Positions 1 through 64,000 of a DNA stretch of 64,000 nucleotides are shown here, piece after piece. Location of the stretch: positions 1 through 64,000 of the forward strand of contig NIVC01000010.1 in assembly GCA_002269645.1 (NCBI GenBank), in the 5' to 3' direction. A program made the translations under genes and the position numbers. The notes under the pieces were generated by a model. The model made no database searches, had not been told where the DNA came from, and saw only the letters and a program-made list of their open reading frames with translations. How positions within the stretch are numbered: the stretch's first letter is position 1; each line of letters opens with the position of its first letter. The DNA is from Macrostomum lignano. Its lineage: Eukaryota.

Positions 1-8
1 ATAATATT

Positions 9-1022
9 TCAAAAATTAGTCGTTAAATTAGATAGAGCAAATGATGTTGCTTGAACTGGTGATCCCGACGTAGTTAATGTCGTCCATGAATCGGTAGCAA
101 CATTTTTTGCGCGAACCGACCACCCCGAGGGTATCTCAATTGTTTCACTGCCTGTAATTCTTAATTCAAATATTCTTCTATTATAACCTAAAAATTCAAA
201 TTGAATTTCCATATTGGTTGTGGTTCCGGTATTTGGTGACCATTGTGTCGCAAGGCTTCCATCTCCAACTCGAAAAGCTGTGTTGCCATTTTCAGATGCT
301 GTAAGAACAACATCAGGATTTGAAGTATTTGATGTAAGCGGCGTGGTAAAAATATCGGCGTCGGTTGCATTAGCTCGCTCGTTTACTTGGCCTAGAGTTA
401 TCGAGTCTGCGTTCTCTGTTCCAAATAATAAATTTGTTAATTTAAAATTATTCATATTAATATTTCCACTACGAGTGGCAACTTGATTATCGACATAGTT
501 CTTATCAACCACTGAATCACTAGTTGTAATTGAAACATTTATAATTCGGTTGTTGCTCATATCTAGGTTTCCGGTTGCGGTGGTTTGAACATAACGTGAA
601 TCAGAATCAGTTCGAGAATAAGAATCAGTTACATCTCTTTTTAAATTTAATCCATTATCAACTTCGGTTTTGGTATAAGAATCGGCTACGTTCCGTTTCA
701 AATTTAATGAATTATCAACCTCTGTTTTGGTATAAGAATCGGCTGTATTGCGTTTTAAATTTAATGAATTATCAACTTCGGTTTTGGTATAGGAATCGGC
801 TACGTTCCGTTTCAGATTTAGTGAATCATCTATTTGAGTTTTGGTATAGGAATCTGCAACATTTCTTTTTAAATTTAATTTATTATCAATTTCAGTTTTT
901 TTATAACCTTCATCCTCATTAATATATCGATTATCTCCAAATGTAACACTTATTCCACCAGATGTGCCACCACCACCACTACTTGTTGTTCCGTTCCATG
1001 AGGGTGTTCCAGAAAATAACAT
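9..1022 (-). CDS. Fibre/spike-like virion protein with 19-aa tandem repeats and a C-terminal beta-sandwich (discoidin-like) region
   Basis: About five repeats of LNLKRNVADSYTKTEVDNS, followed by GNLDMSNNRIINV and DKNYVD fibre-type motifs, then DGSLATQWS. Lies next to the protease and penton genes. May continue past base 9 through a frameshift in a T run. Confidence 0.65.
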   Translation of the reverse strand: MLFSGTPSWNGTTSSGGGGTSGGISVTFGDNRYINEDEGYKKTEIDNKLNLKRNVADSYTKTQIDDSLNLKRNVADSYTKTEVDNSLNLKRNTADSYTKTEVDNSLNLKRNVADSYTKTEVDNGLNLKRDVTDSYSRTDSDSRYVQTTATGNLDMSNNRIINVSITTSDSVVDKNYVDNQVATRSGNINMNNFKLTNLLFGTENADSITLGQVNERANATDADIFTTPLTSNTSNPDVVLTASENGNTAFRVGDGSLATQWSPNTGTTTNMEIQFEFLGYNRRIFELRITGSETIEIPSGWSVRAKNVATDSWTTLTTSGSPVQATSFALSNLTTNF

Positions 1023-1032
1023 TTTTTACTGT

Positions 1033-1500
1033 CTATTTTATAGAGTCTAAAATCGCCCCGTAGGGTCGCATGCTTTGCATGATAGTCTTAAATACTTCGG
1101 GGGTATCCTTCGAGTTATTAATTTTATATAAAAAATACAACGCCGCTTGCCCGCAATAACTTTTATCAAAGGTTTGAAATTGTTCGTGATGATCTCCACA
1201 TAAACGATTTTTAGTATGATTAAATTTATCTTTTATTTCCTGTAACGGAGGAAGCGCGTATGAATCAAAAAAATAAACAAGTTTTGGTTTTGAATAAACT
1301 GCTGACCAATGAACACCATTTTCTTTTGTTGTTTCAATATTAACAATGAAACATCCATATTGTGGTAAGTCTTTGATCTCATCTCGCATAACACATCTGA
1401 ATGGTTTTATTTTTAACTGCCTCGCCCAATTTGTTAATTCGATATTGCTTGTTGTGTCCGTTCCATATCTTTGTTTAAAATCATCCCACGTCATGGTCAT
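1033..1500 (-). CDS. Adenovirus-type (adenain) cysteine maturation protease
   Basis: Catalytic motifs GVHW, FFDSY and Q...YCG in the expected order. Confidence 0.9.
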   Translation of the reverse strand: MTMTWDDFKQRYGTDTTSNIELTNWARQLKIKPFRCVMRDEIKDLPQYGCFIVNIETTKENGVHWSAVYSKPKLVYFFDSYALPPLQEIKDKFNHTKNRLCGDHHEQFQTFDKSYCGQAALYFLYKINNSKDTPEVFKTIMQSMRPYGAILDSIK

Positions 1501-1501
1501 T

Positions 1502-1708
1502 TTATGTTCCTGAAAAACTCTTGGTTTTAGTTAGTTTCGTAGGTGTGGGTTTTAACAATTCCTTTCTTATTTTATCAGCTTGTAACTGCCTTAATTTTGC
1601 TAGTTCTAGTTCGTAATTATCTTCAGCTTTTTTAACTTTTTCTGATTGTTTTTTTATTAAATTATTATTATCGTGCTTTGCACGCGAACATGTTGTTCGA
1701 TTACCCAT
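1502..1708 (-). CDS. Small basic coiled-coil protein with an N-terminal MG (possible myristoylation)
   Basis: 68-aa ORF tightly packed between penton and protease; starts MGNRTTCS. Confidence 0.5.
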   Translation of the reverse strand: MGNRTTCSRAKHDNNNLIKKQSEKVKKAEDNYELELAKLRQLQADKIRKELLKPTPTKLTKTKSFSGT

Positions 1709-1718
1709 TTTTACAGTA

Positions 1719-2504
1719 CTAAACCTGTTTTATACGTAAAATTATTGTTATTGATTGCCCACCAAAACTTATTAATCTATCGCTTTCATCTACAATCCTA
1801 ATATAAATTGATTGAACGCTATATTGATTTAAAGGATAATATATTGGGGTTTGGGGTGCAACAATCATTTTCTCTCCAATTGGAACAGCAAGAAATGGGA
1901 TTGAATAAATAATTCCACGTTGAACCAAAACTCCGTTATCGTCTGTTATATAACCACCGTTTGAAATGTCGGTTGTTATATTAATTGTATTTACTCCACC
2001 CTCTATATTTCCAACTGTATCACCGGTGCTTGATGTGGTAACTATTCGGGAATTAAATCCAAGTATGGTTCTGAGTGAATTTGCAATTGTGAAATCAACC
2101 TGATATCCGGATCCTAGTGATAGTGTGAATCTGCCAGACGGTAAATCAACACCTATAACAATTGCTCCTGCTACCCAATCACCATTAGTTGTTAATTCTC
2201 CTTCTATATAAGCATTCAAATCAGTATAGCTATACGCTCCTGGGTTAACGCTAAATGTTGTCCAATTGGCTCCGGAATCTTTAGAATATCTAAATTGATT
2301 ATTTGTTGCATTAATTAATTGAGGCATGTTGAAAACCGAAAATAGTATTAAACCTATTTGATAACTTAGGCTTTGATCAAGTTGTAATGGATCGCGCAAT
2401 TGAATCCGTTGCTCGCTGGTTGTCATTATAAACTGTAATGTTGTACTAAATTTTGAATTAGTTCGATCTACCAATTGTTTTATAGTATTTAAATTTGTAG
2501 TCAT
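1719..2504 (-). CDS. Minor capsid protein (penton, single jelly roll)
   Basis: 261 aa, beta-rich. Polinton penton-like motifs: INATNNQFRY, SLRTILGF, INITTDI, PIYYPL, IRIVDESDRLISFGG. Confidence 0.8.
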   Translation of the reverse strand: MTTNLNTIKQLVDRTNSKFSTTLQFIMTTSEQRIQLRDPLQLDQSLSYQIGLILFSVFNMPQLINATNNQFRYSKDSGANWTTFSVNPGAYSYTDLNAYIEGELTTNGDWVAGAIVIGVDLPSGRFTLSLGSGYQVDFTIANSLRTILGFNSRIVTTSSTGDTVGNIEGGVNTINITTDISNGGYITDDNGVLVQRGIIYSIPFLAVPIGEKMIVAPQTPIYYPLNQYSVQSIYIRIVDESDRLISFGGQSITIILRIKQV

Positions 2505-2558
2505 TTTTATAGTGGGAAATTAATCGGACGAAGTCCGATCGTTCCGAAGGTACGCGTG

Positions 2559-3359
2559 CTATGCACGATCCTCTTCTTCCTCATTATCTTCTTTTATCAA
2601 ATTTGTTAAAATTCTATGTTTCCTTTCTAACCTCGGATTGATATAAATATGTTTGTATTGGCTATCATCCCAAATTTTTTTACACATACTTTTAAATGGT
2701 TTTGCATCCAATCCGGGATTAAATCTAGCGTGTATATTTTGTAAATCATAATTATCTAAATCAAACATTACACAACAACTTGCATTCTTTTTTATAATCG
2801 ATTCTAATTCTCTAAAGGATTGAGTAAGATAAAAAGCTCCAATTCCATCTCCTCTACCACTAACAAAAATTTCCTTTTGCAATTCTTGATCACCGTCATT
2901 AATACAATCATCAAAAATAATTAGTGTTTTATCATGTTTTGGAATTTGATCATAGGCTAATCGGGTTGATACTCTAACAGTTGGGGCTCGATCGGACGAA
3001 GTCCGCGACCCTTCGGGGCGATCGGTGATGTTTTCTGGCTGTTGTGCCATTGTTTTACATAAATCCTCAATGTCTGCTAGATTAAATCGCGGTTCGTCAT
3101 CATCCTCATATTGCTCATATGCTCTTAACATTCTAAACAAGACATCTTTTTTTAATTTGTTTTTTAATCCATGTTTAAGAAATTCATAATATTTTATTCT
3201 AGGTTTATTAGTATAAATTATTAAATTATTATAGTCTAACATTCCATCTGTTGTTAATAAATCGTAAACAAAGTGTGTTTTTCCTTTACCTGATCCTCCG
3301 ATTACTAAACAAAGAAAAGGATCATTTGGAAATATTTTATTGTGTTTTGCCTTTACCAT
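2559..3359 (-). CDS. A32/FtsK-like genome packaging ATPase
   Basis: Walker A GGSGKGKT, Walker B LIIFDD, followed by GR and LTQ motifs. Confidence 0.9.
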   Translation of the reverse strand: MVKAKHNKIFPNDPFLCLVIGGSGKGKTHFVYDLLTTDGMLDYNNLIIYTNKPRIKYYEFLKHGLKNKLKKDVLFRMLRAYEQYEDDDEPRFNLADIEDLCKTMAQQPENITDRPEGSRTSSDRAPTVRVSTRLAYDQIPKHDKTLIIFDDCINDGDQELQKEIFVSGRGDGIGAFYLTQSFRELESIIKKNASCCVMFDLDNYDLQNIHARFNPGLDAKPFKSMCKKIWDDSQYKHIYINPRLERKHRILTNLIKEDNEEEEDRA

Positions 3360-3443
3360 TTTTAAAGAAATAATTTAAATAGGCGCGACGGTCGGAGACC
3401 TGCACTCATTTTACAATGGTGCGACGTGCTTTGCACTGCGACA

Positions 3444-4912
3444 CTAAAGTGGCGCGTCCCGAACAATCGTGCCATCAGCTTTAGCAATTGACATATATTC
3501 CTCTAGAAACAATACGTGGGCGTCAAGTGCCTGATTACCGGTTTTATTAATCTCTAACATATAATTAAGTCCAATATTGGCTACGTTTTCTTTCTGTGCC
3601 GTTAGATCATAAACAACCACTGGATGAATGTTTAGAAACTCTGTGGGTGTGTACTGAGGGACGGCATACGCTTCATTTTTAGCATAATCTTGATAATATT
3701 TTATAAAATCATTAACATTATTATTTGCAATATTTAATTAGAGGATCTTTAACCGGATAATATTGATCATCAACCTGCAGGCGGATATTCTGAACATTAA
3801 ACTCGTTAATAGCTGCAGCCGCATTGTCTGTTGCGGTGGCTGCTTGTTCTGCTATGGCACCGGATTGAAGCCAATATAAATCCCCATTTGCTCTTTTACT
3901 CCTTCTATTTGTTATCTTAAACCAAACAAAAATATATCTCACCCGACGTTTTGATGTCAGTATTTGCCACTGGAATGAATCCTGGTTATTATTAATGGTT
4001 CGCATAAAATGTCGACGATTCAAATAAAATATTTCCTGATCATGCGTTAACTGATTATCGATGTGTTTTAAAAGTGGGGCTGTTACCTCAATAGTTGGTA
4101 CGACTAATTGAATTGAATCTATACGAACTGCTATATCGGTTGAAATTGAGGTTCCATAAAGTATCCTAGGCTGATATCCACCAGATATTTGCAACTGTAT
4201 CCCAAATTTTAATCCTTTCCATACCCGATTTGGTGAGAAAACCCAAATAGCGGAAGATTGAAAAGTCCTGCTCATATGCTGTTGCTGTGGTTAAAACCGC
4301 GACTGGGAATTTATTCTGACGATCTATAAAACCAGTATTAATATCTTTTGTATTAGTCATAGTGGTTACAACTGGAACTATGTTTGTATTAAGGTAAACA
4401 ATTAGCGCTGCAGTATCTGCACCGGCTGCGTTTTGTACATTAGGGAAAACTACTGCTTGACCGTTACCTTTATCCGGCATCCACCCAACATTATCACCAA
4501 CTTGTTTTGATAAATAAGTATAATTTAAATGTTTCAAAACTCCATTAATCTCTGCGGGGTTTGATGATGTCTCAACCTCAGCACCATTAACAGTTAGTTG
4601 AGCTTGGGAAAAACATTTATAAAACCAATCATTTTCTATTATTATTCCGGATCGATCTGCGATATCTCCGGCTGCAAGAGCAGTTCCATCATTTCTAGTA
4701 TACAACCATCTAACGCGGAAAAACGCATTTTTCATATCCAATATAGTGTTGGTTGCGCCGATGTCAAAAGTTACCGTTCCAGTAGTAAAGTTATTTGAAT
4801 TATCACTTGTTGGTAGGGTATAATTTAAATCTCTTGCTCTGACCTCATTAATATACTGTCGGTGCTTTTTGAAATGAAATTTATCACTCCACATAGTTTT
4901 TGTTTCAGCCAT
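3444..4912 (-). pseudogene. Major capsid protein (double jelly roll), broken by two frameshifts (near 4255 and 3735)
   Basis: ORFs 4166-4912 and 3721-4275, plus a third frame I translated by hand (NIANNNVNDFIKYYQDY...HPVVVYDLT...DAPL*, stop at 3444-3446), join to about 490 aa with Polinton MCP-like motifs. Confidence 0.8.
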
Positions 4913-4946
4913 TTTTTTAAGTTAAAAAAGTTTTTTATGTTAAAAA

Positions 4947-5611
4947 ATGAGTCAATTTATGGACGTTGATGGAGAGTTAGCGATTTATAAAGAGAAGCAA
5001 AGATATTCTGATTTTGTTAGAAATTTACAAAAAAGAAAGTTAGGAATACAATTAGCGGGTGAAAGATTTGCTGCTCCTTTTGTTAATCCTATTACTGGGA
5101 AAATTAGTGAACTAGAAAAAACAGATAAAGATCTTCTGGAAAAAATTGCTAAAAATACGGAGCCAAAAGAGGATGAAATTTTGGATGAGCCGCCTGCTTA
5201 TGATGTTGATCAAGCACAATTGAGAATTGCAGAGATTAGACGTGCAGAGCGGGGCGATCGGAACAATATCCAAGAGTACCAGCTAGTATTGCTGCGACAG
5301 ATTTAGGTAATAATAATTATCGAATTGGTGGAGTTGATAAAAATCGAAATGAACTATATAGAGAATTGGGTGGAGCATATAATATTGTTATGAACCCTAG
5401 GGTAAAGTTTAACCCTGATTTATATACTAGGGATGAATTAATAAGTGCTAGAATTTTTTATGATGAGTTAGGAGGAGCTGTTAAAAATACCAGCTTGTAT
5501 AAAAGGATTGTTAATTCTATAAATAACAAACCAGCTGTTGGTGATGGATTTAAAACTCCTAGAAAACTTGTTTTAGCTGCTGCGAAAGCTGCTGGACATA
5601 CTGGTGTTTAA
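4947..5611 (+). pseudogene. Polinton gene of unknown function, one ORF split by a 1-nt frameshift near 5270
   Basis: The frame of ORF 5366-5611 is open upstream (PRVPASIAATDLGNNNYRIGG...) and overlaps the end of ORF 4947-5306. Confidence 0.55.
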
Positions 5612-5638
5612 TTAATTGTTAAATTTATTTTTTATAAA

Positions 5639-6208
5639 ATGGAAACTAATAAGATTTGTACTAAGTGTAAACAAGAAAAACCGATGACGAAAGAATTTTA
5701 TTTTTGGAGAAATGATTCAAAAAAATTTAGAAATGATTGTCGATCTTGTCATAATACCTCATCTGCTATTTGGATAAAAAACAATAAAGATAAATGGAAT
5801 GAATATAGAAAAAATAAGTATCACACTGATGATAATTACAAACATATTGTTTTAATTAGAAATAGAATAAATTGGGCGTTGAAAAATTTTAATGACAAGG
5901 ACTATATCTCATATCTTGGTTGCACAAAAGAATTCTTTTTTGATTGGTTAAATTTCACAAGAAATTATTATGTATCAAAAGATTATACTGGAAAGTTAGA
6001 TATTGATCATTTCATCCCCGCTTCTTCATTTAGTTACAAAGACGATGATCAGATTAAAAAGTCTGAAAATTGGAGAAATAAAAGATACTTAACTAGCGTA
6101 GATAATAACTATAAAAAAGTTAAACAACCAACAATTGAAGAATTTGCGAAACAATTGGTGCTTTCATGTATTTTTAAGGCTATTAAAAATGAACCAAATA
6201 GTGTTTGA
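5639..6208 (+). CDS. Free-standing HNH/EndoVII-like endonuclease with an N-terminal zinc ribbon
   Basis: CTKC...CRSC zinc ribbon, YLGC, LDIDHFIPASSF...WRN...DNNYKK. This resembles the architecture of homing-type nucleases in large DNA viruses. Confidence 0.75.
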   Translation: METNKICTKCKQEKPMTKEFYFWRNDSKKFRNDCRSCHNTSSAIWIKNNKDKWNEYRKNKYHTDDNYKHIVLIRNRINWALKNFNDKDYISYLGCTKEFFFDWLNFTRNYYVSKDYTGKLDIDHFIPASSFSYKDDDQIKKSENWRNKRYLTSVDNNYKKVKQPTIEEFAKQLVLSCIFKAIKNEPNSV

Positions 6209-6891
6209 AGGAGGATTTTTAGACTTACAAAAAGGATTAACGAGCTTACCACCAATCTTTACTACTGGTAAATATACAGGGGAACTACACCTACCATCAA
6301 TGAACTTCACAGGTTAACCCGTGGCCTGAGTGGTAGAAGCAAAGCTACTGCTAGTCACTATTAGTGGCGATGTCTCCAAATTGCGTGAAACCCGTCATAC
6401 AGCTTCAAGTACCACTTCAATTGAGAAATCTTTTGAAGGAACAGAGGTAACTCCTCTTCCCAAAGGTAAAAAGCTTGAAGACATGGTGGCAATGCGCAGC
6501 CAAGCTCCTAAGTATTTTAAATATAAGGAGAAGGTTCAGAGAGCAGACGGAGATGGGCGGTAATTATCGCCGCTTAAGGTGTGCTCCAGCCTCATTCGAA
6601 AGATTGAGGGTAAACAGCCGGGACTAGACTGGATTTAAGATTAAATCCTGACAATACTCCAAAATCTGATTCAATTCCAATAAATGGGATTGATTGGTTA
6701 GCATACTATCACGACTTAGCATATAGAGATGCTGACAAGAACCCGCCGAGGAAGCATTAAGATTAAAACATGAAGCCGATCAAAAAATGATTCAAGGATT
6801 AGATAACTTGCAGGGATTATCGGTAGGTCAAAAATTAACTAGGTGGATGGTTAAAAAGATCTTGCAGTCTAAAGTTAAATTTGGTTTGGGA
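6189..6891 (+). CDS. Parvovirus-type phospholipase A2 (PLA2X); exon 1 is 6189-6314, exon 2 starts at 6618
   Basis: Exon 1 ends GELHLPSMNFTG. After the intron the frame reads (P)GTRLDLRLNPD...PINGIDWLAYYHDLAY...KHEADQKM...KSKVKFGLG, giving the Ca-loop GPG and the catalytic HD and AD motifs. Needs a 1-nt correction near 6618 and another near 6743. Confidence 0.85.
6315..6617 (+). ncRNA. Group I self-splicing intron, subgroup IC1, with no internal ORF
   Basis: P AAATTGCGTGAAA (6378-6390), Q AATGCGCAGC (6491-6500), R GTTCAGAGAGCA (6534-6545), S AAGGTGTGCTC (6576-6586). P4 is TGCGT/GCGCA, P7 is GAGCA/TGCTC, P3 is GTCTCC/GGAGAT. P5abc has an A-rich bulge and GAAA loop, with a CCTAAG/TAAGG receptor in P6. 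P1 is CAGGT/GCCTG with a U-G pair at the splice site. Terminal G at 6617. Confidence 0.92.
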
Positions 6892-7764
6892 ATTAATTAT
6901 AATCAACATGGAAATAATTGTGTTGAGTGTTTACTATTAAGTGGCAGTGGGTTAAGTTCTGATGAGGCAAAGATTCTTCATAAAGAATATCGAAAACCTA
7001 AATTTTATAGAAAAATCATGAACTTCAAAAAGAATGAAATTTGGTATGCTGATTTAATGTCGATGCCGAAAGATCTGGGATATAAATATATCTTAACCAT
7101 ATTAGATGGTTTTACTCGATACGCGTGGGCTGTTCCTTTAAAATCCAAAAAGGGAGAGGAGGTTGCTGCTGCTTTTAGAAGTCTTGGAGAAAAAAGCGAA
7201 AGATTGTGTGTTGATGAAGGAAAAGAATTTTACAATCCTCATATGTATAAATTGTATCATTTTGAAAAAGGAAAAGAAAGGAAAAAAGACGCGAATGGGG
7301 AGTATATTAATAAAATTTATTCTATTTATGGAGAGAGTAAAAACGCATTAATAGAAAGATTTAATCGAACTTTAGGTAAGAAATTATGGTTTCAGTTTAG
7401 TCTTAATGGTAACCAAAAGTGGGTAAAAATATTACCAGACGTAGTGAAAGATTATAACAATTCATATCATTCAGCTATAAAGATGACTCCTCAACAAGCT
7501 TATAACAATCCTGAAAAAGTTAAAGTTACTTTTGGAAAATTTGAAAAAAATAAAAAGAAATCTTTTAAGGTTGGTGATTCTGTTTATATCTATAAATGGA
7601 AAGATAAGTTTGAAAAAGGAAGAAAAGGATATTGGAAGATAAGTGAGAAATTTACTATCAGTAAAGTTTTAAATACCAATCCTACAACCTATATAATTGC
7701 TGATAAGGACGGTGAAGAAATATTGGGTTCTTTTTATGAGAACCAGATAATGTCTGCGAACTAA
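6787..7764 (+). CDS. Retroviral-type (DDE) Polinton integrase, in frame with the PLA2 C-terminus
   Basis: WYADL, LCVDEGKEFYN and IERFNRTL give the D-D-E triad. Also YNNSYHSAIKMTP and an SH3-like FKVGDSV region. The first ~35 codons are the PLA2 tail. Confidence 0.92.
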   Translation: MIQGLDNLQGLSVGQKLTRWMVKKILQSKVKFGLGINYNQHGNNCVECLLLSGSGLSSDEAKILHKEYRKPKFYRKIMNFKKNEIWYADLMSMPKDLGYKYILTILDGFTRYAWAVPLKSKKGEEVAAAFRSLGEKSERLCVDEGKEFYNPHMYKLYHFEKGKERKKDANGEYINKIYSIYGESKNALIERFNRTLGKKLWFQFSLNGNQKWVKILPDVVKDYNNSYHSAIKMTPQQAYNNPEKVKVTFGKFEKNKKKSFKVGDSVYIYKWKDKFEKGRKGYWKISEKFTISKVLNTNPTTYIIADKDGEEILGSFYENQIMSAN

Positions 7765-7774
7765 GTTCAAACAG

Positions 7775-7999
7775 TTACTTAAGACAACATGGTAGTAAAT
7801 TTTTTATTACAAACAAAAACAATATTATTACTATAATTGTTACTAATATTATTATTGACATTTGTTCAACTGTTATCAAACTTAAATTTTCATTAAGTTC
7901 ATTAATTGGAACATTTCCGATGTAGGAATAGTTTACCTTCATTTTTTTATATATATTTTTCACAATAAATGTCGTTTCTGTTATAGAATAATAGTTCAT
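7775..7999 (-). CDS. Small putative membrane protein (C-terminal TM helix, di-Cys)
   Basis: Hydrophobic run SIIILVTIIVIILFLFVI followed by KNLLPCCLK. Confidence 0.4.
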   Translation of the reverse strand: MNYYSITETTFIVKNIYKKMKVNYSYIGNVPINELNENLSLITVEQMSIIILVTIIVIILFLFVIKNLLPCCLK

Positions 8000-8015
8000 T
8001 TTTTAAATATTTTTT

Positions 8016-8330
8016 TCACATAAAAATTTCACTTTCATTCTCTGAATCACTGGTTTCATATGAACTATTTGTTGATTCGGAATCTGTTGATCTAACCTCC
8101 CAATCATCCGAATTTAAATAATCTCCAAGTTGAAATATTAACTCACCCTCTTGTTCTAAATCATACATCTCATCTAGCTCTAATGGATAAAGTTTTAGGT
8201 CGTGCTTGTCGTCATATTTTAAATAAACTTCATCAATTATTCCATTCAAAATATGTTGTTTTATTATCTCTGCATTTTTAGCAACAGTCTCAAAAGTATC
8301 ACTAACAGAAAAGGTGTAAACTCGGGTCAT
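8016..8330 (-). CDS. Acidic hypothetical protein, last gene before the terminus
   Basis: 104-aa ORF with viral-like composition and an AT-rich upstream context like the other genes of the element. Confidence 0.5.
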   Translation of the reverse strand: MTRVYTFSVSDTFETVAKNAEIIKQHILNGIIDEVYLKYDDKHDLKLYPLELDEMYDLEQEGELIFQLGDYLNSDDWEVRSTDSESTNSSYETSDSENESEIFM

Positions 8331-8384
8331 TTTTAGTAACAGAAAAAGACCCTTCGCGCCTGCGGCGCGGGCAAGGGGTTATAG

Positions 8385-8655
8385 AGTAGTAGTATAGAAA
8401 AAGACGCTTCTAGATCAGACCTTATTTTAATGGCCGTTTGTAAGGTCTTAAGAGGGGGGACGCGAGGGGGGTGTTAGGGAGTGTTTGGAAGTGTTGGGAA
8501 GTGATTTTTATTGTTAGGGGTGATTATGGGTGATTAGATGTGTTAAGGGTGTTTAGATGTGTTTTTTTATTTACCCCCCGTGTCCCCCCTCTAGACCCTT
8601 AAAACGGTCATTAAAAAAGTGCTCTGGGTCTAGAAGCGTCTTTTTATATACTACT
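8385..8655. repeat. Polinton right terminus with an internal inverted copy of the end sequence
   Basis: AGTAGTATAGAAAAAGACGCTTCTAGA at 8388 matches the reverse complement of the end (AGTAGTATATAAAAAGACGCTTCTAGA) at 26/27. Similarity continues for about 85 bp. Confidence 0.85.
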
Positions 8656-10537
<1,882 letters not shown>

Positions 10538-11247
10538 TTCGAAACCAATCTTGCAAGAACGATATGTCAACAACTTGGTGACAGATAGCTATATAGGATC
10601 TATTTAATACATGTACGTGAGGACGATAAAGCATTAGTACAACTTGGTGGTAACAGTAGGATAATTTTATCGCAGAAGCAAAACGCCTGTAACAGCTTGG
10701 TGTCGTTGGTGACAATTGTGGTATTTTTCAAGAGATATAGCTCTTGCTATAACGCAGGGCTTATAAATAGGAACCTGTTAAGCATTGAACAGAAGATATG
10801 TTACCTAGCTTATACCCTAAACCTTATTCTTTACCCTCTACTTTGCTGTGCTGTTGTCTGGGCTTCGGTCCTAATTGTTTTGTTCTGTTTTCTAGCGAGA
10901 CCAAACCTTCCCTGAGAAACTCAGCACCCGAATGGGCAACTCTTCCTATCTCTCTGGGGGGATGCTTTCACAAGGTTGAAATTTCCCAACAACAAAAATT
11001 CTAGCAAGGGACTTCATAAGGTCCTTGGACTATCGAACCAGGACCATCGAAAGTCCCGACTTCCATATGGATAGTGCTACGTGATCGTAAAACGAAATAG
11101 TACCGCTAGAAGCCAGTAACAGTACGGCTAAAGTCTTTATAAAGTCTTTATAAAGTCTAAAGTCTTTATAAACATACTTTGTATTTAAAAGATAATTTAT
11201 AGACCTAGCCTTCTGTTCTGCTGAAATTTTGGTTCAAATACCAACTG

Positions 11248-12785
11248 AATTCCGGTTGTTTCGCCCCCAAACTGTTTCGGCCTTGGGCATTTCGCCCCCA
11301 GACCATTTCGCCCATAGTCCGTTTCGCCTGCATAAACCAGTTTGGCTATAGGCGTTTCGGCCAAAATGGTGATTATGTAATTTAGAGAGACAGCCATACA
11401 TTTATCTTTCTTTTCTTTTTTCAATGCTAATTTTTAGTTTTAATTTGTAAAAAACTATGATCCGAATTGTTGCTACAACAATTGTGTTATTGCAATTTTG
11501 TTTATTACGATTGTGAATTATTACGAGTTTTTTAAAAGTCATTTCTTTCGAAAGTGTGACAAAGCTGCTAATGTGGTAGGCAAGGCCTCCCACTACCTCC
11601 CACTGAATGTAACCTTATTTTTCCACGGTGTGGATGATTTTTACTCAGTGAATTCCCAACATTGACGTCACTTTCCCTGCGCGGAAAGCGTTTTACGCAA
11701 ATGTAATTTTCCTTCCCACCCCCTGGCTAATTTTTTGTTTTACTGCGTTTTCCATAGGGTCCACCCCGGTGTTTAGTCGTCACCACCCGGTGTACCCTCC
11801 CCTCTCCCCACCGTGTGTCTCTTTGGTCCCACCCGGGGTAACGCGTAACCCGCTTCCGCCCGGTGGTTCCTAAGAACCTAATTTAAAAGTCTGCGCCCCG
11901 CCTTTTCAGCCAGACTCTCGTGTCCTTTGCCCGAACTCCAAGGAATCCCGCCGACCCGACTCAGACCACTACGAGAGGCCCCTATCTTGTAAGCCCAGTA
12001 TCCCGACCCGAACAGCTCCTCGTCCACCAATTTAAGTCTAATATTAAGCGAATTGTTTTGTTATACTTAATCTTGCTACTTAACTTAGTGCCGCCTAATA
12101 ATAATAATTACCCAGTTTTCGGCCAAGTATTTACACCGCCCATTTAGTTCTCTGTGTGAAACGGTGTCTTAGCTTCGAGACCTCGGACGCACTTTATTTT
12201 GACCCTTAGAGGTCTATCGAGAAGCGCTAGAGCAGACTCGAGCTAGTTTCCAGCTTTAGAGCTTTCTCCCGCGTAAAGTCGCGGTGGTGGCAGCGACCTA
12301 CTACTATTAGTAACACTCTCGAGAAATTTTAGTTTATTTTGAAGTGCCCCTCATCGGCTACAAATCTCTGCATTCGGCCTTCTGAACGTCGGCATACTAG
12401 ACCGCTCAGCCGCGACCACAGCTACCCTCCCCCTGAGCCTGAGGAACTCAGCAGCGGAGCTCCCCGTCATCTACAAGCCGAAATCTTCGTTAAGTTTGTT
12501 TGAAACGACAAAGCGCACCGATTCGAACGGAGAGAACGAACGAGTTCAAGTTCAAGCCCAGCAGGGAATAGTTTTCAAACCCCTCCCCCCCGACCTCACT
12601 AATTTAAACAGGGATAAGAAAGGGTTTCGGTTATAGCAAGGTAAAGCCAGAAATACTAAAAGAATAAGATTTGTCACCAAAATTGAAAATCAAAGCACAG
12701 AGTTTAAAACCGTAAAGTTTAGAAACGGTCTGTGGGCGATAAATGTCCATGGCCGAAACGGTTTATGGGCGAAACGAACGGTTCC
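11248..12785. mobile_element. Non-autonomous TIR DNA element with GTTTCGCCC subterminal repeats
   Basis: 11250-11320 and 12720-12785 are imperfect inverted copies; no transposase ORF inside. Confidence 0.5.
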
Positions 12786-13948
12786 ATACAAACTTAACTA
12801 GCCCAGGTCTTAAATTAGGGGCTTAAGTGTAATCGTAATAGGCCTATTATTAATTAGGTCTAGTATAGCCATAGGAGTATTGATATTGTCCAACTTAGCA
12901 TTTATTAGGCCTACTAGAAATCAAATTCAAGTCTATACTATTAGTATTAATATATACTAAATACTTAAAGTTTTAACAGTTTAAATTTATGTAGGCCTAC
13001 TATGCCTTGTATCAGTAATGGTGATACCATACTGGTAATAGCAATTACAAGGGTTTGAAGGGGCTAGAAGGCGAAGGCCTAGGCCTACTGATATCTAGAG
13101 TTAGGCCTGAGATAAATAAGCAAAGCAACTAAATTATTAGCCAAAAAAGCTAAAGGGTCCTTTACACAATACACAAAAAGCCAAAAAAGGTCATTTACTA
13201 TCGCAATGCAAAAAGGTCATTTATTGTTGCAATATGACTTATGAGCCTAGTCCTAGATTTGAAAGTAGGCCTATCCGCCTATGGTATGGGTGTGCATTCA
13301 AGTTTTTTTGGTGTGCATTTTTAACTATTTAATTTTTGTTCAGGCATGCACCTAAGCCTAGCATGAGCTGGACTATAGTGTAGGCCTAGTAGTCTATAGA
13401 CAGCAAGACCAATGCTACACTCTATAAAAAGCAAAAAGGTACACCTAATGTGGCTTTTTGATCTGCTATATAGGTAACATCTTTAACAGATTTCAACTGT
13501 CTAGCCATATATTATCTAGGCCCTAATAAGACTAGGAGGCCCACAATTTGTGTTTTTTAGTGCCTATGCTTTTCAATGCCTGGAAAGTTGGCCCTTAATT
13601 TTAAAACAAATATAATATTAATAAATAATTTACAAAACATTTCATTTATCTAATAAAAGCAATATTTGTTTAGTTAAATTGGCATGTTTCCTAAAGTTAA
13701 AACAATCTAGGGCCTATTTGATTTAATTGTAAGTATCTACTATATCCTGTATATATAAGGCTATACTTAATAAGCATGTGTATCATGCGAAATCCCGAGA
13801 TTTCGGGATCAGGATCGGGATCCCATCTGACCTCTAATATGATTGTTTTTTCTTGACTTAAGAAATTGGGCTAAAATTAAAAAATTATAGGGCCTAATAG
13901 ACTTTAAAAAAAATTAAAATAGTAGATCAGCTTTACAAAATGAATAAT

Positions 13949-14820
13949 TGAGGTGGGGGTGGAGAAGAAAATAAAATTTTTGAACTTGTAGAAACTGAGG
14001 GTTTGTCGTCGGCACGTAAAGCCGGAAAATTGCACAAAATTGCTGCGCTGATTCTTCTCCTAGGTTACTCCGTCTGCTGGGTCCTCAATTCCGGGGGGAG
14101 GGTAGTCGTAATCGCAGTCGAGCGGTCTAGTAGCGACCCAAGTCGTTCAGAATGGGTCCTCAGACACCGTAAACTCGTAATTCGTCGAGATTGCTAGTTG
14201 TGTTACTCTCAGTAGTAAAGTAGTGCTGCCACCACCGTAAATGTCATTTTACGGAACGAAGAGGGTCTCAGAGCTTTCTTCGAGATGAGACTGATTGGTT
14301 ATTTTACGCCCCACGGGCAAATGACTCAATAGAAACTAAAGGCTTTGATTCTGAACAACTGAATAAATATTAAATGTTGGTTGCGAACTTATTATTCTTT
14401 CATTATTATTATTGTGGTTAGTTATTATAGCTACGCGAGATGAGCAAGACAGGAGCAGAACGAAAAGGAGGAGAAGGGAGCAGGAGAAGTATAAAAAATG
14501 ACTTCAAAGTTAACGCAAATATAACAAATTGGCGTGGAGGATCCCAGGGGTGGGACAGAGGATGGGACAAGGGAAGGGACAACGATGGGAAACAAGGAAA
14601 CCCGGCCACTGGAAACATTAAAACAACAGGGGCCAAGGGAGGGAACAGAAAAGGGAACAAACAAGGGAGCAAAGGTGGGAACAACTGGGGGAACAAACCA
14701 GGGAACAAAATTAAAACATGACGTCAATTCGTTATCCTAAGGAATTGGGCAGTATGTCCCGCCGTTGTCCGCGCTAGAGGCCTGCCGTCGTTCACCCCAG
14801 TGGTAGACTGGCCTACCACA
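13949..14820 (-). repeat. 3' LTR of the Gypsy element
   Basis: Direct repeat of 22838-23699 with scattered substitutions and small indels. Confidence 0.92.
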
Positions 14821-14870
14821 GGCGCGGGGGCGCCGAGGCAAACGGCAGCAGACAGACGAACTCCTGGACG

Positions 14871-15608
14871 TCAGGGGCGGCGGTCCTGCTTCGCCGGCCA
14901 GCCTCGGCGAGCAGGGGCATTCAGATCGGACGGCAGCGAGCTCGCGACGCGTGCCTGATGGCTCAGCTGGAGCAGCGCGGTGGTCAGGTCTTGCCCCAGG
15001 GTGGCCGCGTGGTCGACATGTAGGCCGACCAATGCGCAGAAGGCGCTGTACAGCAGGCTGCCCGGTGCTTGCCGGTGTCGCTCGCACAGGACTTCGGTCG
15101 CAAGGCGGATGGCACAGACGACCGCGGGCTGGCTGAAAGTGCAGGCGTAGCCATGCCAGTGACGGCAGTCGGTCATGTGCCGGGCGGCCGGATCGCCCTC
15201 TAGTTCTCGGAGCAACAGGGCGGCCAGGTGCTGTACTTGATCAGGCTTTGGTTCTGCTGGTCCTGCTGACGACGGCTGGCTGGAGCCGCTGGTCCAGTTG
15301 ACAGGTGGGAGAGGTGGCGTGACCTGCCGGTCCGGCTCTAGGACACGGATGGGCTCCAGTTCCGGCACGAGCTGCTGCGCACCCACCTGGTCCATTAGCC
15401 CATTCAACCACACGTTGGGGCTATTCATCGGCACAGCGGGTTCGGGGAGTGCGAAGGCCTCCAGTGCCGCCTCATCAATTGGGGCAACTCCGCCGTGGGC
15501 CTGTCCTGGGACGCGTCCATTCAGTTGATCAAACGCCAAACGGATCTCGCGGCTGATTGGTGATTCGCCGTCTTGGCTGCGCATGGGGTTGTTGAAGTTC
15601 ATGATCAC
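14871..15608 (-). CDS. Extra ORF of the Gypsy element (245 aa, Pro-rich N-terminal half, Cys/His-rich C-terminal half)
   Basis: GC-rich intact ORF between pol and the 3' LTR, on the same strand as pol. No obvious TM helix or signal peptide. Confidence 0.5.
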   Translation of the reverse strand: MIMNFNNPMRSQDGESPISREIRLAFDQLNGRVPGQAHGGVAPIDEAALEAFALPEPAVPMNSPNVWLNGLMDQVGAQQLVPELEPIRVLEPDRQVTPPLPPVNWTSGSSQPSSAGPAEPKPDQVQHLAALLLRELEGDPAARHMTDCRHWHGYACTFSQPAVVCAIRLATEVLCERHRQAPGSLLYSAFCALVGLHVDHAATLGQDLTTALLQLSHQARVASSLPSDLNAPARRGWPAKQDRRP

Positions 15609-16544
15609 AGGTCTGTTGATATGGCGGAGCGTGATACAATAGTCTAAAATCTTCCAGTTGGCAGGTCGGATTGACAGAATTGGAGAAAAATAAAAATTGA
15701 AGATGGCTCCTTAAATAGGGCGCAAAATATTCCAACTGGTGGAATTTCAAACCAACCAGAGGAAATAAAATTCAACCACTGGAATTGAGCCATCACCCCC
15801 GTGCACTCTAAGGTGGCACATAGAGTTGGGGTGGGCGCATGAATCAAGGAGTCATAAAATAGATAACCGCGCGGCAGGGATCCAAAATCAAAATGAATGA
15901 ACGGGGCGCCTCACATGGCTCACAAACAGGCTGGCAGTTAGAGAGAGAGGGGGGCCGAACAATCGCATAAACAGTAGTTTAGAAAATAGTAAGAACATAG
16001 GTAGTTCCTAAAAATTAGAATAGCAGATAGATATAGGCATAGTGACCGAGTTAGAATTTGGATCTCCATAAGGAGTTACACAAAACGGCAAAAGGCACTG
16101 GGAAGGGGCTAGACAGGCGCCCTTACAAATTTTCCCAGGCTCGGCTCGGTCAGAACAAAGAAAAATGGGGGCCGTTCACCTCAGATGCCCTCCACTGAGG
16201 ACAAGGCCTAGAGCCAGGGTGGCTAGACCTGAGCGGGGCAAACAACTGGGGCACCAGAGCAACATGGCTTGCAAAAAAAATTAAAAGATACCTTCAGCCA
16301 TAAGCAAGGACTGCAAGGTTTACAACTGAAATAAAACTTCGCAAAGTTAATGACACGCAATTGAGCAAAATTAATGAATCGCCTGCGGATAAATAATTGT
16401 TGCATAGGTGCTGGCCTTTTCATCAAGCCTAAGGCTAAATATCAGAACGCAGGAGTGCGGGTCGCGTTGAATAAATATGACACCAATTGAGCATGAGCAC
16501 AATGTACAAAGGCTTTTGACCGGAAAGCGTAAGGAGCAGAAATT

Positions 16545-16755
16545 GGAAAAATTAGTTGCTTTTGCCCTCAAGCATAAGGAAAGTACAGGAAATTAGTTGC
16601 TTTTGCCCTCAAGCATAAGGAAAGTACAGAAAATTAGTTGCTTTTACCCTCAAGCATAAGGAAAGTACAGTGAGAAACACTGCTTTTGCCATCAAGCATA
16701 AGGAAACGGACAGAAAATTAGTTGCTTTTATCCCTCAAGCATAAGGAAAGTACAT
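16545..16755. repeat. About five copies of a ~40-bp tandem repeat inside the Gypsy element
   Basis: GAAATTAGTTGCTTTTGCCCTCAAGCATAAGGAAAGTACA repeated. Confidence 0.85.
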
Positions 16756-16917
16756 TGAGCGGGGAAAATTGAAAATCTGCTTTGAGTACCAAACAGGTGC
16801 AGAGAAAGCTTACAGCAAAATTTAATTCAGAATGCGTTTGCAAACTTGACTACTCATAGTAATGCGCATCTTTAATTTAGCTATTAGGCGCAATAATAAA
16901 TTGCTGGTAAATACCTT

Positions 16918-19900
16918 TTAGAGCTCCATCTCCATGCCGATGTCAGGCAAGTCCAGGTCGCCTTCAGCGAGCACCTCCGGGTGGCGCGAGCTGGGCTCGA
17001 ACAGCTGACTGCATCGCAGGTCAGGCTGAACTGTGGCTGGCTGCTCTGGCGCAGGCTGATCGGCTGGGTCGACTTCGCTGTCTTTGCTCGACTCATAGGG
17101 CAGCATTGGCCACTCTGTCTGGCGCTGCGGCTCCTGTGGTCGATCTGCCATCATCTGCGGCACCTTGATGATGTTGTTACGATGAACTAGCATTTCAGCT
17201 GGGCGTCCTCGGCGGGCTGTCACTGGCTTGATCCAATACGCCACTTCTCCGACTTTCCTGATGACCTTGTACATACTCTTGTATGGCCGGTGGAACTTGG
17301 GCAGCTCTCCCAGTTCGAGCTTCGGGTTGGCCAGGCAGACCAAGTCTCCGGGCTGCAGCTCCACAGGCTTCGGCTGGTTCTCGTAGTACTCCTCTCGGCG
17401 CTGGATCTCGGTCCTCAGCCGCTGTCGCACAATTCGTTCTGTCTCGGCCAGTCTGCGCTGATGTTTGGCAATGTACTCCGGGAGATCAGCTGATACATCC
17501 AGTCGGTCTAGGGTGTTATCAATCGGATACCGGTAGGGCACTCCGTAGATGACATAATGCGGCGAGAACCCGGTTGTATGATTGACTGCTGATCTTAAAG
17601 CTGTTAAAGCGGCTGGCAACATCTTGTCCCATTGCTGATGGTCTTCTAGGAGACAGGTGAGCACCTTCTTGATGTTCTTATTGCACGACTCAGCTTGTCC
17701 ATTGGCCCATGGTGAATACGGCGGCGTCGTGGTCTGCCGGATGCCGTAAACTTTGCAGAAGTGCCGGAACTCGTGTCCTGTGAACTGTTTCCCTTGATCG
17801 GAGTGAATCCATGCCAGGATTCCGGTGATCAGAAACACTTGTTCCTGCAGGAGCGTTATAATGGTCTTGGCCTGCTGATTCTTCATGGCGAAGGCGAAGG
17901 GGTATTTCGACGTGGTGTCAACATAGGTCAGGATGTACTTGTTGCCTCAGTCTGTCGGGTCTCCAGTGGGGCCCAGGATATCGATCACACATCGCCCATA
18001 GATTTCACAGACCAGAAACGATTGTACATGCGCCGGAATTTGTCGCCGTCCTTTGCTCTGAGTGCAGGTCTGGCAGGAAGCGACATAGTCGGACACTGCC
18101 TTGGCCAGGGCAGGTCGCCAGAACCTTTCACGCACCTTCGTGATGGTGAGGTCTCGGTCCATGTGTCCGCAGTAGGGTGAACCGTGGAGGTCGGCGAACA
18201 CCGTGGCGTTGAGGCTCTTTGGCAGGACGATCTGTGCCATTTCCTCCTTGCCAATATTGTCGAAATGAATTACCAGTAGTCCATCGTCTCGGACTTCGAG
18301 CTGCTCATAGAATGCTAGTAGGTTTCGTTCGTCTCGCGTCATATTCAAACGCTGATTCAGCGGCGGCTTCGGCTGTCGGCTTTCCAAAAGATTGATCATC
18401 ATGGCGATGGCAGAGTCAGCACGCTGATGAGTCTGGAGCTCCTCACGAGTGACTGGCCTCGGGATGTGATCAGTTAGATTCAATGATGGGCGTCAGTTAG
18501 TTAAATTAGTCAGCGCGGCTTCGGCTGTGGCGGCATGGTTCGGGGTCTGGAGCTCCCTCCGCATGATTGCTACTCTGGCCGGTTGCCGGGTTGTTGATGT
18601 GCCCGAAGGTCGATCCTCGTCGGTAGCTTTGGCGTCACTGTTGTCGGATTCAGATCGGTCAGCAGTTGATGATGAGTCAGCAGAGCTGTCCGCGTCACTG
18701 CTGAATCTCACCTTCTTCTCAAACTTTGGGCAGCAAGCGAGTTGGCAGCTGTCCTCTCTGGCTGCGCTGTGGTTGCTGTCCATGCCATCTCCAGCTAGTA
18801 GTCGGCGGCTCCTTGACAGGCAACATGTCGTGCTACTAAAACTGGTAGGCGACCTCTGCAAGTCATCGTAACGGCTGGCTGATGGCCTCGGCTTCGTCGC
18901 CGGCAGGTGCAGCTCTGTCAGCGGCTTGCTGTCGGCTTTCGGTGTTGCTGGCGGCATAGCCTCGCTGTTGGACTCCTTCGGCTTAGTCGGCGGTTTCCGT
19001 TGCTTACGGCGGGTCGACAGCTTCTTGCTCGGTGGAGGACTAGGGTGGCTGCTGTCGTGGACCTTCGGTGCCGCTGCGCCAGTTATCGCGGCTGGCTGCT
19101 TACTTTGGTCCCCTTCAGCTGCCTCTCGCTGAGCCTCCTCCAAGCATTCGGCGTCATCCTCCGGCCGTCTCGAGAGACCGTCGGCATTTTGATGCTGACT
19201 CAATTTGCAATGCTGGATCTCGAACTCAAATTCACTTAGCCGCTGTAGCCATCATCCGAAGATGCCTACTTGTTGAGTTCGCCGGAGAATCCAGGTCAAC
19301 GCTGCATGGTCGGTTCGACAAATGAACTTCTTGGCCAGCAGGTAGAAACGGAAATGTCGCATGCCATCTACGACTGCCAAGAGTTCTTGCTTAGTAATTG
19401 GATATCGGGCTTCAGCCGGTTTAAGTCGCCGGGAGAAATAGCCAATTGGGCGCTCGATCCCGTCAGCTTGGCGTTGGCTCAGGCAGGCTCCGATTCTGGT
19501 CGCAGAAGCATCCGTGTCCAGGATAAACATTACTTCCGGATCCTCGCTGAACTGCGGATACGCGAGCACTGATGTCGAAGTCATGGCTGCTTTGAGCTGG
19601 TCGAACGCGTCTTGCTGGGCTTTTCCCCATAGACAATTGAAATTGCGGATTTTCTTCTCTTTGATTATATCGTGGAGCGGAGCTGCAAGTTCTGCATAGC
19701 CAGGTACAAATTTTGCATAGTAAGCGCACGTGCAGACGAAACTTTTAAGTTGTCGAGCTGTTCTTGGTCTTGGCCAGGTCTGAATAGCCTCAATCTTCGC
19801 CGGATCGGTCTTGATGCCGTCCTTAGTAACTACATGTCCCAGATAGTTTAGGCTTGCCCGAAATAAATGGCACTTCCTGCTTTTGAACTTTAAGTTGGCC

Positions 19901-22770
19901 TCTTGAATTCGCTTAAATACTTCCTCCATATGCTGTAGATGGTCATTAAATTTCCTAAAATAGACGATTAAGCTGGCTGGCGCCGAACTTAATCCCATGG
20001 GCATCACATTGTAGGCAAATTGTCCGCAGTGCAGCGTGGCAAAGGCCGTCAGATCTTGATCCTCTGGACGCAGTGGAATCTGGTAGTAGCCGCTGTTCAA
20101 GTCGAACGTGATGAATAGCTGGCTTCCTTCGAGGCTAGCGAACGCTTCCTAGATGTTCGGTATTGGGTACGGAAAGTATTCGCACTTTTGGTTCAGACTC
20201 CTGAAGTCTTGTACAATTCTCAGGCTGCCATCCTTCTTTGGGATGATCACCAGCAGGGTGTTGTAGCTGGAGAAGCTCGGTCGAATCACGCCTTTGGCAA
20301 GCAGATCGTCAAGCAGCTGGTCCACCTTGGGCATCAGATGCGGCGGAATCCTTCGGGTCGGCAGATGTACAGGATCCTTGTCCTTCAACACGATGTTGTG
20401 GGTGACCAGGTGAGTTCGGCCGAGATCGTGTGGCCTCTGCGAGAAGATGGTCTTGTACCTCTTCAATAGCTCGATGACTTGAGCGCGCTGGTCATTAGAC
20501 AAGTCCTCGCCGATGTCGATCTCTTTGATCCAAGCGTCAGGATCTTCGTCTTGAACTTGATTAACTGAAGCTTCTGGCTTCGGCAGCAGAAAGAATTGTA
20601 ACTCGGGCAGTCTGATTGGTCTAGCAATCCCAACTAGGGCATTCGCTTGCACTTTGATGGAAGTAGTGCCTCGATTGATCATCTCAATGGCGCCTTCTCC
20701 ATTGGCCATAGATATTAGGGCAGGCGCGGCGTCCAGTTGCTGCATATCTTCTTCCCGCCGAGCCGGTTTTAGCGGCTCGATCACAGTAGGTGTGCCCTAG
20801 TTTTCTTCTCGTCCTTTTGCTAGTTTAATCTTGATTCGGGCTGATGATAATGGCGGCACGGTTGTGCTCTCAGCCGTGTAGATTCTGCACGTAGTAGCTT
20901 CAGTTCGCGTATAGCGCAGTGGTGCGGCAGTGCCATCCTTGAAAAACAGCATCCCGGCGGCGAGATCCAGTGATGTACTGTACTTCTCCAGGAACTCGAA
21001 GCCCACGATGTTGTCATGAGATCCCTTCGCTAGCAGGAACTTGACTGTAGGCTCGAAACTTCCAATTTTAACTTTGATTGATAGTTGGCCTGCCATTTGA
21101 ATAGGCTCTCCATTGTAGATCACGATGCGTTGCAGGCAGGGCTCGATTTGGCCACGCAGGGTCGGGTCATCGGTACATAGTTGGTGCCAGGTGCTGAATC
21201 CTAGGACTTCGCACTTGGAGCTGGTGTCAAGCAGAAAAGCAAAATAATGGCCCTGAATCTCACCAGTTAGAACAATCCCTTCGGGGTCGCTTGGGTGCAG
21301 AGTTATGTATAGGTGCAGCGGAGGCAGTCTCAGCAGTGGCCTGCTGAGCGACTAAAGTCCTCGGCGGGGACCTTAGTGCTGGCTCAGCTGCTGGATGGCG
21401 CTGCCCCCATTGGCGCGTACAGCCGTCCCGTTTTCCGAGCTGCCGTTGCGCTGGGGCGCGGTGCTGGCCGACCGCCAGTGCAGGCACTCATCGGCGTGGT
21501 GCTCGCGATTGCACCTGTAACACATAGCACTCTGTTGCCGCAGCTGATAGGGCGGCGGGCGTGAACCCGACTGTTGCTGCTGCTGCGGCTGCTGCTGCTG
21601 CTGCTGTCGACGTTGACCTCCTGCTCGCGGTGTCCTTGGTGGCGGGTTGCTGCCATCTCGTGGTTGCTGAAGTCGATGGAACTGCTCGTGCTGCACAATC
21701 CGTGTGCCGGGTGTCTTGAATTGGGCGCTCTCATTGGCGCTGCGGCGAGGAGTCGAGGGCACCAAACATCTGTTGCGTTGGCCCCAAGAGTCCTGCGGCT
21801 GGTGGCGAGCAGATTCCCAATGCTCCTGGGTGTCGTTATTGCGCGATCCCAGCAAGTGGAACTCTCGCAGCTCATTGCTCAAAGCTTCTAGTAGACGTTG
21901 CTGCTCTTGCAGTGTCTCAGTTTGCTGTTCCATCACTTCACGCAACCAATTCTCCTCGGGCCAAGATGACTTGTCGTGTTGCACTCCAGTTGCTGACTGA
22001 CTGTCGTCATCTTCGAGGACCTGGACATGTCTCGCTGCTGGCGGCAGTGCTATCCTCTGAGCCAGACTAGCTGCTATCTCCAGGCATAGCACAGCCCTTC
22101 TCGCTGCGGTCAGATTCTGCGGTCGCACCAGGATTAGCTGTTCTCTGGCTGACTGGGCAATTCGCACTCCCATGGTGAACTGGTCCACTAGCTCGGCCTG
22201 CTTCTGAACCGGGGTGAAGTGCGGGAATGCTCTATTGGCCAGAGCGATTAATCAATCGCCGTAGTCATCCACACTCTCATTCTTGCCTTGCTGGCAGCAC
22301 CGGAATTGCTCACGGTACTCCAGCGTGTCGTGCGTGAAGCGCTCGGACAATCTCTGCTTGAATTTGCCAAACGTCAGATTGTCCGGCAGTTCCATCCTGA
22401 GGACTGCGGGATAGGTTCTGGCGATGTCCAAATTCACTAGGACTTCCGCCTTCTTACGTCTGTCGTCCATGATCCCGTTGAGTTCGCAACGCTCCTCGAG
22501 AGCCTGGATCCAGATGTCAAAGTCCTGGTTCGGGGTGTACCGCTGAATCTTGACCGGTTTTGGCGCCGGAGCTCGGTCAGGCTGTTATGGCGGCTGATAC
22601 ATGTGGTGATAGTGCTGCGGCTGTCCCAAGTTGGCTTGCTCCAGTCGCCATCTCACCTCTTCGGTCACTGCTCAAATCATCTTGTTGTAGGTCGGCCTAG
22701 TAGTTGAGTTGTCAAGGCCTGCGGCGTCGGCTGTTGAATCCATGGCCGTTGAGTTAGTTGTCGAAGCCAT
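16918..22770 (-). pseudogene. Gypsy gag-pol with stops and frameshifts
   Basis: Gag zinc knuckle CYRCNREHHADEC; protease LLDTSS; RT (VIIPKKDGSLRIVQDFRSLN, YNVMPMGL); RNase H (LDTDAS, TDHAAL); integrase (H-H-C-C, HSDQG, GQAE, YRYP). Confidence 0.92.
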
Positions 22771-22816
22771 GACATAAATTTTGAACGACTCGTTGAAAGG
22801 ATTTCGGCGTTTTGTT

Positions 22817-22836
22817 ATCCCACTTAGCTGACACCA
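22817..22836 (-). other. Primer-binding site, tRNA-Leu-like
   Basis: TGGTGTCAGCTAAGTGGGAT begins one base after the 5' LTR on the minus strand. Confidence 0.75.
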
Positions 22837-22837
22837 A

Positions 22838-23699
22838 TGAGGTGGGGGTGGAGAAGAAAATAAAATTTTTGAACTTGTAGAAACTTAGGGTTTGTCGTCA
22901 GCACGTAAAGCCAGAAAATCGCACAAAATTGCTGCGCTGATTCTTCTCCTAGGTTACTCTGTCTGCCGGGTCCTCAATTCCGGGGGGAGGATAGTCGTAA
23001 TCGCAGTCGAGCGGTCTAGTAGTGGCCCGAGTTGTTCAGAATGGGTCCTCAGACACCGTAAACTCGTAATTCGTCGAGATTGCTAGTTGTGTTACTCTCA
23101 GTAGTAAAGTAGCGCTGCCACCACCATAAATGTCATTTTACGGAACAAAGAGGGTCTCAGAGCTTTCTTCGAGATGAGACTGATTGGTTATTTTACGCCC
23201 CGCGGGCAAATGACTCAATAGAAACTAAAGGCTTCGATTCTGAACAACTGAATAAATATTAAATGTTGGTTGCGAACTTATTATTCTTTTGTTATTATTA
23301 TTGTGGTTAGTTATTATAGCTACGCGAGATGAGCGAGACAGGAGCAGAACGAAAAGGAGGAGAATGGAGCAGGAGGAGAAGTATAAAAAATGACTCCGAA
23401 GTTAACGCAAATATAACAAATTGGCATGGAGGATCCCAGGGGTGGGACAGAGGATGGGACAAGGGAAGGGACAATGATGGGAACGAGGAAACCCGGCCGC
23501 TGGAAACATTAAAACAACAGGGGCCAAGGAAGAAAACAAACGAGGGAGCAAAGGCGGGAACAACCGGGGGAACAAACCAGAGAACAAAATTAAAACATGA
23601 CGTCAATTCATCATCCTAAGGAATTGGGTGGTATGTCCCGCTGTTGTCCACGCTAGAGGCCTGCCGTCGTTCACCCCAGTGGTAGACCGGCCTACCACA
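22838..23699 (-). repeat. 5' LTR of the Gypsy element
   Basis: Direct repeat of 13949-14820, followed by the PBS. Confidence 0.92.
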
Positions 23700-25802
23700 T
23701 AATAGTAATATCCTAGTTTTTTAAGCAAAAAAGTATTGCAAAGTACTTATTTCTAAATTAGAGCTCAATTTTTATATTTTATATCTAATTCTATTTTAGA
23801 ATCTAAGCATCAAAAAGAAAACTGGGGCACTGAAAAGTCAGGATACCAGGCCCATTACCCTAGATTGCTACACAAAGTGCCTCTGCTTAATCAAGCTATA
23901 GGGACTACATATGCAAGGTCAAGGGAAAGCATCCTCTCTTCTATTTTCTTTTCCTTTTTTCTTTTCCCCTTTTTCTCTCTCTTCTTCTTTCATCTCTTCT
24001 CTCCCTTGTCTTATTTTTCCCTTTTTATTACTTTCTCCTTCTCTCTTTCCCCCCCCCTTTCCTTTTCTCATTATCTAAGTAAAATAACAAAGTCTCCAAT
24101 TCTTACCAAGATCTGCAACAGTGATGACTTACTCATCAGTTGGTTTCCAAGAAGCCTCCTCTGCAATCTAGCCTTTGATAGTGGTAGATACTGGTGGCTT
24201 CCCCATTGTTTTCATTCATCTTAACTTAAGCCCCTATACTATCCTAGCCACAATGTGCATAAGCAGTCAAAAATGTCAATTTTTATCCCAGGGACTTAAG
24301 AGCTCCTTTTGTATTGAAAGTGAAATTATATCCTCATTTTAACTCCCCCCCCTTATTCTCACCTCAATGTGCATATAGTGTCAAACATTTCTGTCTTTGT
24401 AACTTGAGTCCCTAATTCCAAGGACTTAAGTCAAGAGCTCCTCTCATATTGAAAGTGAAAAAAATTCATCTTCAATTTAGCTCCCAACATCTCAACACTG
24501 CCCCAGTCTCTTACCCTAGGGACTTAAGAGCCCCCTTGAAAGTGAAACATTCATTTTAACTTTAGCCTAGCCCTATTACCCAAGTTCCCAACTAAAATGT
24601 CAACATGGAAGCTCCAATGGTATTTCAATTCTCAATTAAGTGGTATTATATGGGAACTAAATATGAGATTGGGAAATATATGTTCCCATATTTTTTATTA
24701 CAGGCAAAGGGGTTGTGTGTACCCTGGCGCACTTTAAGTGACATAGGCACACTACTGGCAAGAGGCATTACTGCCCATTCTGCCGACTCCCCTGAGCAGG
24801 CATACAAGCGCAGGGATACGTACGCAGGCACACACTCACACAGGAGTGTACAGCGGCCCTAACTCTACTTTATCATTAGGCCATGTACATTTCACTACAC
24901 ATTTGGGGGGCTCTCAAGGCCGTTAATTGCACAAGCAGAGCCAAGCCGAGATTCCAATTCAGCCCCAAATTAATGTGACTGCACTTGGAATCGAGCCTGG
25001 GTCGCTGGCACACCAGAGCAGCTGGGCTATGCCCCCCCCCTCATATGTTCCCATAACCATATCAAATATGTTTAACAAATAGTTTTTCCTAACAGTGTGT
25101 AGATTTGAAATTCATGAAGTATGGGTTTATTTTTTTGCAATAGTAATGCTATAGCATCCTAACTTTCGAAATTGCATCTTCAAATTAGACCTTGGATATA
25201 ATTTTATACCTTAGTACCAGCAGTAGAAAACTGCTAAAAACTTAGGCTAGGGTTTTTTAGCAATAGGGATATTATACAACATCCTGGCTTTCCAAATCAC
25301 ATCTTGAATTTGGACCTTGGGTGCAATTTTGCATATTAGTGTCAGCAAAAGCCTTTTAAGAAAAGTAAAAATATTTTTAACATTTCAAAGTAAGGCCCTT
25401 TATGTCAACATATAGTAAAAAAGCTTAAATTCTCATTCTGCTGTGCCCTTGCCATAATATAGACAACCACAAATAAGTTAGTGTTTTATTTAGCAAATTA
25501 ATAAATATTTTGTATGCACAAGGGACCTCAGTGTGATTGTATGCTGAGTACATCTTTTGACTACATGGCTATTTGTATACTATGGCAAACAGCAATTATT
25601 ACACTTGACAGTAGTACCCTGATTACAATGGGGCATTTCTCATTATAATTAAATATTGTCCATAATAATCTAATGAGGCAATTCACTCTGTCTAAATGTA
25701 TTTATTCTCGTAATAAATTTCCTACAAAATTGACTTTTTCAGCTTTCAGTTTCAAGTATTGCGCTTGTCAGTTTCATTTAGTTCTATTTGGATTTTGCAA
25801 GT

Positions 25803-26334
25803 ATGGGCAGGTGAGTGTGCAGGAGTGTAGAGTCCTTTTCGATTAAAAAAATCTGTGTTGTGTGGTCTGGATGCAAAATATGTGTGCCAGCTAATAACAT
25901 GATTAAAAAGTCTTCCTTAGTCTTCCCAGTATCTCCCCTCCCCCACCAGGCGCCATCGCTCTGAGTCCTCATCGAGCTCAAAGTCTGCCAGAAAGTATCC
26001 TGCATCACTTGGCCACCAGCGTCTGTCGCGCAGTCGCAAGCGCCGCTATTTCGGCAATTCGCTAACAGATTCGACAGGTTCAAACGGACTGATCGGCGGC
26101 CAGCGCACCGACCTGCCTGCTTGTTTCGATTCCGATGGCCAGCCTTTGTCCAAACAGCTGATTTTGAGCGACCGGTTTCAGCCCATTGTCCTGCTGGAAC
26201 GAGTTGAAATTGACGAGGCTAAGCCTACTCGTATTGGTCTGACTGCGGCTCCGGCAATAGACAATAGAAGGTGCAAATCAACTGCTGACATTGTAGAAAA
26301 TACCAGCCCCTCAGGCTGGTGCTCTGTTATGTAG
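25803..26334 (+). CDS. Putative spliced gene (or its last exons) ending in a CaaX box; exons 25803-25810 and 25950-26334
   Basis: Strong donor CAG|GTGAGT at 25810/25811 and a pyrimidine-rich acceptor ...CACCAG|G at 25949/25950. The spliced frame reads MGRRHRSESSSSS...PIVLLERV...GWCSVM* (130 aa). Confidence 0.5.
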
Positions 26335-26405
26335 CTCTTAAAAAAACTGAATCTCTTAAACCATGTCAGACTGCTTGTTCATGCCATTTTATACGATTGT
26401 TATTG

Positions 26406-27786
26406 CTGTTTGTGCAGCATAGCAACGGCTGTTTGTGTCCTTAGATACGGTTACTATTGGTGTTGATTGAGCATAGCAACGGCTGTTTGTGACCTTAGAT
26501 ATGGTTATTATTGGTGTTAATTGAGCATAGCAACGGCTGTTTGTGTCCTTAGATACGGTTACTATTGGTGTTGATTGAGCATAGCAACGGCTGTTTGTGT
26601 CTCTAGATACGGTTACTATTGGTGTTAATTGAGCATAGCAACGGCTGTTTGTGTCTCTAGATACGGTTACTATTGGTGTTAATTGAGCATAGCAACGGCT
26701 GTTTGTGACCTTAGATATGGTTATTATTGGTGTTAATTGAGCATAGCAACGGCTGTTTGTGTCCTTAGATACGGTTACTATTGGTGTTGATTGAGCATAG
26801 CAACGGCTGTTTGTCCTTAGATACGGTTACTATTGGTGTTAATTGAGCATAGCAACGGCTGTTTGTGACCTTAGATATGGTTATTATTGGTGTTAATTGA
26901 GCATAGCAACGGCTGTTTGTGTCCTTAGATACGGTTACTATTGGTGTTGATTGAGCATAGCAACGGCTGTTTGTCCTTAGATACGGTTACTATTGGTGTT
27001 AATTGAGCATAGCAACGGCTGTTTGTGACCTTAGATATGGTTATTATTGGTGTTAATTGAGCATAGCAACGGCTGTTTGTGTCTCTAGATACGGTTATTA
27101 TTGGTGTTAATTGAGCATAGCAACGGCTGTTTGTGACCTTAGATACGGTTATTATTGGTGTTGATTGAGCATAGCAACGGCTGTTTGTGTCCTTAGATAT
27201 GGTTAGTATTGGTGTTAATTGAGCATAGCAACGGCTGTTTGTGTCCTTAGATACGGTTACTATTGGTGTTGATTGAGCATAGCAACGGCTGTTTGTGTCC
27301 TTAGATACGGTTACTATTGGTGTTTATTTAGCATAGCAACGGCTGTTTGTGACCTTAGATACGGTTATTATTGGTGTTAATTGAGCATAGCAACGGCTGT
27401 TTGTGTCTCTAGATACGGTTATTATTGGTGTTTATTTAGCATAGCAACGGCTGTTTGTGTCCTTAGATACGGTTATTATTGGTGTTGATTGAGCATAGCA
27501 ACGGCTGTTTGTGTCCTTAGATATGGTTAGTATTGGTGTTTATTGAGCATATCAACGGCTGTTTGTGGCCTTATATACGGTTATTATTGGTGTTTATTTA
27601 GCATAGCAACGGTTGTTTGTGTCCTTAGATACGATTTGTATTGGTGTTTATTGAGCATAGCAACGGCTGTTTGTGTCCTTAGATACGGTTATTATTGGTG
27701 TTAATTGAGCATAGCAACGGCTGTTTGTGTCCTTAGATACGGTCATTATTGGTGTTTATTTAGCATAGCAACGGCTGTTTGTGTCG
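26406..27786. repeat. 54-bp minisatellite, about 25 copies
   Basis: Unit GAGCATAGCAACGGCTGTTTGTGTCCTTAGATACGGTTACTATTGGTGTTGATT. Confidence 0.95.
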
Positions 27787-28389
27787 TTTTATTTCCGTGC
27801 TTAAAAAGCATTTTGAAATTCACGTTTTTTAGTCAGTAGACGCAAAGCATTTTAATTTGTACTAAAAATTAATAACTAGTATCGATCCATATTTTGCTCA
27901 TGGAAGCAGACGTTTATATTTGATACTGCGTCTTTTATTTGACATTTAACTTGTGCAAACTTATTTCCGGTTACTTTTTTGGTTTAAAACGATTTTCTTA
28001 TTTAGTTTAACCTGTTTGAGGCAGGGTGACTTCTGTGTAATTTGTTCTTCTAATCAATTAAAACATTTTGTTCTGTGTTTGAAATCTTACTAACCAGCTT
28101 ATGCTCGCAATATTAATTTGTTGAGTCTGTATAATTCGCAATTAATACACGAGTATTGATCGACCTTTTAAGTGTGCAATTTTAGTCCTTGGGAACCTTT
28201 TTTTAGCAAAATGTGCTTTATTTGAGTTTGGACTGTTTGTTCCTTTACTTGAGGGGTCAGTACGATAGTCATATTGTGGTATTGAGCAGGGTGGCTACAA
28301 AGACTACAAATCATTTTAGTAATTCTTGGGTAGCTATTGAGACTGAGTATTGAGGTTACAGGGTGGGTATTAATGCTCCAGGGTGGTAC

Positions 28390-28660
28390 GACTATTGGGG
28401 TGACAGAAAGGGGTATTGGGGTGACAGAAAGGGGTATTGGGGTGACAGAAAAGGGTATTGGGGTGACAGAAAAGGGTATTGGGGTGACGGTGAGTATTGA
28501 TGCTACAGCAGTACGGAGTGGGTATTGAAGTAACGAGGTGGGTATTGGGGTGACGGTGAGTATTGATGCTACAGCAGTACAGGGTGGGTATTGGGGTGAC
28601 AGGGTGGGTATTGATGCTACAGCAGTACAGGGCGGGTATTGGGGTGACAGGGTGGGGTGG
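28390..28660. repeat. 21-bp-based minisatellite
   Basis: GGGGTGACAGAAA(A/G)GGGTATT repeats and longer derived units. Confidence 0.85.
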
Positions 28661-29079
28661 GAAAGTATTACGAAGGTGCCCTACTATACGAGGATATTTA
28701 AAGTGCATTGCTGCAGGCACAATGTACGTACATGTACATGTAGTTCGAGTGAACCTTGTGACAAGCATGCAGCAATTAGATAAAAAACTTCAGCTGCCTC
28801 AAAGTTTCGAGAAAATACCTGCTTTTAAGTGGAACAGACAATGCGCGCCCATAAATAAAACAAATGCGCCGTTTAAATTGCTTGCTTTTCCTCCAAGCTG
28901 CACGTTTGCTCCTCCTGAGACATGTCAGATGGAGGAATTTACATGTACAGGAAATTAAGAACGGCCAATGAAGTCTCTACGAGAGTTTGAGTTAAAATAT
29001 TGCTACACCTTGTAATTATACTTTTTTCTAACCCAAGCCTTTTTGAAAGCCTCTGATCTTCCTTTAGATGCTTGTTAGC

Positions 29080-30200
29080 ACCCTCTGATCCTCAACTCGG
29101 ACACCCTCTGATCCCGAGCTCGGACACCCTTCGAGCCTCAGCTCGGACACCCTCTTGATCCTCAGCTCGGACACCCTCTTGATCCTCAGCTCGGACACCT
29201 CATTGATCCTCAGCTCGGACACCCTCTGATCCTCAGCTCGGACATCCACTGATCCTCAGCTCGGACACCCTCTTGAACCTCAGCTCGGACACCCTCTAAT
29301 CCTCAGCTCGGACACCTCATTGATCCTTAACTCGGACACCCTCTGATCCCGAGGTCGGACACCCTCTGATCCTCAGTTCGGACAACCACAGATCCTCAGC
29401 TCGGACACCCTCTTGATCCTCAGCTCGGATACCCTCTGATCCTCAGCTCGGACACCCTCTTGAACCTCAGCTCGGACACCCTCTTGATCCTCAGCTCGGA
29501 TACCCTCTGATCCTCAGCTCGGACACCCTCTTGAACCTCAGCTCGGACACCCTCTGATCTTCAGCTCGGACACCCACTGATCCTCAGCTCGGACACCCTC
29601 TTGAACCTCAGCTCGGACACCCTCTAATCCTCAGCTCGGACACCTCATTGATCCTTAACTCGGACACCCTCTGATCCCGAGGTCGGACACCATCTTGATC
29701 CTCAGCTCGGACACCCTCTGATCCTCAGCTCGGACACCCTCTTGAACCTCAGCTCGGACACCCTCTGATCCTCAGCTCGGACACCTCATTGATCCTTAAC
29801 TCGGACACCCTCTGATCCCGAAGTCGGACACCCTTTGAGCCTCAGCTCGGACACCCTCTTGATCCTCAGCTCGGACACCTCATTGATCCTCAGCTCGGAC
29901 ACCTCATTGATCCTCAGCTCGGACACCCTCTTGATACTCATCTCGGACACCTCGATCATTGATCCTCAGCTCGGACACCTCACTGATCCTCAGCTCGGAC
30001 ACCCTCTTGAACCTCAGCTCGGACACCCTCTTGATCCTCAGCTCGGACACCTCATTGATCCTCAGCTCGGACACCTCACTGATCCTCAGCTCGGACACCC
30101 TCTTGAACCTCAGCTCGGACACCCTCTTGATCCTCAGCTCGGACACCCTCTTGATCCTTAGCTCGGACACCCTTTTGAACCTCAGGTCGGACAACCCTCT
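29080..30200. repeat. 23-25-bp minisatellite, about 45 copies
   Basis: Unit TGATCCTCAGCTCGGACACCCTCT. Confidence 0.95.
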
Positions 30201-30879
30201 GACAAGTACTACTTAAGTAGATATAATATATACGTTACTTTAGTCGTCCTTGCCCTCTGATCCTCAGCTCGGACGGCTCCGGCCATATTTGAGTTCATTG
30301 TAGAGCTTTGGAAGAATCAGAAGTTGATGGACTGTAAATGCTGATTTGGATAATACTGCGTATATTACACTGATTTACTCCTTTCGAATATTTTGTTTGT
30401 ATTTCCGCTGGATTTGAATCGATGTGCGAGCGTCTGTAAGATGGGAATCGCGGTGGTATTAAGCAGACGACTATAGGATAGTACAAGCGCGTACACAGCT
30501 ATTCCGAATGCATACTCTCTGCTATGTCAATACATGTACTCTGTGTAACATAGCAAAAAAAGCAAATTTGGTACTTGCATATGTTTATATTTATGGATCA
30601 TATTAAGGCCAGCCCAGTTCACAGGCTTTGGGACGCACTCTGCACATACACACAAGCTAAACGTAATTGACGCTCCATGTAATAGCAAGGATTATCCCAA
30701 AGCAGTGATTATGATGTGTAATGCGTGTTCCAGAATTTATTACGTCGGTGAAGTTTTAATTAAGGCTTCTAAATACGAACTTGCTCAAAATTCGATCATA
30801 AATACGTGCTAAATTAGTGTAAATCGCAAACGACAGATTCAAGAATAAATAGTTAGGCCTATCAGCAAATTTGCATGTA

Positions 30880-31186
30880 AGCTACTTTCAGTTCAGTAGT
30901 GAGTTAAGTACAAGCATTTTAACTCTCTGGCTCTTACCCCTTAGCTTAACCCTGCGTCTTTCCACACAGAACCTCTCTCTACCCCCCGGGCCGCCTTATT
31001 TTTATTGCCTTTCTCGGTGTTTAAGCGGCCATGTAAATTTCAGTGGCGCCTGGCTAATGTACATTGCGGCTGAACCAATAACAACTTTGCAATCTTTGGC
31101 TTCTAAACTTATCAAAGTCATTTCAAGCTGCCTTTGTTTTTAAAATAGTTTATGTATTCTTTTTTGCTACTGAACTGAAAGTAGCT
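30880..31186. mobile_element. MITE with a TA target duplication (Tc1/mariner type)
   Basis: TIR AGCTACTTTCAGTTCAGTAG / CTACTGAACTGAAAGTAGCT, flanked by TA on both sides. A second copy lies at 54898-55237. Confidence 0.75.
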
Positions 31187-31272
31187 TAGCTATTGGCGAT
31201 TGCAACTCAATAATTTGCCGGCTACGGCTAGCGCACAGTCGTTGTTGCAGTCAGTCCAGTATTAAATAATAC

Positions 31273-34200
31273 TTAGGCCACGGTCTCTTTGCACAGCACG
31301 TGTCTCCTGCTCGTCAGTTGACCGTTGCCCCCGCCTTCACTCACGTCGCCGATTCTGCCTATCGATGCGTCTTCCTCAGAGACATCGTCAAGACGGTCGC
31401 CGGCGCCAAACCTGTACCTGTTGTCGCCGCCGCTACTCCCGAACCCGATCCCGTTGCTGCTGTCAATCCTCTTCTTCGATGAGGCGTAGCAGTTCAGCGA
31501 GAAGCGCAACTCGTTGGACATCTCGGCGCACAGCGGCTGGCTGCCTGCTTCGGCGTGCTTGCGCGAGTTCCACACGAATTCGACCAGGGCGACCAGCACA
31601 GCGAGCACCAGGCCGCACACCAGCACCAGGAAGATGCCGCCAACGTTGTGCATGTCTAGAGCTGAGGCGGCCGACTCCTTGGGATCCTGACCGCGACAAG
31701 CACCGGTCTCCTTCCACCACCTGTTCTTGAGCGTCTGAAGCTCCTGATCCCGCTGCAGTTCGAGTATCTTTAGGGTGAGCTCGTCGCGCAGTTTCTCCCG
31801 GTTGGGCCGAACCCCGATGCCGTAGCCTTTGCTGTCGATGAGGCCTCCCACCTGTACAAGCTTGCACTCGCGCTCCACGTGGTACTCAATCATCGCCGAC
31901 TCCATCAGGAATGCGTAGCCACCCTTTTTCACTCGCTCGATGCCCTGTTCAGTTGTCTTCGGCTTCAGATACGGCCGCTCTTTCATGTAGTTCGCCATGG
32001 TCTTGTACGTGTCAATCTGCGACGCATCAAAGAACGTCTCAGTTGAGCCGCCCGACAGGACGCCGTACTCAATAGCCGACTGTTTGACGAGGTCCTCGGC
32101 GCTCTCTATGGGCGAGACCATGCGCTCAACGGTGAGAAAGGCGGCCAGGTTGGCCGTGTAGGAGCTGATGATGATGAGGGTGAAGAACCACCAGATGGAG
32201 CTCACTAGCCGCGTACTGGCTGCCCTGGGATTCACATCGGATCCCTGTTGCATCAGGGTGGCCACAGTGAACCAGAACGAGTTGGACAGAGAGAATGTGT
32301 TCACTAGGTAGTCGGAGTCCTCTCGGCAAGGATGCGGATTGAGCCATTCGTAGGGCGAGAACCTTGCCAGGGCGTAGATCATCAGCGTTACCACGATATA
32401 CGCGGCCAGGACGTACAGCCAGATCTCCACGGCCAGGGGATTAAGAAAGCTGAACAAGCCGGGCTTCTCACTTTTCGGCTTTTTGAACAGTATGCTGATG
32501 CCCAGGTTCATGAACGGCTTGGTGAAGTCGATGACCTTCTCGCGTTCGTAGGTGATGGTGAAAGAGCCCAGGGCGATGTCCGCTCGGCCCTCGATCAGCT
32601 CCAGCATGATGCCGTTCCATTCGCACGGGCATTGGCTGGCGTCGCCGGAGCACGGCCCCACGGGTTCGCAGCTGCCATAGTTACCGTCCGGAGCTCTGTA
32701 GATTGTCCACTCTAGACCGGTTCGATTGGCGATCAACTCCATCATATCGATGCAGAATCCTTCCAGGTGCTGCCGATGAAATTCAACGTCCGGCTTCACC
32801 TTGTCGTTGGAGTCCAGGTAGCGGCCGCGATACTCGCGTTTAATCCAAATAAATGGCTGCGTTGCTACGGCAACCACGCGCAGCACCTTGTTCTTGAGTG
32901 GGAACACGTTTTTCAGGTCGAACGGCTCTCTGATGACATGAAGTCGGCCACGAGCAGCCTGGGTCCAGTTGGCGAACATCTTTAAACCATCCGGCTGCAG
33001 GTGCAGCAGCTCAAGGCTGAGGTCGCTTCGCGAGTTGCCGGAGAACTGCATGCGGCCGGTGAGGCCTTTGCTAAGATTGGCCGACCTCAGGTGACTCATC
33101 AGGCTGGCGCCGAGGTTCGGCTGCGACTGCTGATGAGTTTCTGTTGGCAAAGGCGGCTGCGATGACGTCTCGAGGAACAGCTCACTACAGTTTGACTTGG
33201 TTTGGTGCAATCGACGGTTGTTGCTGAAGGCTGTCAGGGCGCTGGCCAGCAGTTGTACGGCATCGTACACCAGAGCCGGACCGAGGCCCAGCCGTCCCTC
33301 CTGGGTGAGAATGCCGACGCTCTCGTAGGAGCTCGAATCCACTCTCTGGTGCCGCTCTGTCCAGGTGCGCATTGCGCTCAGCACTGACCCGTAGTGCTCG
33401 GCATCGCCCGGCAGAACCCGCATCAGCGTCAGGTTGGCTCCATTCTGGCCGTAGTCGTTCAAGGACAAAGTGCTGGCGTCGAGGTTGGCTAACACGAAGT
33501 GAAAGTCCCTGTTCATCAAGCCTTTATTCGTGGCTGCGCGTAGGAAATGGGCGGTGGACTGCAGGCTGAGGTCGACTATTATCTTGGTCCAGCCGGCAGA
33601 TCCGACCTCCTTCAGCAGCGAGTACACCTCCGCGGGAATGTAGCGCTTGATCCGGAAGTAGAGCGCCTTGGTGTCCCGCCGGTTGCTGAAAACATTCTCA
33701 AGTCTGAATAGGCTCTCCTCATTCTCGTAGACGACGAGCACTTCCTGCCAGCGAAAGTAGTCAACGATATCAATGAGACAGCGGCTGATGTGATCAACGG
33801 ACGGGTACAGGTGGAGCATGAACTCTTCGGTGGTAGAAAGCGCCGACTGCAGCTCCAGTTGAGGCATTCTGGTAAGTGAGGACACAGAAGCTGCCAGCGG
33901 GCCTGGAGACCCCGCTGCGTTATCTGGCCCAATCAGAGCCACCGCGCCTTCCTCAAGCATCTGGCAGACAGCCTGACTGGTCTGGAACACGTCCGAGTCT
34001 GACAGCAGCTTGACGATCGGCTCCAGCTCGTGCCGGCAGAAGATGCTGCTGCTCAGATTGGCGGACTCGCCGAGCTCCGCGGTCATGCGCTGCCTGACAT
34101 CAGTCAGGGCAAAGTAGAAAGCATTCCGCTTCAGCAGGCCGTCCAGAGAATGATTGAACAGCGCTCCGATGCCCAGCTGCATCTTGGCCCGTTGAGGACA

Positions 34201-34302
34201 ATCCGCTGGCGCCGTCACGGACGAAGCTGGCGGCGTCAGGAGCGTCGAGACGAAGGCCGCGACCAGCGCGGACGCCGCGGCAAGCCGCCTTCCAGCCGGC
34301 AT
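31273..34302 (-). CDS. Ionotropic glutamate receptor, kainate-type subunit, single-exon ORF (1009 aa)
   Basis: Signal peptide, N-terminal domain, IDFTKPFMNLGISIL, pore loop TLMQQG, SYTANLAAFLT, S2 domain, M4 helix, C-terminal KETVA. Confidence 0.97.
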   Translation of the reverse strand: MPAGRRLAAASALVAAFVSTLLTPPASSVTAPADCPQRAKMQLGIGALFNHSLDGLLKRNAFYFALTDVRQRMTAELGESANLSSSIFCRHELEPIVKLLSDSDVFQTSQAVCQMLEEGAVALIGPDNAAGSPGPLAASVSSLTRMPQLELQSALSTTEEFMLHLYPSVDHISRCLIDIVDYFRWQEVLVVYENEESLFRLENVFSNRRDTKALYFRIKRYIPAEVYSLLKEVGSAGWTKIIVDLSLQSTAHFLRAATNKGLMNRDFHFVLANLDASTLSLNDYGQNGANLTLMRVLPGDAEHYGSVLSAMRTWTERHQRVDSSSYESVGILTQEGRLGLGPALVYDAVQLLASALTAFSNNRRLHQTKSNCSELFLETSSQPPLPTETHQQSQPNLGASLMSHLRSANLSKGLTGRMQFSGNSRSDLSLELLHLQPDGLKMFANWTQAARGRLHVIREPFDLKNVFPLKNKVLRVVAVATQPFIWIKREYRGRYLDSNDKVKPDVEFHRQHLEGFCIDMMELIANRTGLEWTIYRAPDGNYGSCEPVGPCSGDASQCPCEWNGIMLELIEGRADIALGSFTITYEREKVIDFTKPFMNLGISILFKKPKSEKPGLFSFLNPLAVEIWLYVLAAYIVVTLMIYALARFSPYEWLNPHPCREDSDYLVNTFSLSNSFWFTVATLMQQGSDVNPRAASTRLVSSIWWFFTLIIISSYTANLAAFLTVERMVSPIESAEDLVKQSAIEYGVLSGGSTETFFDASQIDTYKTMANYMKERPYLKPKTTEQGIERVKKGGYAFLMESAMIEYHVERECKLVQVGGLIDSKGYGIGVRPNREKLRDELTLKILELQRDQELQTLKNRWWKETGACRGQDPKESAASALDMHNVGGIFLVLVCGLVLAVLVALVEFVWNSRKHAEAGSQPLCAEMSNELRFSLNCYASSKKRIDSSNGIGFGSSGGDNRYRFGAGDRLDDVSEEDASIGRIGDVSEGGGNGQLTSRRHVLCKETVA

Positions 34303-35609
34303 TTTTCGCCTACGATCGGCCAGATGTCATCTGACTGCTTCGGCTGCTCTCCGTGTCTGTCAGGAGAAATTGTTTAATTATTGAGTTTTGCTTTTGACTG
34401 TCAGCTTAGACTTCGCCTACACAGCTGATGCCTGATTCTATTTCAGGCGGCTGGCTGGCTCTGCTACAGCTCTGCTTTGGCATTGGAAGGCTTCCCCTCT
34501 AACGCATATAAGCCTCATTGGTAGCCCCCCCCCTGCGGCCACGCGCGGGGAACGAAAACTATAATTTCTTCCCCATTTTTGCCTGCAACTGGACCGCAGC
34601 TTTATTCTCCCCTTCTTGTACCCTCTCAGTCCCCGCGCGGCTGGTCTGGGATCTCCGCTGAGGGGCGGGGAGGTGCACGGAGGGGCAAGAGCAGGAGCTA
34701 AAAGAGGGGAGCAAGCAGAGAGGAAGGGCTGCTTGCTAAAAGAAATGGGAAGAAAGAATGCTTGGGGTTGATTGTAGAGGAATATGTTTTAGTTCTGACT
34801 CTCCCCTCTCTACCCCTCAAAACCAAGGCTTCCTTGGCTTCCCCCGTTTCTTCTCTTCCCTTTCTCCCAATCTCCCACAAATCTCCCCATACAGGCCCCG
34901 CAGATTAATGCTCCCATAGATTATGCTCCCCCCTGTCCCCAGTGAGTAGCAGGAGAGCCTGTCTTCCTTCCTCATCTGGGGGGTTTTGTTCCGAAAGTCT
35001 GTTCCGAGAGAGAGGCTGAGAGAGAGAGAGAGGTCGTATCGGGTAGGGTGTGGTTTCCCCCTGCTCAACTACATGTGAGCAGATCTTTATTTGACAGTAG
35101 TGGCTATAGTAATATCTCTGACTGAAATATTAGAATACTGACTGAAGTCGGGCAGGCAGATTCGATAGCTATGCTTGATCGGCTGATGAGCATGCCAGTG
35201 TAGAGCATATCAGAGTTGATGGGAGACTGCCGTATTATATACATGTAGCTCACGGGCGGCGATGTACGATGGCTAACGTATGGGAGTCACACAGCTGTTT
35301 ATGATGAAATTGAAGAGGAATTCTTATCAGATCCTACAAGACCCTAGAGCAGCTGCCGCCCTCACTGTCGCCTTTCCGCATTAGCCTTTCTTAGCATTTT
35401 CTTAGAAATAAACATCTCTTAGATTGAGGTTTAGATAGATTGACTGTCATGACGGCCGCGACCACTAAAATTTTTTGTCTTCGTTTTTTACAATTTTCAA
35501 CAAGAATAGTATTTGTACATGTTGGAAGCATGACTTTAGAAGCTACCGGTATAATTTTACGAAAACTGGCGCCTGAAATCCAGCATTTGGCGCTAAATTG
35601 GCGCTAAAA

Positions 35610-36212
35610 TCTAGACAGCGGTGCTGAACTTAAGATAGCGGCGCTAAAATCTAGACAGCAGCGCTGAAATCTAGACAGCGGCGCTGAAATCTAGACAGCA
35701 GCGCTGAAATCTAGACAGCGGCGATGGAATCTAGACAGCGGCGCTGGAATCTAGACAGCGGCGATGGAATCTAGACAGCGGCGATTGAATCTAGACAGCG
35801 GCGCTAAAATCTAGATAGCGGTACTGAACTTAAGATAGCGGCGCTAAAATCTAGACAGCGGTGCTGAACTTTAGATAGCGGCGCTAAAATCTAGACAGCA
35901 ACGCTGGAATCTAGACAGCGGCGCTGGAATCTAGACAGCGGCGCTGGAATCTAGACAGCGGCGCTGGAATCTAGACAGCGGCGCTGGAATCTAGACAGCG
36001 GCACTAAAATCTAGATAGCGGTGCTGAACTTAAGATAGCGGCGCTAAAATCTAGACAGCGGCGCTGGAATCTAGACAGCGGCACTAAAATCTAGATAGCG
36101 GTGCTGAACTTAAGATAGCGGCGCTAAAATCTAGACAGCGGCGCTGGAATCTAGACAGCGGCGCTGGAATCTAGACAGCGGCGATGGAATCTAGACAGCG
36201 GCGCTGGAATCT
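35610..36212. repeat. 20-bp minisatellite, about 30 copies
   Basis: Unit GGCGCTGGAATCTAGACAGC with variants. Confidence 0.95.
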
Positions 36213-37019
36213 TGCGCTAAATCGGCGTCTGAACTCTTGGCAGCGACGCTAAACTCACGCTAATTTATATTATTCTGTGACTGGTAACTGGGACTCTTTA
36301 CAACGCGCAGGCAGCAGGCAAAAAGCACTCCCTAGAGACTGATTATGCTATAAGGATCTACAAGGACATTGACTATATGGGCTACTATGTTGGCTAGATG
36401 GGAATCCTTACTGCTTTTCATATACGCTATATTATCTAGACAAGTTTTAATAACTGTAATATCGAGAGCCACTCGCAGGGATCGCTAGACCACACTGTGA
36501 AATGGTGTTGCTGGCTTGTTAGCTGATAGATAGTTTTATGCATTCAGACTCGCTGCCATCGCATTTTGATGACCGTGAAAATTAGATCGCTGATGAAGCA
36601 ACATGGGGGCATTAATCAAGCGGTTCACGGATGACAGTTGGATGAGAAAAAATGTGACAGCTGCCCAAGCAAGAAGATAATTGCCGAGAGAGTTTTTTGC
36701 AACCATCATTTCATTAATTCATCACCGTGTTATACAGCAGTTGTTGTTCCTTCCTAGCCCTCCCATAAATAAAATTTTCTTGGAGAGCAGGGTGCCGCTC
36801 TACCATCCAAGTAGCCATGGGAAGACAGAAAATTTATTATCCCAACTAAAAGCATTAGCTATAGTCTCGGTTTTAGAGGCCGAAGCCTGAAGCAATTCAT
36901 ACCCATACAATATTTGTAAGATATTATTTTATTTTTATCCAATTAGCGAGCTATGCATTGGGAAGAGAATTTTCTGTGTTTCTTGGAGAAGTTTTTTGCT
37001 TGTCAAGGATTTCCTTTAG

Positions 37020-37660
37020 ATGATCATCAGCATGCAGATAGAGACAAGGGGAAGCAAATAAGAGATGAGGGAAGCAGATAGAGATGAGGGGAAGCAGATA
37101 GAGATGAGGGGAAGCAGATAGAGATGAGGGAAGCAAATAAGAGATGAGGGGAAGAAGATAGAGATGAGGGGAAGCAGATAGAGACGAGGGGAAGCAGATA
37201 GAGATGAGGGGAAGCAGATAGATACGAGGGAAGCAGATAGATACGAGAGAAGCAGATAGAGACGAGGGGAAGCAGATAGAGACGAGGGGAAGCAGATAGA
37301 GATGAGGGGAAGCAGATAGAGATGATGGGAAGCTGATAGAGATGACGGGAAGCTGATAGAGATGATGGGAAGCTGATAGAGATGATGGGAAGCTGATAGA
37401 GATGACGGGAAGCTGATAGAGATGATGGGAAGCTGATAGAGATGACGGGAAGCTGATAGAGATGATGGGAAGCTGATAGAGATGACGGGAAGCTGATAGA
37501 GATGACGGGAAGCTGATAGAGATGACGGGAAGCTGATAGAGATGACGGGAAGCTGATAGAGATGACGGGAAGCTGATAGAGATGACGGGAAGCTGATAGA
37601 GATGACGGGAAGCTGATAGAGATGACGGGAAGCTGATAGAGATGACGGGAAGCTGATAGG
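37020..37660. repeat. 20/21-bp purine-rich minisatellite
   Basis: Units GATGACGGGAAGCTGATAGA and GATGAGGGGAAGCAGATAGA. Confidence 0.95.
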
Positions 37661-38149
37661 AGATGAAGAGTTGATATTGAAGAGGCAAAAGAGAGGAAAA
37701 GAGCAGACAGACATCAACCATGGTTCAGCAACCTTAGCTAATAATAAAACTGCTTTTGCTACAAGTACGAGCTATGAGGAACGGGGAGCCAGTGTGTAAG
37801 TTTTACTTCCCAGGCAGAAATGGTGAAGAAAGGGGCGAAAGGTCATCACAAAACTGGACACCAACTGTTGTTTCAAGTGGCGACGCAAGACTTACCGAGC
37901 TTTCGTCACCCATTTCGCATAGCTACGAGTATCAGTCAGAGTAAAGGACTGACTGACTGATACTTTGGTCTGACTCTGTTTTGTTTAAAACTTCGCTACT
38001 CTCTTCTAGACTTTCTTTCCCTATTTTCAACTCGAACCCTCTCTTTTTCATCAAGAACAACAATATGCTTTCTGTCAGGGTCTTCTGTCTAGGGCGTGCC
38101 TTTAGGCCAGGTCGCGAGCAAAGGCGGGCCAAGCCTTTGGTTGAATTTG

Positions 38150-38325
38150 CTTGACAGACAGACAGACCTGCTAGACAGACAGGTTTACCCTCTAGACAGA
38201 CAGGTTTACCCTCTAGACAGACAGGTTTAACCTCTAGACAGACAGGTTTACCCTCTAGACAGACAGGTTTACCCTCTAGACAGACAGGTTTACCCTCTAG
38301 ACAGACAGGTTTATCTTCTAGACTG
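38150..38325. repeat. 21-bp tandem repeat
   Basis: Unit AGACAGACAGGTTTACCCTCT. Confidence 0.9.
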
Positions 38326-38884
38326 ATAGGTGCGCATAATAAATGATAAAATGCCTTTTTTAAAGTAAGCGTGTTAGCTTGTACACGAACAAAGACTAGT
38401 CAAGCAATTACTTTAACGTAATAAGGTGAGTCCATATTTCAGCATGTACAGTAAACTCGCCTCTGAAACTAAATCGGGGTGGTGGTGTTTAAGTGGTGTA
38501 CAGAGAAAAAATCGATAATTTCCTTTACCAAAAGGAAGACCGAGGGGCCCATTTCTCTTCACACGCAAATTAACGCACACCCCCCTTGTTCCTCCATTTC
38601 AGGCAGTCCGCGACCATACGGCCTTGCGCACGGCGCAGGCGAATGATCGATGGAACAGGAAGGACAGGCATAATATGGTCAGTCCTTCTGTCGATGACGT
38701 CACTGGCCGCACTCTCTCTCTCTGTACGCACGTTGTGTTGTCTGAACCAAAGCTTTACTCTCTGTCTGCCCCCCCCACCCCAACCCCTTCAAGCAAGCCA
38801 CAGAGCCAAGATCGAAATTTTCTTTTCATTCTTGCTTATTTTAGCCATTAGCTATTAGCCGCCAAAACAAAGGTTATAATAGCA

Positions 38885-39298
38885 ATGAGCCACTACAGCA
38901 ACGCGTTCGGCGCAACGATAGTATTCGCGGAGCCGATACCAAAACGATTCGAGTGCCCAATCTGTTTGGACTGCATGTCCGAACCGGTGCAGACCAGGTG
39001 CGGTCACCGGTTCTGCTATCTGTGCCTAGCCCGGAGCCTGCCCACTGTGCGCAGCGGTAGCTGCCCCATGTGCCGACTGTCGCTGAATCCTTGGCTTGAT
39101 TTGCACTTCGATCGGGCTGTGCAGCGGGAGATTCACCAGCTGCTGGTTGTCTGCCCGTGGGACACAGCCGGCCAGTGCCGACTGCCTCTGGCCGAGCTGG
39201 CGCAGCACCGTCGGGAGGCTGCGTGGCTTCATCCGGCTGGCCAGCAGCAGCGGAAAAATTTTCGGCGCTTCTCGGAGAGCCGAGGAGGAAGAGAATAA
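38885..39298 (+). CDS. TRAF-type RING finger protein, first exon or truncated gene
   Basis: C3HC4 RING (CPIC...CGHRFC..C...CPMC), then DRAVQREIHQLLVVCPW...LAQH as in TRAF N-termini. A possible GT donor lies near 39222. Confidence 0.75.
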   Translation: MSHYSNAFGATIVFAEPIPKRFECPICLDCMSEPVQTRCGHRFCYLCLARSLPTVRSGSCPMCRLSLNPWLDLHFDRAVQREIHQLLVVCPWDTAGQCRLPLAELAQHRREAAWLHPAGQQQRKNFRRFSESRGGRE

Positions 39299-39308
39299 AC
39301 ATTTTTGC

Positions 39309-39780
39309 TGTGCCTGCCTGCCTGCCTACCTGCCTACCTACCTGCCTGCCTACCTGCCTACCTGCCTGCCTGCCTACCTGCCTACCTGCCTGCCTGCCTG
39401 CCTACCTGCCTGCCTGCCTACCTGCCTGCCTGCCTACCTGCCTACCTGCCTGCCTGCCTACCTACCTGCCTGCCTACCTGCCTACCTACCTGCCTGCCTA
39501 CCTGCCTGCCTGCCTACCTGCCTACCTACCTGCCTGCCTACCTGCCTGCCTACCTGCCTGCCTGCCTACCTGCCTGCCTGCCTACCTGCCTACCTGCCTG
39601 CCTGCCTACCTGCCTACCTGCCTACCTGCCTGCCTGCCTGCCTGCCTTCCTGCCTGCCTACCTACCTACCTACCCTGCCTAGGTGCCTACATATCTATCT
39701 ATCCATCTATCTATCCATCTATCTATCTATCTATCGATCTGTCTATCTGTATTCTATTCTATCTGTCTATCTGTCTATCT
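39309..39780. repeat. Compound (CCTG/CCTA)n microsatellite followed by (TCTA)n
   Basis: Read directly from the sequence. Confidence 0.97.
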
Positions 39781-40359
39781 GTACGCGTGTATGTATACCC
39801 GTGATTGCATTCGTATAGTATATTTAGACGTCACATCTCTGGACCATCTCTTATGTCGCATAATTATCTGCAAAATATTTGACTTCCTACCTCAGATGAT
39901 TTTGTTTTCAATAAATTTTGACAGCATATTTGTGCATTGTGAATTGCAACAATCAAGTCATTGTGAATGCAGTATGGGCAATTTTATGTTTGTTTTGTGA
40001 ATAAAAAATGTGTGTTTTAATAAAGTAAATTCAAAACTGAGACTGCATTGTGTAAATATAAAAAAACTGAGTGTTATTCGACTCCACCCATATTGATTTA
40101 ATCCGCTAACTGGCTGCCCTGGTGCTGGCGTATGAACTCAAATGAGTGAGTTACGTCCCCCAAAGCGCTGACACACGCTCACGCAGGGTGTTCATAGGCC
40201 CTGGACCTTCTTCAGTTATGATGCATCGTAAATTTTCGAATGAATTACAGTATACTAAATCTGATTTTTCATACATCATATTATCTATGCATCACAACTC
40301 AGAGGCGCTATTGGCCATAGACAAAAAACAAATATGCAGGTGCCACGTACTCATCCTAC

Positions 40360-41545
40360 GATCCTGCAGTCTACATCCTATTTTACATCCTACATACGAC
40401 AATACTGAATCCTACTATCATACATCCTACTATTCTACATCCTACATCCTACATCTTACTATCTTACTATCTTACTATCCTACATCCTACATCCTACGTC
40501 CTACATCCTACTATCCTACGTCCTACATCCTACTATCCTACGTCCTACATCCTACTATCCTACGTCCTTACATCCTACTATCCTACGTCCTACATCCTAC
40601 TATCCTACGTCCTACATCCTACTATCCTACATCCTACTATCCTACGTCCTACATCCTACTATCCTACGTCCTACATCCTACTATCCTACGTCCTACATCC
40701 TACTATCCTACGTCCTTACATCCTACTATCCTACGTCCTACATCCTACTATCCTACGTCCTACATCCTACTATCCTACGTCCTTACATCCTACTATCCTA
40801 CGTCCTACATCCTACTATCCTACGTCCTACATCCTACTATCCTACATCCTACTATCCTACGTCCTACATCCTACTATCCTACGTCCTACATATTCCTACT
40901 ATCCTACGTCCTACATCCTACTATCCTACGTCCTACATCCTACTATCCTACGTCCTACGTCCTACTATCCTACGTCCTACATCCTACTATCCTACGTCCT
41001 ACATCCTACTATCCTACATCCTACCATCCTACGTCCTACATACTCCTACTATCCTACATCCTACATCCTACTATCCTACGTCCTACATCCTACTATCCTA
41101 CGTCCTACATCCTACTATCCTACGTCCTACATCCTACTATCCTACGTCCTACATCCTACTATCCTACGTCCTACATCCTACTATCCTACGTCCTACATCC
41201 TACTATCCTACGTCCTACATCCTACTATCCTACGTCCTACACCCTACTATCCTACATCCTACATCCTACATCCTACGTCCTACATCCTACTATCCTACGT
41301 CCTACATCCTACATCCTACATCCTACTATCCTACGTCCTTACATCCTACTATCCTACGTCCTACATCCTACTATCCTACATCCTACTATCCTACGTCCTA
41401 CATCCTACTATCCTACGTCCTACATCCTACTATCCTACGTCCTACATCCTACTATCCTACGTCCTACATCCTACTATCCTACGTCCTACATCCTACTATC
41501 CTACATCCTACTATCCTACATCCTAACATCCTACATCCTATTCCT
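40360..41545. repeat. ATCCTAC-based satellite (ATCCTAC/ATCCTACT/GTCCTAC units)
   Basis: About 1.2 kb of 7-8-bp related units arranged in a 22-bp higher-order pattern. Confidence 0.95.
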
Positions 41546-41770
41546 ATGTGTCGCAGCAACAGGGGCGATCTCGGCGTAATTAATCAACATGCAATTATAA
41601 TTATTGTCTCTGGCCAAAATTAAGGCTGCATATTTCAAAGTACATATTTATTTGATGACTATGCGAATTAGGTGGGCTAAATTTATAGAGGGGGTTAACT
41701 TGTAGCCAAGGCGATTATAAACTTAGCAGTAGCAATACAAAGGATCGCATCGTCGAAAGTGTAAAACAAA

Positions 41771-43168
41771 ATGCGCTGCAGCCAAACCGAAGACAGCGCC
41801 AGCGATTCATCCAGCGATTCGGAAGCCAGCGTCTTCCAACGCCAGAATCGCAGACTACAGAAGAGCAGGACGGACAGATGTTCTTATCGATGCTCCCCGT
41901 CGCGAAAGCAACGAGGCAAACAAGCAAAGCAGTCGGAGGGCTCGACAAAGAGCCGCTGCAGACAGTTGTGCAGCCCTCACAAGCGCAAGCTGTTGTCGAG
42001 ACCAGGTACTCGTAGGTTTGAAAGAGACGCCATTGAGCAATCGAGCTCCAAGGTTGCATACCAAGCAGCGATTTCTCCTTTGATTTCGTCTGATGCTTGC
42101 TCGGGCGACATGAGCGGCGACCAAGTGAACCTTGATTCAAGCGCTTTAGCCAGAGTATTAGCTAGGATAGCTAGACAAAACATCAACACATCGAACGGGC
42201 AGCATCGCCAGCTGCCGAGACAGCAACAAGTGCCATCGTCGAGGCGGAGAACTGGCTACCAACAATCGCCAATGCAGTCTGAATCGCCTGTGCAAATTCC
42301 AATGCCGCGTTCGCCGTCCCCACTTCCGCCGTCACCGGCTGAGCAGCGGCAGCGGCAGTTTCAATCGCGCCGCGGCAACCGGGAGAATCGCCGAAGCGAC
42401 TACACAGATTGGGAATTCAAGCAAAATTCCTCGAATTGGAACGAAATCTATCGCAGTCCAGATGACTTCCGGAGGCGAACGAGCAGTCGGCAGTCTTTGC
42501 AGCAACCGCGACAGCCTGCAGTCCAGCCGTCGAGAAGGCAGTCGCAGCAAATTCAAGAGCCGCGCAAGCAACAACAGAAAAGAAGCCGAGAATTTCGTCA
42601 GAAAGAGCAACTGCAGCAACTCCCGCGCCAGTCGAAGCTTCAAATGGACAAGATTTACTCCGGCAATCATGCGCCAAGTGACTTGATGCTGCCCGGACGA
42701 ACGAGGCGATGCCAGAGACCAGATCGGAGCAGAATGCGCTATCAAATGGACGACTACGTGTACGATCAAGACGAGCCTGACGATACATGCCGGGAGGAGG
42801 ATGAAGACTTGAACTTGTTTCAACCGTCGAGCAGCGCGCAGCACCGGATGGAGAATCCAGAGAGACAGGCTGCAGATCGTCGGTGGAAAAAATACGAAAC
42901 TTTGTCTGATCGGCAGACGGCAGCCTCTCGCCCACGACACTTGTGCCGCGATGGCAACAAACTGCAGCCGACCCAGAACCGTCGGGAAACGCTCTTCCAC
43001 TGTCCCTACGTGACACTGTCGCTGCACACCCAGACGTTTGAGTGCGCCGAGTGCATTGCCGCCGCTCGAGACCAACGCGGCGGACGGCACGACAGAAGCA
43101 GGTATCGGAGAGACCTGCCAGACGAAAGCGACGAATCTCCGGCCGGTTGGTCAAAGAACTGCCGCTAA
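41771..43168 (+). CDS. Low-complexity Gln/Arg/Ser-rich ORF (465 aa) with a C-terminal HC-P...C-x2-C motif
   Basis: Long GC-rich ORF within AT-rich surroundings; may be a downstream exon of the RING gene. Confidence 0.6.
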   Translation: MRCSQTEDSASDSSSDSEASVFQRQNRRLQKSRTDRCSYRCSPSRKQRGKQAKQSEGSTKSRCRQLCSPHKRKLLSRPGTRRFERDAIEQSSSKVAYQAAISPLISSDACSGDMSGDQVNLDSSALARVLARIARQNINTSNGQHRQLPRQQQVPSSRRRTGYQQSPMQSESPVQIPMPRSPSPLPPSPAEQRQRQFQSRRGNRENRRSDYTDWEFKQNSSNWNEIYRSPDDFRRRTSSRQSLQQPRQPAVQPSRRQSQQIQEPRKQQQKRSREFRQKEQLQQLPRQSKLQMDKIYSGNHAPSDLMLPGRTRRCQRPDRSRMRYQMDDYVYDQDEPDDTCREEDEDLNLFQPSSSAQHRMENPERQAADRRWKKYETLSDRQTAASRPRHLCRDGNKLQPTQNRRETLFHCPYVTLSLHTQTFECAECIAAARDQRGGRHDRSRYRRDLPDESDESPAGWSKNCR

Positions 43169-44289
43169 AATTGCTGGTGTGCTACCGACTAGCAGTTCCA
43201 TGCAGTCCTAGATTTGAATAGATCAACACTTTCTGATTGCTTCATGTTATATGCATGGGGTAGTCGGGTTGGTCGTCACTGTGTTGCAGTTTCCTCTCTT
43301 TTTGTCCGCTTCAAGATGTCCTTGTCTCAACTTTATGTAGCTGAAAATCTTATTCGTACTTTCTTGGTGAAACTGCCTGTGAACAGCATTGCCTAATTTC
43401 TTCTCATCTGTTCTCTATGCCTACCAAACGACTAAATTGAACGCAGTCTACCCCTCAGCATGTACACGTAACTTGAAAAATGGTTCGTCTAAAATTGCAA
43501 AAGATTCCACAATGTCCGAAAATTCCTTTGTTGTCGCTGGTACCCCCTGCGGTCTATCCATACGATATGAGTATAGAAAACAGAATATATACTGTTTTTT
43601 AACTGAAGCAAGCATATTTTATCATTTTTATTAATGGTGTCCAATGATGTGATATTTTGTTATTTCGATTTAAAATTTTCAATGCAGCGTAAGATTGACA
43701 GCAATAAGTTGACAGGACAGGAACGTGCACAGTTTCTGTAGTCGTAGGCCAAAATACTCGTAGATATTACCCAAAGTTTCCTACTCAAACAGGTTTTGGC
43801 TGCATGGATGCGGTGATGTTACATGCAAATCTCATCCCAGCTAGTACGCTTTTCTAATAGACGAACTGATTATTACTTTGATTATTAGATCTAAATGTAA
43901 GCCAGGTTGAGGAAATTCGGGAAAGAATATCAAGCTACAATGTGTTCGAATTTGTCATTAATTCGAACTTGAACTTAAACTGTCAGGTAATTTAAGCAAC
44001 CGATCAGTGATGTCACCTGTCTATAGCTGCGCTTTGATCGTGGAGAGCTTAAGTAGATGCAGATCGACCCGTACAGGAACGTATCGACGTATCGCCAGTG
44101 CCTTTAGTGTTCTAGAGAACGCAAAGCTCTGAATGGGGGTTTCGCCATAGACAAATTCGGTTGGAGAAAAATCCGATTTTTTAGAGCATACTAGATACAT
44201 GTATGCACTAACAATTCGTACAGTAGTATGTACGGTCCTTACCGACCGCCAGCTCATTTCTAAGAATTAGAGTTTCTCGTTAAATTTCA

Positions 44290-45230
44290 CGCAGCCGTCG
44301 CGCTCTGTGTGACGGACGACATCGAGGCTGCCACTTTTTGACTAGAATCAGGTGGGACAGACGACAAAGCTTCCGCGTCGCGCGCCGCTCCAGCGTGGTC
44401 GTCAGCGTCCACTGCGTCTCGGCGTTGTAGAGCAGGCCGGTCTCTGTCGATCAATCGTCTGCCCTTGCTCTAGCGCTCTGGCGATCGGGGAAGCGCTTTT
44501 GGACGCGAATTGACCGGTAGGCCGCCCATGCGAGTCCTTTGCGCCGCCAATCCTCTCCACGTCGGGCACACCAGGAGCAAAACACGCTGTCACGGTCTTC
44601 AAAAGGCAGCCTCACAGCAGGGCGCGCCTCTCGACCAGGTCACGAACAAAGACCACGTCACCGACCGAATTCGGGGCGCCAGCTTCAGTCAGCACCAGCA
44701 GATAGTCGACGAAATGCTGGGTGCGCGCTTTCTCCCGCCGGTAGGGTGCCAGCAGCGTCAGCAGCAGCACCTCCTGCACAGGCTGCGCGCAGTACGACTC
44801 GCCGCGGAGGATGTGGCCTGCCAGTTGGAGTCGCCGCCGACGGTGCAACACAGGTCGCTTTAAGGACCGGGCCAGCGCGATGATGCAGTGCCGCGTTGGA
44901 AACTCGCGATCGTCGCCCATCTTGAAGGCGGTGCGCAGGAGGCCAGACTTCGCCGCGTCTACTTGATGCTCGAGATGATCCGAGAGCGTCCCGGTCTCAG
45001 GTCTCAGCGTTGTACAGCAGGACTGTCTCAGCCAACCGCCTGGAACAGCGCCACCTAGCAGTCCAGGTATTGGGTCTTGGACTGCAGGACTGCCCGATCG
45101 CAGAATAAAAGGCAAGCCCGCGGTGACGCCACTCAGGTTCTCGCGGATGCCGGGAACCAGCTGACCGCCGAGGTAGATGTACTGCTGACAACAGTTGAAC
45201 TTGGCACACTTGGTGCTGCTCCATGCAGCT
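44290..45230 (-). mobile_element. RTE-like non-LTR retrotransposon, 3' fragment
   Basis: Degenerate motifs FKYLG, ETVLLYNAET and RRRRLQLAGHILR. Confidence 0.7.
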
Positions 45231-45508
45231 TTTTAAGTTGATGAGTGTCCGGTCTGAGTTGCACCAGCCCCACCCACAATCCTGCGCGACTCAAACTGGC
45301 AGGCCACGCGATCTGGGATGAGAGCTACGCATGTACTGCTCCCAGCCTGTTTAGCACGTCCTGCTGCTCATTTTAGTGGGACCTTTAAGGCGGGCTCAAG
45401 CGCGGGGACCCGGAGAGATAACGTCCCCGCGTGGACTGCATCCTGAGCAATCTGAGAGACATGGCCCGGACGTTGTCCGCTCGCTGATGCTTCAGCGTGC
45501 CACCTGAC

Positions 45509-47744
45509 CAGTGTTGGGCACTTCCGTTACCGAGTAACTTGTAAATGGTAACGCAAGTTACTTTTTCGTAAAGCGTTCCTTACGCAAGTTACTTTCCTAT
45601 TTTGGTAACGGAGTAACGGTAAGTTACTCAAATTTCGGAAGTCCGTTACAGTTACTTTGCAACAATCGCAATATTTAAATTTAAAACTGATATGCTTAGC
45701 TATTACTCTAGTTGTCACATTTTTAGCATTTTTCATTCCTAAATTCCAAACTAAGTGAATAATATCATACGGTATTACGCTGTAATTAATAAAGAAATAC
45801 TTGAAACATGTTTTTACTTTGTTATTTTCGGTAAAATATTTTTGCTTTTCGTTTTTAAGTTAATAAAAATATTTTGTTTAGTTCTTAGAAACAAAAAACC
45901 AAAGAAAGAAATTCATCTGTAGTCTCCACAAATCCACTCAGTGATCGACGTAGCCAGGAATTTTAATTGGGGGGGGGGCGGGTTGGCCTGGCTGGCCATG
46001 CCTCATGCCATTGCCACTTTTAGCGCCGCAGGCACTCATTTTAGCGCCGCAGGCACTCATTTTAGCGCCGCAAGCACTCATTTAAGCGCCGCAGGCACTC
46101 ATTTAAGCGCCGCAGGCACTCAATCGCCTCATGGTTTTTGGTACCCGCCACGCCCAACCCCACCCCCCCCCCCCAGGTGGGGTGTCTTGCAGGTGGGGTG
46201 AAGTTGCCGCCCCAACGATTGTTAAGGCGGCCTCCCTGGCTACACCACTAAAGTCCACTGGCACTGCACTGCACTGCACTGCACAATAATTTAATATTAA
46301 TGATAATAATTGAAAATAAATAAAAAGACTAGTAAAGCAGACTATAGAGTGGAGTAAAGCCAGGTACTTATTACGAGCGATGTATTATCAAGGCCAACTG
46401 AAGTTACGTTAAGTTGTCCTTGTGTATTATAACTTATAATGTTATTAAAAATTAAATTGCGTTTTGCCTTTAACGTTTCTGACCTTCAGCTTCTTTTCTT
46501 TTTTACGGAAAGGGCCTAAAGAGATTAAAATTTAATACAGTTACTGAAATTAATGTTGTTTTATTCTTCCTCCTGGCTTTCGCGATCATTTGTGCTGTTC
46601 CAGCGCATTTGCAATGTTAAAAAAGCAGAAAATTTTGTTAATAACATAGGTAACGGAAGTAAGTAACGGAAGTAACTTAAAAGTTACCGGGTTTTTGTAT
46701 AAAGTTACTAGGCTAACGTAAGTTATGTTGTAGGGTTAACTTTTGCCTGTGGTTTAATCACAACGCTGCTACCAAAATCTGTTACAGGGCTCCTGGCTTT
46801 CTGTCTAATTATCTCACTGCTGCAAACAATTTGTTGTAGGGGTGTGGGGGAGGGGAAGTTTTGATTCTTGCTGACACCAATTTGTTGCGGGGGGTGTCTG
46901 GGATTTTTAAGGAAAACACAATTTCTACTACTGATAGGAGTAAGCTCTAGGTTGCTCCTGGTGGCGTGAGTGTGTCCGAGCGGCAAGACACAGTTTCGAT
47001 TCAGTCCGGGGGAAATGGATGGGGGTAAAGGGCTTCGCGGTGGATTAGAGTTGCCTGGCGCGCTAGTGGGGAATTCTAGTGCTTAATAGGGAAGGCTGGC
47101 GGGGAAGGTAGGCTGCTTCATTGGGAATTACGTGGCGGAATTAGGAGTCTAATATTAAGGGAAAATTAGCCGGGGCGGCTTGGCAATCACTAGGTCTGGG
47201 GAAGCGCGGGAAGGGTTTCTTGGGACTATTGTACGTCCGAGAAGAGGGGGGGGGTTTGAGTGGGTTTGGATCGCTCTGGGGAGCGCTCGAGGGGAAGGGA
47301 GTGGCTGTACGCCTCTATCGTACGCTTCTCTAAGAAAAGGAAGAAAAGCTGACGAATCTAAGTTCTATTTTTAGCACAACTGTTCATCTAGTATTCGAGA
47401 ACAGGAAAGAAGCTTGCATATACCAAGCCCGTCGGAAGGAGATGCTTTTCTACCGTATATTTTAGCTCGCTTTTATAGTAAATTTTGCCATCATGGCGTA
47501 TACATTATAACAATAATATTTCGGTTTTAGTACTACAGACATGCATATATATAAAAATAGTGCTCAATGCAAAGTAATTGAATTTATGAAAATAATTGTA
47601 TAGACTGAATAAGAATACAGGAAAAAATAATGCGCGTAAATTACGTAGGCACGAGCTAGGGCTGTTACAGTTACTTTTTGAAAAAGTGGTAACTTGAGTT
47701 ACAGTAACGCAAGTTACTTTTTTTGAGTAACTTGCCCAACACTG
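45509..47744. mobile_element. Non-autonomous hAT element
   Basis: TIR CAGTGTTGGGCA / TGCCCAACACTG, an 8-bp TSD CACCTGAC (45501-45508 and 47745-47752), and GTAAC/GTTAC subterminal repeats. Confidence 0.88.
45939..46250. mobile_element. MITE nested in the hAT element
   Basis: Ends CAGTG..GACGTAGCCAGG and CCTGGCTACACCACT, a near-identical 8-bp flanking duplication, and an internal 21-22-bp tandem repeat. Confidence 0.55.
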
Positions 47745-49264
47745 CACCTGACGCTGTCTTCACTGACTTACTGCGCATCCTTGTTCTAGTTTGTTGTTTT
47801 TGTTGTCTACAATGTACATGAAATTCAGTTTAGTTCAGGTTGTGACTAGCGAATAAAAGTGTAAGAGAAAGAGTAATTATTAATTAACAAGTTCAATGGC
47901 TAACCACGGAAATTTTGTCAACCGTCATGTTTAGCCCAACGTTAAAAGAAGTGCATGTTACATGTACTTCTAATTGAAACATGACTGCAGTTTTAAAACT
48001 GAAATAATTACAGAGAGACGGACATCAGCACCAGCATAATGGCCTTCGAGAAGTGTACATGTACGTGCGAAAAAATTGCATTGCCATTCGACTTATACAT
48101 TGAGGCAACCATATTTCGTTTCTACAAAAAGTTACTTCCAATGAGGGTACACATTCTAAAAAATTAAGATTACATAACATTGCCACTTCTTTTGTCCAGA
48201 TAATCTATTTGCTGAGTTGACGAAATGTTCTGCAACGGTTAATTACATTGCTAGTAGTAGTAAGTCCTTTTTAGTAGGCTAATGCAATGGAAAATTAAAT
48301 AAATAAAATCGGGCTTTGTAGAGCGAAACAATCCATTAAGCTTTATGTATTTGTTTAAACCGTTTAAATGTTCAAAACTGCTTTTTTCTTCGAAGCCGTA
48401 AACAATTCTCATGTTTTCATTATCAGGTTAATATGTATAACAGACTTCTCAATCTTTATTTAACAGTAGTTTTTCGCTTTTAAAAAGAATATTTGATATT
48501 TAGTTACTTTACTAAAAAAGTAAAAGATAGACTTATGCCTATTTTATCAACATAAATAAGGTCAAGGCCAGGGTAAGGGTAGAGAACCAGGCATCAGCAC
48601 AGCACCAGGGACCAGGGTTAAGCCTTTATGGTACAGAGTTATGATGCAGCATGCTGCATAGCTCCTACTGGCCATTCTCATAGATCTTAATGACATATTG
48701 CAGCATGCTTATATTTAATAACTGAATCCTGATAGTAAATAGATGAATTTATTTTTAGTTATTTCATGTAGGCTGTAGGCCTAGCTAATGTCAATGATGG
48801 TATTGTATGATAATGATTTCTAATTAGACATGCTAATTCTAGTTAATTTAGGATATTGCAAATAATTTCATCCTTATAGAGTCCATGTCAAAATGGCCAC
48901 GTAATTATTTGTGACTTGATATATGGGTATTAAGGGTTGGTCTTTTGGACAATATTGAATTTTAAATAAGGATTTTTAAGATTTTATATTTTTTACTAGG
49001 GCCTATATAAATATTGATAACAATGTGATGCAATATTCTATTGAAACTTCAAGATTTTGTAATTATTAATTCTTCAACTTGCATTGTATCAATATATTAG
49101 GCCTTATACTAATAGGGTGACTAGGCTTTTAAGTCATTGAATTTTTGGTAATAAGGCCTAATTTGATTTTGAATCAGTCTGAATTACTTTAGGTTATATT
49201 GATATTTATAATGATATCTATAATAGATATCTATATTATATTGGTATTTAACCTTGTAACCTAG

Positions 49265-50822
49265 GGCCCATAGTCAGGAAGGTGACAAAGTGTGCGCCGG
49301 AATAAATTTTAGAGGGACAATCTGTGCGCCGTCTGTGCGCCATCTGTGCGCCGTCTGTGCGCCATCTGTGCGCCATCTGTGTACCGTCTGTGCGCCGTTA
49401 TTAAAAAATTGAATAATTACAACTGCACGCCGAAAAAAAATTAGTGCACGCCCATTCTCAAAAATACGCCGGTGTTGCGACAATAAATGACCTTTTTTAC
49501 GTTGTGACAATAAAAGACCTTTTTTAAATTGCGTAGGAGACCCTTATTATTAGATAATTTTGTTTCTTTTAAAGCTTTTTCGGCGATACTATTTACAGCG
49601 CAAAGTTTATACGTGCAAAAATTTGTTTAAATACTCTTTTACGAGCTGGAAAAAAACGGAAAGCTTGAAATTTGCGGCTAAAAATGGACTTTTTTCATCT
49701 TTTTTCTACTTTACAATAACTCTTACGCGTGATTCTATAAAGTGCACGCCAGGTGTGCACGCATACTTTTTTCTCAGGAGTGATGCACGCCAACTGTGCA
49801 CACCTAATTTTGGCGTGCAAGGCCAATGCACGCCCAAATTTTTGGGCATACTACATGATCCAGAGTGTGGGTGCGCCAATGTACGCTGAGACCCTTTGTG
49901 TGCGCCGCGCTTGTGCGCCAATGTGCGCTGAGACCCTTTGTGTGCGCCGCGCTTGTGCGCCAATGTGCGCCGAGACCCTTTGTGTGCGCGGGAATTTTCC
50001 TCCTCAGAGGCCACCTTCCTGACTATGGCCTAGGGCCATAGTTAAGAAGATGGCCTTTTTCATGGAAAATTCTGGCGCAAAATAGGGTTGGACATGCACT
50101 GTGCCAGCATATTCCGGTGCAATAGTAGGCAAGGGAGAAAAATCTGGTGCCCCTATTGCAGCCAAGGTCTGAACCGCGCCGGACGCCCCCCTTTCCCGCG
50201 CCAGACATCTACCCGTACCGCGCCAGGGCCAGTCCCCAGGATCAGTGATTTGGTTCAATTTTCCCATGCCCCGCGCCACGCCGCCGCGCGCCGCCGCCAC
50301 ACGACACGCCACCGCGCGCCGCCGCCACGCGCCGCGCCGCTGCCGCGCGCCGCGCCGCCGCCAGGCCAATCCGCGCCGGACGCCGTCCACGAAAATGGCC
50401 ATTGGCTGCAATAGGGTCTGGTGCAGTATGATGCAAGACAAAAAAATGGCACAATTTGTTGCAAGACAAAAGCTTCCAAGGAAACAATATTTTCTCTGAT
50501 AGGAAAAAAGCATGTAATTTATTGTACTTTTTGTTTGCCAGATATTAATGACTTTTTAATTATTTTATGTCAACATTGTATTTTCTATGAAACAGATTCA
50601 AATACAAGTTTTACTAGTATTTTTCAAATAGAAAATTACTGATTTTTTGCATTTTTTCAAAAAGCTGTGGTACATAATGTGAGTAGATTTTTTATGGGAA
50701 TAGTTCCAGCATATGGCGCAAGCAAACCTCTTTGATAGGATTTGTTCTAGCACATGGTATAATCTAACTTTTTTGATAGGATTCATTCTGGCACAAGCAT
50801 GCCATGATCTTGACTATGGACC
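49265..50822. mobile_element. Two adjacent non-autonomous TIR elements (49265-50030 and 50034-50822), PIF/Harbinger-like
   Basis: TIRs GGCC(C)ATAGT.../...GACTATGG(A)CC with TAG at all three junctions. A diverged relative lies at about 62341-63612. Confidence 0.6.
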
Positions 50823-52786
50823 TAGGGCTCTTTTATTTGCTATTATATTTAATAGTAGTACTATCTTATAGCATTTATATTAGTTAATCTAATATTATAT
50901 TATATATAGATCCATTGTCTCATAATGTGTGAGCTACACAGGAACATTTTTTGGCTGCTACAGAAATTGCCTGCAGCATAGTGCGCAGCCAGCAGTTATG
51001 CTTTGCATGCGAGACCTGTGGGATGTTGCAACAATAAAGGACCTTTTTGTAGTTGCTAGTTCCAACAACTACATGCACTACACATGGATTCTTTAAATTC
51101 ATTTACAAAAAATGCAACTTAACATTAATTATATCAATTATATTGTTCAGCAATACTAACATTAAAAAACAATGACTAAAATTTGTAGGCCTAACACCAT
51201 TAGTATAATTAATATATACACTTCAAAAACAGTTCTGAGATCTAATTTTTGCCTTGCATTTATGGAACTCCATCACAGACTTTAAAAAAAAGTAAATAGT
51301 TTAACAAAACTAAAAAATGGTTCTTTAGTTTTTAGTGCATCAATGCTACACAGCAGCATACAAATTTGCTATGTGCAGTCAGCACACAGACTACATATTG
51401 TTGGTAATGGCTCCACGCCACACTGTATGTGGCATAGATATTCAAAAGCCCATCTGTGCAGGAATTTTCACCAAAAAGGGCATATATAAGACTATGGATA
51501 CAGATAGATATCCCTTTCCTATGTGTAAATAGGCCTAGGCAAAACATATGAAGCTTGAATATAATATTGACTCTTATTGAAGTCTATCATAAGACATTTT
51601 AGCAATATATCATTTAGCAATAAATATTTTTGTAAAAAGCTTTAGCAAATATAGATAGATATGGTTAGGAATTGTAATCTCTAGAGTGTTATAGACAAGC
51701 ATACAAACAAACCTTAGATTTAGTATATTTGGAGTTTTTATTTTAACCTTTATATATTTAATTTTTAGCTTTAATATTTATAGTGATATTTAGGTCAAAT
51801 AGATAATAATTTACAAGAAATGAGAAATAATGAGAAATGCTGCATAAAAGAATAGCAAGTTGTTATTTTTGATTAAAAAATAGTGCATTCTGTTTAGCCA
51901 TGCTGTTGTTACGAGTATGTTATCCTAGTTTAGTAGTACAATTAAATCACTTGTCATATATTGCCCTATAAGAAAAGTTGTAAAACTGTGGATGGTGTCT
52001 GGTGCACTTTTGAAATTTTTCTAAAGCATAATGTGCGCACAGGCATGCAGTGCCTGCACGCACACTGCCCTTTCTTGCTGACTGCTGCTCTAGCAAATAC
52101 ATATACATGGAAAGGGGTCTAATACCTCTGTGGAAGGGGCCTATACACTCATAATTTATAAAGCTTAGAAAAGTTTCAAAATTTTGATTTTATTTTCCAA
52201 AATTTGAATTTTTTAAGAGTGAATTTCAATTATAAAAAAATTAGAAGTCAAAGTTTTGGAAGTGTCTAAAAGTTGCTAAAAATAAACTAATTTCTGCTAC
52301 ATATACATGTATTTCATTTTGCATAAGCAGTAAATTGAAAGTAAAAAAGTGAGTGTTGGTCTTAATAAACTGTTTTTCTGAATTTTTATTTTGGAAAATT
52401 TTAATTTCAATTTTGGAAAGTTAGCAAATTTTGATTTCAACCAAACGGAACATCTCTAATAATCCTAAAGCATGGTAAAATAATTTCTTTTTCTAAAGCA
52501 GGTGTCTGCGGGTTTTCAACATTTATTCCAATAGGGAAATATTGTATAAGTGATAGTCTAAGCTCACTCAAACTTACTGCCTAACCTTAATACTATCAAT
52601 CCCATTTACTGCTCTATACTATTGCACTAATAATTATTCTACTATAATCTCTAACTAACTTTACTTCTGTATTCATAATTGTACCCCACCATATTGTTGC
52701 TATTAAATTCAATTTTTTAAAAATTATTATTCTTTGTCAAGAAGTTTTTTTACAAAATTACTTTTGCCATACTGATTAGTGTATTA

Positions 52787-54106
52787 CGAGGGGTGATCAA
52801 AAAGTTCTGCAAGTGGCCTCACAACTCTGTGTTACAGCAGCTGAGGCGTCTAATCAGTGTCACACATTCTCTCAATACTTTCTAGCACCATCAATGCACC
52901 TTTGCATGCGTGTGCACCATGTCTAAAAGCAGTCATGGTACTCCGAAGTTGGTATACCCTGTAGAGCTGAATGTACCGCTTGGGCAAGGTCTTGCATACG
53001 TGAAAACAGCCTCCCACAAATGATGGATTTGATCCTTGAGAACAGCCAAAAGTTGCATGGTGCTAGGCCTAGAGAGTAGGGTGAATGGGGCAGCAGCTGG
53101 ACCCCCTGCTGCTCCAGGTACTCCATGGTTGAGGCTGCTCTGTGTGGTGCCGCATTGTCATGGTGCAGTAGGAGTCGAGGTCCATGCCTGGTTCGCGCAC
53201 ATTCCTGCCGCTCCTGCAGCACTCCTGGCAGAACAGTGTCTGTGTAGTACCTGGCAGTTACTGTGGCACCTGCTGGAAGGATGTTCACCAATACAACACC
53301 CTGAGAGTTGAAAAAAATGGTGAATATCCGCTGCTGACTGCGTAATCTGGTCTTCAGCACCTCAGGCCTCGGGCTCATCTTCTGCCAGCCAGACCATGTT
53401 GGACTGCTTATCCTTCATGGTGAAAGAAGGAGATCCAACATTTGTCTCCTGTGATGACATCTGATAGTCGTCGTGGGCTGTGGGGCTCAAACATTTGCAC
53501 CCACAAGAGACAGATGCTCACCCTCTCTGCTTGCTGCTCCAGAGTGGGAAGATGGGGTACCCACCAAGCGCAGATCTTTGTGTGGCCCAGTTGCTCATGC
53601 ATGATGTTATGAGCACTTCCATAGCTGACACCAAGCTCATAGACAAGGAATCTTAATGTAATGCTCCAATCCTCATGAATTATTGCAACGGCATGGGCCA
53701 CGACATCTTTGGTCACGGATGTCCGGGGTTGGCTAGACCTCGGTTCATTGTTGAAGCTGTCCCAGCCTTCCAAGAAATGGCACAGCCAGCGAGCAACCGT
53801 GTCAAATGATGGAGCAGAGTCAGCTAAAACATTCATCAGATCGGTGTGAATCTCAGTCACTTTGCAACCAAGTTGCATGCACATAAATATATAAAAGGGA
53901 ACATTGTCTTTTGATGTTTCCATCAGCTACTGAAAACACATGGAAAATATATGGCTGTGGAATTTTACTGGAGCACATTTGGAAGCCAAAAATGCATATA
54001 AATATAGCAAACAGATATAGTCGCATATGTGTAAGTTTTTGGCTTTTGCCGCTTCTATAACTAAAAGCTATAACAAAAGGTTGCAGAACTTTTTGATCAC
54101 CCCTTG
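52787..54106 (-). mobile_element. Mariner (DD34D) transposon with a pseudogenised transposase
   Basis: TIR CGAGGGGTGATCAAAAAGTTCTGCAA, TA TSD, and motifs WVPHL, TGDKCW, HDNAAPH, YSLGLAPCNFWLF. Frameshifted. Confidence 0.92.
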
Positions 54107-54897
54107 TATCATACTAGTACTTCTTGGCACTTTTTAATATTAAGATTTGATTGAGATTCAATTAAAAAAGTCAAAATCTCTAATATCAACTGGAGATCAA
54201 GATCTTATCCAACCTCTAATATATATTATAGTCACTATGACAATCTGGATTAATTTAGGAGAAAATATATTCATGCACTGAAATTCCCATACTTATGATT
54301 ACAAAACAACTTAACCAATTACAACCAACATTTTACATTGCTATTCATGATAGCAATCCTCCCCCCTGCAAGGTTGTGGTATCATCAGCTACATTACTGA
54401 ATGAAATTAAAGGCAATTTGCAGACTATGTAATCAAGGTAAGAATGCATAGTTAAATAAATATTTGGTTATCTTAAATTAGCTATGACCATAGGGCAACT
54501 GTTGACATCTGAGTGGAATGAAATATTACATGTCATAGAGCATCAACTTTAATTTTGGCATCCTAAATTTGTAGATCATTAAATGTTTAATTGGCATCCC
54601 ATTTTTTAAGCTGGATAATGATTTGGTTTAGGTTTCATATTTTTGTAATTGATGTTTTATTTGAAGTATCAATAACTTAATTATTGCCTTAATAATAGTC
54701 AAATTTGAGTAATCTCTTTACATAGGGCCTTTAGACTTTTGCAAGTTCCACAGGCTGGAGAGGCTCAGCAGTGTAAAGGGTAGGGCAGAGATGTCAAAGT
54801 TTTTAACTGATGCCAGTTTGGCATCCTGATTCTGGTTTTCAGTTGGGAGCACAAATACTAGAATAACTGGATGGGCCACTCAGCACTTTTGTGTGTA

Positions 54898-55237
54898 AGC
54901 TACTTTCAGTTCAGTAGTAAGTTTAACTAAAGCATTTTAATGCATTTTAAAAGCCAAGGCTACTTTATTGGCTCTTACCCCCCAGCTTAAACCCTACAAC
55001 CACGCTTTTCCACTCTACCCCTCACCCTGCTCCAATTTTTATTGCCTTTCTCGGAATTCCAGCCTGAAGCTGCCATGTACATTTCAGTGGACTGGCTAAT
55101 GTACATTATTGCTGAACCAATTAGCAAGTTGTTTACGCCTGCAAGCTTGAGCTTCTAAACTTATCAAAGTCATTTCAGCTGCCTTTATTTTTGTAAAATA
55201 GCTTATGGATTCTTCTTTGCTACTGAACTGAAAGTAG
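54898..55237. mobile_element. Second copy of the TA-MITE at 30880
   Basis: Same left TIR and internal sequence; the right TIR is slightly truncated. Confidence 0.7.
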
Positions 55238-57514
55238 AAAGCTGTTTTACTAAGTATATATGCCTGAGTGGCCCATCTACTTATTTCAGTATCTGTGGTT
55301 GGGAGTGGGTTCACAAATTAAATTTCGCAACATCAAAAGCGCCTTCCTTCACAAAATTGAAATTTCACGAAATGAAAGGGTTTAGTTACTACTTCTAGCT
55401 ACTCAGTTACAAGTAGTATAATCCTAATGTTTACTACTGACTAATTTCAAGGTTGGCCAGCACGCAGTCGCGCTTATCACAGCATAGCGTGGATACCGCA
55501 GGCCCGAGACGCCGACTCCGCTGTCGCCGCCTCAGGCCGGCAGAACTCTGTCAGACGATGCTGCAGCGAAGCCAAATCCGACGCGGATGATGAGTCATCG
55601 ATTACAGCTAGACAAGTGGTTGCATTGTCAGCTTTTGTCCTGCTTGTGTCCTGCAAGTACGCCTTATATTATAAATACTATGGACAGAGTTTTAATAGAA
55701 ATAGTGTTGATGGCAGTTGCCATACCGGCAATGACGAGTCTGTCAAGTAGTATGAAGCGAACATTATTAGCGCTAAAAATTAACCAATGAGTTGGGTAAT
55801 AAGGCAGTTAATTAAAGGATGTCCACCCCGTTCTCTTTTCGCGGCTTTTGTTTTCGATTTGAGAAAATACTATTTTTAACTGTATTTGTCTTTTAAGTAC
55901 TTCTAAGTACTTTCAGCAACACCAATAAGGTTGGATGATTTGTGAGTTCTTTGCAAAATTTCGTTTACGTACGATAAAGGAAGATTTGGAGAATAGAAAA
56001 GTTGCTTTTAGAATTTCGTTGATTAATCAATCAAAACTTACTATTTTTCGAACCCTATAACAAGCTGGCAAATTTTACTGGAAGATATTGTGAAATATTT
56101 CAGTTTTTCTCAACACTAAATACCCAGTATTTACCTCGCTTTCTAGATTCGTTTATCATAAAAAATCGAGAAAAAGAAGTATTTATTGCAGAGCGGCAAC
56201 GCTCAAACTAAACTTGTGTCTTCTAAAACGGATCTCTTGCAAAGATTTGCGGTAGATTTTGCATAGCGCCGAATGAGGTTTTGCCATAGACAAATCTGAA
56301 ACTTTGCTTGGTTGGCGATCTCCGCCAAGCATTTCATTATACCATTTCAAGATTTTAGCAAAAGTGACCTTAATTGTGACAAGCCCATAGACAAAGCATT
56401 GACAATCCGGCAAAATCTCTATGGCCAACTGTGGCAAAAATCAGTTAAAGTGCGCATTCAACTTTGGCAAAAGAGTCATCTGAATGACAAACTGTAACAA
56501 ACAAACTGATAAAAGCAAGATAAAAACATAAAACAGTCACTGCTTCAATGATCCAACTGTCACATGGAACTGACTCAACCTATGACAGTATATAGATTCT
56601 GTTTGTTTCTGTATGAATTTACTTCATGTTCATTAGTTTAGGCTCTTATCTCTGTAACTAAAGTTGGAGTGTACTTTTCAGTTTTGGTATTGCTGCGTAA
56701 TAACTGTATCTGCCTCATTCTGCAGTAAATTTTCTTTAATAAATATATGTAATTGTTGATAAGAGTAATTTTTATAACAAAACATGCAATTTCGTTTTTC
56801 GTGTTTTTTTATTTACAAATTGGCACCTTTACACCGTTAGATTGGCACAGCAGACGTTTTCTTCGACGATAAACTGACGTCTGCGTCTCTCTCGGTCGAA
56901 CAACTCCCCACCAATCAAAAAACGTATGAAACATTCGCCGACACTTATTCAGACACTTCTACTGACACTTTAGTTTCTGTCGTACGGTTAGGAACAAGCA
57001 TTAAATTTGTCTAGGACATTTCCTAATTCATATTTAATGAAATAAAGCAGTCCATGCATAGTTTTAATTTTGCAATTTTGTTTTTGTGCACTCGTTCCAG
57101 ACTTTCAAATTATCACGTATCAAAAAAGGGCCAATTTTCGTGTGATCAACCGTCATTCCGTGTGTCATTCGGTTTACATGTAATAATAGCTCATTGGATG
57201 GCCGTATGAACAAATTAAATTAATAGTGAGAATTTTTTAAAGACTCAAGTGGCACCATAGCTGCATACAATAAACTTAGGCTTACCCATTTTAAAATGGT
57301 CCATAATTAAAATGTGTTTTAGTCCGAGTGTCATTTATAAATTGCTGAGAAAGTTAAAATAATTTTGTCGATTTTGTCAACTGGCAATGCTTAAAATAGG
57401 ATAATTACGAGTACTAAGCCTTTTACCATACATGTTCTACATGTAAACAAACTTATTACAAACTTAAACAAACGATACTATATATATATAGAACCCTCCT
57501 GAAGTAAAATAAAT

Positions 57515-58185
57515 GGCAGTGACTATTCGTCCGGTACCGGACAAATAAAAGTGAAGTTATTCGTCCGGTACCGGATAAATAAAATTAAAGTTATTCGTCC
57601 GGTACTGGATAAAGTGAAGTTATTCGTCCGGCACAGTACGGACTTGAATATACAATAAAAACTTTTAAAATACAGGAAATACTCAAAAAAGTAGTATATA
57701 GTTCACTTTTTAGCTAGAAGCAGAAAATATTTGTTATGATTAGATAGTGCTGTTTCTCAGAAATTCTAGAACTTTGGGCAAAAAGTACTTGGGCAAAAAC
57801 TACATGTCATTGCCCGATCCAGCAGTTTTGTATAATTTTTACCTTTATTATATTTCGTTCTATACATATCGGTATGTTTTGGTTTCACAGTAGACAGTAG
57901 TCATAGTACAGTCAAAATTAATAACGATATTTGCTGCTGTATAACACAAACGCCAAAGTAAGGACTTAGAGTTATAATTACAATAACACTTGGAGTTGTT
58001 ACAATAAAAAGTGGAGTCTTCACTACAGACTCGAACTCAGTACTGACTGATCATCAGAAAGATGCACAGAGTAGCAATTCACGCAGCTCAGCCGGTACCG
58101 GACGAATAACTTCACTGTTATTTATCCGGTACTGGACAAATAACTTCACTTTTATTTATCCGGTACCGGACAAATAGTCACTGCC
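57515..58185. mobile_element. MITE with a 9-bp TSD (Mutator-like)
   Basis: TIR GGCAGTGACTATT(C/T)GTCCGGTACCGGA and TSD AAAATAAAT (57506-57514 and 58186-58194). Confidence 0.8.
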
Positions 58186-60433
58186 AAAATAAATATAGGT
58201 ACTCAGCAACATGTACACTCAATACAAAGGTGCACTGAACGTACATGCGCCTCTTTATCTGTACCTTACGTAATTCATCCAGTAGTTAAATTCGCATGCA
58301 TCAAATTGGGTGGCCCTTGTTTTGGCTTGATTATATATTTAAAATATTGTATGATGTCAGTACATGTATGAAGTTTCTATTTTAACATATGCAGCTATGG
58401 TACTATTTGTGAAATTAATAGAGCTTTACACTCGTACAACCGGGCAGACAGACACATCTTAGACAACTAGTTTTGGTGCATGGATGTTCTAAGGATTTAA
58501 TATTTTGTTGTCTGTTAGCTGTTGTCTTGGTTCATTTTTTGGCATGCCAGCTAACTGTCCAGCTCCCACACATTCAGTAGGCACATTTATATGCCATAGA
58601 TATTACAGAATCATTTAATTTCCAACTTCTTTGAAGTCATGGCAATAAGTTGGCAAGTATGACCGTGTACACTGTACACGCTATGTATATCACATGATTT
58701 GTAATTTAAATTTAAAAAGAGAAATTTTCAAAATTTAATTATCGCTTTTGCAGTACTCAAACAAAAAGCATAAATTATTAAGATTGTATATGTTCCACAA
58801 GATATGTATTACTTTAAGTGCCATAATAAGTGGCACTAATTTTAAGAATGGAAAGAAAATTAATAATGACGGGCCTTGTATTGCTACTTTATTTTTATGG
58901 TTTAGCCTTTTCCTAGAAGTATTGTTTGTAGAAAAAGCTAATCTTCTTGTTCCACAGACCAATACAATTGTTAAAAGTATAAAAAAGACTACCACTGCCA
59001 TAGAAGTTGAAAGAATTATAGTACATAGGAAGTAAGGGAAATGTTACACCCTACTTCTTACTTATACAGTGCTTGAACTTTTTATGCAGTGCACTGTGAT
59101 TATACATAGGTAGATAGGTGGATAGCCAGCCATTCATAGGCCTAGCTAGGTCTAGCTAGGACCTACTCATAAACATAGGCCTAGTCTTTTAACAAGCCAA
59201 TCTGTTGAAAAATTACAAATATTAAGCTTCTAGCTATATACAGCATATACTAGGCCTATAGTATGTATAGTTGAATTGTTTTGTCACAAAAAACATAAAT
59301 CGGCCCTAGGCCAATCCTATGGCTGGCTAGTTGGCCTTTGCTTGATATATTTGTATATATAAAAGCTTCCAGCTTTTATATCCACTTTTGATATATATTA
59401 GAGGTTGGACGGGATCAAAATTTTTAGGCGAGATTGGGATCAGGATTCAATTTTTCAAGATTGGGAATCAGGATTTGAGAAATATGATTATGATTTTATG
59501 AATATAAGCTTAAATGTAATCTGACCTGACTAGGCTAGAGAAATATAAAATTAATTATCATAACAATTAAAAGTAGAAAAGTTATATTTGAGTCAGGAAC
59601 ATAGAAAGTTTTACAAACTCTCAAAGGCCTATTAGTAATTATATAGTACAGGAATAATGCATAGAATTTGTATAAATGTAGCACAAAAGTACATAATCTA
59701 GGCCTAATTGCCTTTGCTTATTTAGTTTTATATTTATAGAGCTATAGTGGCTATATGGGCTATACTAGGGCCCATAACTATAGACTAGGCCTATAGAAGC
59801 CTGTTATACTAGCCCCTAATGACTACACTGGTATTGTCTTATGGCTTAGGCCTATAAAGATGCTGCTTGCTTTGAAGAGTTAATATATTATATACAAAAC
59901 TAAAAGTACTTTTTATTATATATTTAATAACCACTTCTACAACAAATAGCAATATCTTATCTTAGTTTATCAATTCAAAGCATAAAAAGTTAAATATTCT
60001 AATAAATAGGTATCATTATAATTATAAAAACTAAGGGCCTATTTATTCCTATATATTAAAAATGTCATTGCCCAAAATTTCTCCTCATGGTAATGACCCA
60101 TGGCAATGGCTGGCCATTGCCTAGAATTCTAATTTCAATGCAACCAATTAATTCAAGCCAATTTTTATCCAGTATCTTGCAAAGCGTATCTTGCATCAGT
60201 CAATTCAAAATGTTTATTTTAAGATGTAAATAATACAGTACAAATAATAGACAGTACAAAAAGCACAGTGTCAGTATATCATGTAAATTTTTGTCGGTGA
60301 TGAACATCATACTGGTTAAGCAAAGTACTAAAAGTCATTAAATAAAAAAGATTAAACTAGACTGTCATTCTTATTCTTTCAGTAATTCTAGGAGTACAAT
60401 TTGCTGATTCCTGTAGAAGTAAAGATTGCATGC

Positions 60434-61890
60434 CTAATTAAAGGAACATCTATAAAAGGTGCAATTGTTGAAGGCAAACTTTGTACCAACAGAATAGGCA
60501 GCTTCAGTGCTAACACTAACCTCCATCGATACTGCAGTCTCACCAACGATCTCAACAGCATCAGCATGTTCGGGTGGCCCAGCTTCTTGCTCTAGATCAT
60601 GATGATTCAATGCCACCTGAACAGACTCACTCGTCTTTTGAAGCAACTGGTCGCGACGCTTGGCTAGGTACCTCCTAGTCGTTCGCTTGCTCAGCTGTCC
60701 AGTAATGCTCATTATATCGCTCATGCTGTGCCCTGCTGCCTTGAGATCGCTTATTCGCGTGACCCTGTTTTAGAGTGCAAATTTATATAGTTGGATTCAT
60801 GAGTAATTGGTAACATAACATGTATCATAACATAATTAAAGTTACTATTATTAATTTATCAGTCTTACCAAATGCAATGATTCGTGTAGGTCTACGCAAG
60901 TCCCGCCTTTGTACTTAAGTTTCTCATGAAGCCACTCAGATAATTCTCTCCACGGTTCTGCTTCAAGGAGAAAACAGGGCCTCCATCATTGCGACTGGCC
61001 AAAGGACGAGGAAACAGATTGTTGTCCTTCGTTGTAACTGGAAGCAGCTTGAGGTATTTCTCCACCTTTTCCACATTGTAAATTCTGGCCTGCTTGTTGT
61101 CCAGCTGCTTCTTGGCCTTCTCTGGATCTGCTGACTTATTTTTCGAGGGCAACGGAGGTAGACAGTAGTACGGCTTTCCATCAGAGTCAATATGCAATTG
61201 AAGTGAGCTTCTATCCTTCAAGAACTTGAGGTGCTCCTGGCCTTGCTCGCCAAAGCTATATATGATGTGGAATAAGAATTTGTCCTGCTCAACTTCAGCT
61301 GTGCTGCCTTGGAAGTAGATCATCAGCTTCCTCGTGTCCCTCTCCTCAATTGGCTCAAACTGCTGCATCCTCCCACCACTGGTGAAAGTTTCGAACCTTC
61401 ACACGCAACATGCTATTTGCAGAAGAAAGTCTTCTCCATTGATGATGTCAATGGTTAGCTTCTTGATCATCCGCAAATAGCGCTGCAGTCCAGCCCTGAT
61501 GCATACCAGTGATGCGGGCGAGTAAGGTTCGCCGTCAATCTTCTTCAGTTTAAAGTAGAAGTAGCGAATGTATTGGTTGAGCATCGAATTCGGAATGGTT
61601 TGTAAATTGTGCTGAAGATTTTCCTCTGTGAGGAATGTCTTGAACTGCTGTCCATGGCTGATCATCTGCTTCCTGCTATCTGCTAGTAGGCTATCAATCT
61701 CGGCGATGTCCATGGCGCTGATATCTATGCTGCCTTCCTGCAGGAGCGGCAGATGCTCATTGGGCTCGGGCTCCTTTTGAATGAATTCGAGAAATCTAGC
61801 AAACTCGTCGTCCCTTCTGTCATTGTAAGAAGCCTCCGAAACAAAATTCAATTCGTCCTTAGTCACATTGCCCAGCTCACTGCAGGGCAA
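60434..61890 (-). pseudogene. Crypton-type tyrosine recombinase (DUF3504-like) relic with a spliceosomal intron at 60765-60868
   Basis: DGEPYSPASLVCIRAGLQRYL, GENYLSGFMRNLS, YTNHCI[W]|VT...SITG[Q]...RRY. The GTAAG...ACAG intron restores the frame. Premature stop and frameshift present. Confidence 0.8.
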
Positions 61891-62340
61891 ATGCTTTCAA
61901 TTAATGAGTGGTGCCTCTATCTCTGCAGCCGTCCACTTTTCTTTATTTGAGATTTGACCTCTAGACACGCAAATATTTATATTTGTAATTAATTTAGGGG
62001 TGGGTGACTTTAGGTGCATGACTTAAAGGTGAGACATAGGCGAGGTGGAGGTAACCTTATCTCAAACCCCCTTAGCAGCATCAACTGATAAGAATTCATG
62101 ATAGTGTACATTAAAGTGCGTAGATTACGTAAGAGTTTTGAAATTTTAAGCAATGATGCTGCAGGAGCATCATTGCTTAAAATTTTTGCAATGCTACCCT
62201 TTTTGGTAGCTGCGAGTGTCAATTAGGCCATTGCCTTAAACTCTGACTTCCAATGAACCTTCCATTATTTAAAGTTGCACATAAATTTCTAGTTTTTTAG
62301 TTCAATCAGATTCATAATTAAACAAAATATTAAAATATAG

Positions 62341-63612
62341 GCCCTATAGTCCAGATCATGCTCAATGTATGCCCAAACAAAAATTGAATAATTACAAATA
62401 AATATAAAAAATGATTGCATGCCTATTTTCAAAACTAAGAAGGTTGTTTACAACAATAAATGACCTTTTTATGTTATGAGAATAAATGAAATTTTTTAAA
62501 TTGTGCAATACACCCTTTTTGGCAAATAATTTGGTTAATTTTTCTACTTTTTTGACAATACTATTCACAGTAGAAAAATGATACATGCAAAGATTTGTTT
62601 AAATGCTTTATTATAAGCTTTTAAAACCTAGAAAACTTGAAATTTATGCTTAAAATGAACTTTTTAAAATCTTTTTTTCTACCTTATAATAACTTTTCCA
62701 TGTGATTCTATGAAGTGCATACTAGGTAGGCACATATATTATTTTTTAGGAGTAATGATGCATACCAACTATGCACACCTACTAAGGCCAATGCATGCCC
62801 AAGTTTTTGGGCATATACACTACATGATCTAGAGTGTAGTATAGGCCAAATAAATTGGCTATCCTATAGAATTGTTTGTTAAACTCACTGTATGCATATT
62901 TTTTAGCTATTGACATGAAATTTTTCAAAAATGAATATTTTCATTATACCAATTTTTTAAGCATTTTGGCATTAAAATTATATTGTAGGGGGGGGGGGGG
63001 TTGCAACTTAATTTTCATATGCAATTTCTGGGTTTTTCTAAATTTTAACAACTATTAACAATTATGCAATTTTGAATTTGTGCGCTGATGTCATTGGCAA
63101 AAAATGTGTCTATGGTCAAAATTATTTACAAACTTTGAGGCTTTGAAGAAAAGGGTTTGGGGTTAGAAATATTTTGTTGCTAAGCTACAAATACTGCAAA
63201 AAAGTGCTTTCCACTTAAAAAATGGCCAGTAGACAACCTTATAGTCAGGAAGATGGCCTTTTTTATGGTAAATTCTAATGCAAAAAGGGATTGGACATCT
63301 GGCACTATAGCAAGCAAGGGAGAAAAATCCCATTGCAGTAGAGCCAATACAAAAAATGGCATGATTTGGTGCAAGACAAAAACTTCTAACAAGACAATGT
63401 TTTCTCTAACAGAAAATTAGCATATTATTTCTTTTTATTAGCACTTTTTGTTTGCCAGTGTATTGATGGCTTTTTAATTAATACATATTAACATGGCATT
63501 TACTAGTTTTACTAGTATTATTCATTTTTCAAGAAGTTGTGGTACATGGTGCAAGCAAACTTTTTTGATAGGATTCATTCCAGCACAGGTGTGCCATGAT
63601 CCTGACTATGGC
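62341..63612. mobile_element. Older, CpG-depleted relative of the 49265-50822 elements
   Basis: Collinear similarity to 49430-49870 and 50034-50822, with CTATAGTC and GACTATGGC TIR remnants. Confidence 0.55.
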
Positions 63613-64000
63613 AACCTTTTGTCTTAACATGCAATAAAAGTAAAGTTGCAATTTTGGCTTGCTTTTCACAATTGTATATTTCAATATGTTGTGCTATGAC
63701 CTTAAAAAGTTAGGTTTAATTTACGATATTCACAAATTGTGATTGGCAAAAACCAACATGTGATTTTTTCCTTGTGATCATGACTGTGATCATAGTTGAT
63801 CCCTACATTTTTGTTTAACTTGTCATTTTGAAAGTTCAAATATGTTTTGTTTAAAAAGGCTAAAATCTTAGAAGATAGGTTCTAAGATAATTTAAGGTGT
63901 GAATCTTACAAATCTATATGGTATTTTTCATTAGGGATTTCTACCATTCCAAATATAAATTATTTCAATTTAAATTTATGCATATATTTATTGGATTTTT

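Follow-up and report, generated by a model that had tools for sequence, protein, structure and literature searches.

A group I intron within a GGNCC site and two mutually exclusive nuclease genes in Polintons of Macrostomum lignano: a probable shield against an Eco47II-like nuclease

Collaborative homing was defined for the nuclease F-CphI and the psbA intron of the cyanophage S-PM2 (PMC6083498) and has been raised for helicase genes of entomopoxviruses (PMC11296320). I-Ssp6803I is an intron-encoded PD-(D/E)XK homing endonuclease with a target of 17 bp (PMC3424549). For phages, the turnover between intronic and free-standing nucleases and swaps from HNH to PD-(D/E)XK genes in one slot have been discussed (PMC10448857). 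HNH domains occur within Polinton polymerases (10.1101/2023.08.22.554363), and group I introns were reported for Polinton-like viruses of protists, with neither a nuclease nor a target assigned (PMC12220804); tables S11-S12 of that study, which lie outside the scope of our literature search, may list related introns. A 2013 review describes nuclear group I introns as known only in rDNA (PMC3679873). The literature search, with subscription journals and supplements outside its scope, returned no report of an Eco47II-like intron nuclease, of GGNCC loss in Polintons or of an intron in a Polinton phospholipase gene.

The locus described here lies in a window of 64,000 nucleotides from the Macrostomum lignano contig NIVC01000010.1. 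The first 8.6 kb of the window are the right-hand part of an element of the Polinton/alpha-adintovirus type (1..8655, no strand assigned), which is cut by the contig start and contains an A32 ATPase, an rve integrase and the right terminal inverted repeat (about 8339-8655). The hallmarks of such elements were found to be present (integrase, A32 ATPase, capsid, phospholipase, protein X and terminal inverted repeats), with a capsid match in families B and C only. Family B shares about 58% identity with family A in the phospholipase and the integrase, and family C is a third Polinton family adjoining the other two. The phospholipase has been described as typical of the alpha modules of adintoviruses (PMC8502044). 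An ORF of 1302 aa, which was looked at as a candidate for the protein-primed polymerase B, had Endonuclease_7 as its sole Pfam match. Beside the Polinton, retroelement remains were located at positions 8557-9557 and 16900-22500; they comprise a reverse-transcriptase fragment and, judged by their motifs, pieces of Gypsy-like pol and gag.

The phospholipase A2-integrase gene has an exon 1 (6189..6314, + strand) with a Gly codon at its end, which supplies the U of the P1 U-G pair. This exon is followed by a group I intron of 303 nt (6315..6617, + strand), located within the codons of a Gly-Pro pair, and by exon 2 (6618..7764, + strand), which encodes the remaining phospholipase and the fused rve integrase and has frame breaks near 6618-6620 and around 6745. 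For the intron, the Rfam model RF00028 gave a match at positions 6305-6608 with 61.3 bits (cut-off 50). Its P1 U-G pair and P7 are present, and P7 is identical across copies. The ends at 6315 and 6617 were set by the P1 pairing and by comparison with three intron-less copies. Contigs from eight sequencing runs, the type of which was guessed, contained no junction that bypasses the intron, which speaks neither for nor against its splicing or expression. An earlier interpretation of the window from its letters (the sequence-only reading) stated that the intron lacks an endonuclease ORF of its own, which agrees with our finding of no ORF of 70 aa within it. The same reading described the host gene as a PLA2 gene. 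The phospholipase is, however, only the N-terminal part of a larger protein: in an intron-less sister copy, a single frame of 424 aa contains both a Phospholip_A2_4 and an rve domain, which shows the intron to lie in a gene for a phospholipase-integrase fusion. This frame is open from exon 2 through the integrase in 65 of 113 sister copies and broken in the window copy. The in-frame fusion was observed in two families (window 6189-7764; L061:2072-3343), whereas adintoviruses have been described with the phospholipase fused to protein X.

The 3′ terminal nucleotide of the 115 type-A introns was an A in 85 and a G in 30 copies; the window copy ends with a G. P7 is unaltered in the A-ending introns (e.g. 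L005, L020 and L067), and in 50 of the 85 the frame from exon 2 into the integrase is still open. For ND5-717 of hexacorals, an intron that ends in A has been described (PMC6545197). A second intron type, found in 24 copies (L149:1867-2200, L068, L160 and 21 more), uses the same 5′ splice site. It has the 5′ periphery in common with type A, a different catalytic core, a poorly defined 3′ splice site and no RF00028 match, and is possibly a chimeric intron. Palindromic inserts of about 30-35 nt are present in some copies and absent from others at gene starts (near that of the phospholipase in L033, L063, L085 and L149) and in a loop of the intron (L011, L067). They resemble a very small mobile repeat that belongs to the element.

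Upstream of the phospholipase lies a variable slot. It is flanked by a conserved gene (4947..5611, + strand), which is in two pieces here and forms one ORF of 223 aa in sister copies, and is opened by an AT-rich gene-start motif (5619..5641, + strand). A like motif was also found 5′ of other element genes and of the intron-borne nuclease gene of family B. In the window, the slot is occupied by an intact gene for a free-standing endonuclease with a Zn-finger and an HNH motif (D-H..N..N; 5639..6208, + strand), one of two mutually exclusive occupants. The gene encodes 189 aa and overlaps with its 3′ end the phospholipase ATG at 6189, as described in the sequence-only reading. The protein has two CxxC pairs, D123-H124, N147 and N156. 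In an alignment of 101 HNH relatives (5 copies and 96 of the best 150 profile matches), H124, N147, N156 and K159 show no substitution, and 97 of the sequences have D123. The sequence SENWRN before the HNH Asn, which looked atypical in the sequence-only reading, is not atypical: N147 is found in all 101 relatives.

A profile built from 10 copies matched 17,263 protein clusters, and the PHROGs matches were endonuclease VII and HNH families. A word-index protein search with the HNH protein gave no match, no Pfam family matched it, and a scan of viral contigs for it gave two distant matches. Sequence searches of the PDB gave no match below E 0.01. The structure model has a pLDDT of 94; its top fold matches are mostly HNH domains with weak scores (an E of at best 0.04 in Foldseek and a Z of 4-5.4 in VIA). 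A frame of at least 180 aa was found in 73 of 107 loci, while 34 copies are broken. Each catalytic and Zn residue is kept in 72-73 of the 73 whole frames, which were counted without motif-based selection. The dN/dS was 0.49 overall compared to 0.09 for the integrase, which corresponds to purifying but weak selection. By these sequence measures the HNH gene is not decaying, contrary to the suspicion raised earlier.

For the census of the slot, genome searches yielded at least 150 exon-2 matches (150 of 446 candidates scored) and 132 HNH matches. Duplicates (12) and members of a distant family (14 loci) were set aside, and 146 family-A loci were classed. Between the conserved upstream gene and the phospholipase, HNH was found in 107 loci and an Eco47II-like nuclease gene in 37 (e.g. 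L063:1282-1785, free-standing); two loci had neither and none had both. Both genes have the same borders, beginning at the same AT-rich start motif and ending at the phospholipase start. The 107 HNH loci comprise 83 with a type-A intron, 17 with the second intron type, three without an intron and four without exon 2 in the stretch, so that an intron is present in 100 of the 103 HNH copies that include exon 2. All 37 loci with the Eco47II-like gene have an intron and none has HNH. All three intron-less family-A copies carry HNH, two of them with a whole frame. The absence of the Eco47II-like gene from intron-less family-A copies (0/37 vs 3/103) is not significant (P 0.57). HNH without a phospholipase downstream was found in two copies. 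Two shortened, rearranged element copies (L116, L117, L231) have, downstream of HNH, another gene in the opposite orientation.

The haplotype distances of HNH and intron were uncorrelated (Spearman rho 0.01-0.02 for the 39 distinct copies among 49 that could be used). For the Eco47II-like gene and the intron, rho was 0.35-0.45 (12 of 20 copies), in a small group in which all segments are more linked. No flanking polymorphism was tied to the slot type (maximal r2 0.21). Two intron-less HNH copies are 98.5% alike and have different flanks, i.e., they are independent integrations, which suggests a lineage that replicated in the intron-less HNH state. The HNH of one intron-less copy is 93-96% identical per region to the HNHs of intron-bearing copies. 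Furthermore, at least four divergent N-terminal HNH types occur with the same exon sequences.

These data bear on the homing pair of HNH gene and intron that was proposed in the sequence-only reading. A pairing of a nuclease with the intron at FTG|PGT is well supported, but the nuclease that fits is the Eco47II-like one, which is absent from the window. The HNH gene does stand free beside an ORF-less intron, as in collaborative homing, but it was found neither confined to intron-bearing alleles nor co-inherited with them, and the co-occurrence of the two across family-A copies is largely contradicted by the 37 introns without HNH, the three intron-less copies with it, the two HNH copies that lack the phospholipase and the missing haplotype correlation. 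HNH is therefore probably not the partner of the intron, as far as the copies in the genome indicate. In an alternative that we regard as unlikely, HNH took over from the Eco47II-like enzyme, cuts the intron-less phospholipase allele and spreads together with the intron. The gene is adjacent and intact, most of its copies accompany an intron, and since the flanks show at most an r2 of 0.21, the immunity of its carriers must come from the intron or the slot itself; an intronic-to-free-standing turnover is also one origin proposed for such loci (PMC10448857). Against this stand the HNH genes of the intron-less copies, whole in two cases and in one closely similar to those of intron-bearing copies, the uncorrelated haplotypes, the divergent HNH types on common exon sequences, and the GGNCC site described below, which already accounts for the position of the intron.

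The Eco47II-like nuclease was matched by the Pfam family RE_Eco47II (PF09553) with 26.2 bits in its intronic form (cut-off 25.9) and, below the cut-off, with 22.8 bits in its free-standing form. The structure model reached a pLDDT of 85-96 over most of residues 1-160. Its best fold match was EcoO109I with an E of 6e-5 and a TM of only about 0.5, and AvaII, which has the site GGWCC, matched more weakly. Eco47II homologues have been assigned GGNCC (PMC10305163), and EcoO109I recognises RGGNCCY (PMC3089450). A genome search with the gene gave 104 matches and led to family B, where an RF00028 intron interrupts the gene at the identical Gly|Pro position and, in 37 loci, harbours an Eco47II-like ORF; no fewer than 13 of these ORFs are whole. 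The ORF lies in a peripheral loop of the intron and has its own start signal, the gene-start motif of the element. The dN/dS was 0.25 for the free-standing and 0.38 for the intronic form; many copies are broken, and 51 of 142 integrase frames failed the intactness test as well. A total of 137 places in the genome fit the 5′ junction pattern of the intron. The intron-less junction pattern with Asn-Phe-Thr had no match and the widened pattern had 22. Intron-less copies were counted as at least 19 in family B and three in family A.

Outside the genome, three metagenome homologues were found, the tails of which apparently read into an intron core, and a metagenome scan for the gene confirmed 0 of 121 candidates. 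All three viral-contig homologues adjoin C5 methyltransferases, and two of these contigs are from giant-virus bins by name. The pairs of nuclease and C5 methyltransferase lie at L253:7869-9921, L254:7680-9696 and L255:8001-9297 in contigs of large eukaryotic viruses; GGNCC was found 30 times in L255 vs 137 expected. The intron pattern had six chance matches in the viral contigs, with no intron among them. No methyltransferase was found among 36 scanned ORFs (12 from the window and 24 from families A and B; short ORFs partly scanned), and a search of the genome gave one weak match of 30% (E 3e-4). A tree with its root between the giant-virus pair and all other sequences joins the free-standing, intronic and metagenome forms in one fork, with no order of descent between the free-standing and the intronic form.

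A Gly codon followed by a Pro codon always contains GGNCC, hence the insertion of the intron at GGN|CC splits such a site. The insertion site lies within the predicted target of the Eco47II-like nuclease, and the intron abolishes this target. GGNCC is present at 22 of 22 intron-less junctions, where it follows from the construction of the pattern, and at all 15 junctions that were read directly. In the window element GGNCC was not found (0 vs 7.1 expected; none in 1-8400), and the nine intron-bearing element sets contain 2 sites vs about 121 expected in a second-order Markov model. The representatives of families A and B have 0 vs 12.7 (P 3e-6) and 0 vs 16.4 (P 8e-8), respectively. GGNCC was the lowest of 16 interrupted palindromes in all 15 family A/B sets, and among 6,400 words it ranked first by depletion in three of four A/B test elements and seventh in the intron-less one. 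Gly-Pro was absent from the ORFs of all nine intron-bearing sets (3-8 expected each) and was counted as 3 and 3 in family C. The depletion holds under Markov, codon-shuffle and sister-family controls. Since the element sets are related copies, the independent evidence comprises two families and one control.

In the control, family C, in which the Eco47II-like gene was not found, GGNCC occurs 23 times vs 21.5 expected. Host DNA, i.e., the other 55.6 kb of the window, has 115 vs 141 expected. A host-wide avoidance of GGNCC was rejected given these host counts and the normal value of family C. RGGNCCY was likewise rejected as the target, because every GGNCC was lost and the junctions do not fit RGGNCCY. 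The word statistics point to a 5-bp site for the Eco47II-like nuclease. The intron-less sets contain 1-5 GGNCC, one of them always at the junction. In the stretch from the slot to the integrase, no GGNCC was found in 113 copies with the type-A intron (238 kb), exactly one, at the junction, in each of the three intron-less family-A copies, two in 28 intron-bearing copies of family B, and six, located in one inserted stretch, among 24 copies with the second intron type. CCWGG is moderately depleted in family A only (L229-L230, L213-L214 and L223-L224; 2-5 vs 12-13 expected), which could mark a second nuclease target.

Our best reading of these patterns is that a more unusual nuclease-intron pairing than the HNH pair underlies the locus. 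The intron splits the last GGNCC of the element and probably shields it from the Eco47II-like nuclease, which sister copies carry either within the intron or directly upstream of the phospholipase, with HNH as an intact, likely later occupant of the slot that presumably has a different target. Two findings count against shielding: the genome still contains no fewer than 19 family-B copies that lack an intron, and a 5-bp cutter would shred the host DNA with its 115 sites in the rest of the window. The wider scenario, to which we give about even chances, is a methylase-free restriction system of Polintons, in which the elements would carry a GGNCC cutter captured from giant viruses and would define self by the erasure of GGNCC, with the one indispensable site hidden behind the intron; the intron would be homing with a 5-bp enzyme, and intron-encoded, free-standing and displaced stages would occur in one genome. 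The nuclease would have been taken from a giant-virus restriction-modification pair without the methylase, and the element would have protected itself by erasing its GGNCC sites, Gly-Pro included. The Gly-Pro of the phospholipase Ca-loop cannot be recoded, and this one site would have been split by the intron instead. As host DNA is full of GGNCC, integrated copies must keep the nuclease gene silent; the predicted cutter would act when elements replicate together, and an intron-less rival that is cut would be either destroyed or repaired from the intron-bearing allele, i.e., by homing.

In family A, the nuclease gene would then have moved out of the intron and into the slot upstream. Once the intron was close to fixation, the Eco47II-like gene may have been displaced by a free-standing HNH that cut HNH-less slot alleles, a step that we judge to be evenly poised. 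In our best reading, HNH is a nuclease of the homing type that stands free and has taken the slot over. No flanking change protects HNH carriers, so its target likely lies in the displaced gene or the slot borders, a location that we would back about as readily as doubt. A target outside the element appears less probable, and the intron-less junction is doubtful.

The GGNCC purge was seen in two families only and could predate the nuclease gene. It has a further possible explanation, which we consider slightly less likely still than homing by HNH: purge and intron may be an anti-restriction measure against a co-infecting giant virus, the nuclease having been captured later and now being directed, as a weapon, at the DNA of the host or of rivals and not used for homing. 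The closest outside homologues with known context are indeed the nuclease-methylase pairs of giant viruses, and HNH-bearing copies without the Eco47II-like gene are purged of GGNCC as well. However, HNH and Eco47II-like copies recombine freely and have one common backbone, and at 37 loci, and apparently in the three metagenome homologues too, the nuclease gene is carried by exactly that intron which interrupts the site. It is very improbable that the two nucleases are passengers in decay and that the depletion of the word arose by an accident of composition: the broken copies of both genes and the weak constraint on HNH relative to the integrase would fit, but integrase frames failed the intactness test as well, the catalytic residues are kept in nearly all whole HNH frames, and the depletion survives all three controls.

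If shielding by the intron and self-protection by site erasure are correct, self and non-self would be told apart by erased sites and an intron and not by methylation, and a short-site restriction enzyme would work as a homing nuclease. This would be a nuclease conflict of the phage style among endogenous eukaryotic viruses, which implies that the elements replicate and recombine together. The copies would offer natural snapshots, with GGNCC as a named target, for the question of how intron-encoded and free-standing (collaborative) nucleases interconvert.

The arrangement resembles F-CphI and the psbA intron of S-PM2 in that the gene of a free-standing nuclease adjoins a group I intron which has no ORF and would prevent self-cleavage. 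It differs in that the element is a eukaryotic Polinton purged of the site as a whole, HNH does not track with the intron, and the fitting nuclease has a restriction fold and a predicted 5-bp site and is also found inside the intron. I-Ssp6803I likewise is a restriction-fold nuclease encoded in a group I intron, but belongs to PF11645 and has a long target, whereas the nuclease described here falls into PF09553 with a short predicted site, the rarity of which would come from the purge of the element. The PF09553 match, the EcoO109I-like fold and the GGNCC avoidance are shared with Eco47II-type restriction-modification systems of bacteria and of the giant-virus contigs L253-L255; in the Polintons, however, no methyltransferase was found in the ORFs scanned and the gene is intron-borne or free-standing. 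In protist Polinton-like viruses, a Polinton-like gene is also interrupted by introns that match RF00028 and measure about 300 nt, but here the intron host gene is the phospholipase-integrase fusion. In phage HEG islands, a single slot next to a conserved gene is filled by either an HNH or a PD-(D/E)XK gene, as is the case here, whereas the present case concerns an endogenous eukaryotic virus with all states among about 150 copies of one genome.

What the first reader, a model, noticed from the sequence alone, without database searches (positions are those of the whole stretch)
6315..6617. Group IC1 self-splicing intron inside the PLA2 gene of a nuclear Polinton
Seen in sequence: the PLA2 frame stops at ...ELHLPSMNFTG-TAA and resumes 303 nt later at (P)GTRLDLRL...DWLAYYHDLAY. 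The intervening DNA folds like the Tetrahymena LSU intron. P1 is exon CAGGU paired with IGS GCCUG, with the U-G pair at the splice site; P2 and P2.1 follow. P3 is GUCUCC/GGAGAU and P4 is UGCGU/GCGCA. P5abc has the A-rich bulge and a GAAA loop, and P6 has a CCUAAG/UAAGG receptor. P7 is GAGCA/UGCUC with the bulged-A guanosine site; P8, a GAAA-capped P9 and a terminal G at 6617 complete it. P7 differs from the usual GACUA/UAGUC on both strands, a compensatory change that argues for a maintained ribozyme. Established: IC1 introns typify nuclear rDNA of protists, algae and fungi. In animals, group I introns are classically mitochondrial (cnidarians, sponges, placozoans), and introns favour conserved active-site codons, as here in the Ca-binding GPG loop. 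Inference: a virus-like element has brought a catalytic intron into a protein-coding gene in an apparently animal nucleus. Caveat: exact splicing gives GGT|CC GGG, one base short. Either a base is missing from the C/G run, or the 5' site is one U later (a second U-G pair exists), giving GSGT in frame. I cannot check whether this has been reported before.
Basis: partly seen in the sequence, partly recalled or inferred. Interest (0 to 1): 0.95.

Follow-up and report, generated by a model that had tools for sequence, protein, structure and literature searches.

The report
Self-splicing intron in a virus-like element
A 303-base group I (self-splicing) intron really does interrupt the phospholipase-integrase gene of a virus-like element at the very end of a flatworm genome scaffold, but it belongs to an intron family already common in giant viruses and their small satellite viruses, and it is not proven that the element sits in the animal's chromosomes.

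Summary
Window 6315-6617 (+) is a group I intron. Rfam RF00028 scores 61.3 bits against a cut-off of 50. The window forms all 52 base pairs conserved across 29 relatives, and 31 of those pairs show compensatory changes. The intron splits the Gly-Pro-Gly calcium loop of a parvovirus-type PLA2 domain fused to an rve integrase.

Homologous introns occupy the same codon boundary in two metagenomic relatives, where the exons join in frame. Closely related intron-less alleles also exist.

The core belongs to a large intron family: 87 IMG/VR contigs, many of them giant-virus MAGs, and more than 120 metagenome contigs. In those contigs it interrupts Rpb1, Rpb2 and VLTF3 genes.

The window copy has no internal endonuclease gene. 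A free-standing HNH gene lies about 106 nt upstream and is related to intron-borne HNH genes of the same family.

The window is the first 64 kb of a Macrostomum lignano scaffold. The element occupies bases 1 to about 8386 and is cut by the scaffold end. As assembled it carries five frame changes and no in-frame stop. Integration in an animal nucleus is therefore plausible but unproven.

Group I introns in Polinton-like viruses of protists were reported in 2025. This is a new member of a known kind.

The parts
1..8386 (.). Partial Polinton-like virus (PLV) element. AT-rich (28-37% GC) and cut by the start of the scaffold. The right-hand limit is approximate.
   Evidence: Composition. Gene content. 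Colinear with the morphogenesis module of L215. Window coordinates equal record coordinates of NIVC01000010.1.
9..1022 (-). Fibre-like protein gene (337 aa) with 19-aa (57-nt) repeats at 618-906. Intact ORF.
   Evidence: PHROG tail-fibre families. Tandem repeat.
1033..1500 (-). 155-aa ORF, homologous to the 139-aa gene of L215 (50% identity). Intact.
   Evidence: tblastn.
1719..2504 (-). 261-aa ORF, homologous to the 263-aa gene of L215 (26% identity). Intact.
   Evidence: tblastn.
2559..3359 (-). A32-type packaging ATPase (266 aa). Intact.
   Evidence: Pfam PF04665, 29.1 bits against a cut-off of 22.8. 27% identity to the L215 ATPase.
3444..4912 (-). Probable double-jelly-roll major capsid protein gene. 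Broken: 2 frame changes and no in-frame stop.
   Evidence: N- and C-terminal parts match the L001 capsid gene in different frames. The N-terminal part is 31% identical to the PF21738 capsid protein of L215. A direct homologue search found nothing.
4947..5611 (+). Gene homologous to the 183-aa gene that precedes the PLA2-integrase gene in L003. Broken: 1 frame change.
   Evidence: tblastn gives two pieces in two frames.
5639..6208 (+). Free-standing HNH / endonuclease VII-like gene (189 aa). It ends about 106 nt upstream of the intron insertion site and overlaps the PLA2 start codon. Candidate homing endonuclease.
   Evidence: PHROG 1035 at 8.6e-8, PHROG 2255 at 3.7e-5. Homologues lie inside introns of the same family in giant-virus contigs, and free-standing in L003. 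The motif IDH..P...N...N is conserved. Pfam support is weak.
6189..7764 (+). PLA2 (PF08398-type) - rve integrase fusion gene, interrupted by the intron. Broken as assembled: 2 frame changes and no in-frame stop.
   Evidence: 438 homologues, many with both PF08398 and PF00665. The window fragments tile P0002 at 73-82% identity. Pfam hits on the homologues are above their cut-offs.
6189..6314 (+). Exon 1. It ends with the first Gly codon of the Ca-binding GxG loop.
6315..6617 (+). Group I intron, 303 nt, without an internal ORF. P1 to P9, ending in G6617.
   Evidence: Rfam 61.3 bits. Covariation. All 52 family pairs are formed. Boundaries by homology with L001 and L002.
6310..6328 (+). P1: exon CAGGU plus UA paired with the guide sequence 6322-6328. 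The splice-site wobble is U6314-G6324.
   Evidence: Rfam alignment. MFE fold. An exon/guide compensatory change is seen between window/L001 (C-G) and L002 (U-A).
6329..6368 (+). P2 and P2.1 hairpins. In L001 the P2.1 stem encloses the endonuclease ORF; here it is closed by a short loop.
   Evidence: MFE fold. Comparison with L001.
6382..6535 (+). P4-P6 domain. P4 6382-87/6493-98. P5 6392-94/6487-89. P5a 6403-13/6465-80 with A-rich bulge 6469-73. P5b with a GAAA loop. P5c 6443-46/6454-57. P6/P6a 6499-6515/6521-6535 with CCUAAG/UAAGG.
6539..6587 (+). P7 (6539, 6541-45 / 6582-87, bulged A6540, invariant G6541-C6586), enclosing the P3 3' strand (6549-55) and P8 (6556-59 / 6571-74).
6590..6617 (+). 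P9 hairpin with a GAAA loop, a short tail and the terminal G.
6618..7764 (+). Exon 2: the rest of the PLA2 domain (HD..Y catalytic motif) and the integrase.
7775..8330 (-). Two small ORFs (74 and 104 aa) of unknown function. These are the last genes before the junction.
   Evidence: No family hit.
8387..8656 (.). 270-nt foldback (28-nt arms, 96% complementary, plus an inner 19-nt pair) between the element and the host-type sequence.
8660..9557 (+). 5'-truncated LINE-like reverse-transcriptase fragment. GC-rich host-type DNA begins here.
   Evidence: ORF translations. Composition. No Pfam hit at E <= 0.001, so the assignment is by eye.

Best explanation
Window 6315-6617 is a structurally intact group I intron of IC1 type, without an internal ORF. 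It sits in phase 0 between the Gly and Pro codons of the Ca-binding GPG loop of a PLA2-integrase fusion gene of a Polinton-like virus (PLV).

Inferred mode of action, from the established group I pathway. The transcript folds into P1-P9. Free guanosine bound at the P7 site (G6541-C6586, next to bulged A6540) attacks after U6314, which is held in the U-G wobble of P1. The terminal G6617 then takes its place and the exons are ligated, so the intron costs the gene nothing and needs no spliceosome.

Family. The intron belongs to a large mobile family shared by giant viruses and PLVs.

How it reached this site (inferred). It arrived by endonuclease-driven homing. Relatives at the same site still carry a PD-(D/E)xK-like endonuclease ORF in P2.1. 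The window copy has lost it or never had it. A free-standing HNH gene about 106 nt upstream may serve in trans.

State of this copy. It lies in an element fragment at the end of a Macrostomum lignano scaffold. Three of the element's genes are not in one frame as assembled. That reflects either assembly indels or early decay.

Shown: identity, structure, site, family and polymorphism. Inferred: catalysis, homing, the role of the HNH gene, and residence in the animal genome.
For: - Covariance model: RF00028 at 61.3 bits against a cut-off of 50, full model length. The homologue in L001 scores 65.3 bits. The intron-less L003 and L213 give no hit.
- Structure prediction: RNAalifold on 29 diverse cores recovers P3, P4, P5, P5a, P5c, P6, P6a and P8, with 28 of 47 pairs compensatory.
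- Pair counts: with P7 added, 97.8% of cells pair against 34-47% when partners are slid. 31 of 52 pairs change on both sides, and 0 of 500 shuffles reach the observed values.
- The window copy: it forms all 52 pairs. It departs from the family at only 5 of 88 conserved columns, and all five keep pairing.
- Same insertion site: relatives L001 and L002 carry the intron at the same site with in-frame exons.
- P1 covaries between exon and guide sequence.
- Intron-plus and intron-minus alleles: L002 and L215 have 100% identical exon-2 protein. Their DNA differences cluster next to the insertion site.
- Family spread: 87 IMG/VR and more than 120 metagenome contigs, in Rpb1, Rpb2 and VLTF3 genes.
- HNH relatives lie inside family introns.
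- The host gene is a PLA2-integrase fusion.
Against: - The exons of this copy do not join in frame, and the gene has a second frame change. No working protein can come from the sequence as assembled.
- There are no expression or splicing data.
- P10 pairing with the 3' exon is weak by inspection.
- The receptor 3' strand is UAAGG rather than the commoner UAUGG. This variant occurs in 4 of 29 family members.
- The endonuclease assignments are weak: RE_Eco47II at E about 5e-4, below its cut-off; HNH only through PHROGs plus 1 of 9 Pfam hits.
- Some IC1 introns do not self-splice without host factors (PMC8395846).
- Rfam misses the intron in larger searches.
Confidence: 0.8

Rival explanations
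1. The strong reading of the first stage. The element is a germline-integrated Polinton of the flatworm, and the intron is removed from nuclear transcripts. It would then be a working catalytic intron in a nuclear protein-coding gene of an animal.
For: - The element is contiguous with flatworm DNA in a 2.39-Mb scaffold, alongside an iGluR gene, an LTR element, a LINE-like fragment (assigned by eye) and satellites.
- A related element (L215) lies next to LINE and DDE transposase genes of a eukaryotic genome. The only named relatives of that LINE are animal.
- PLVs with a parvovirus-type PLA2 are known from insects (PMC11296320).
- The ribozyme core is intact.
Against: - The element occupies only the first 8.4 kb of the scaffold and is cut by its end, so there is one junction and no TIR or TSD.
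- It has five frame changes in three genes.
- No near-identical copy is on record anywhere.
- The intron family and the HNH relatives come from giant-virus contigs. That points to expression in a virus factory rather than from a nuclear gene.
- There is no transcript evidence.
Confidence: 0.2
2. The element is not in the flatworm genome. It is DNA of a PLV from a protist or a free virus in the non-axenic worm culture, joined to the scaffold end by a chimeric read or an assembly error.
For: - It lies at the extreme end of the scaffold and is truncated.
- GC is 28-37%, against 42-60% in the flank.
- The closest proteins (59-71% identity) are all from environmental assemblies.
- Damage in the element consists only of frame changes (5, with no stops). 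The neighbouring host retrotransposon has 7 in-frame stops and no frame change over 5.3 kb, and the 3-kb iGluR ORF is intact. This is what lower read support over the element would give.
Against: - About five indels in 8.4 kb still implies a multi-read consensus.
- Chimeric joins are rare in long-read assemblies.
- Relatives do integrate in eukaryotic genomes.
- A foldback and a 5'-truncated LINE at the junction look like ordinary host repeat context.
Confidence: 0.35
3. The intron is a dead relic. It has a recognisable fold but no longer splices, and it sits in a pseudogenised endogenous viral element.
For: - The exons are out of register and the host gene has a second frame change.
- There is no internal endonuclease ORF.
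- The receptor is a variant, and P10 is weak by inspection.
Against: - All 52 conserved pairs are kept. Every departure from the family consensus is compensated. All 65 columns that are invariant across the 29-sequence alignment, window included, carry the same base in the window.
- Damage elsewhere in the element is of a kind that assembly errors also produce.
Confidence: 0.15
4. It is not an intron at all: a chance resemblance, a spliceosomal intron, or an unrelated insertion.
For: Whole-window Rfam searches are silent.
Against: - 61.3 bits over the full model length.
- Strong covariation.
- Homologous, precisely bounded insertions in relatives, and precise absence in others.
Confidence: 0.01

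Closest known systems
Group I introns of giant viruses (Bodo saltans virus polr2a/polr2b, klosneuviruses, the Cymbomonas endogenous giant virus Rpb1; PMC5871332, PMC10675990)
   Same: The same intron family by sequence. The motif GGTAAAAA-N15-30-GCAGCCAAGNTCCTAAG, spanning the A-rich bulge, P4/P6 and the receptor, is found in 87 IMG/VR contigs, many of them labelled GVMAG. There it interrupts Rpb1, Rpb2 and VLTF3 genes at conserved sites. HNH endonucleases related to the window's ORF lie inside those introns.
   Different: The host gene here is a PLV PLA2-integrase. This copy has no internal ORF. None of the roughly 200 pattern-derived loci has a PLA2-integrase next to the intron.
RF00028 hits in Polinton-like viruses of protists (Rhodomonas lacustris, Paulinella micropora, Desmodesmus armatus; PMC12220804)
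   Same: Group I introns of similar size (309-376 bp there, 303 bp here) inside PLV genes near the capsid gene. Free-standing and fused HNH and GIY-YIG genes occur in the same elements.
   Different: Those were reported in a gene for a short (about 50 aa), unannotated protein upstream of the capsid gene, in protist genomes. I could not test whether that short protein is in fact a PLA2 first exon. Here the host gene is identified and the contig is from an animal.
Tetrahymena LSU rRNA intron (group IC1 archetype)
   Same: From established knowledge, not from a sequence comparison made here: P2/P2.1, P5abc with an A-rich bulge in P5a, an L5b GAAA loop docking on a CCUAAG/UAUGG-type receptor in P6, a bulged A next to the G-binding pair in P7, and a U-G wobble at the 5' splice site.
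   Different: The host is a protein-coding gene of a virus-like element rather than nuclear rDNA. P9 is short, without large P9.1/P9.2 extensions. No subgroup model was available, so 'IC1' rests on anatomy.
Phage ORF-less introns served by a neighbouring free-standing endonuclease ('collaborative homing', Bonocora and Shub 2009; 'intronless homing', Belle et al. 2002; cited in PMC11296320 and PMC5871332)
   Same: The arrangement: an intron without an ORF, with an HNH gene immediately next to the intron-bearing gene.
   Different: There is no evidence here on the endonuclease's target. A homologue in L003 is free-standing next to an intron-less gene.
Group I introns of animals (mitochondria of cnidarians, sponges and placozoans; mostly subtype IB4, PMC11835236)
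   Same: Group I introns associated with an animal genome project.
   Different: A different compartment, subgroup and host genes. Nuclear group I introns are otherwise confined to the rDNA of microbial eukaryotes (PMC8395846, PMC9223047).

Membership tests
Group I intron (Rfam RF00028) | Covariance-model score at or above the curated gathering score. | tested here: met
   61.3 bits against 50, model positions 1-253 of 253. The intron is missed when 9 kb or more is searched, because of filters.
Group I intron (Rfam RF00028) | Conserved core P3-P8, including the P3/P7 pseudoknot, supported by covariation. | tested here: met
   52 pairs in 11 helices, 97.8% paired, 31 pairs with two-sided changes. 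The window forms all 52.
Group I intron (Rfam RF00028) | P1 with a U-G wobble at the 5' splice site, formed with an internal guide sequence. | tested here: met
   U6314-G6324 in P1. An exon/guide compensatory change is seen against L002.
Group I intron (Rfam RF00028) | Guanosine-binding pair in P7 next to a bulged nucleotide, and a terminal G before the 3' splice site. | tested here: met
   G6541-C6586 is invariant in 29 of 29. A6540 is bulged. G6617 aligns with the terminal G of L001, whose exons join in frame.
Group I intron (Rfam RF00028) | Excision leaves a continuous reading frame in the host gene. | tested here: not met
   In this copy the exons are out of register by one base. The feature is met in L001 and L002. 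This bears on the state of the copy, not on the identity of the intron.
Group I intron (Rfam RF00028) | Guanosine-dependent self-splicing. | not testable with these tools
   No transcript or biochemical data are held.
Subgroup IC1 | P2 and P2.1 are present. | tested here: met
   Two hairpins at 6329-6368 in the MFE fold. The P2.1 stem of L001 encloses its ORF. This rests on a single-sequence fold and is weaker than the core evidence.
Subgroup IC1 | P5abc extension with an A-rich bulge, and a GNRA L5b loop with an 11-nt-type receptor in P6. | tested here: met
   P5a and P5c covary. GGUAAAAA is invariant, as are the GAAA loop and CCUAAG. The 3' strand of the receptor is UAAGG in the window and UAUGG in most members.
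Subgroup IC1 | Assignment by subgroup-specific models (GISSD or ERPIN). | not testable with these tools
   Rfam holds a single group I model.
Polinton / Maverick in the strict sense | Protein-primed family B DNA polymerase. | not testable with these tools
   Not present in 1-8386. The element is cut by the scaffold start.
Polinton / Maverick in the strict sense | Retrovirus-like (rve) integrase. | tested here: inconclusive
   PF00665 scores 29.5-29.6 bits in the window protein, below its cut-off of 32.6. Homologues P0013 and P0005 score above the cut-off at 40.5 and 39.6 bits; P0002 scores 31.6, just below it. The family assignment through 438 homologues is clear.
Polinton / Maverick in the strict sense | Double-jelly-roll capsid proteins, an A32/FtsK-type ATPase and an adenain-like protease. 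| tested here: inconclusive
   The ATPase is met. The capsid gene has only weak links to a PF21738 protein and no direct homologues were found. No protease is present in the fragment.
Polinton / Maverick in the strict sense | Terminal inverted repeats and a target-site duplication. | not testable with these tools
   Only one end of the element is in the assembly.
Mobile (homing) group I intron | Endonuclease gene inside the intron. | tested here: not met
   The intron has no sense-strand ORF running in from a start after the splice site; the only sense-strand ORF inside it (77 aa, GTG start, 6330-6563) runs across the conserved core helices, so I do not count it as a gene. L001 and L002 carry a 158-199 aa ORF in P2.1, with a weak RE_Eco47II match.
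Mobile (homing) group I intron | Presence/absence polymorphism at one site among close relatives, with flanking co-conversion. | tested here: met
   In relatives, not in the window. L002 against L215 shows 100% identical exon-2 protein. 5 of the 10 DNA differences lie in the first 100 nt after the site, and exon 1 diverges towards it.
Endogenous element of the Macrostomum lignano nuclear genome | Both junctions with host DNA, read support across them, and presence in independent assemblies. | not testable with these tools
   One junction only, at a scaffold end. No reads or other assemblies are held.

The most novel reading that the evidence does not exclude
A Polinton-like virus carrying a structurally intact group I ribozyme is genuinely integrated in the germline of a bilaterian animal. 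Virus-like elements would then be a route by which group I introns enter animal nuclear DNA, and enter protein-coding genes, from which they are otherwise unknown. The intron would have been exchanged with giant viruses, which implies that this flatworm or its ancestors hosted a giant virus and PLV pair.
Probability: 0.4. Interest if true: 0.7.

Novelty: new member of a known kind. Interest (0 to 1): 0.5.

Why it matters
- Mobile-element traffic. One group I intron family, with its HNH endonucleases, is shared between giant viruses and Polinton-like viruses. This traces traffic of mobile elements between a virus and its satellites.
- A new host gene and site. The host gene is a PLA2-integrase fusion and the site is the calcium-binding loop. 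As in RNA polymerase genes, this is an active-site codon boundary.
- An annotation blind spot. Standard Rfam annotation at genome scale misses this intron, although it scores above the curated cut-off. Such introns are probably under-counted in eukaryotic and viral assemblies.
- If integration is confirmed. This would be the first group I intron seen in nuclear, non-rDNA sequence of an animal.
- What it is not. It is not, as it stands, evidence of a working catalytic intron in an animal gene.

Tried and rejected
- Rfam. The whole-window search at gathering threshold, and the 9-kb search at E-value threshold, gave no hit. Only the 651-nt search shows the intron.
- Exact-protein look-ups of three element ORFs found nothing on record. 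Other copies or other data sets could therefore not be traced.
- A protein-guided scan of IMG/VR gave only one distant locus, L005.
- Pfam on the window's own PLA2 fragments gave nothing. The domain assignment rests on homologues.
- A homologue search with the capsid N-terminal ORF found nothing.
- The host of the L215 element could not be identified through its LINE. Only distant animal LINEs carry names.
- A literature search for the sample and assembly accessions of the relatives gave no paper.
- For the HNH ORF, the PDB sequence search, the profile search and NCBIfam found nothing useful. The single-sequence AlphaFold model had pLDDT 41.6 and was not used.
- A 5' splice site one U downstream was considered and set aside, because the family splices after GGU.
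- An intron as the cause of the split capsid gene was considered and rejected. The pieces overlap and no RNA family hit was found.
- I did not build a family-specific covariance model.
Full report
**1. The observation**

The stretch 6315-6617 interrupts an open frame. The frame starts at ATG 6189 and reads ...GELHLPSMNFTG, followed by TAA. Coding sequence resumes after 6617 as ...GTRLDLRLNPDNTPKSDSIPINGIDWLAYYHDLAY.

Searched in a 651-nt stretch, Rfam's group I model RF00028 matches 6305-6608 over its full length. The score is 61.3 bits against a gathering score of 50, with E 4.4e-15. The same model reports nothing when 9 kb or the whole window is searched. The speed filters lose the match, probably because of the roughly 95-nt P5abc insertion relative to the model. 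A routine genome-scale annotation would therefore miss this intron.

**2. The host gene**

The ORF downstream of the intron has 438 homologues. Many of them combine Pfam PF08398 (parvovirus-type phospholipase A2) with PF00665 (rve integrase).

In the three full-length homologues tested (P0002, P0005 and P0013), the PLA2 domain scores above its cut-off: 33, 40.5 and 46.9 bits against 23.9. The three window fragments, taken as they stand, tile the closest intron-less homologue P0002 at 75%, 82% and 73% identity.

P0002 reads ...YNFTGPGTRLELRL...DWLAYHHDLAY. The window's own fragments are too short to hit Pfam.

**3. Homologous introns at the same site**

Two metagenomic relatives carry an insertion at exactly the same codon boundary:
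- L001 (ERZ28573525), intron 694-1528. It scores 65.3 bits with RF00028.
- L002 (ERZ25070786), intron 9179-10030.

In both, exon 1 ends ...GGT and exon 2 starts with a Pro codon, so the exons join in frame. Alignment with L001 fixes the window's boundaries at 6315 and 6617.

L003, L213, L214 and L215 have the uninterrupted gene. L003 and L213 were also searched with Rfam and gave no hit.

The family does not favour it: L001 has the same UU, L002 has a single U, and both use the site after GGU.

**4. Structure and covariation**

A motif spanning the A-rich bulge, P4/P6 and the receptor (GGTAAAAA-N15-30-GCAGCCAAGNTCCTAAG) retrieved 87 IMG/VR contigs and more than 120 metagenome contigs.

I aligned 29 diverse cores, the window included, with MAFFT.
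- RNAalifold, without guidance, predicted P3, P4, P5, P5a, P5c, P6, P6a and P8. 28 of its 47 pairs are compensatory.
- With P7 added as a pseudoknot, 97.8% of 1504 cells form standard pairs. When partners are slid by 1-3 columns the figure is 34-47%.
- 31 of 52 pairs change on both sides. No shuffle out of 500 reaches the observed values.
- P7 alone shows G-C/A-U alternation at its first pair (15 against 14) and four other pair types.

The window sequence forms all 52 pairs. It differs from the other 28 at only 5 of 88 columns that are at least 90% conserved. Four of those five are two compensated pairs: U-G for G-C in P4, and C-G for U-A in P7. The fifth turns A-U into G-U in P3.

L001 shares the variant.

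P1 also covaries. The exon C paired with a guide G in the window and L001 becomes U paired with A in L002.

The single-sequence fold recovers P1, P2, P2.1, P4-P6, P8 and P9, with z = -2.5.

The anatomy is that of subgroup IC1 as described in the literature (PMC8395846, plus established knowledge of the Tetrahymena intron): P2/P2.1, P5abc with an A-rich bulge, a GAAA loop, a CCUAAG receptor, and a bulged A in P7. No subgroup model was available to test this formally.

**5. Mobility**

L001 and L002 carry an ORF of about 160-200 aa in the P2.1 loop. The two ORFs are 52-56% identical to each other and weakly match the PD-(D/E)xK restriction enzyme family RE_Eco47II (E about 5e-4, below its cut-off). 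In the window, P2.1 is closed by a short loop and the intron holds no comparable endonuclease ORF (the one long internal ORF is discounted in the membership test).

L215 comes from the same sample as L002 and is an intron-less allele. Its exon-2 protein is 100% identical over 386 residues. Of the 10 DNA differences in 1270 nt of exon 2, five lie in the first 100 nt after the insertion site. Exon 1 diverges towards the site. This is the pattern left by recent gain or loss with co-conversion.

Immediately upstream of exon 1 the window has a 189-aa ORF (5639-6208). It matches PHROG endonuclease VII and HNH families at 8.6e-8 and 3.7e-5. The intron-less relative L003 has no gene at that position, but it does have a 44%-identical copy downstream of its integrase.

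Homologues of this ORF at 25-35% identity lie inside introns of the same family in giant-virus contigs L061, L204, L029, L083 and L159. They share an IDH..P...N...N motif. Pfam support is thin: 1 of 9 members, E 0.006. The structure model was useless.

A free-standing endonuclease beside an ORF-less intron is the arrangement known from phages as collaborative homing. Its role here is inference.

**6. Where the family lives**

Downstream exons of family members in IMG/VR and metagenome contigs are RNA polymerase Rpb1 (at the catalytic ...DGDEMN... site), Rpb2, and poxvirus-type VLTF3. By eye, some are ubiquitin.

Self-splicing introns with HNH or GIY-YIG genes in polr2a and polr2b of Bodo saltans virus and klosneuviruses are published (PMC5871332). 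So is one in Rpb1 of an endogenous giant virus of Cymbomonas (PMC10675990).

None of the roughly 200 pattern-derived loci has a PLA2-integrase next to the intron. The PLV site is therefore a minor branch of a giant-virus intron family.

RF00028 hits in PLVs of Rhodomonas, Paulinella and Desmodesmus were reported in 2025 (PMC12220804).

**7. The element and the organism**

The 1009-aa glutamate-receptor ORF at 31273-34302 is found, exactly, only in NIVC01000010.1 of GCA_002269645.1, at identical coordinates. That assembly is Macrostomum lignano Mlig_3_7. The window is therefore the first 64 kb of a 2.39-Mb flatworm scaffold.

Bases 1 to about 8386 are AT-rich and encode the following:
- a fibre-like protein
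- two conserved PLV proteins
- an A32-type ATPase
- a probable capsid protein
- the HNH gene
- the PLA2-integrase
- two small ORFs

These genes are colinear with the morphogenesis module of L215. No polymerase, protease or terminal repeat pair is present, because the scaffold starts inside the element.

A 270-nt foldback (8387-8656) follows the element. After it come what reads by eye as a 5'-truncated LINE fragment (it has no Pfam hit), an LTR retrotransposon, satellites and the receptor gene.

**8. State of the copy**

Three element genes are not in one frame as assembled:
- PLA2-integrase: 2 frame changes
- capsid: 2 frame changes
- the gene at 4947-5611: 1 frame change

None of them has an in-frame stop, and seven other ORFs are intact.

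By contrast, the neighbouring host retrotransposon reads in one frame for 1757 codons with 7 stops and no frame change. The 3-kb receptor ORF is intact.

Ordinary decay gives stops as well as indels. Indels alone suggest consensus errors from thin read support over the element, or very recent damage. Thin support would fit either a scaffold-end or minority insertion, or a contaminant joined by a chimeric read.

Relatives do integrate in eukaryotic genomes. L215 lies next to LINE and DDE transposase genes, and the only named relatives of that LINE are animal. PLVs with a parvovirus-type PLA2 are known from insects (PMC11296320).

I put genuine integration at somewhat better than even.

**9. Verdict**

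The claim of a catalytic intron working in an animal nucleus is not established, and the kind of thing is already known.

Nuclear group I introns are otherwise confined to the rDNA of microbial eukaryotes (PMC8395846, PMC9223047). Animal ones are confined to mitochondria (PMC11835236). Confirmed integration would therefore be a notable first. Read-level, distribution and RNA-seq evidence would settle it.

Noticed in passing
window 5639-6208 (+): A free-standing HNH / endonuclease VII-like ORF lies directly upstream of the intron-bearing gene. It is related at 25-35% identity to HNH ORFs inside introns of the same family in giant-virus contigs. A 44%-identical free-standing copy sits downstream of the integrase in L003.
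   Followed up: yes
window 6305-6608: Rfam RF00028 scores 61.3 bits (cut-off 50) in a 651-nt search. The hit is lost by the filters when 9 kb or 64 kb is searched, so genome-scale Rfam annotation would miss this intron.
   Followed up: yes
window 8387-8656: A 270-nt foldback (28-nt arms at 96% complementarity, plus an inner 19-nt G-rich/C-rich pair) lies exactly between the element and the host-type LINE fragment. There is no other copy in the window. It could be a MITE-like insertion or a terminal structure.
   Followed up: partly
window 16918-22188 (-): The pol region of a host LTR retrotransposon (RT, RNase H, integrase) reads in a single frame for 1757 codons, with 7 in-frame stops and no frame change. 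This is the opposite damage pattern to the PLV-like element.
   Followed up: partly
window 31273-34302 (-): A single-exon 1009-aa ionotropic glutamate receptor ORF (ANF_receptor, Lig_chan-Glu_bd, Lig_chan). It is intact and was used to identify the scaffold.
   Followed up: partly
window 26391-27785, 29079-30202, 35600-36212, 37037-37666, 39313-39690, 40352-41540: Six satellite arrays with periods of 54, 24/47, 20, 20, 16-40 and 7-22 nt. They account for the strong local GC skews and for the long spurious ORFs at 36951-37721 and 40146-41579.
   Followed up: no
L002 9179-10030 and L215 10001-11341 (both from ERZ25070786): Intron-plus and intron-minus alleles of the same gene in one sample, with 100% identical exon-2 protein. 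The DNA differences are concentrated next to the insertion site. The L215 element is flanked by LINE and DDE_3 genes. The protein clusters hold 34 members (integrase) and 41 (LINE), which suggests many genomic copies.
   Followed up: partly
window 618-906, within ORF 9-1022 (-): 57-nt (19-aa) tandem repeats, 5 copies, inside the fibre-like protein gene.
   Followed up: no
L011, L070, L211 (3' flanks of family introns): The downstream exons read ...PPDQQRLIFAGKQLEDG..., so members of the same intron family also interrupt ubiquitin genes in giant-virus contigs. This was seen by eye and not run through Pfam.
   Followed up: no
L005 1442-1756 (-) and 4001-4624 (+): In this IMG/VR contig the PLA2-like and integrase parts match on opposite strands, as separate genes. 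The fusion is therefore not universal in the lineage.
   Followed up: no
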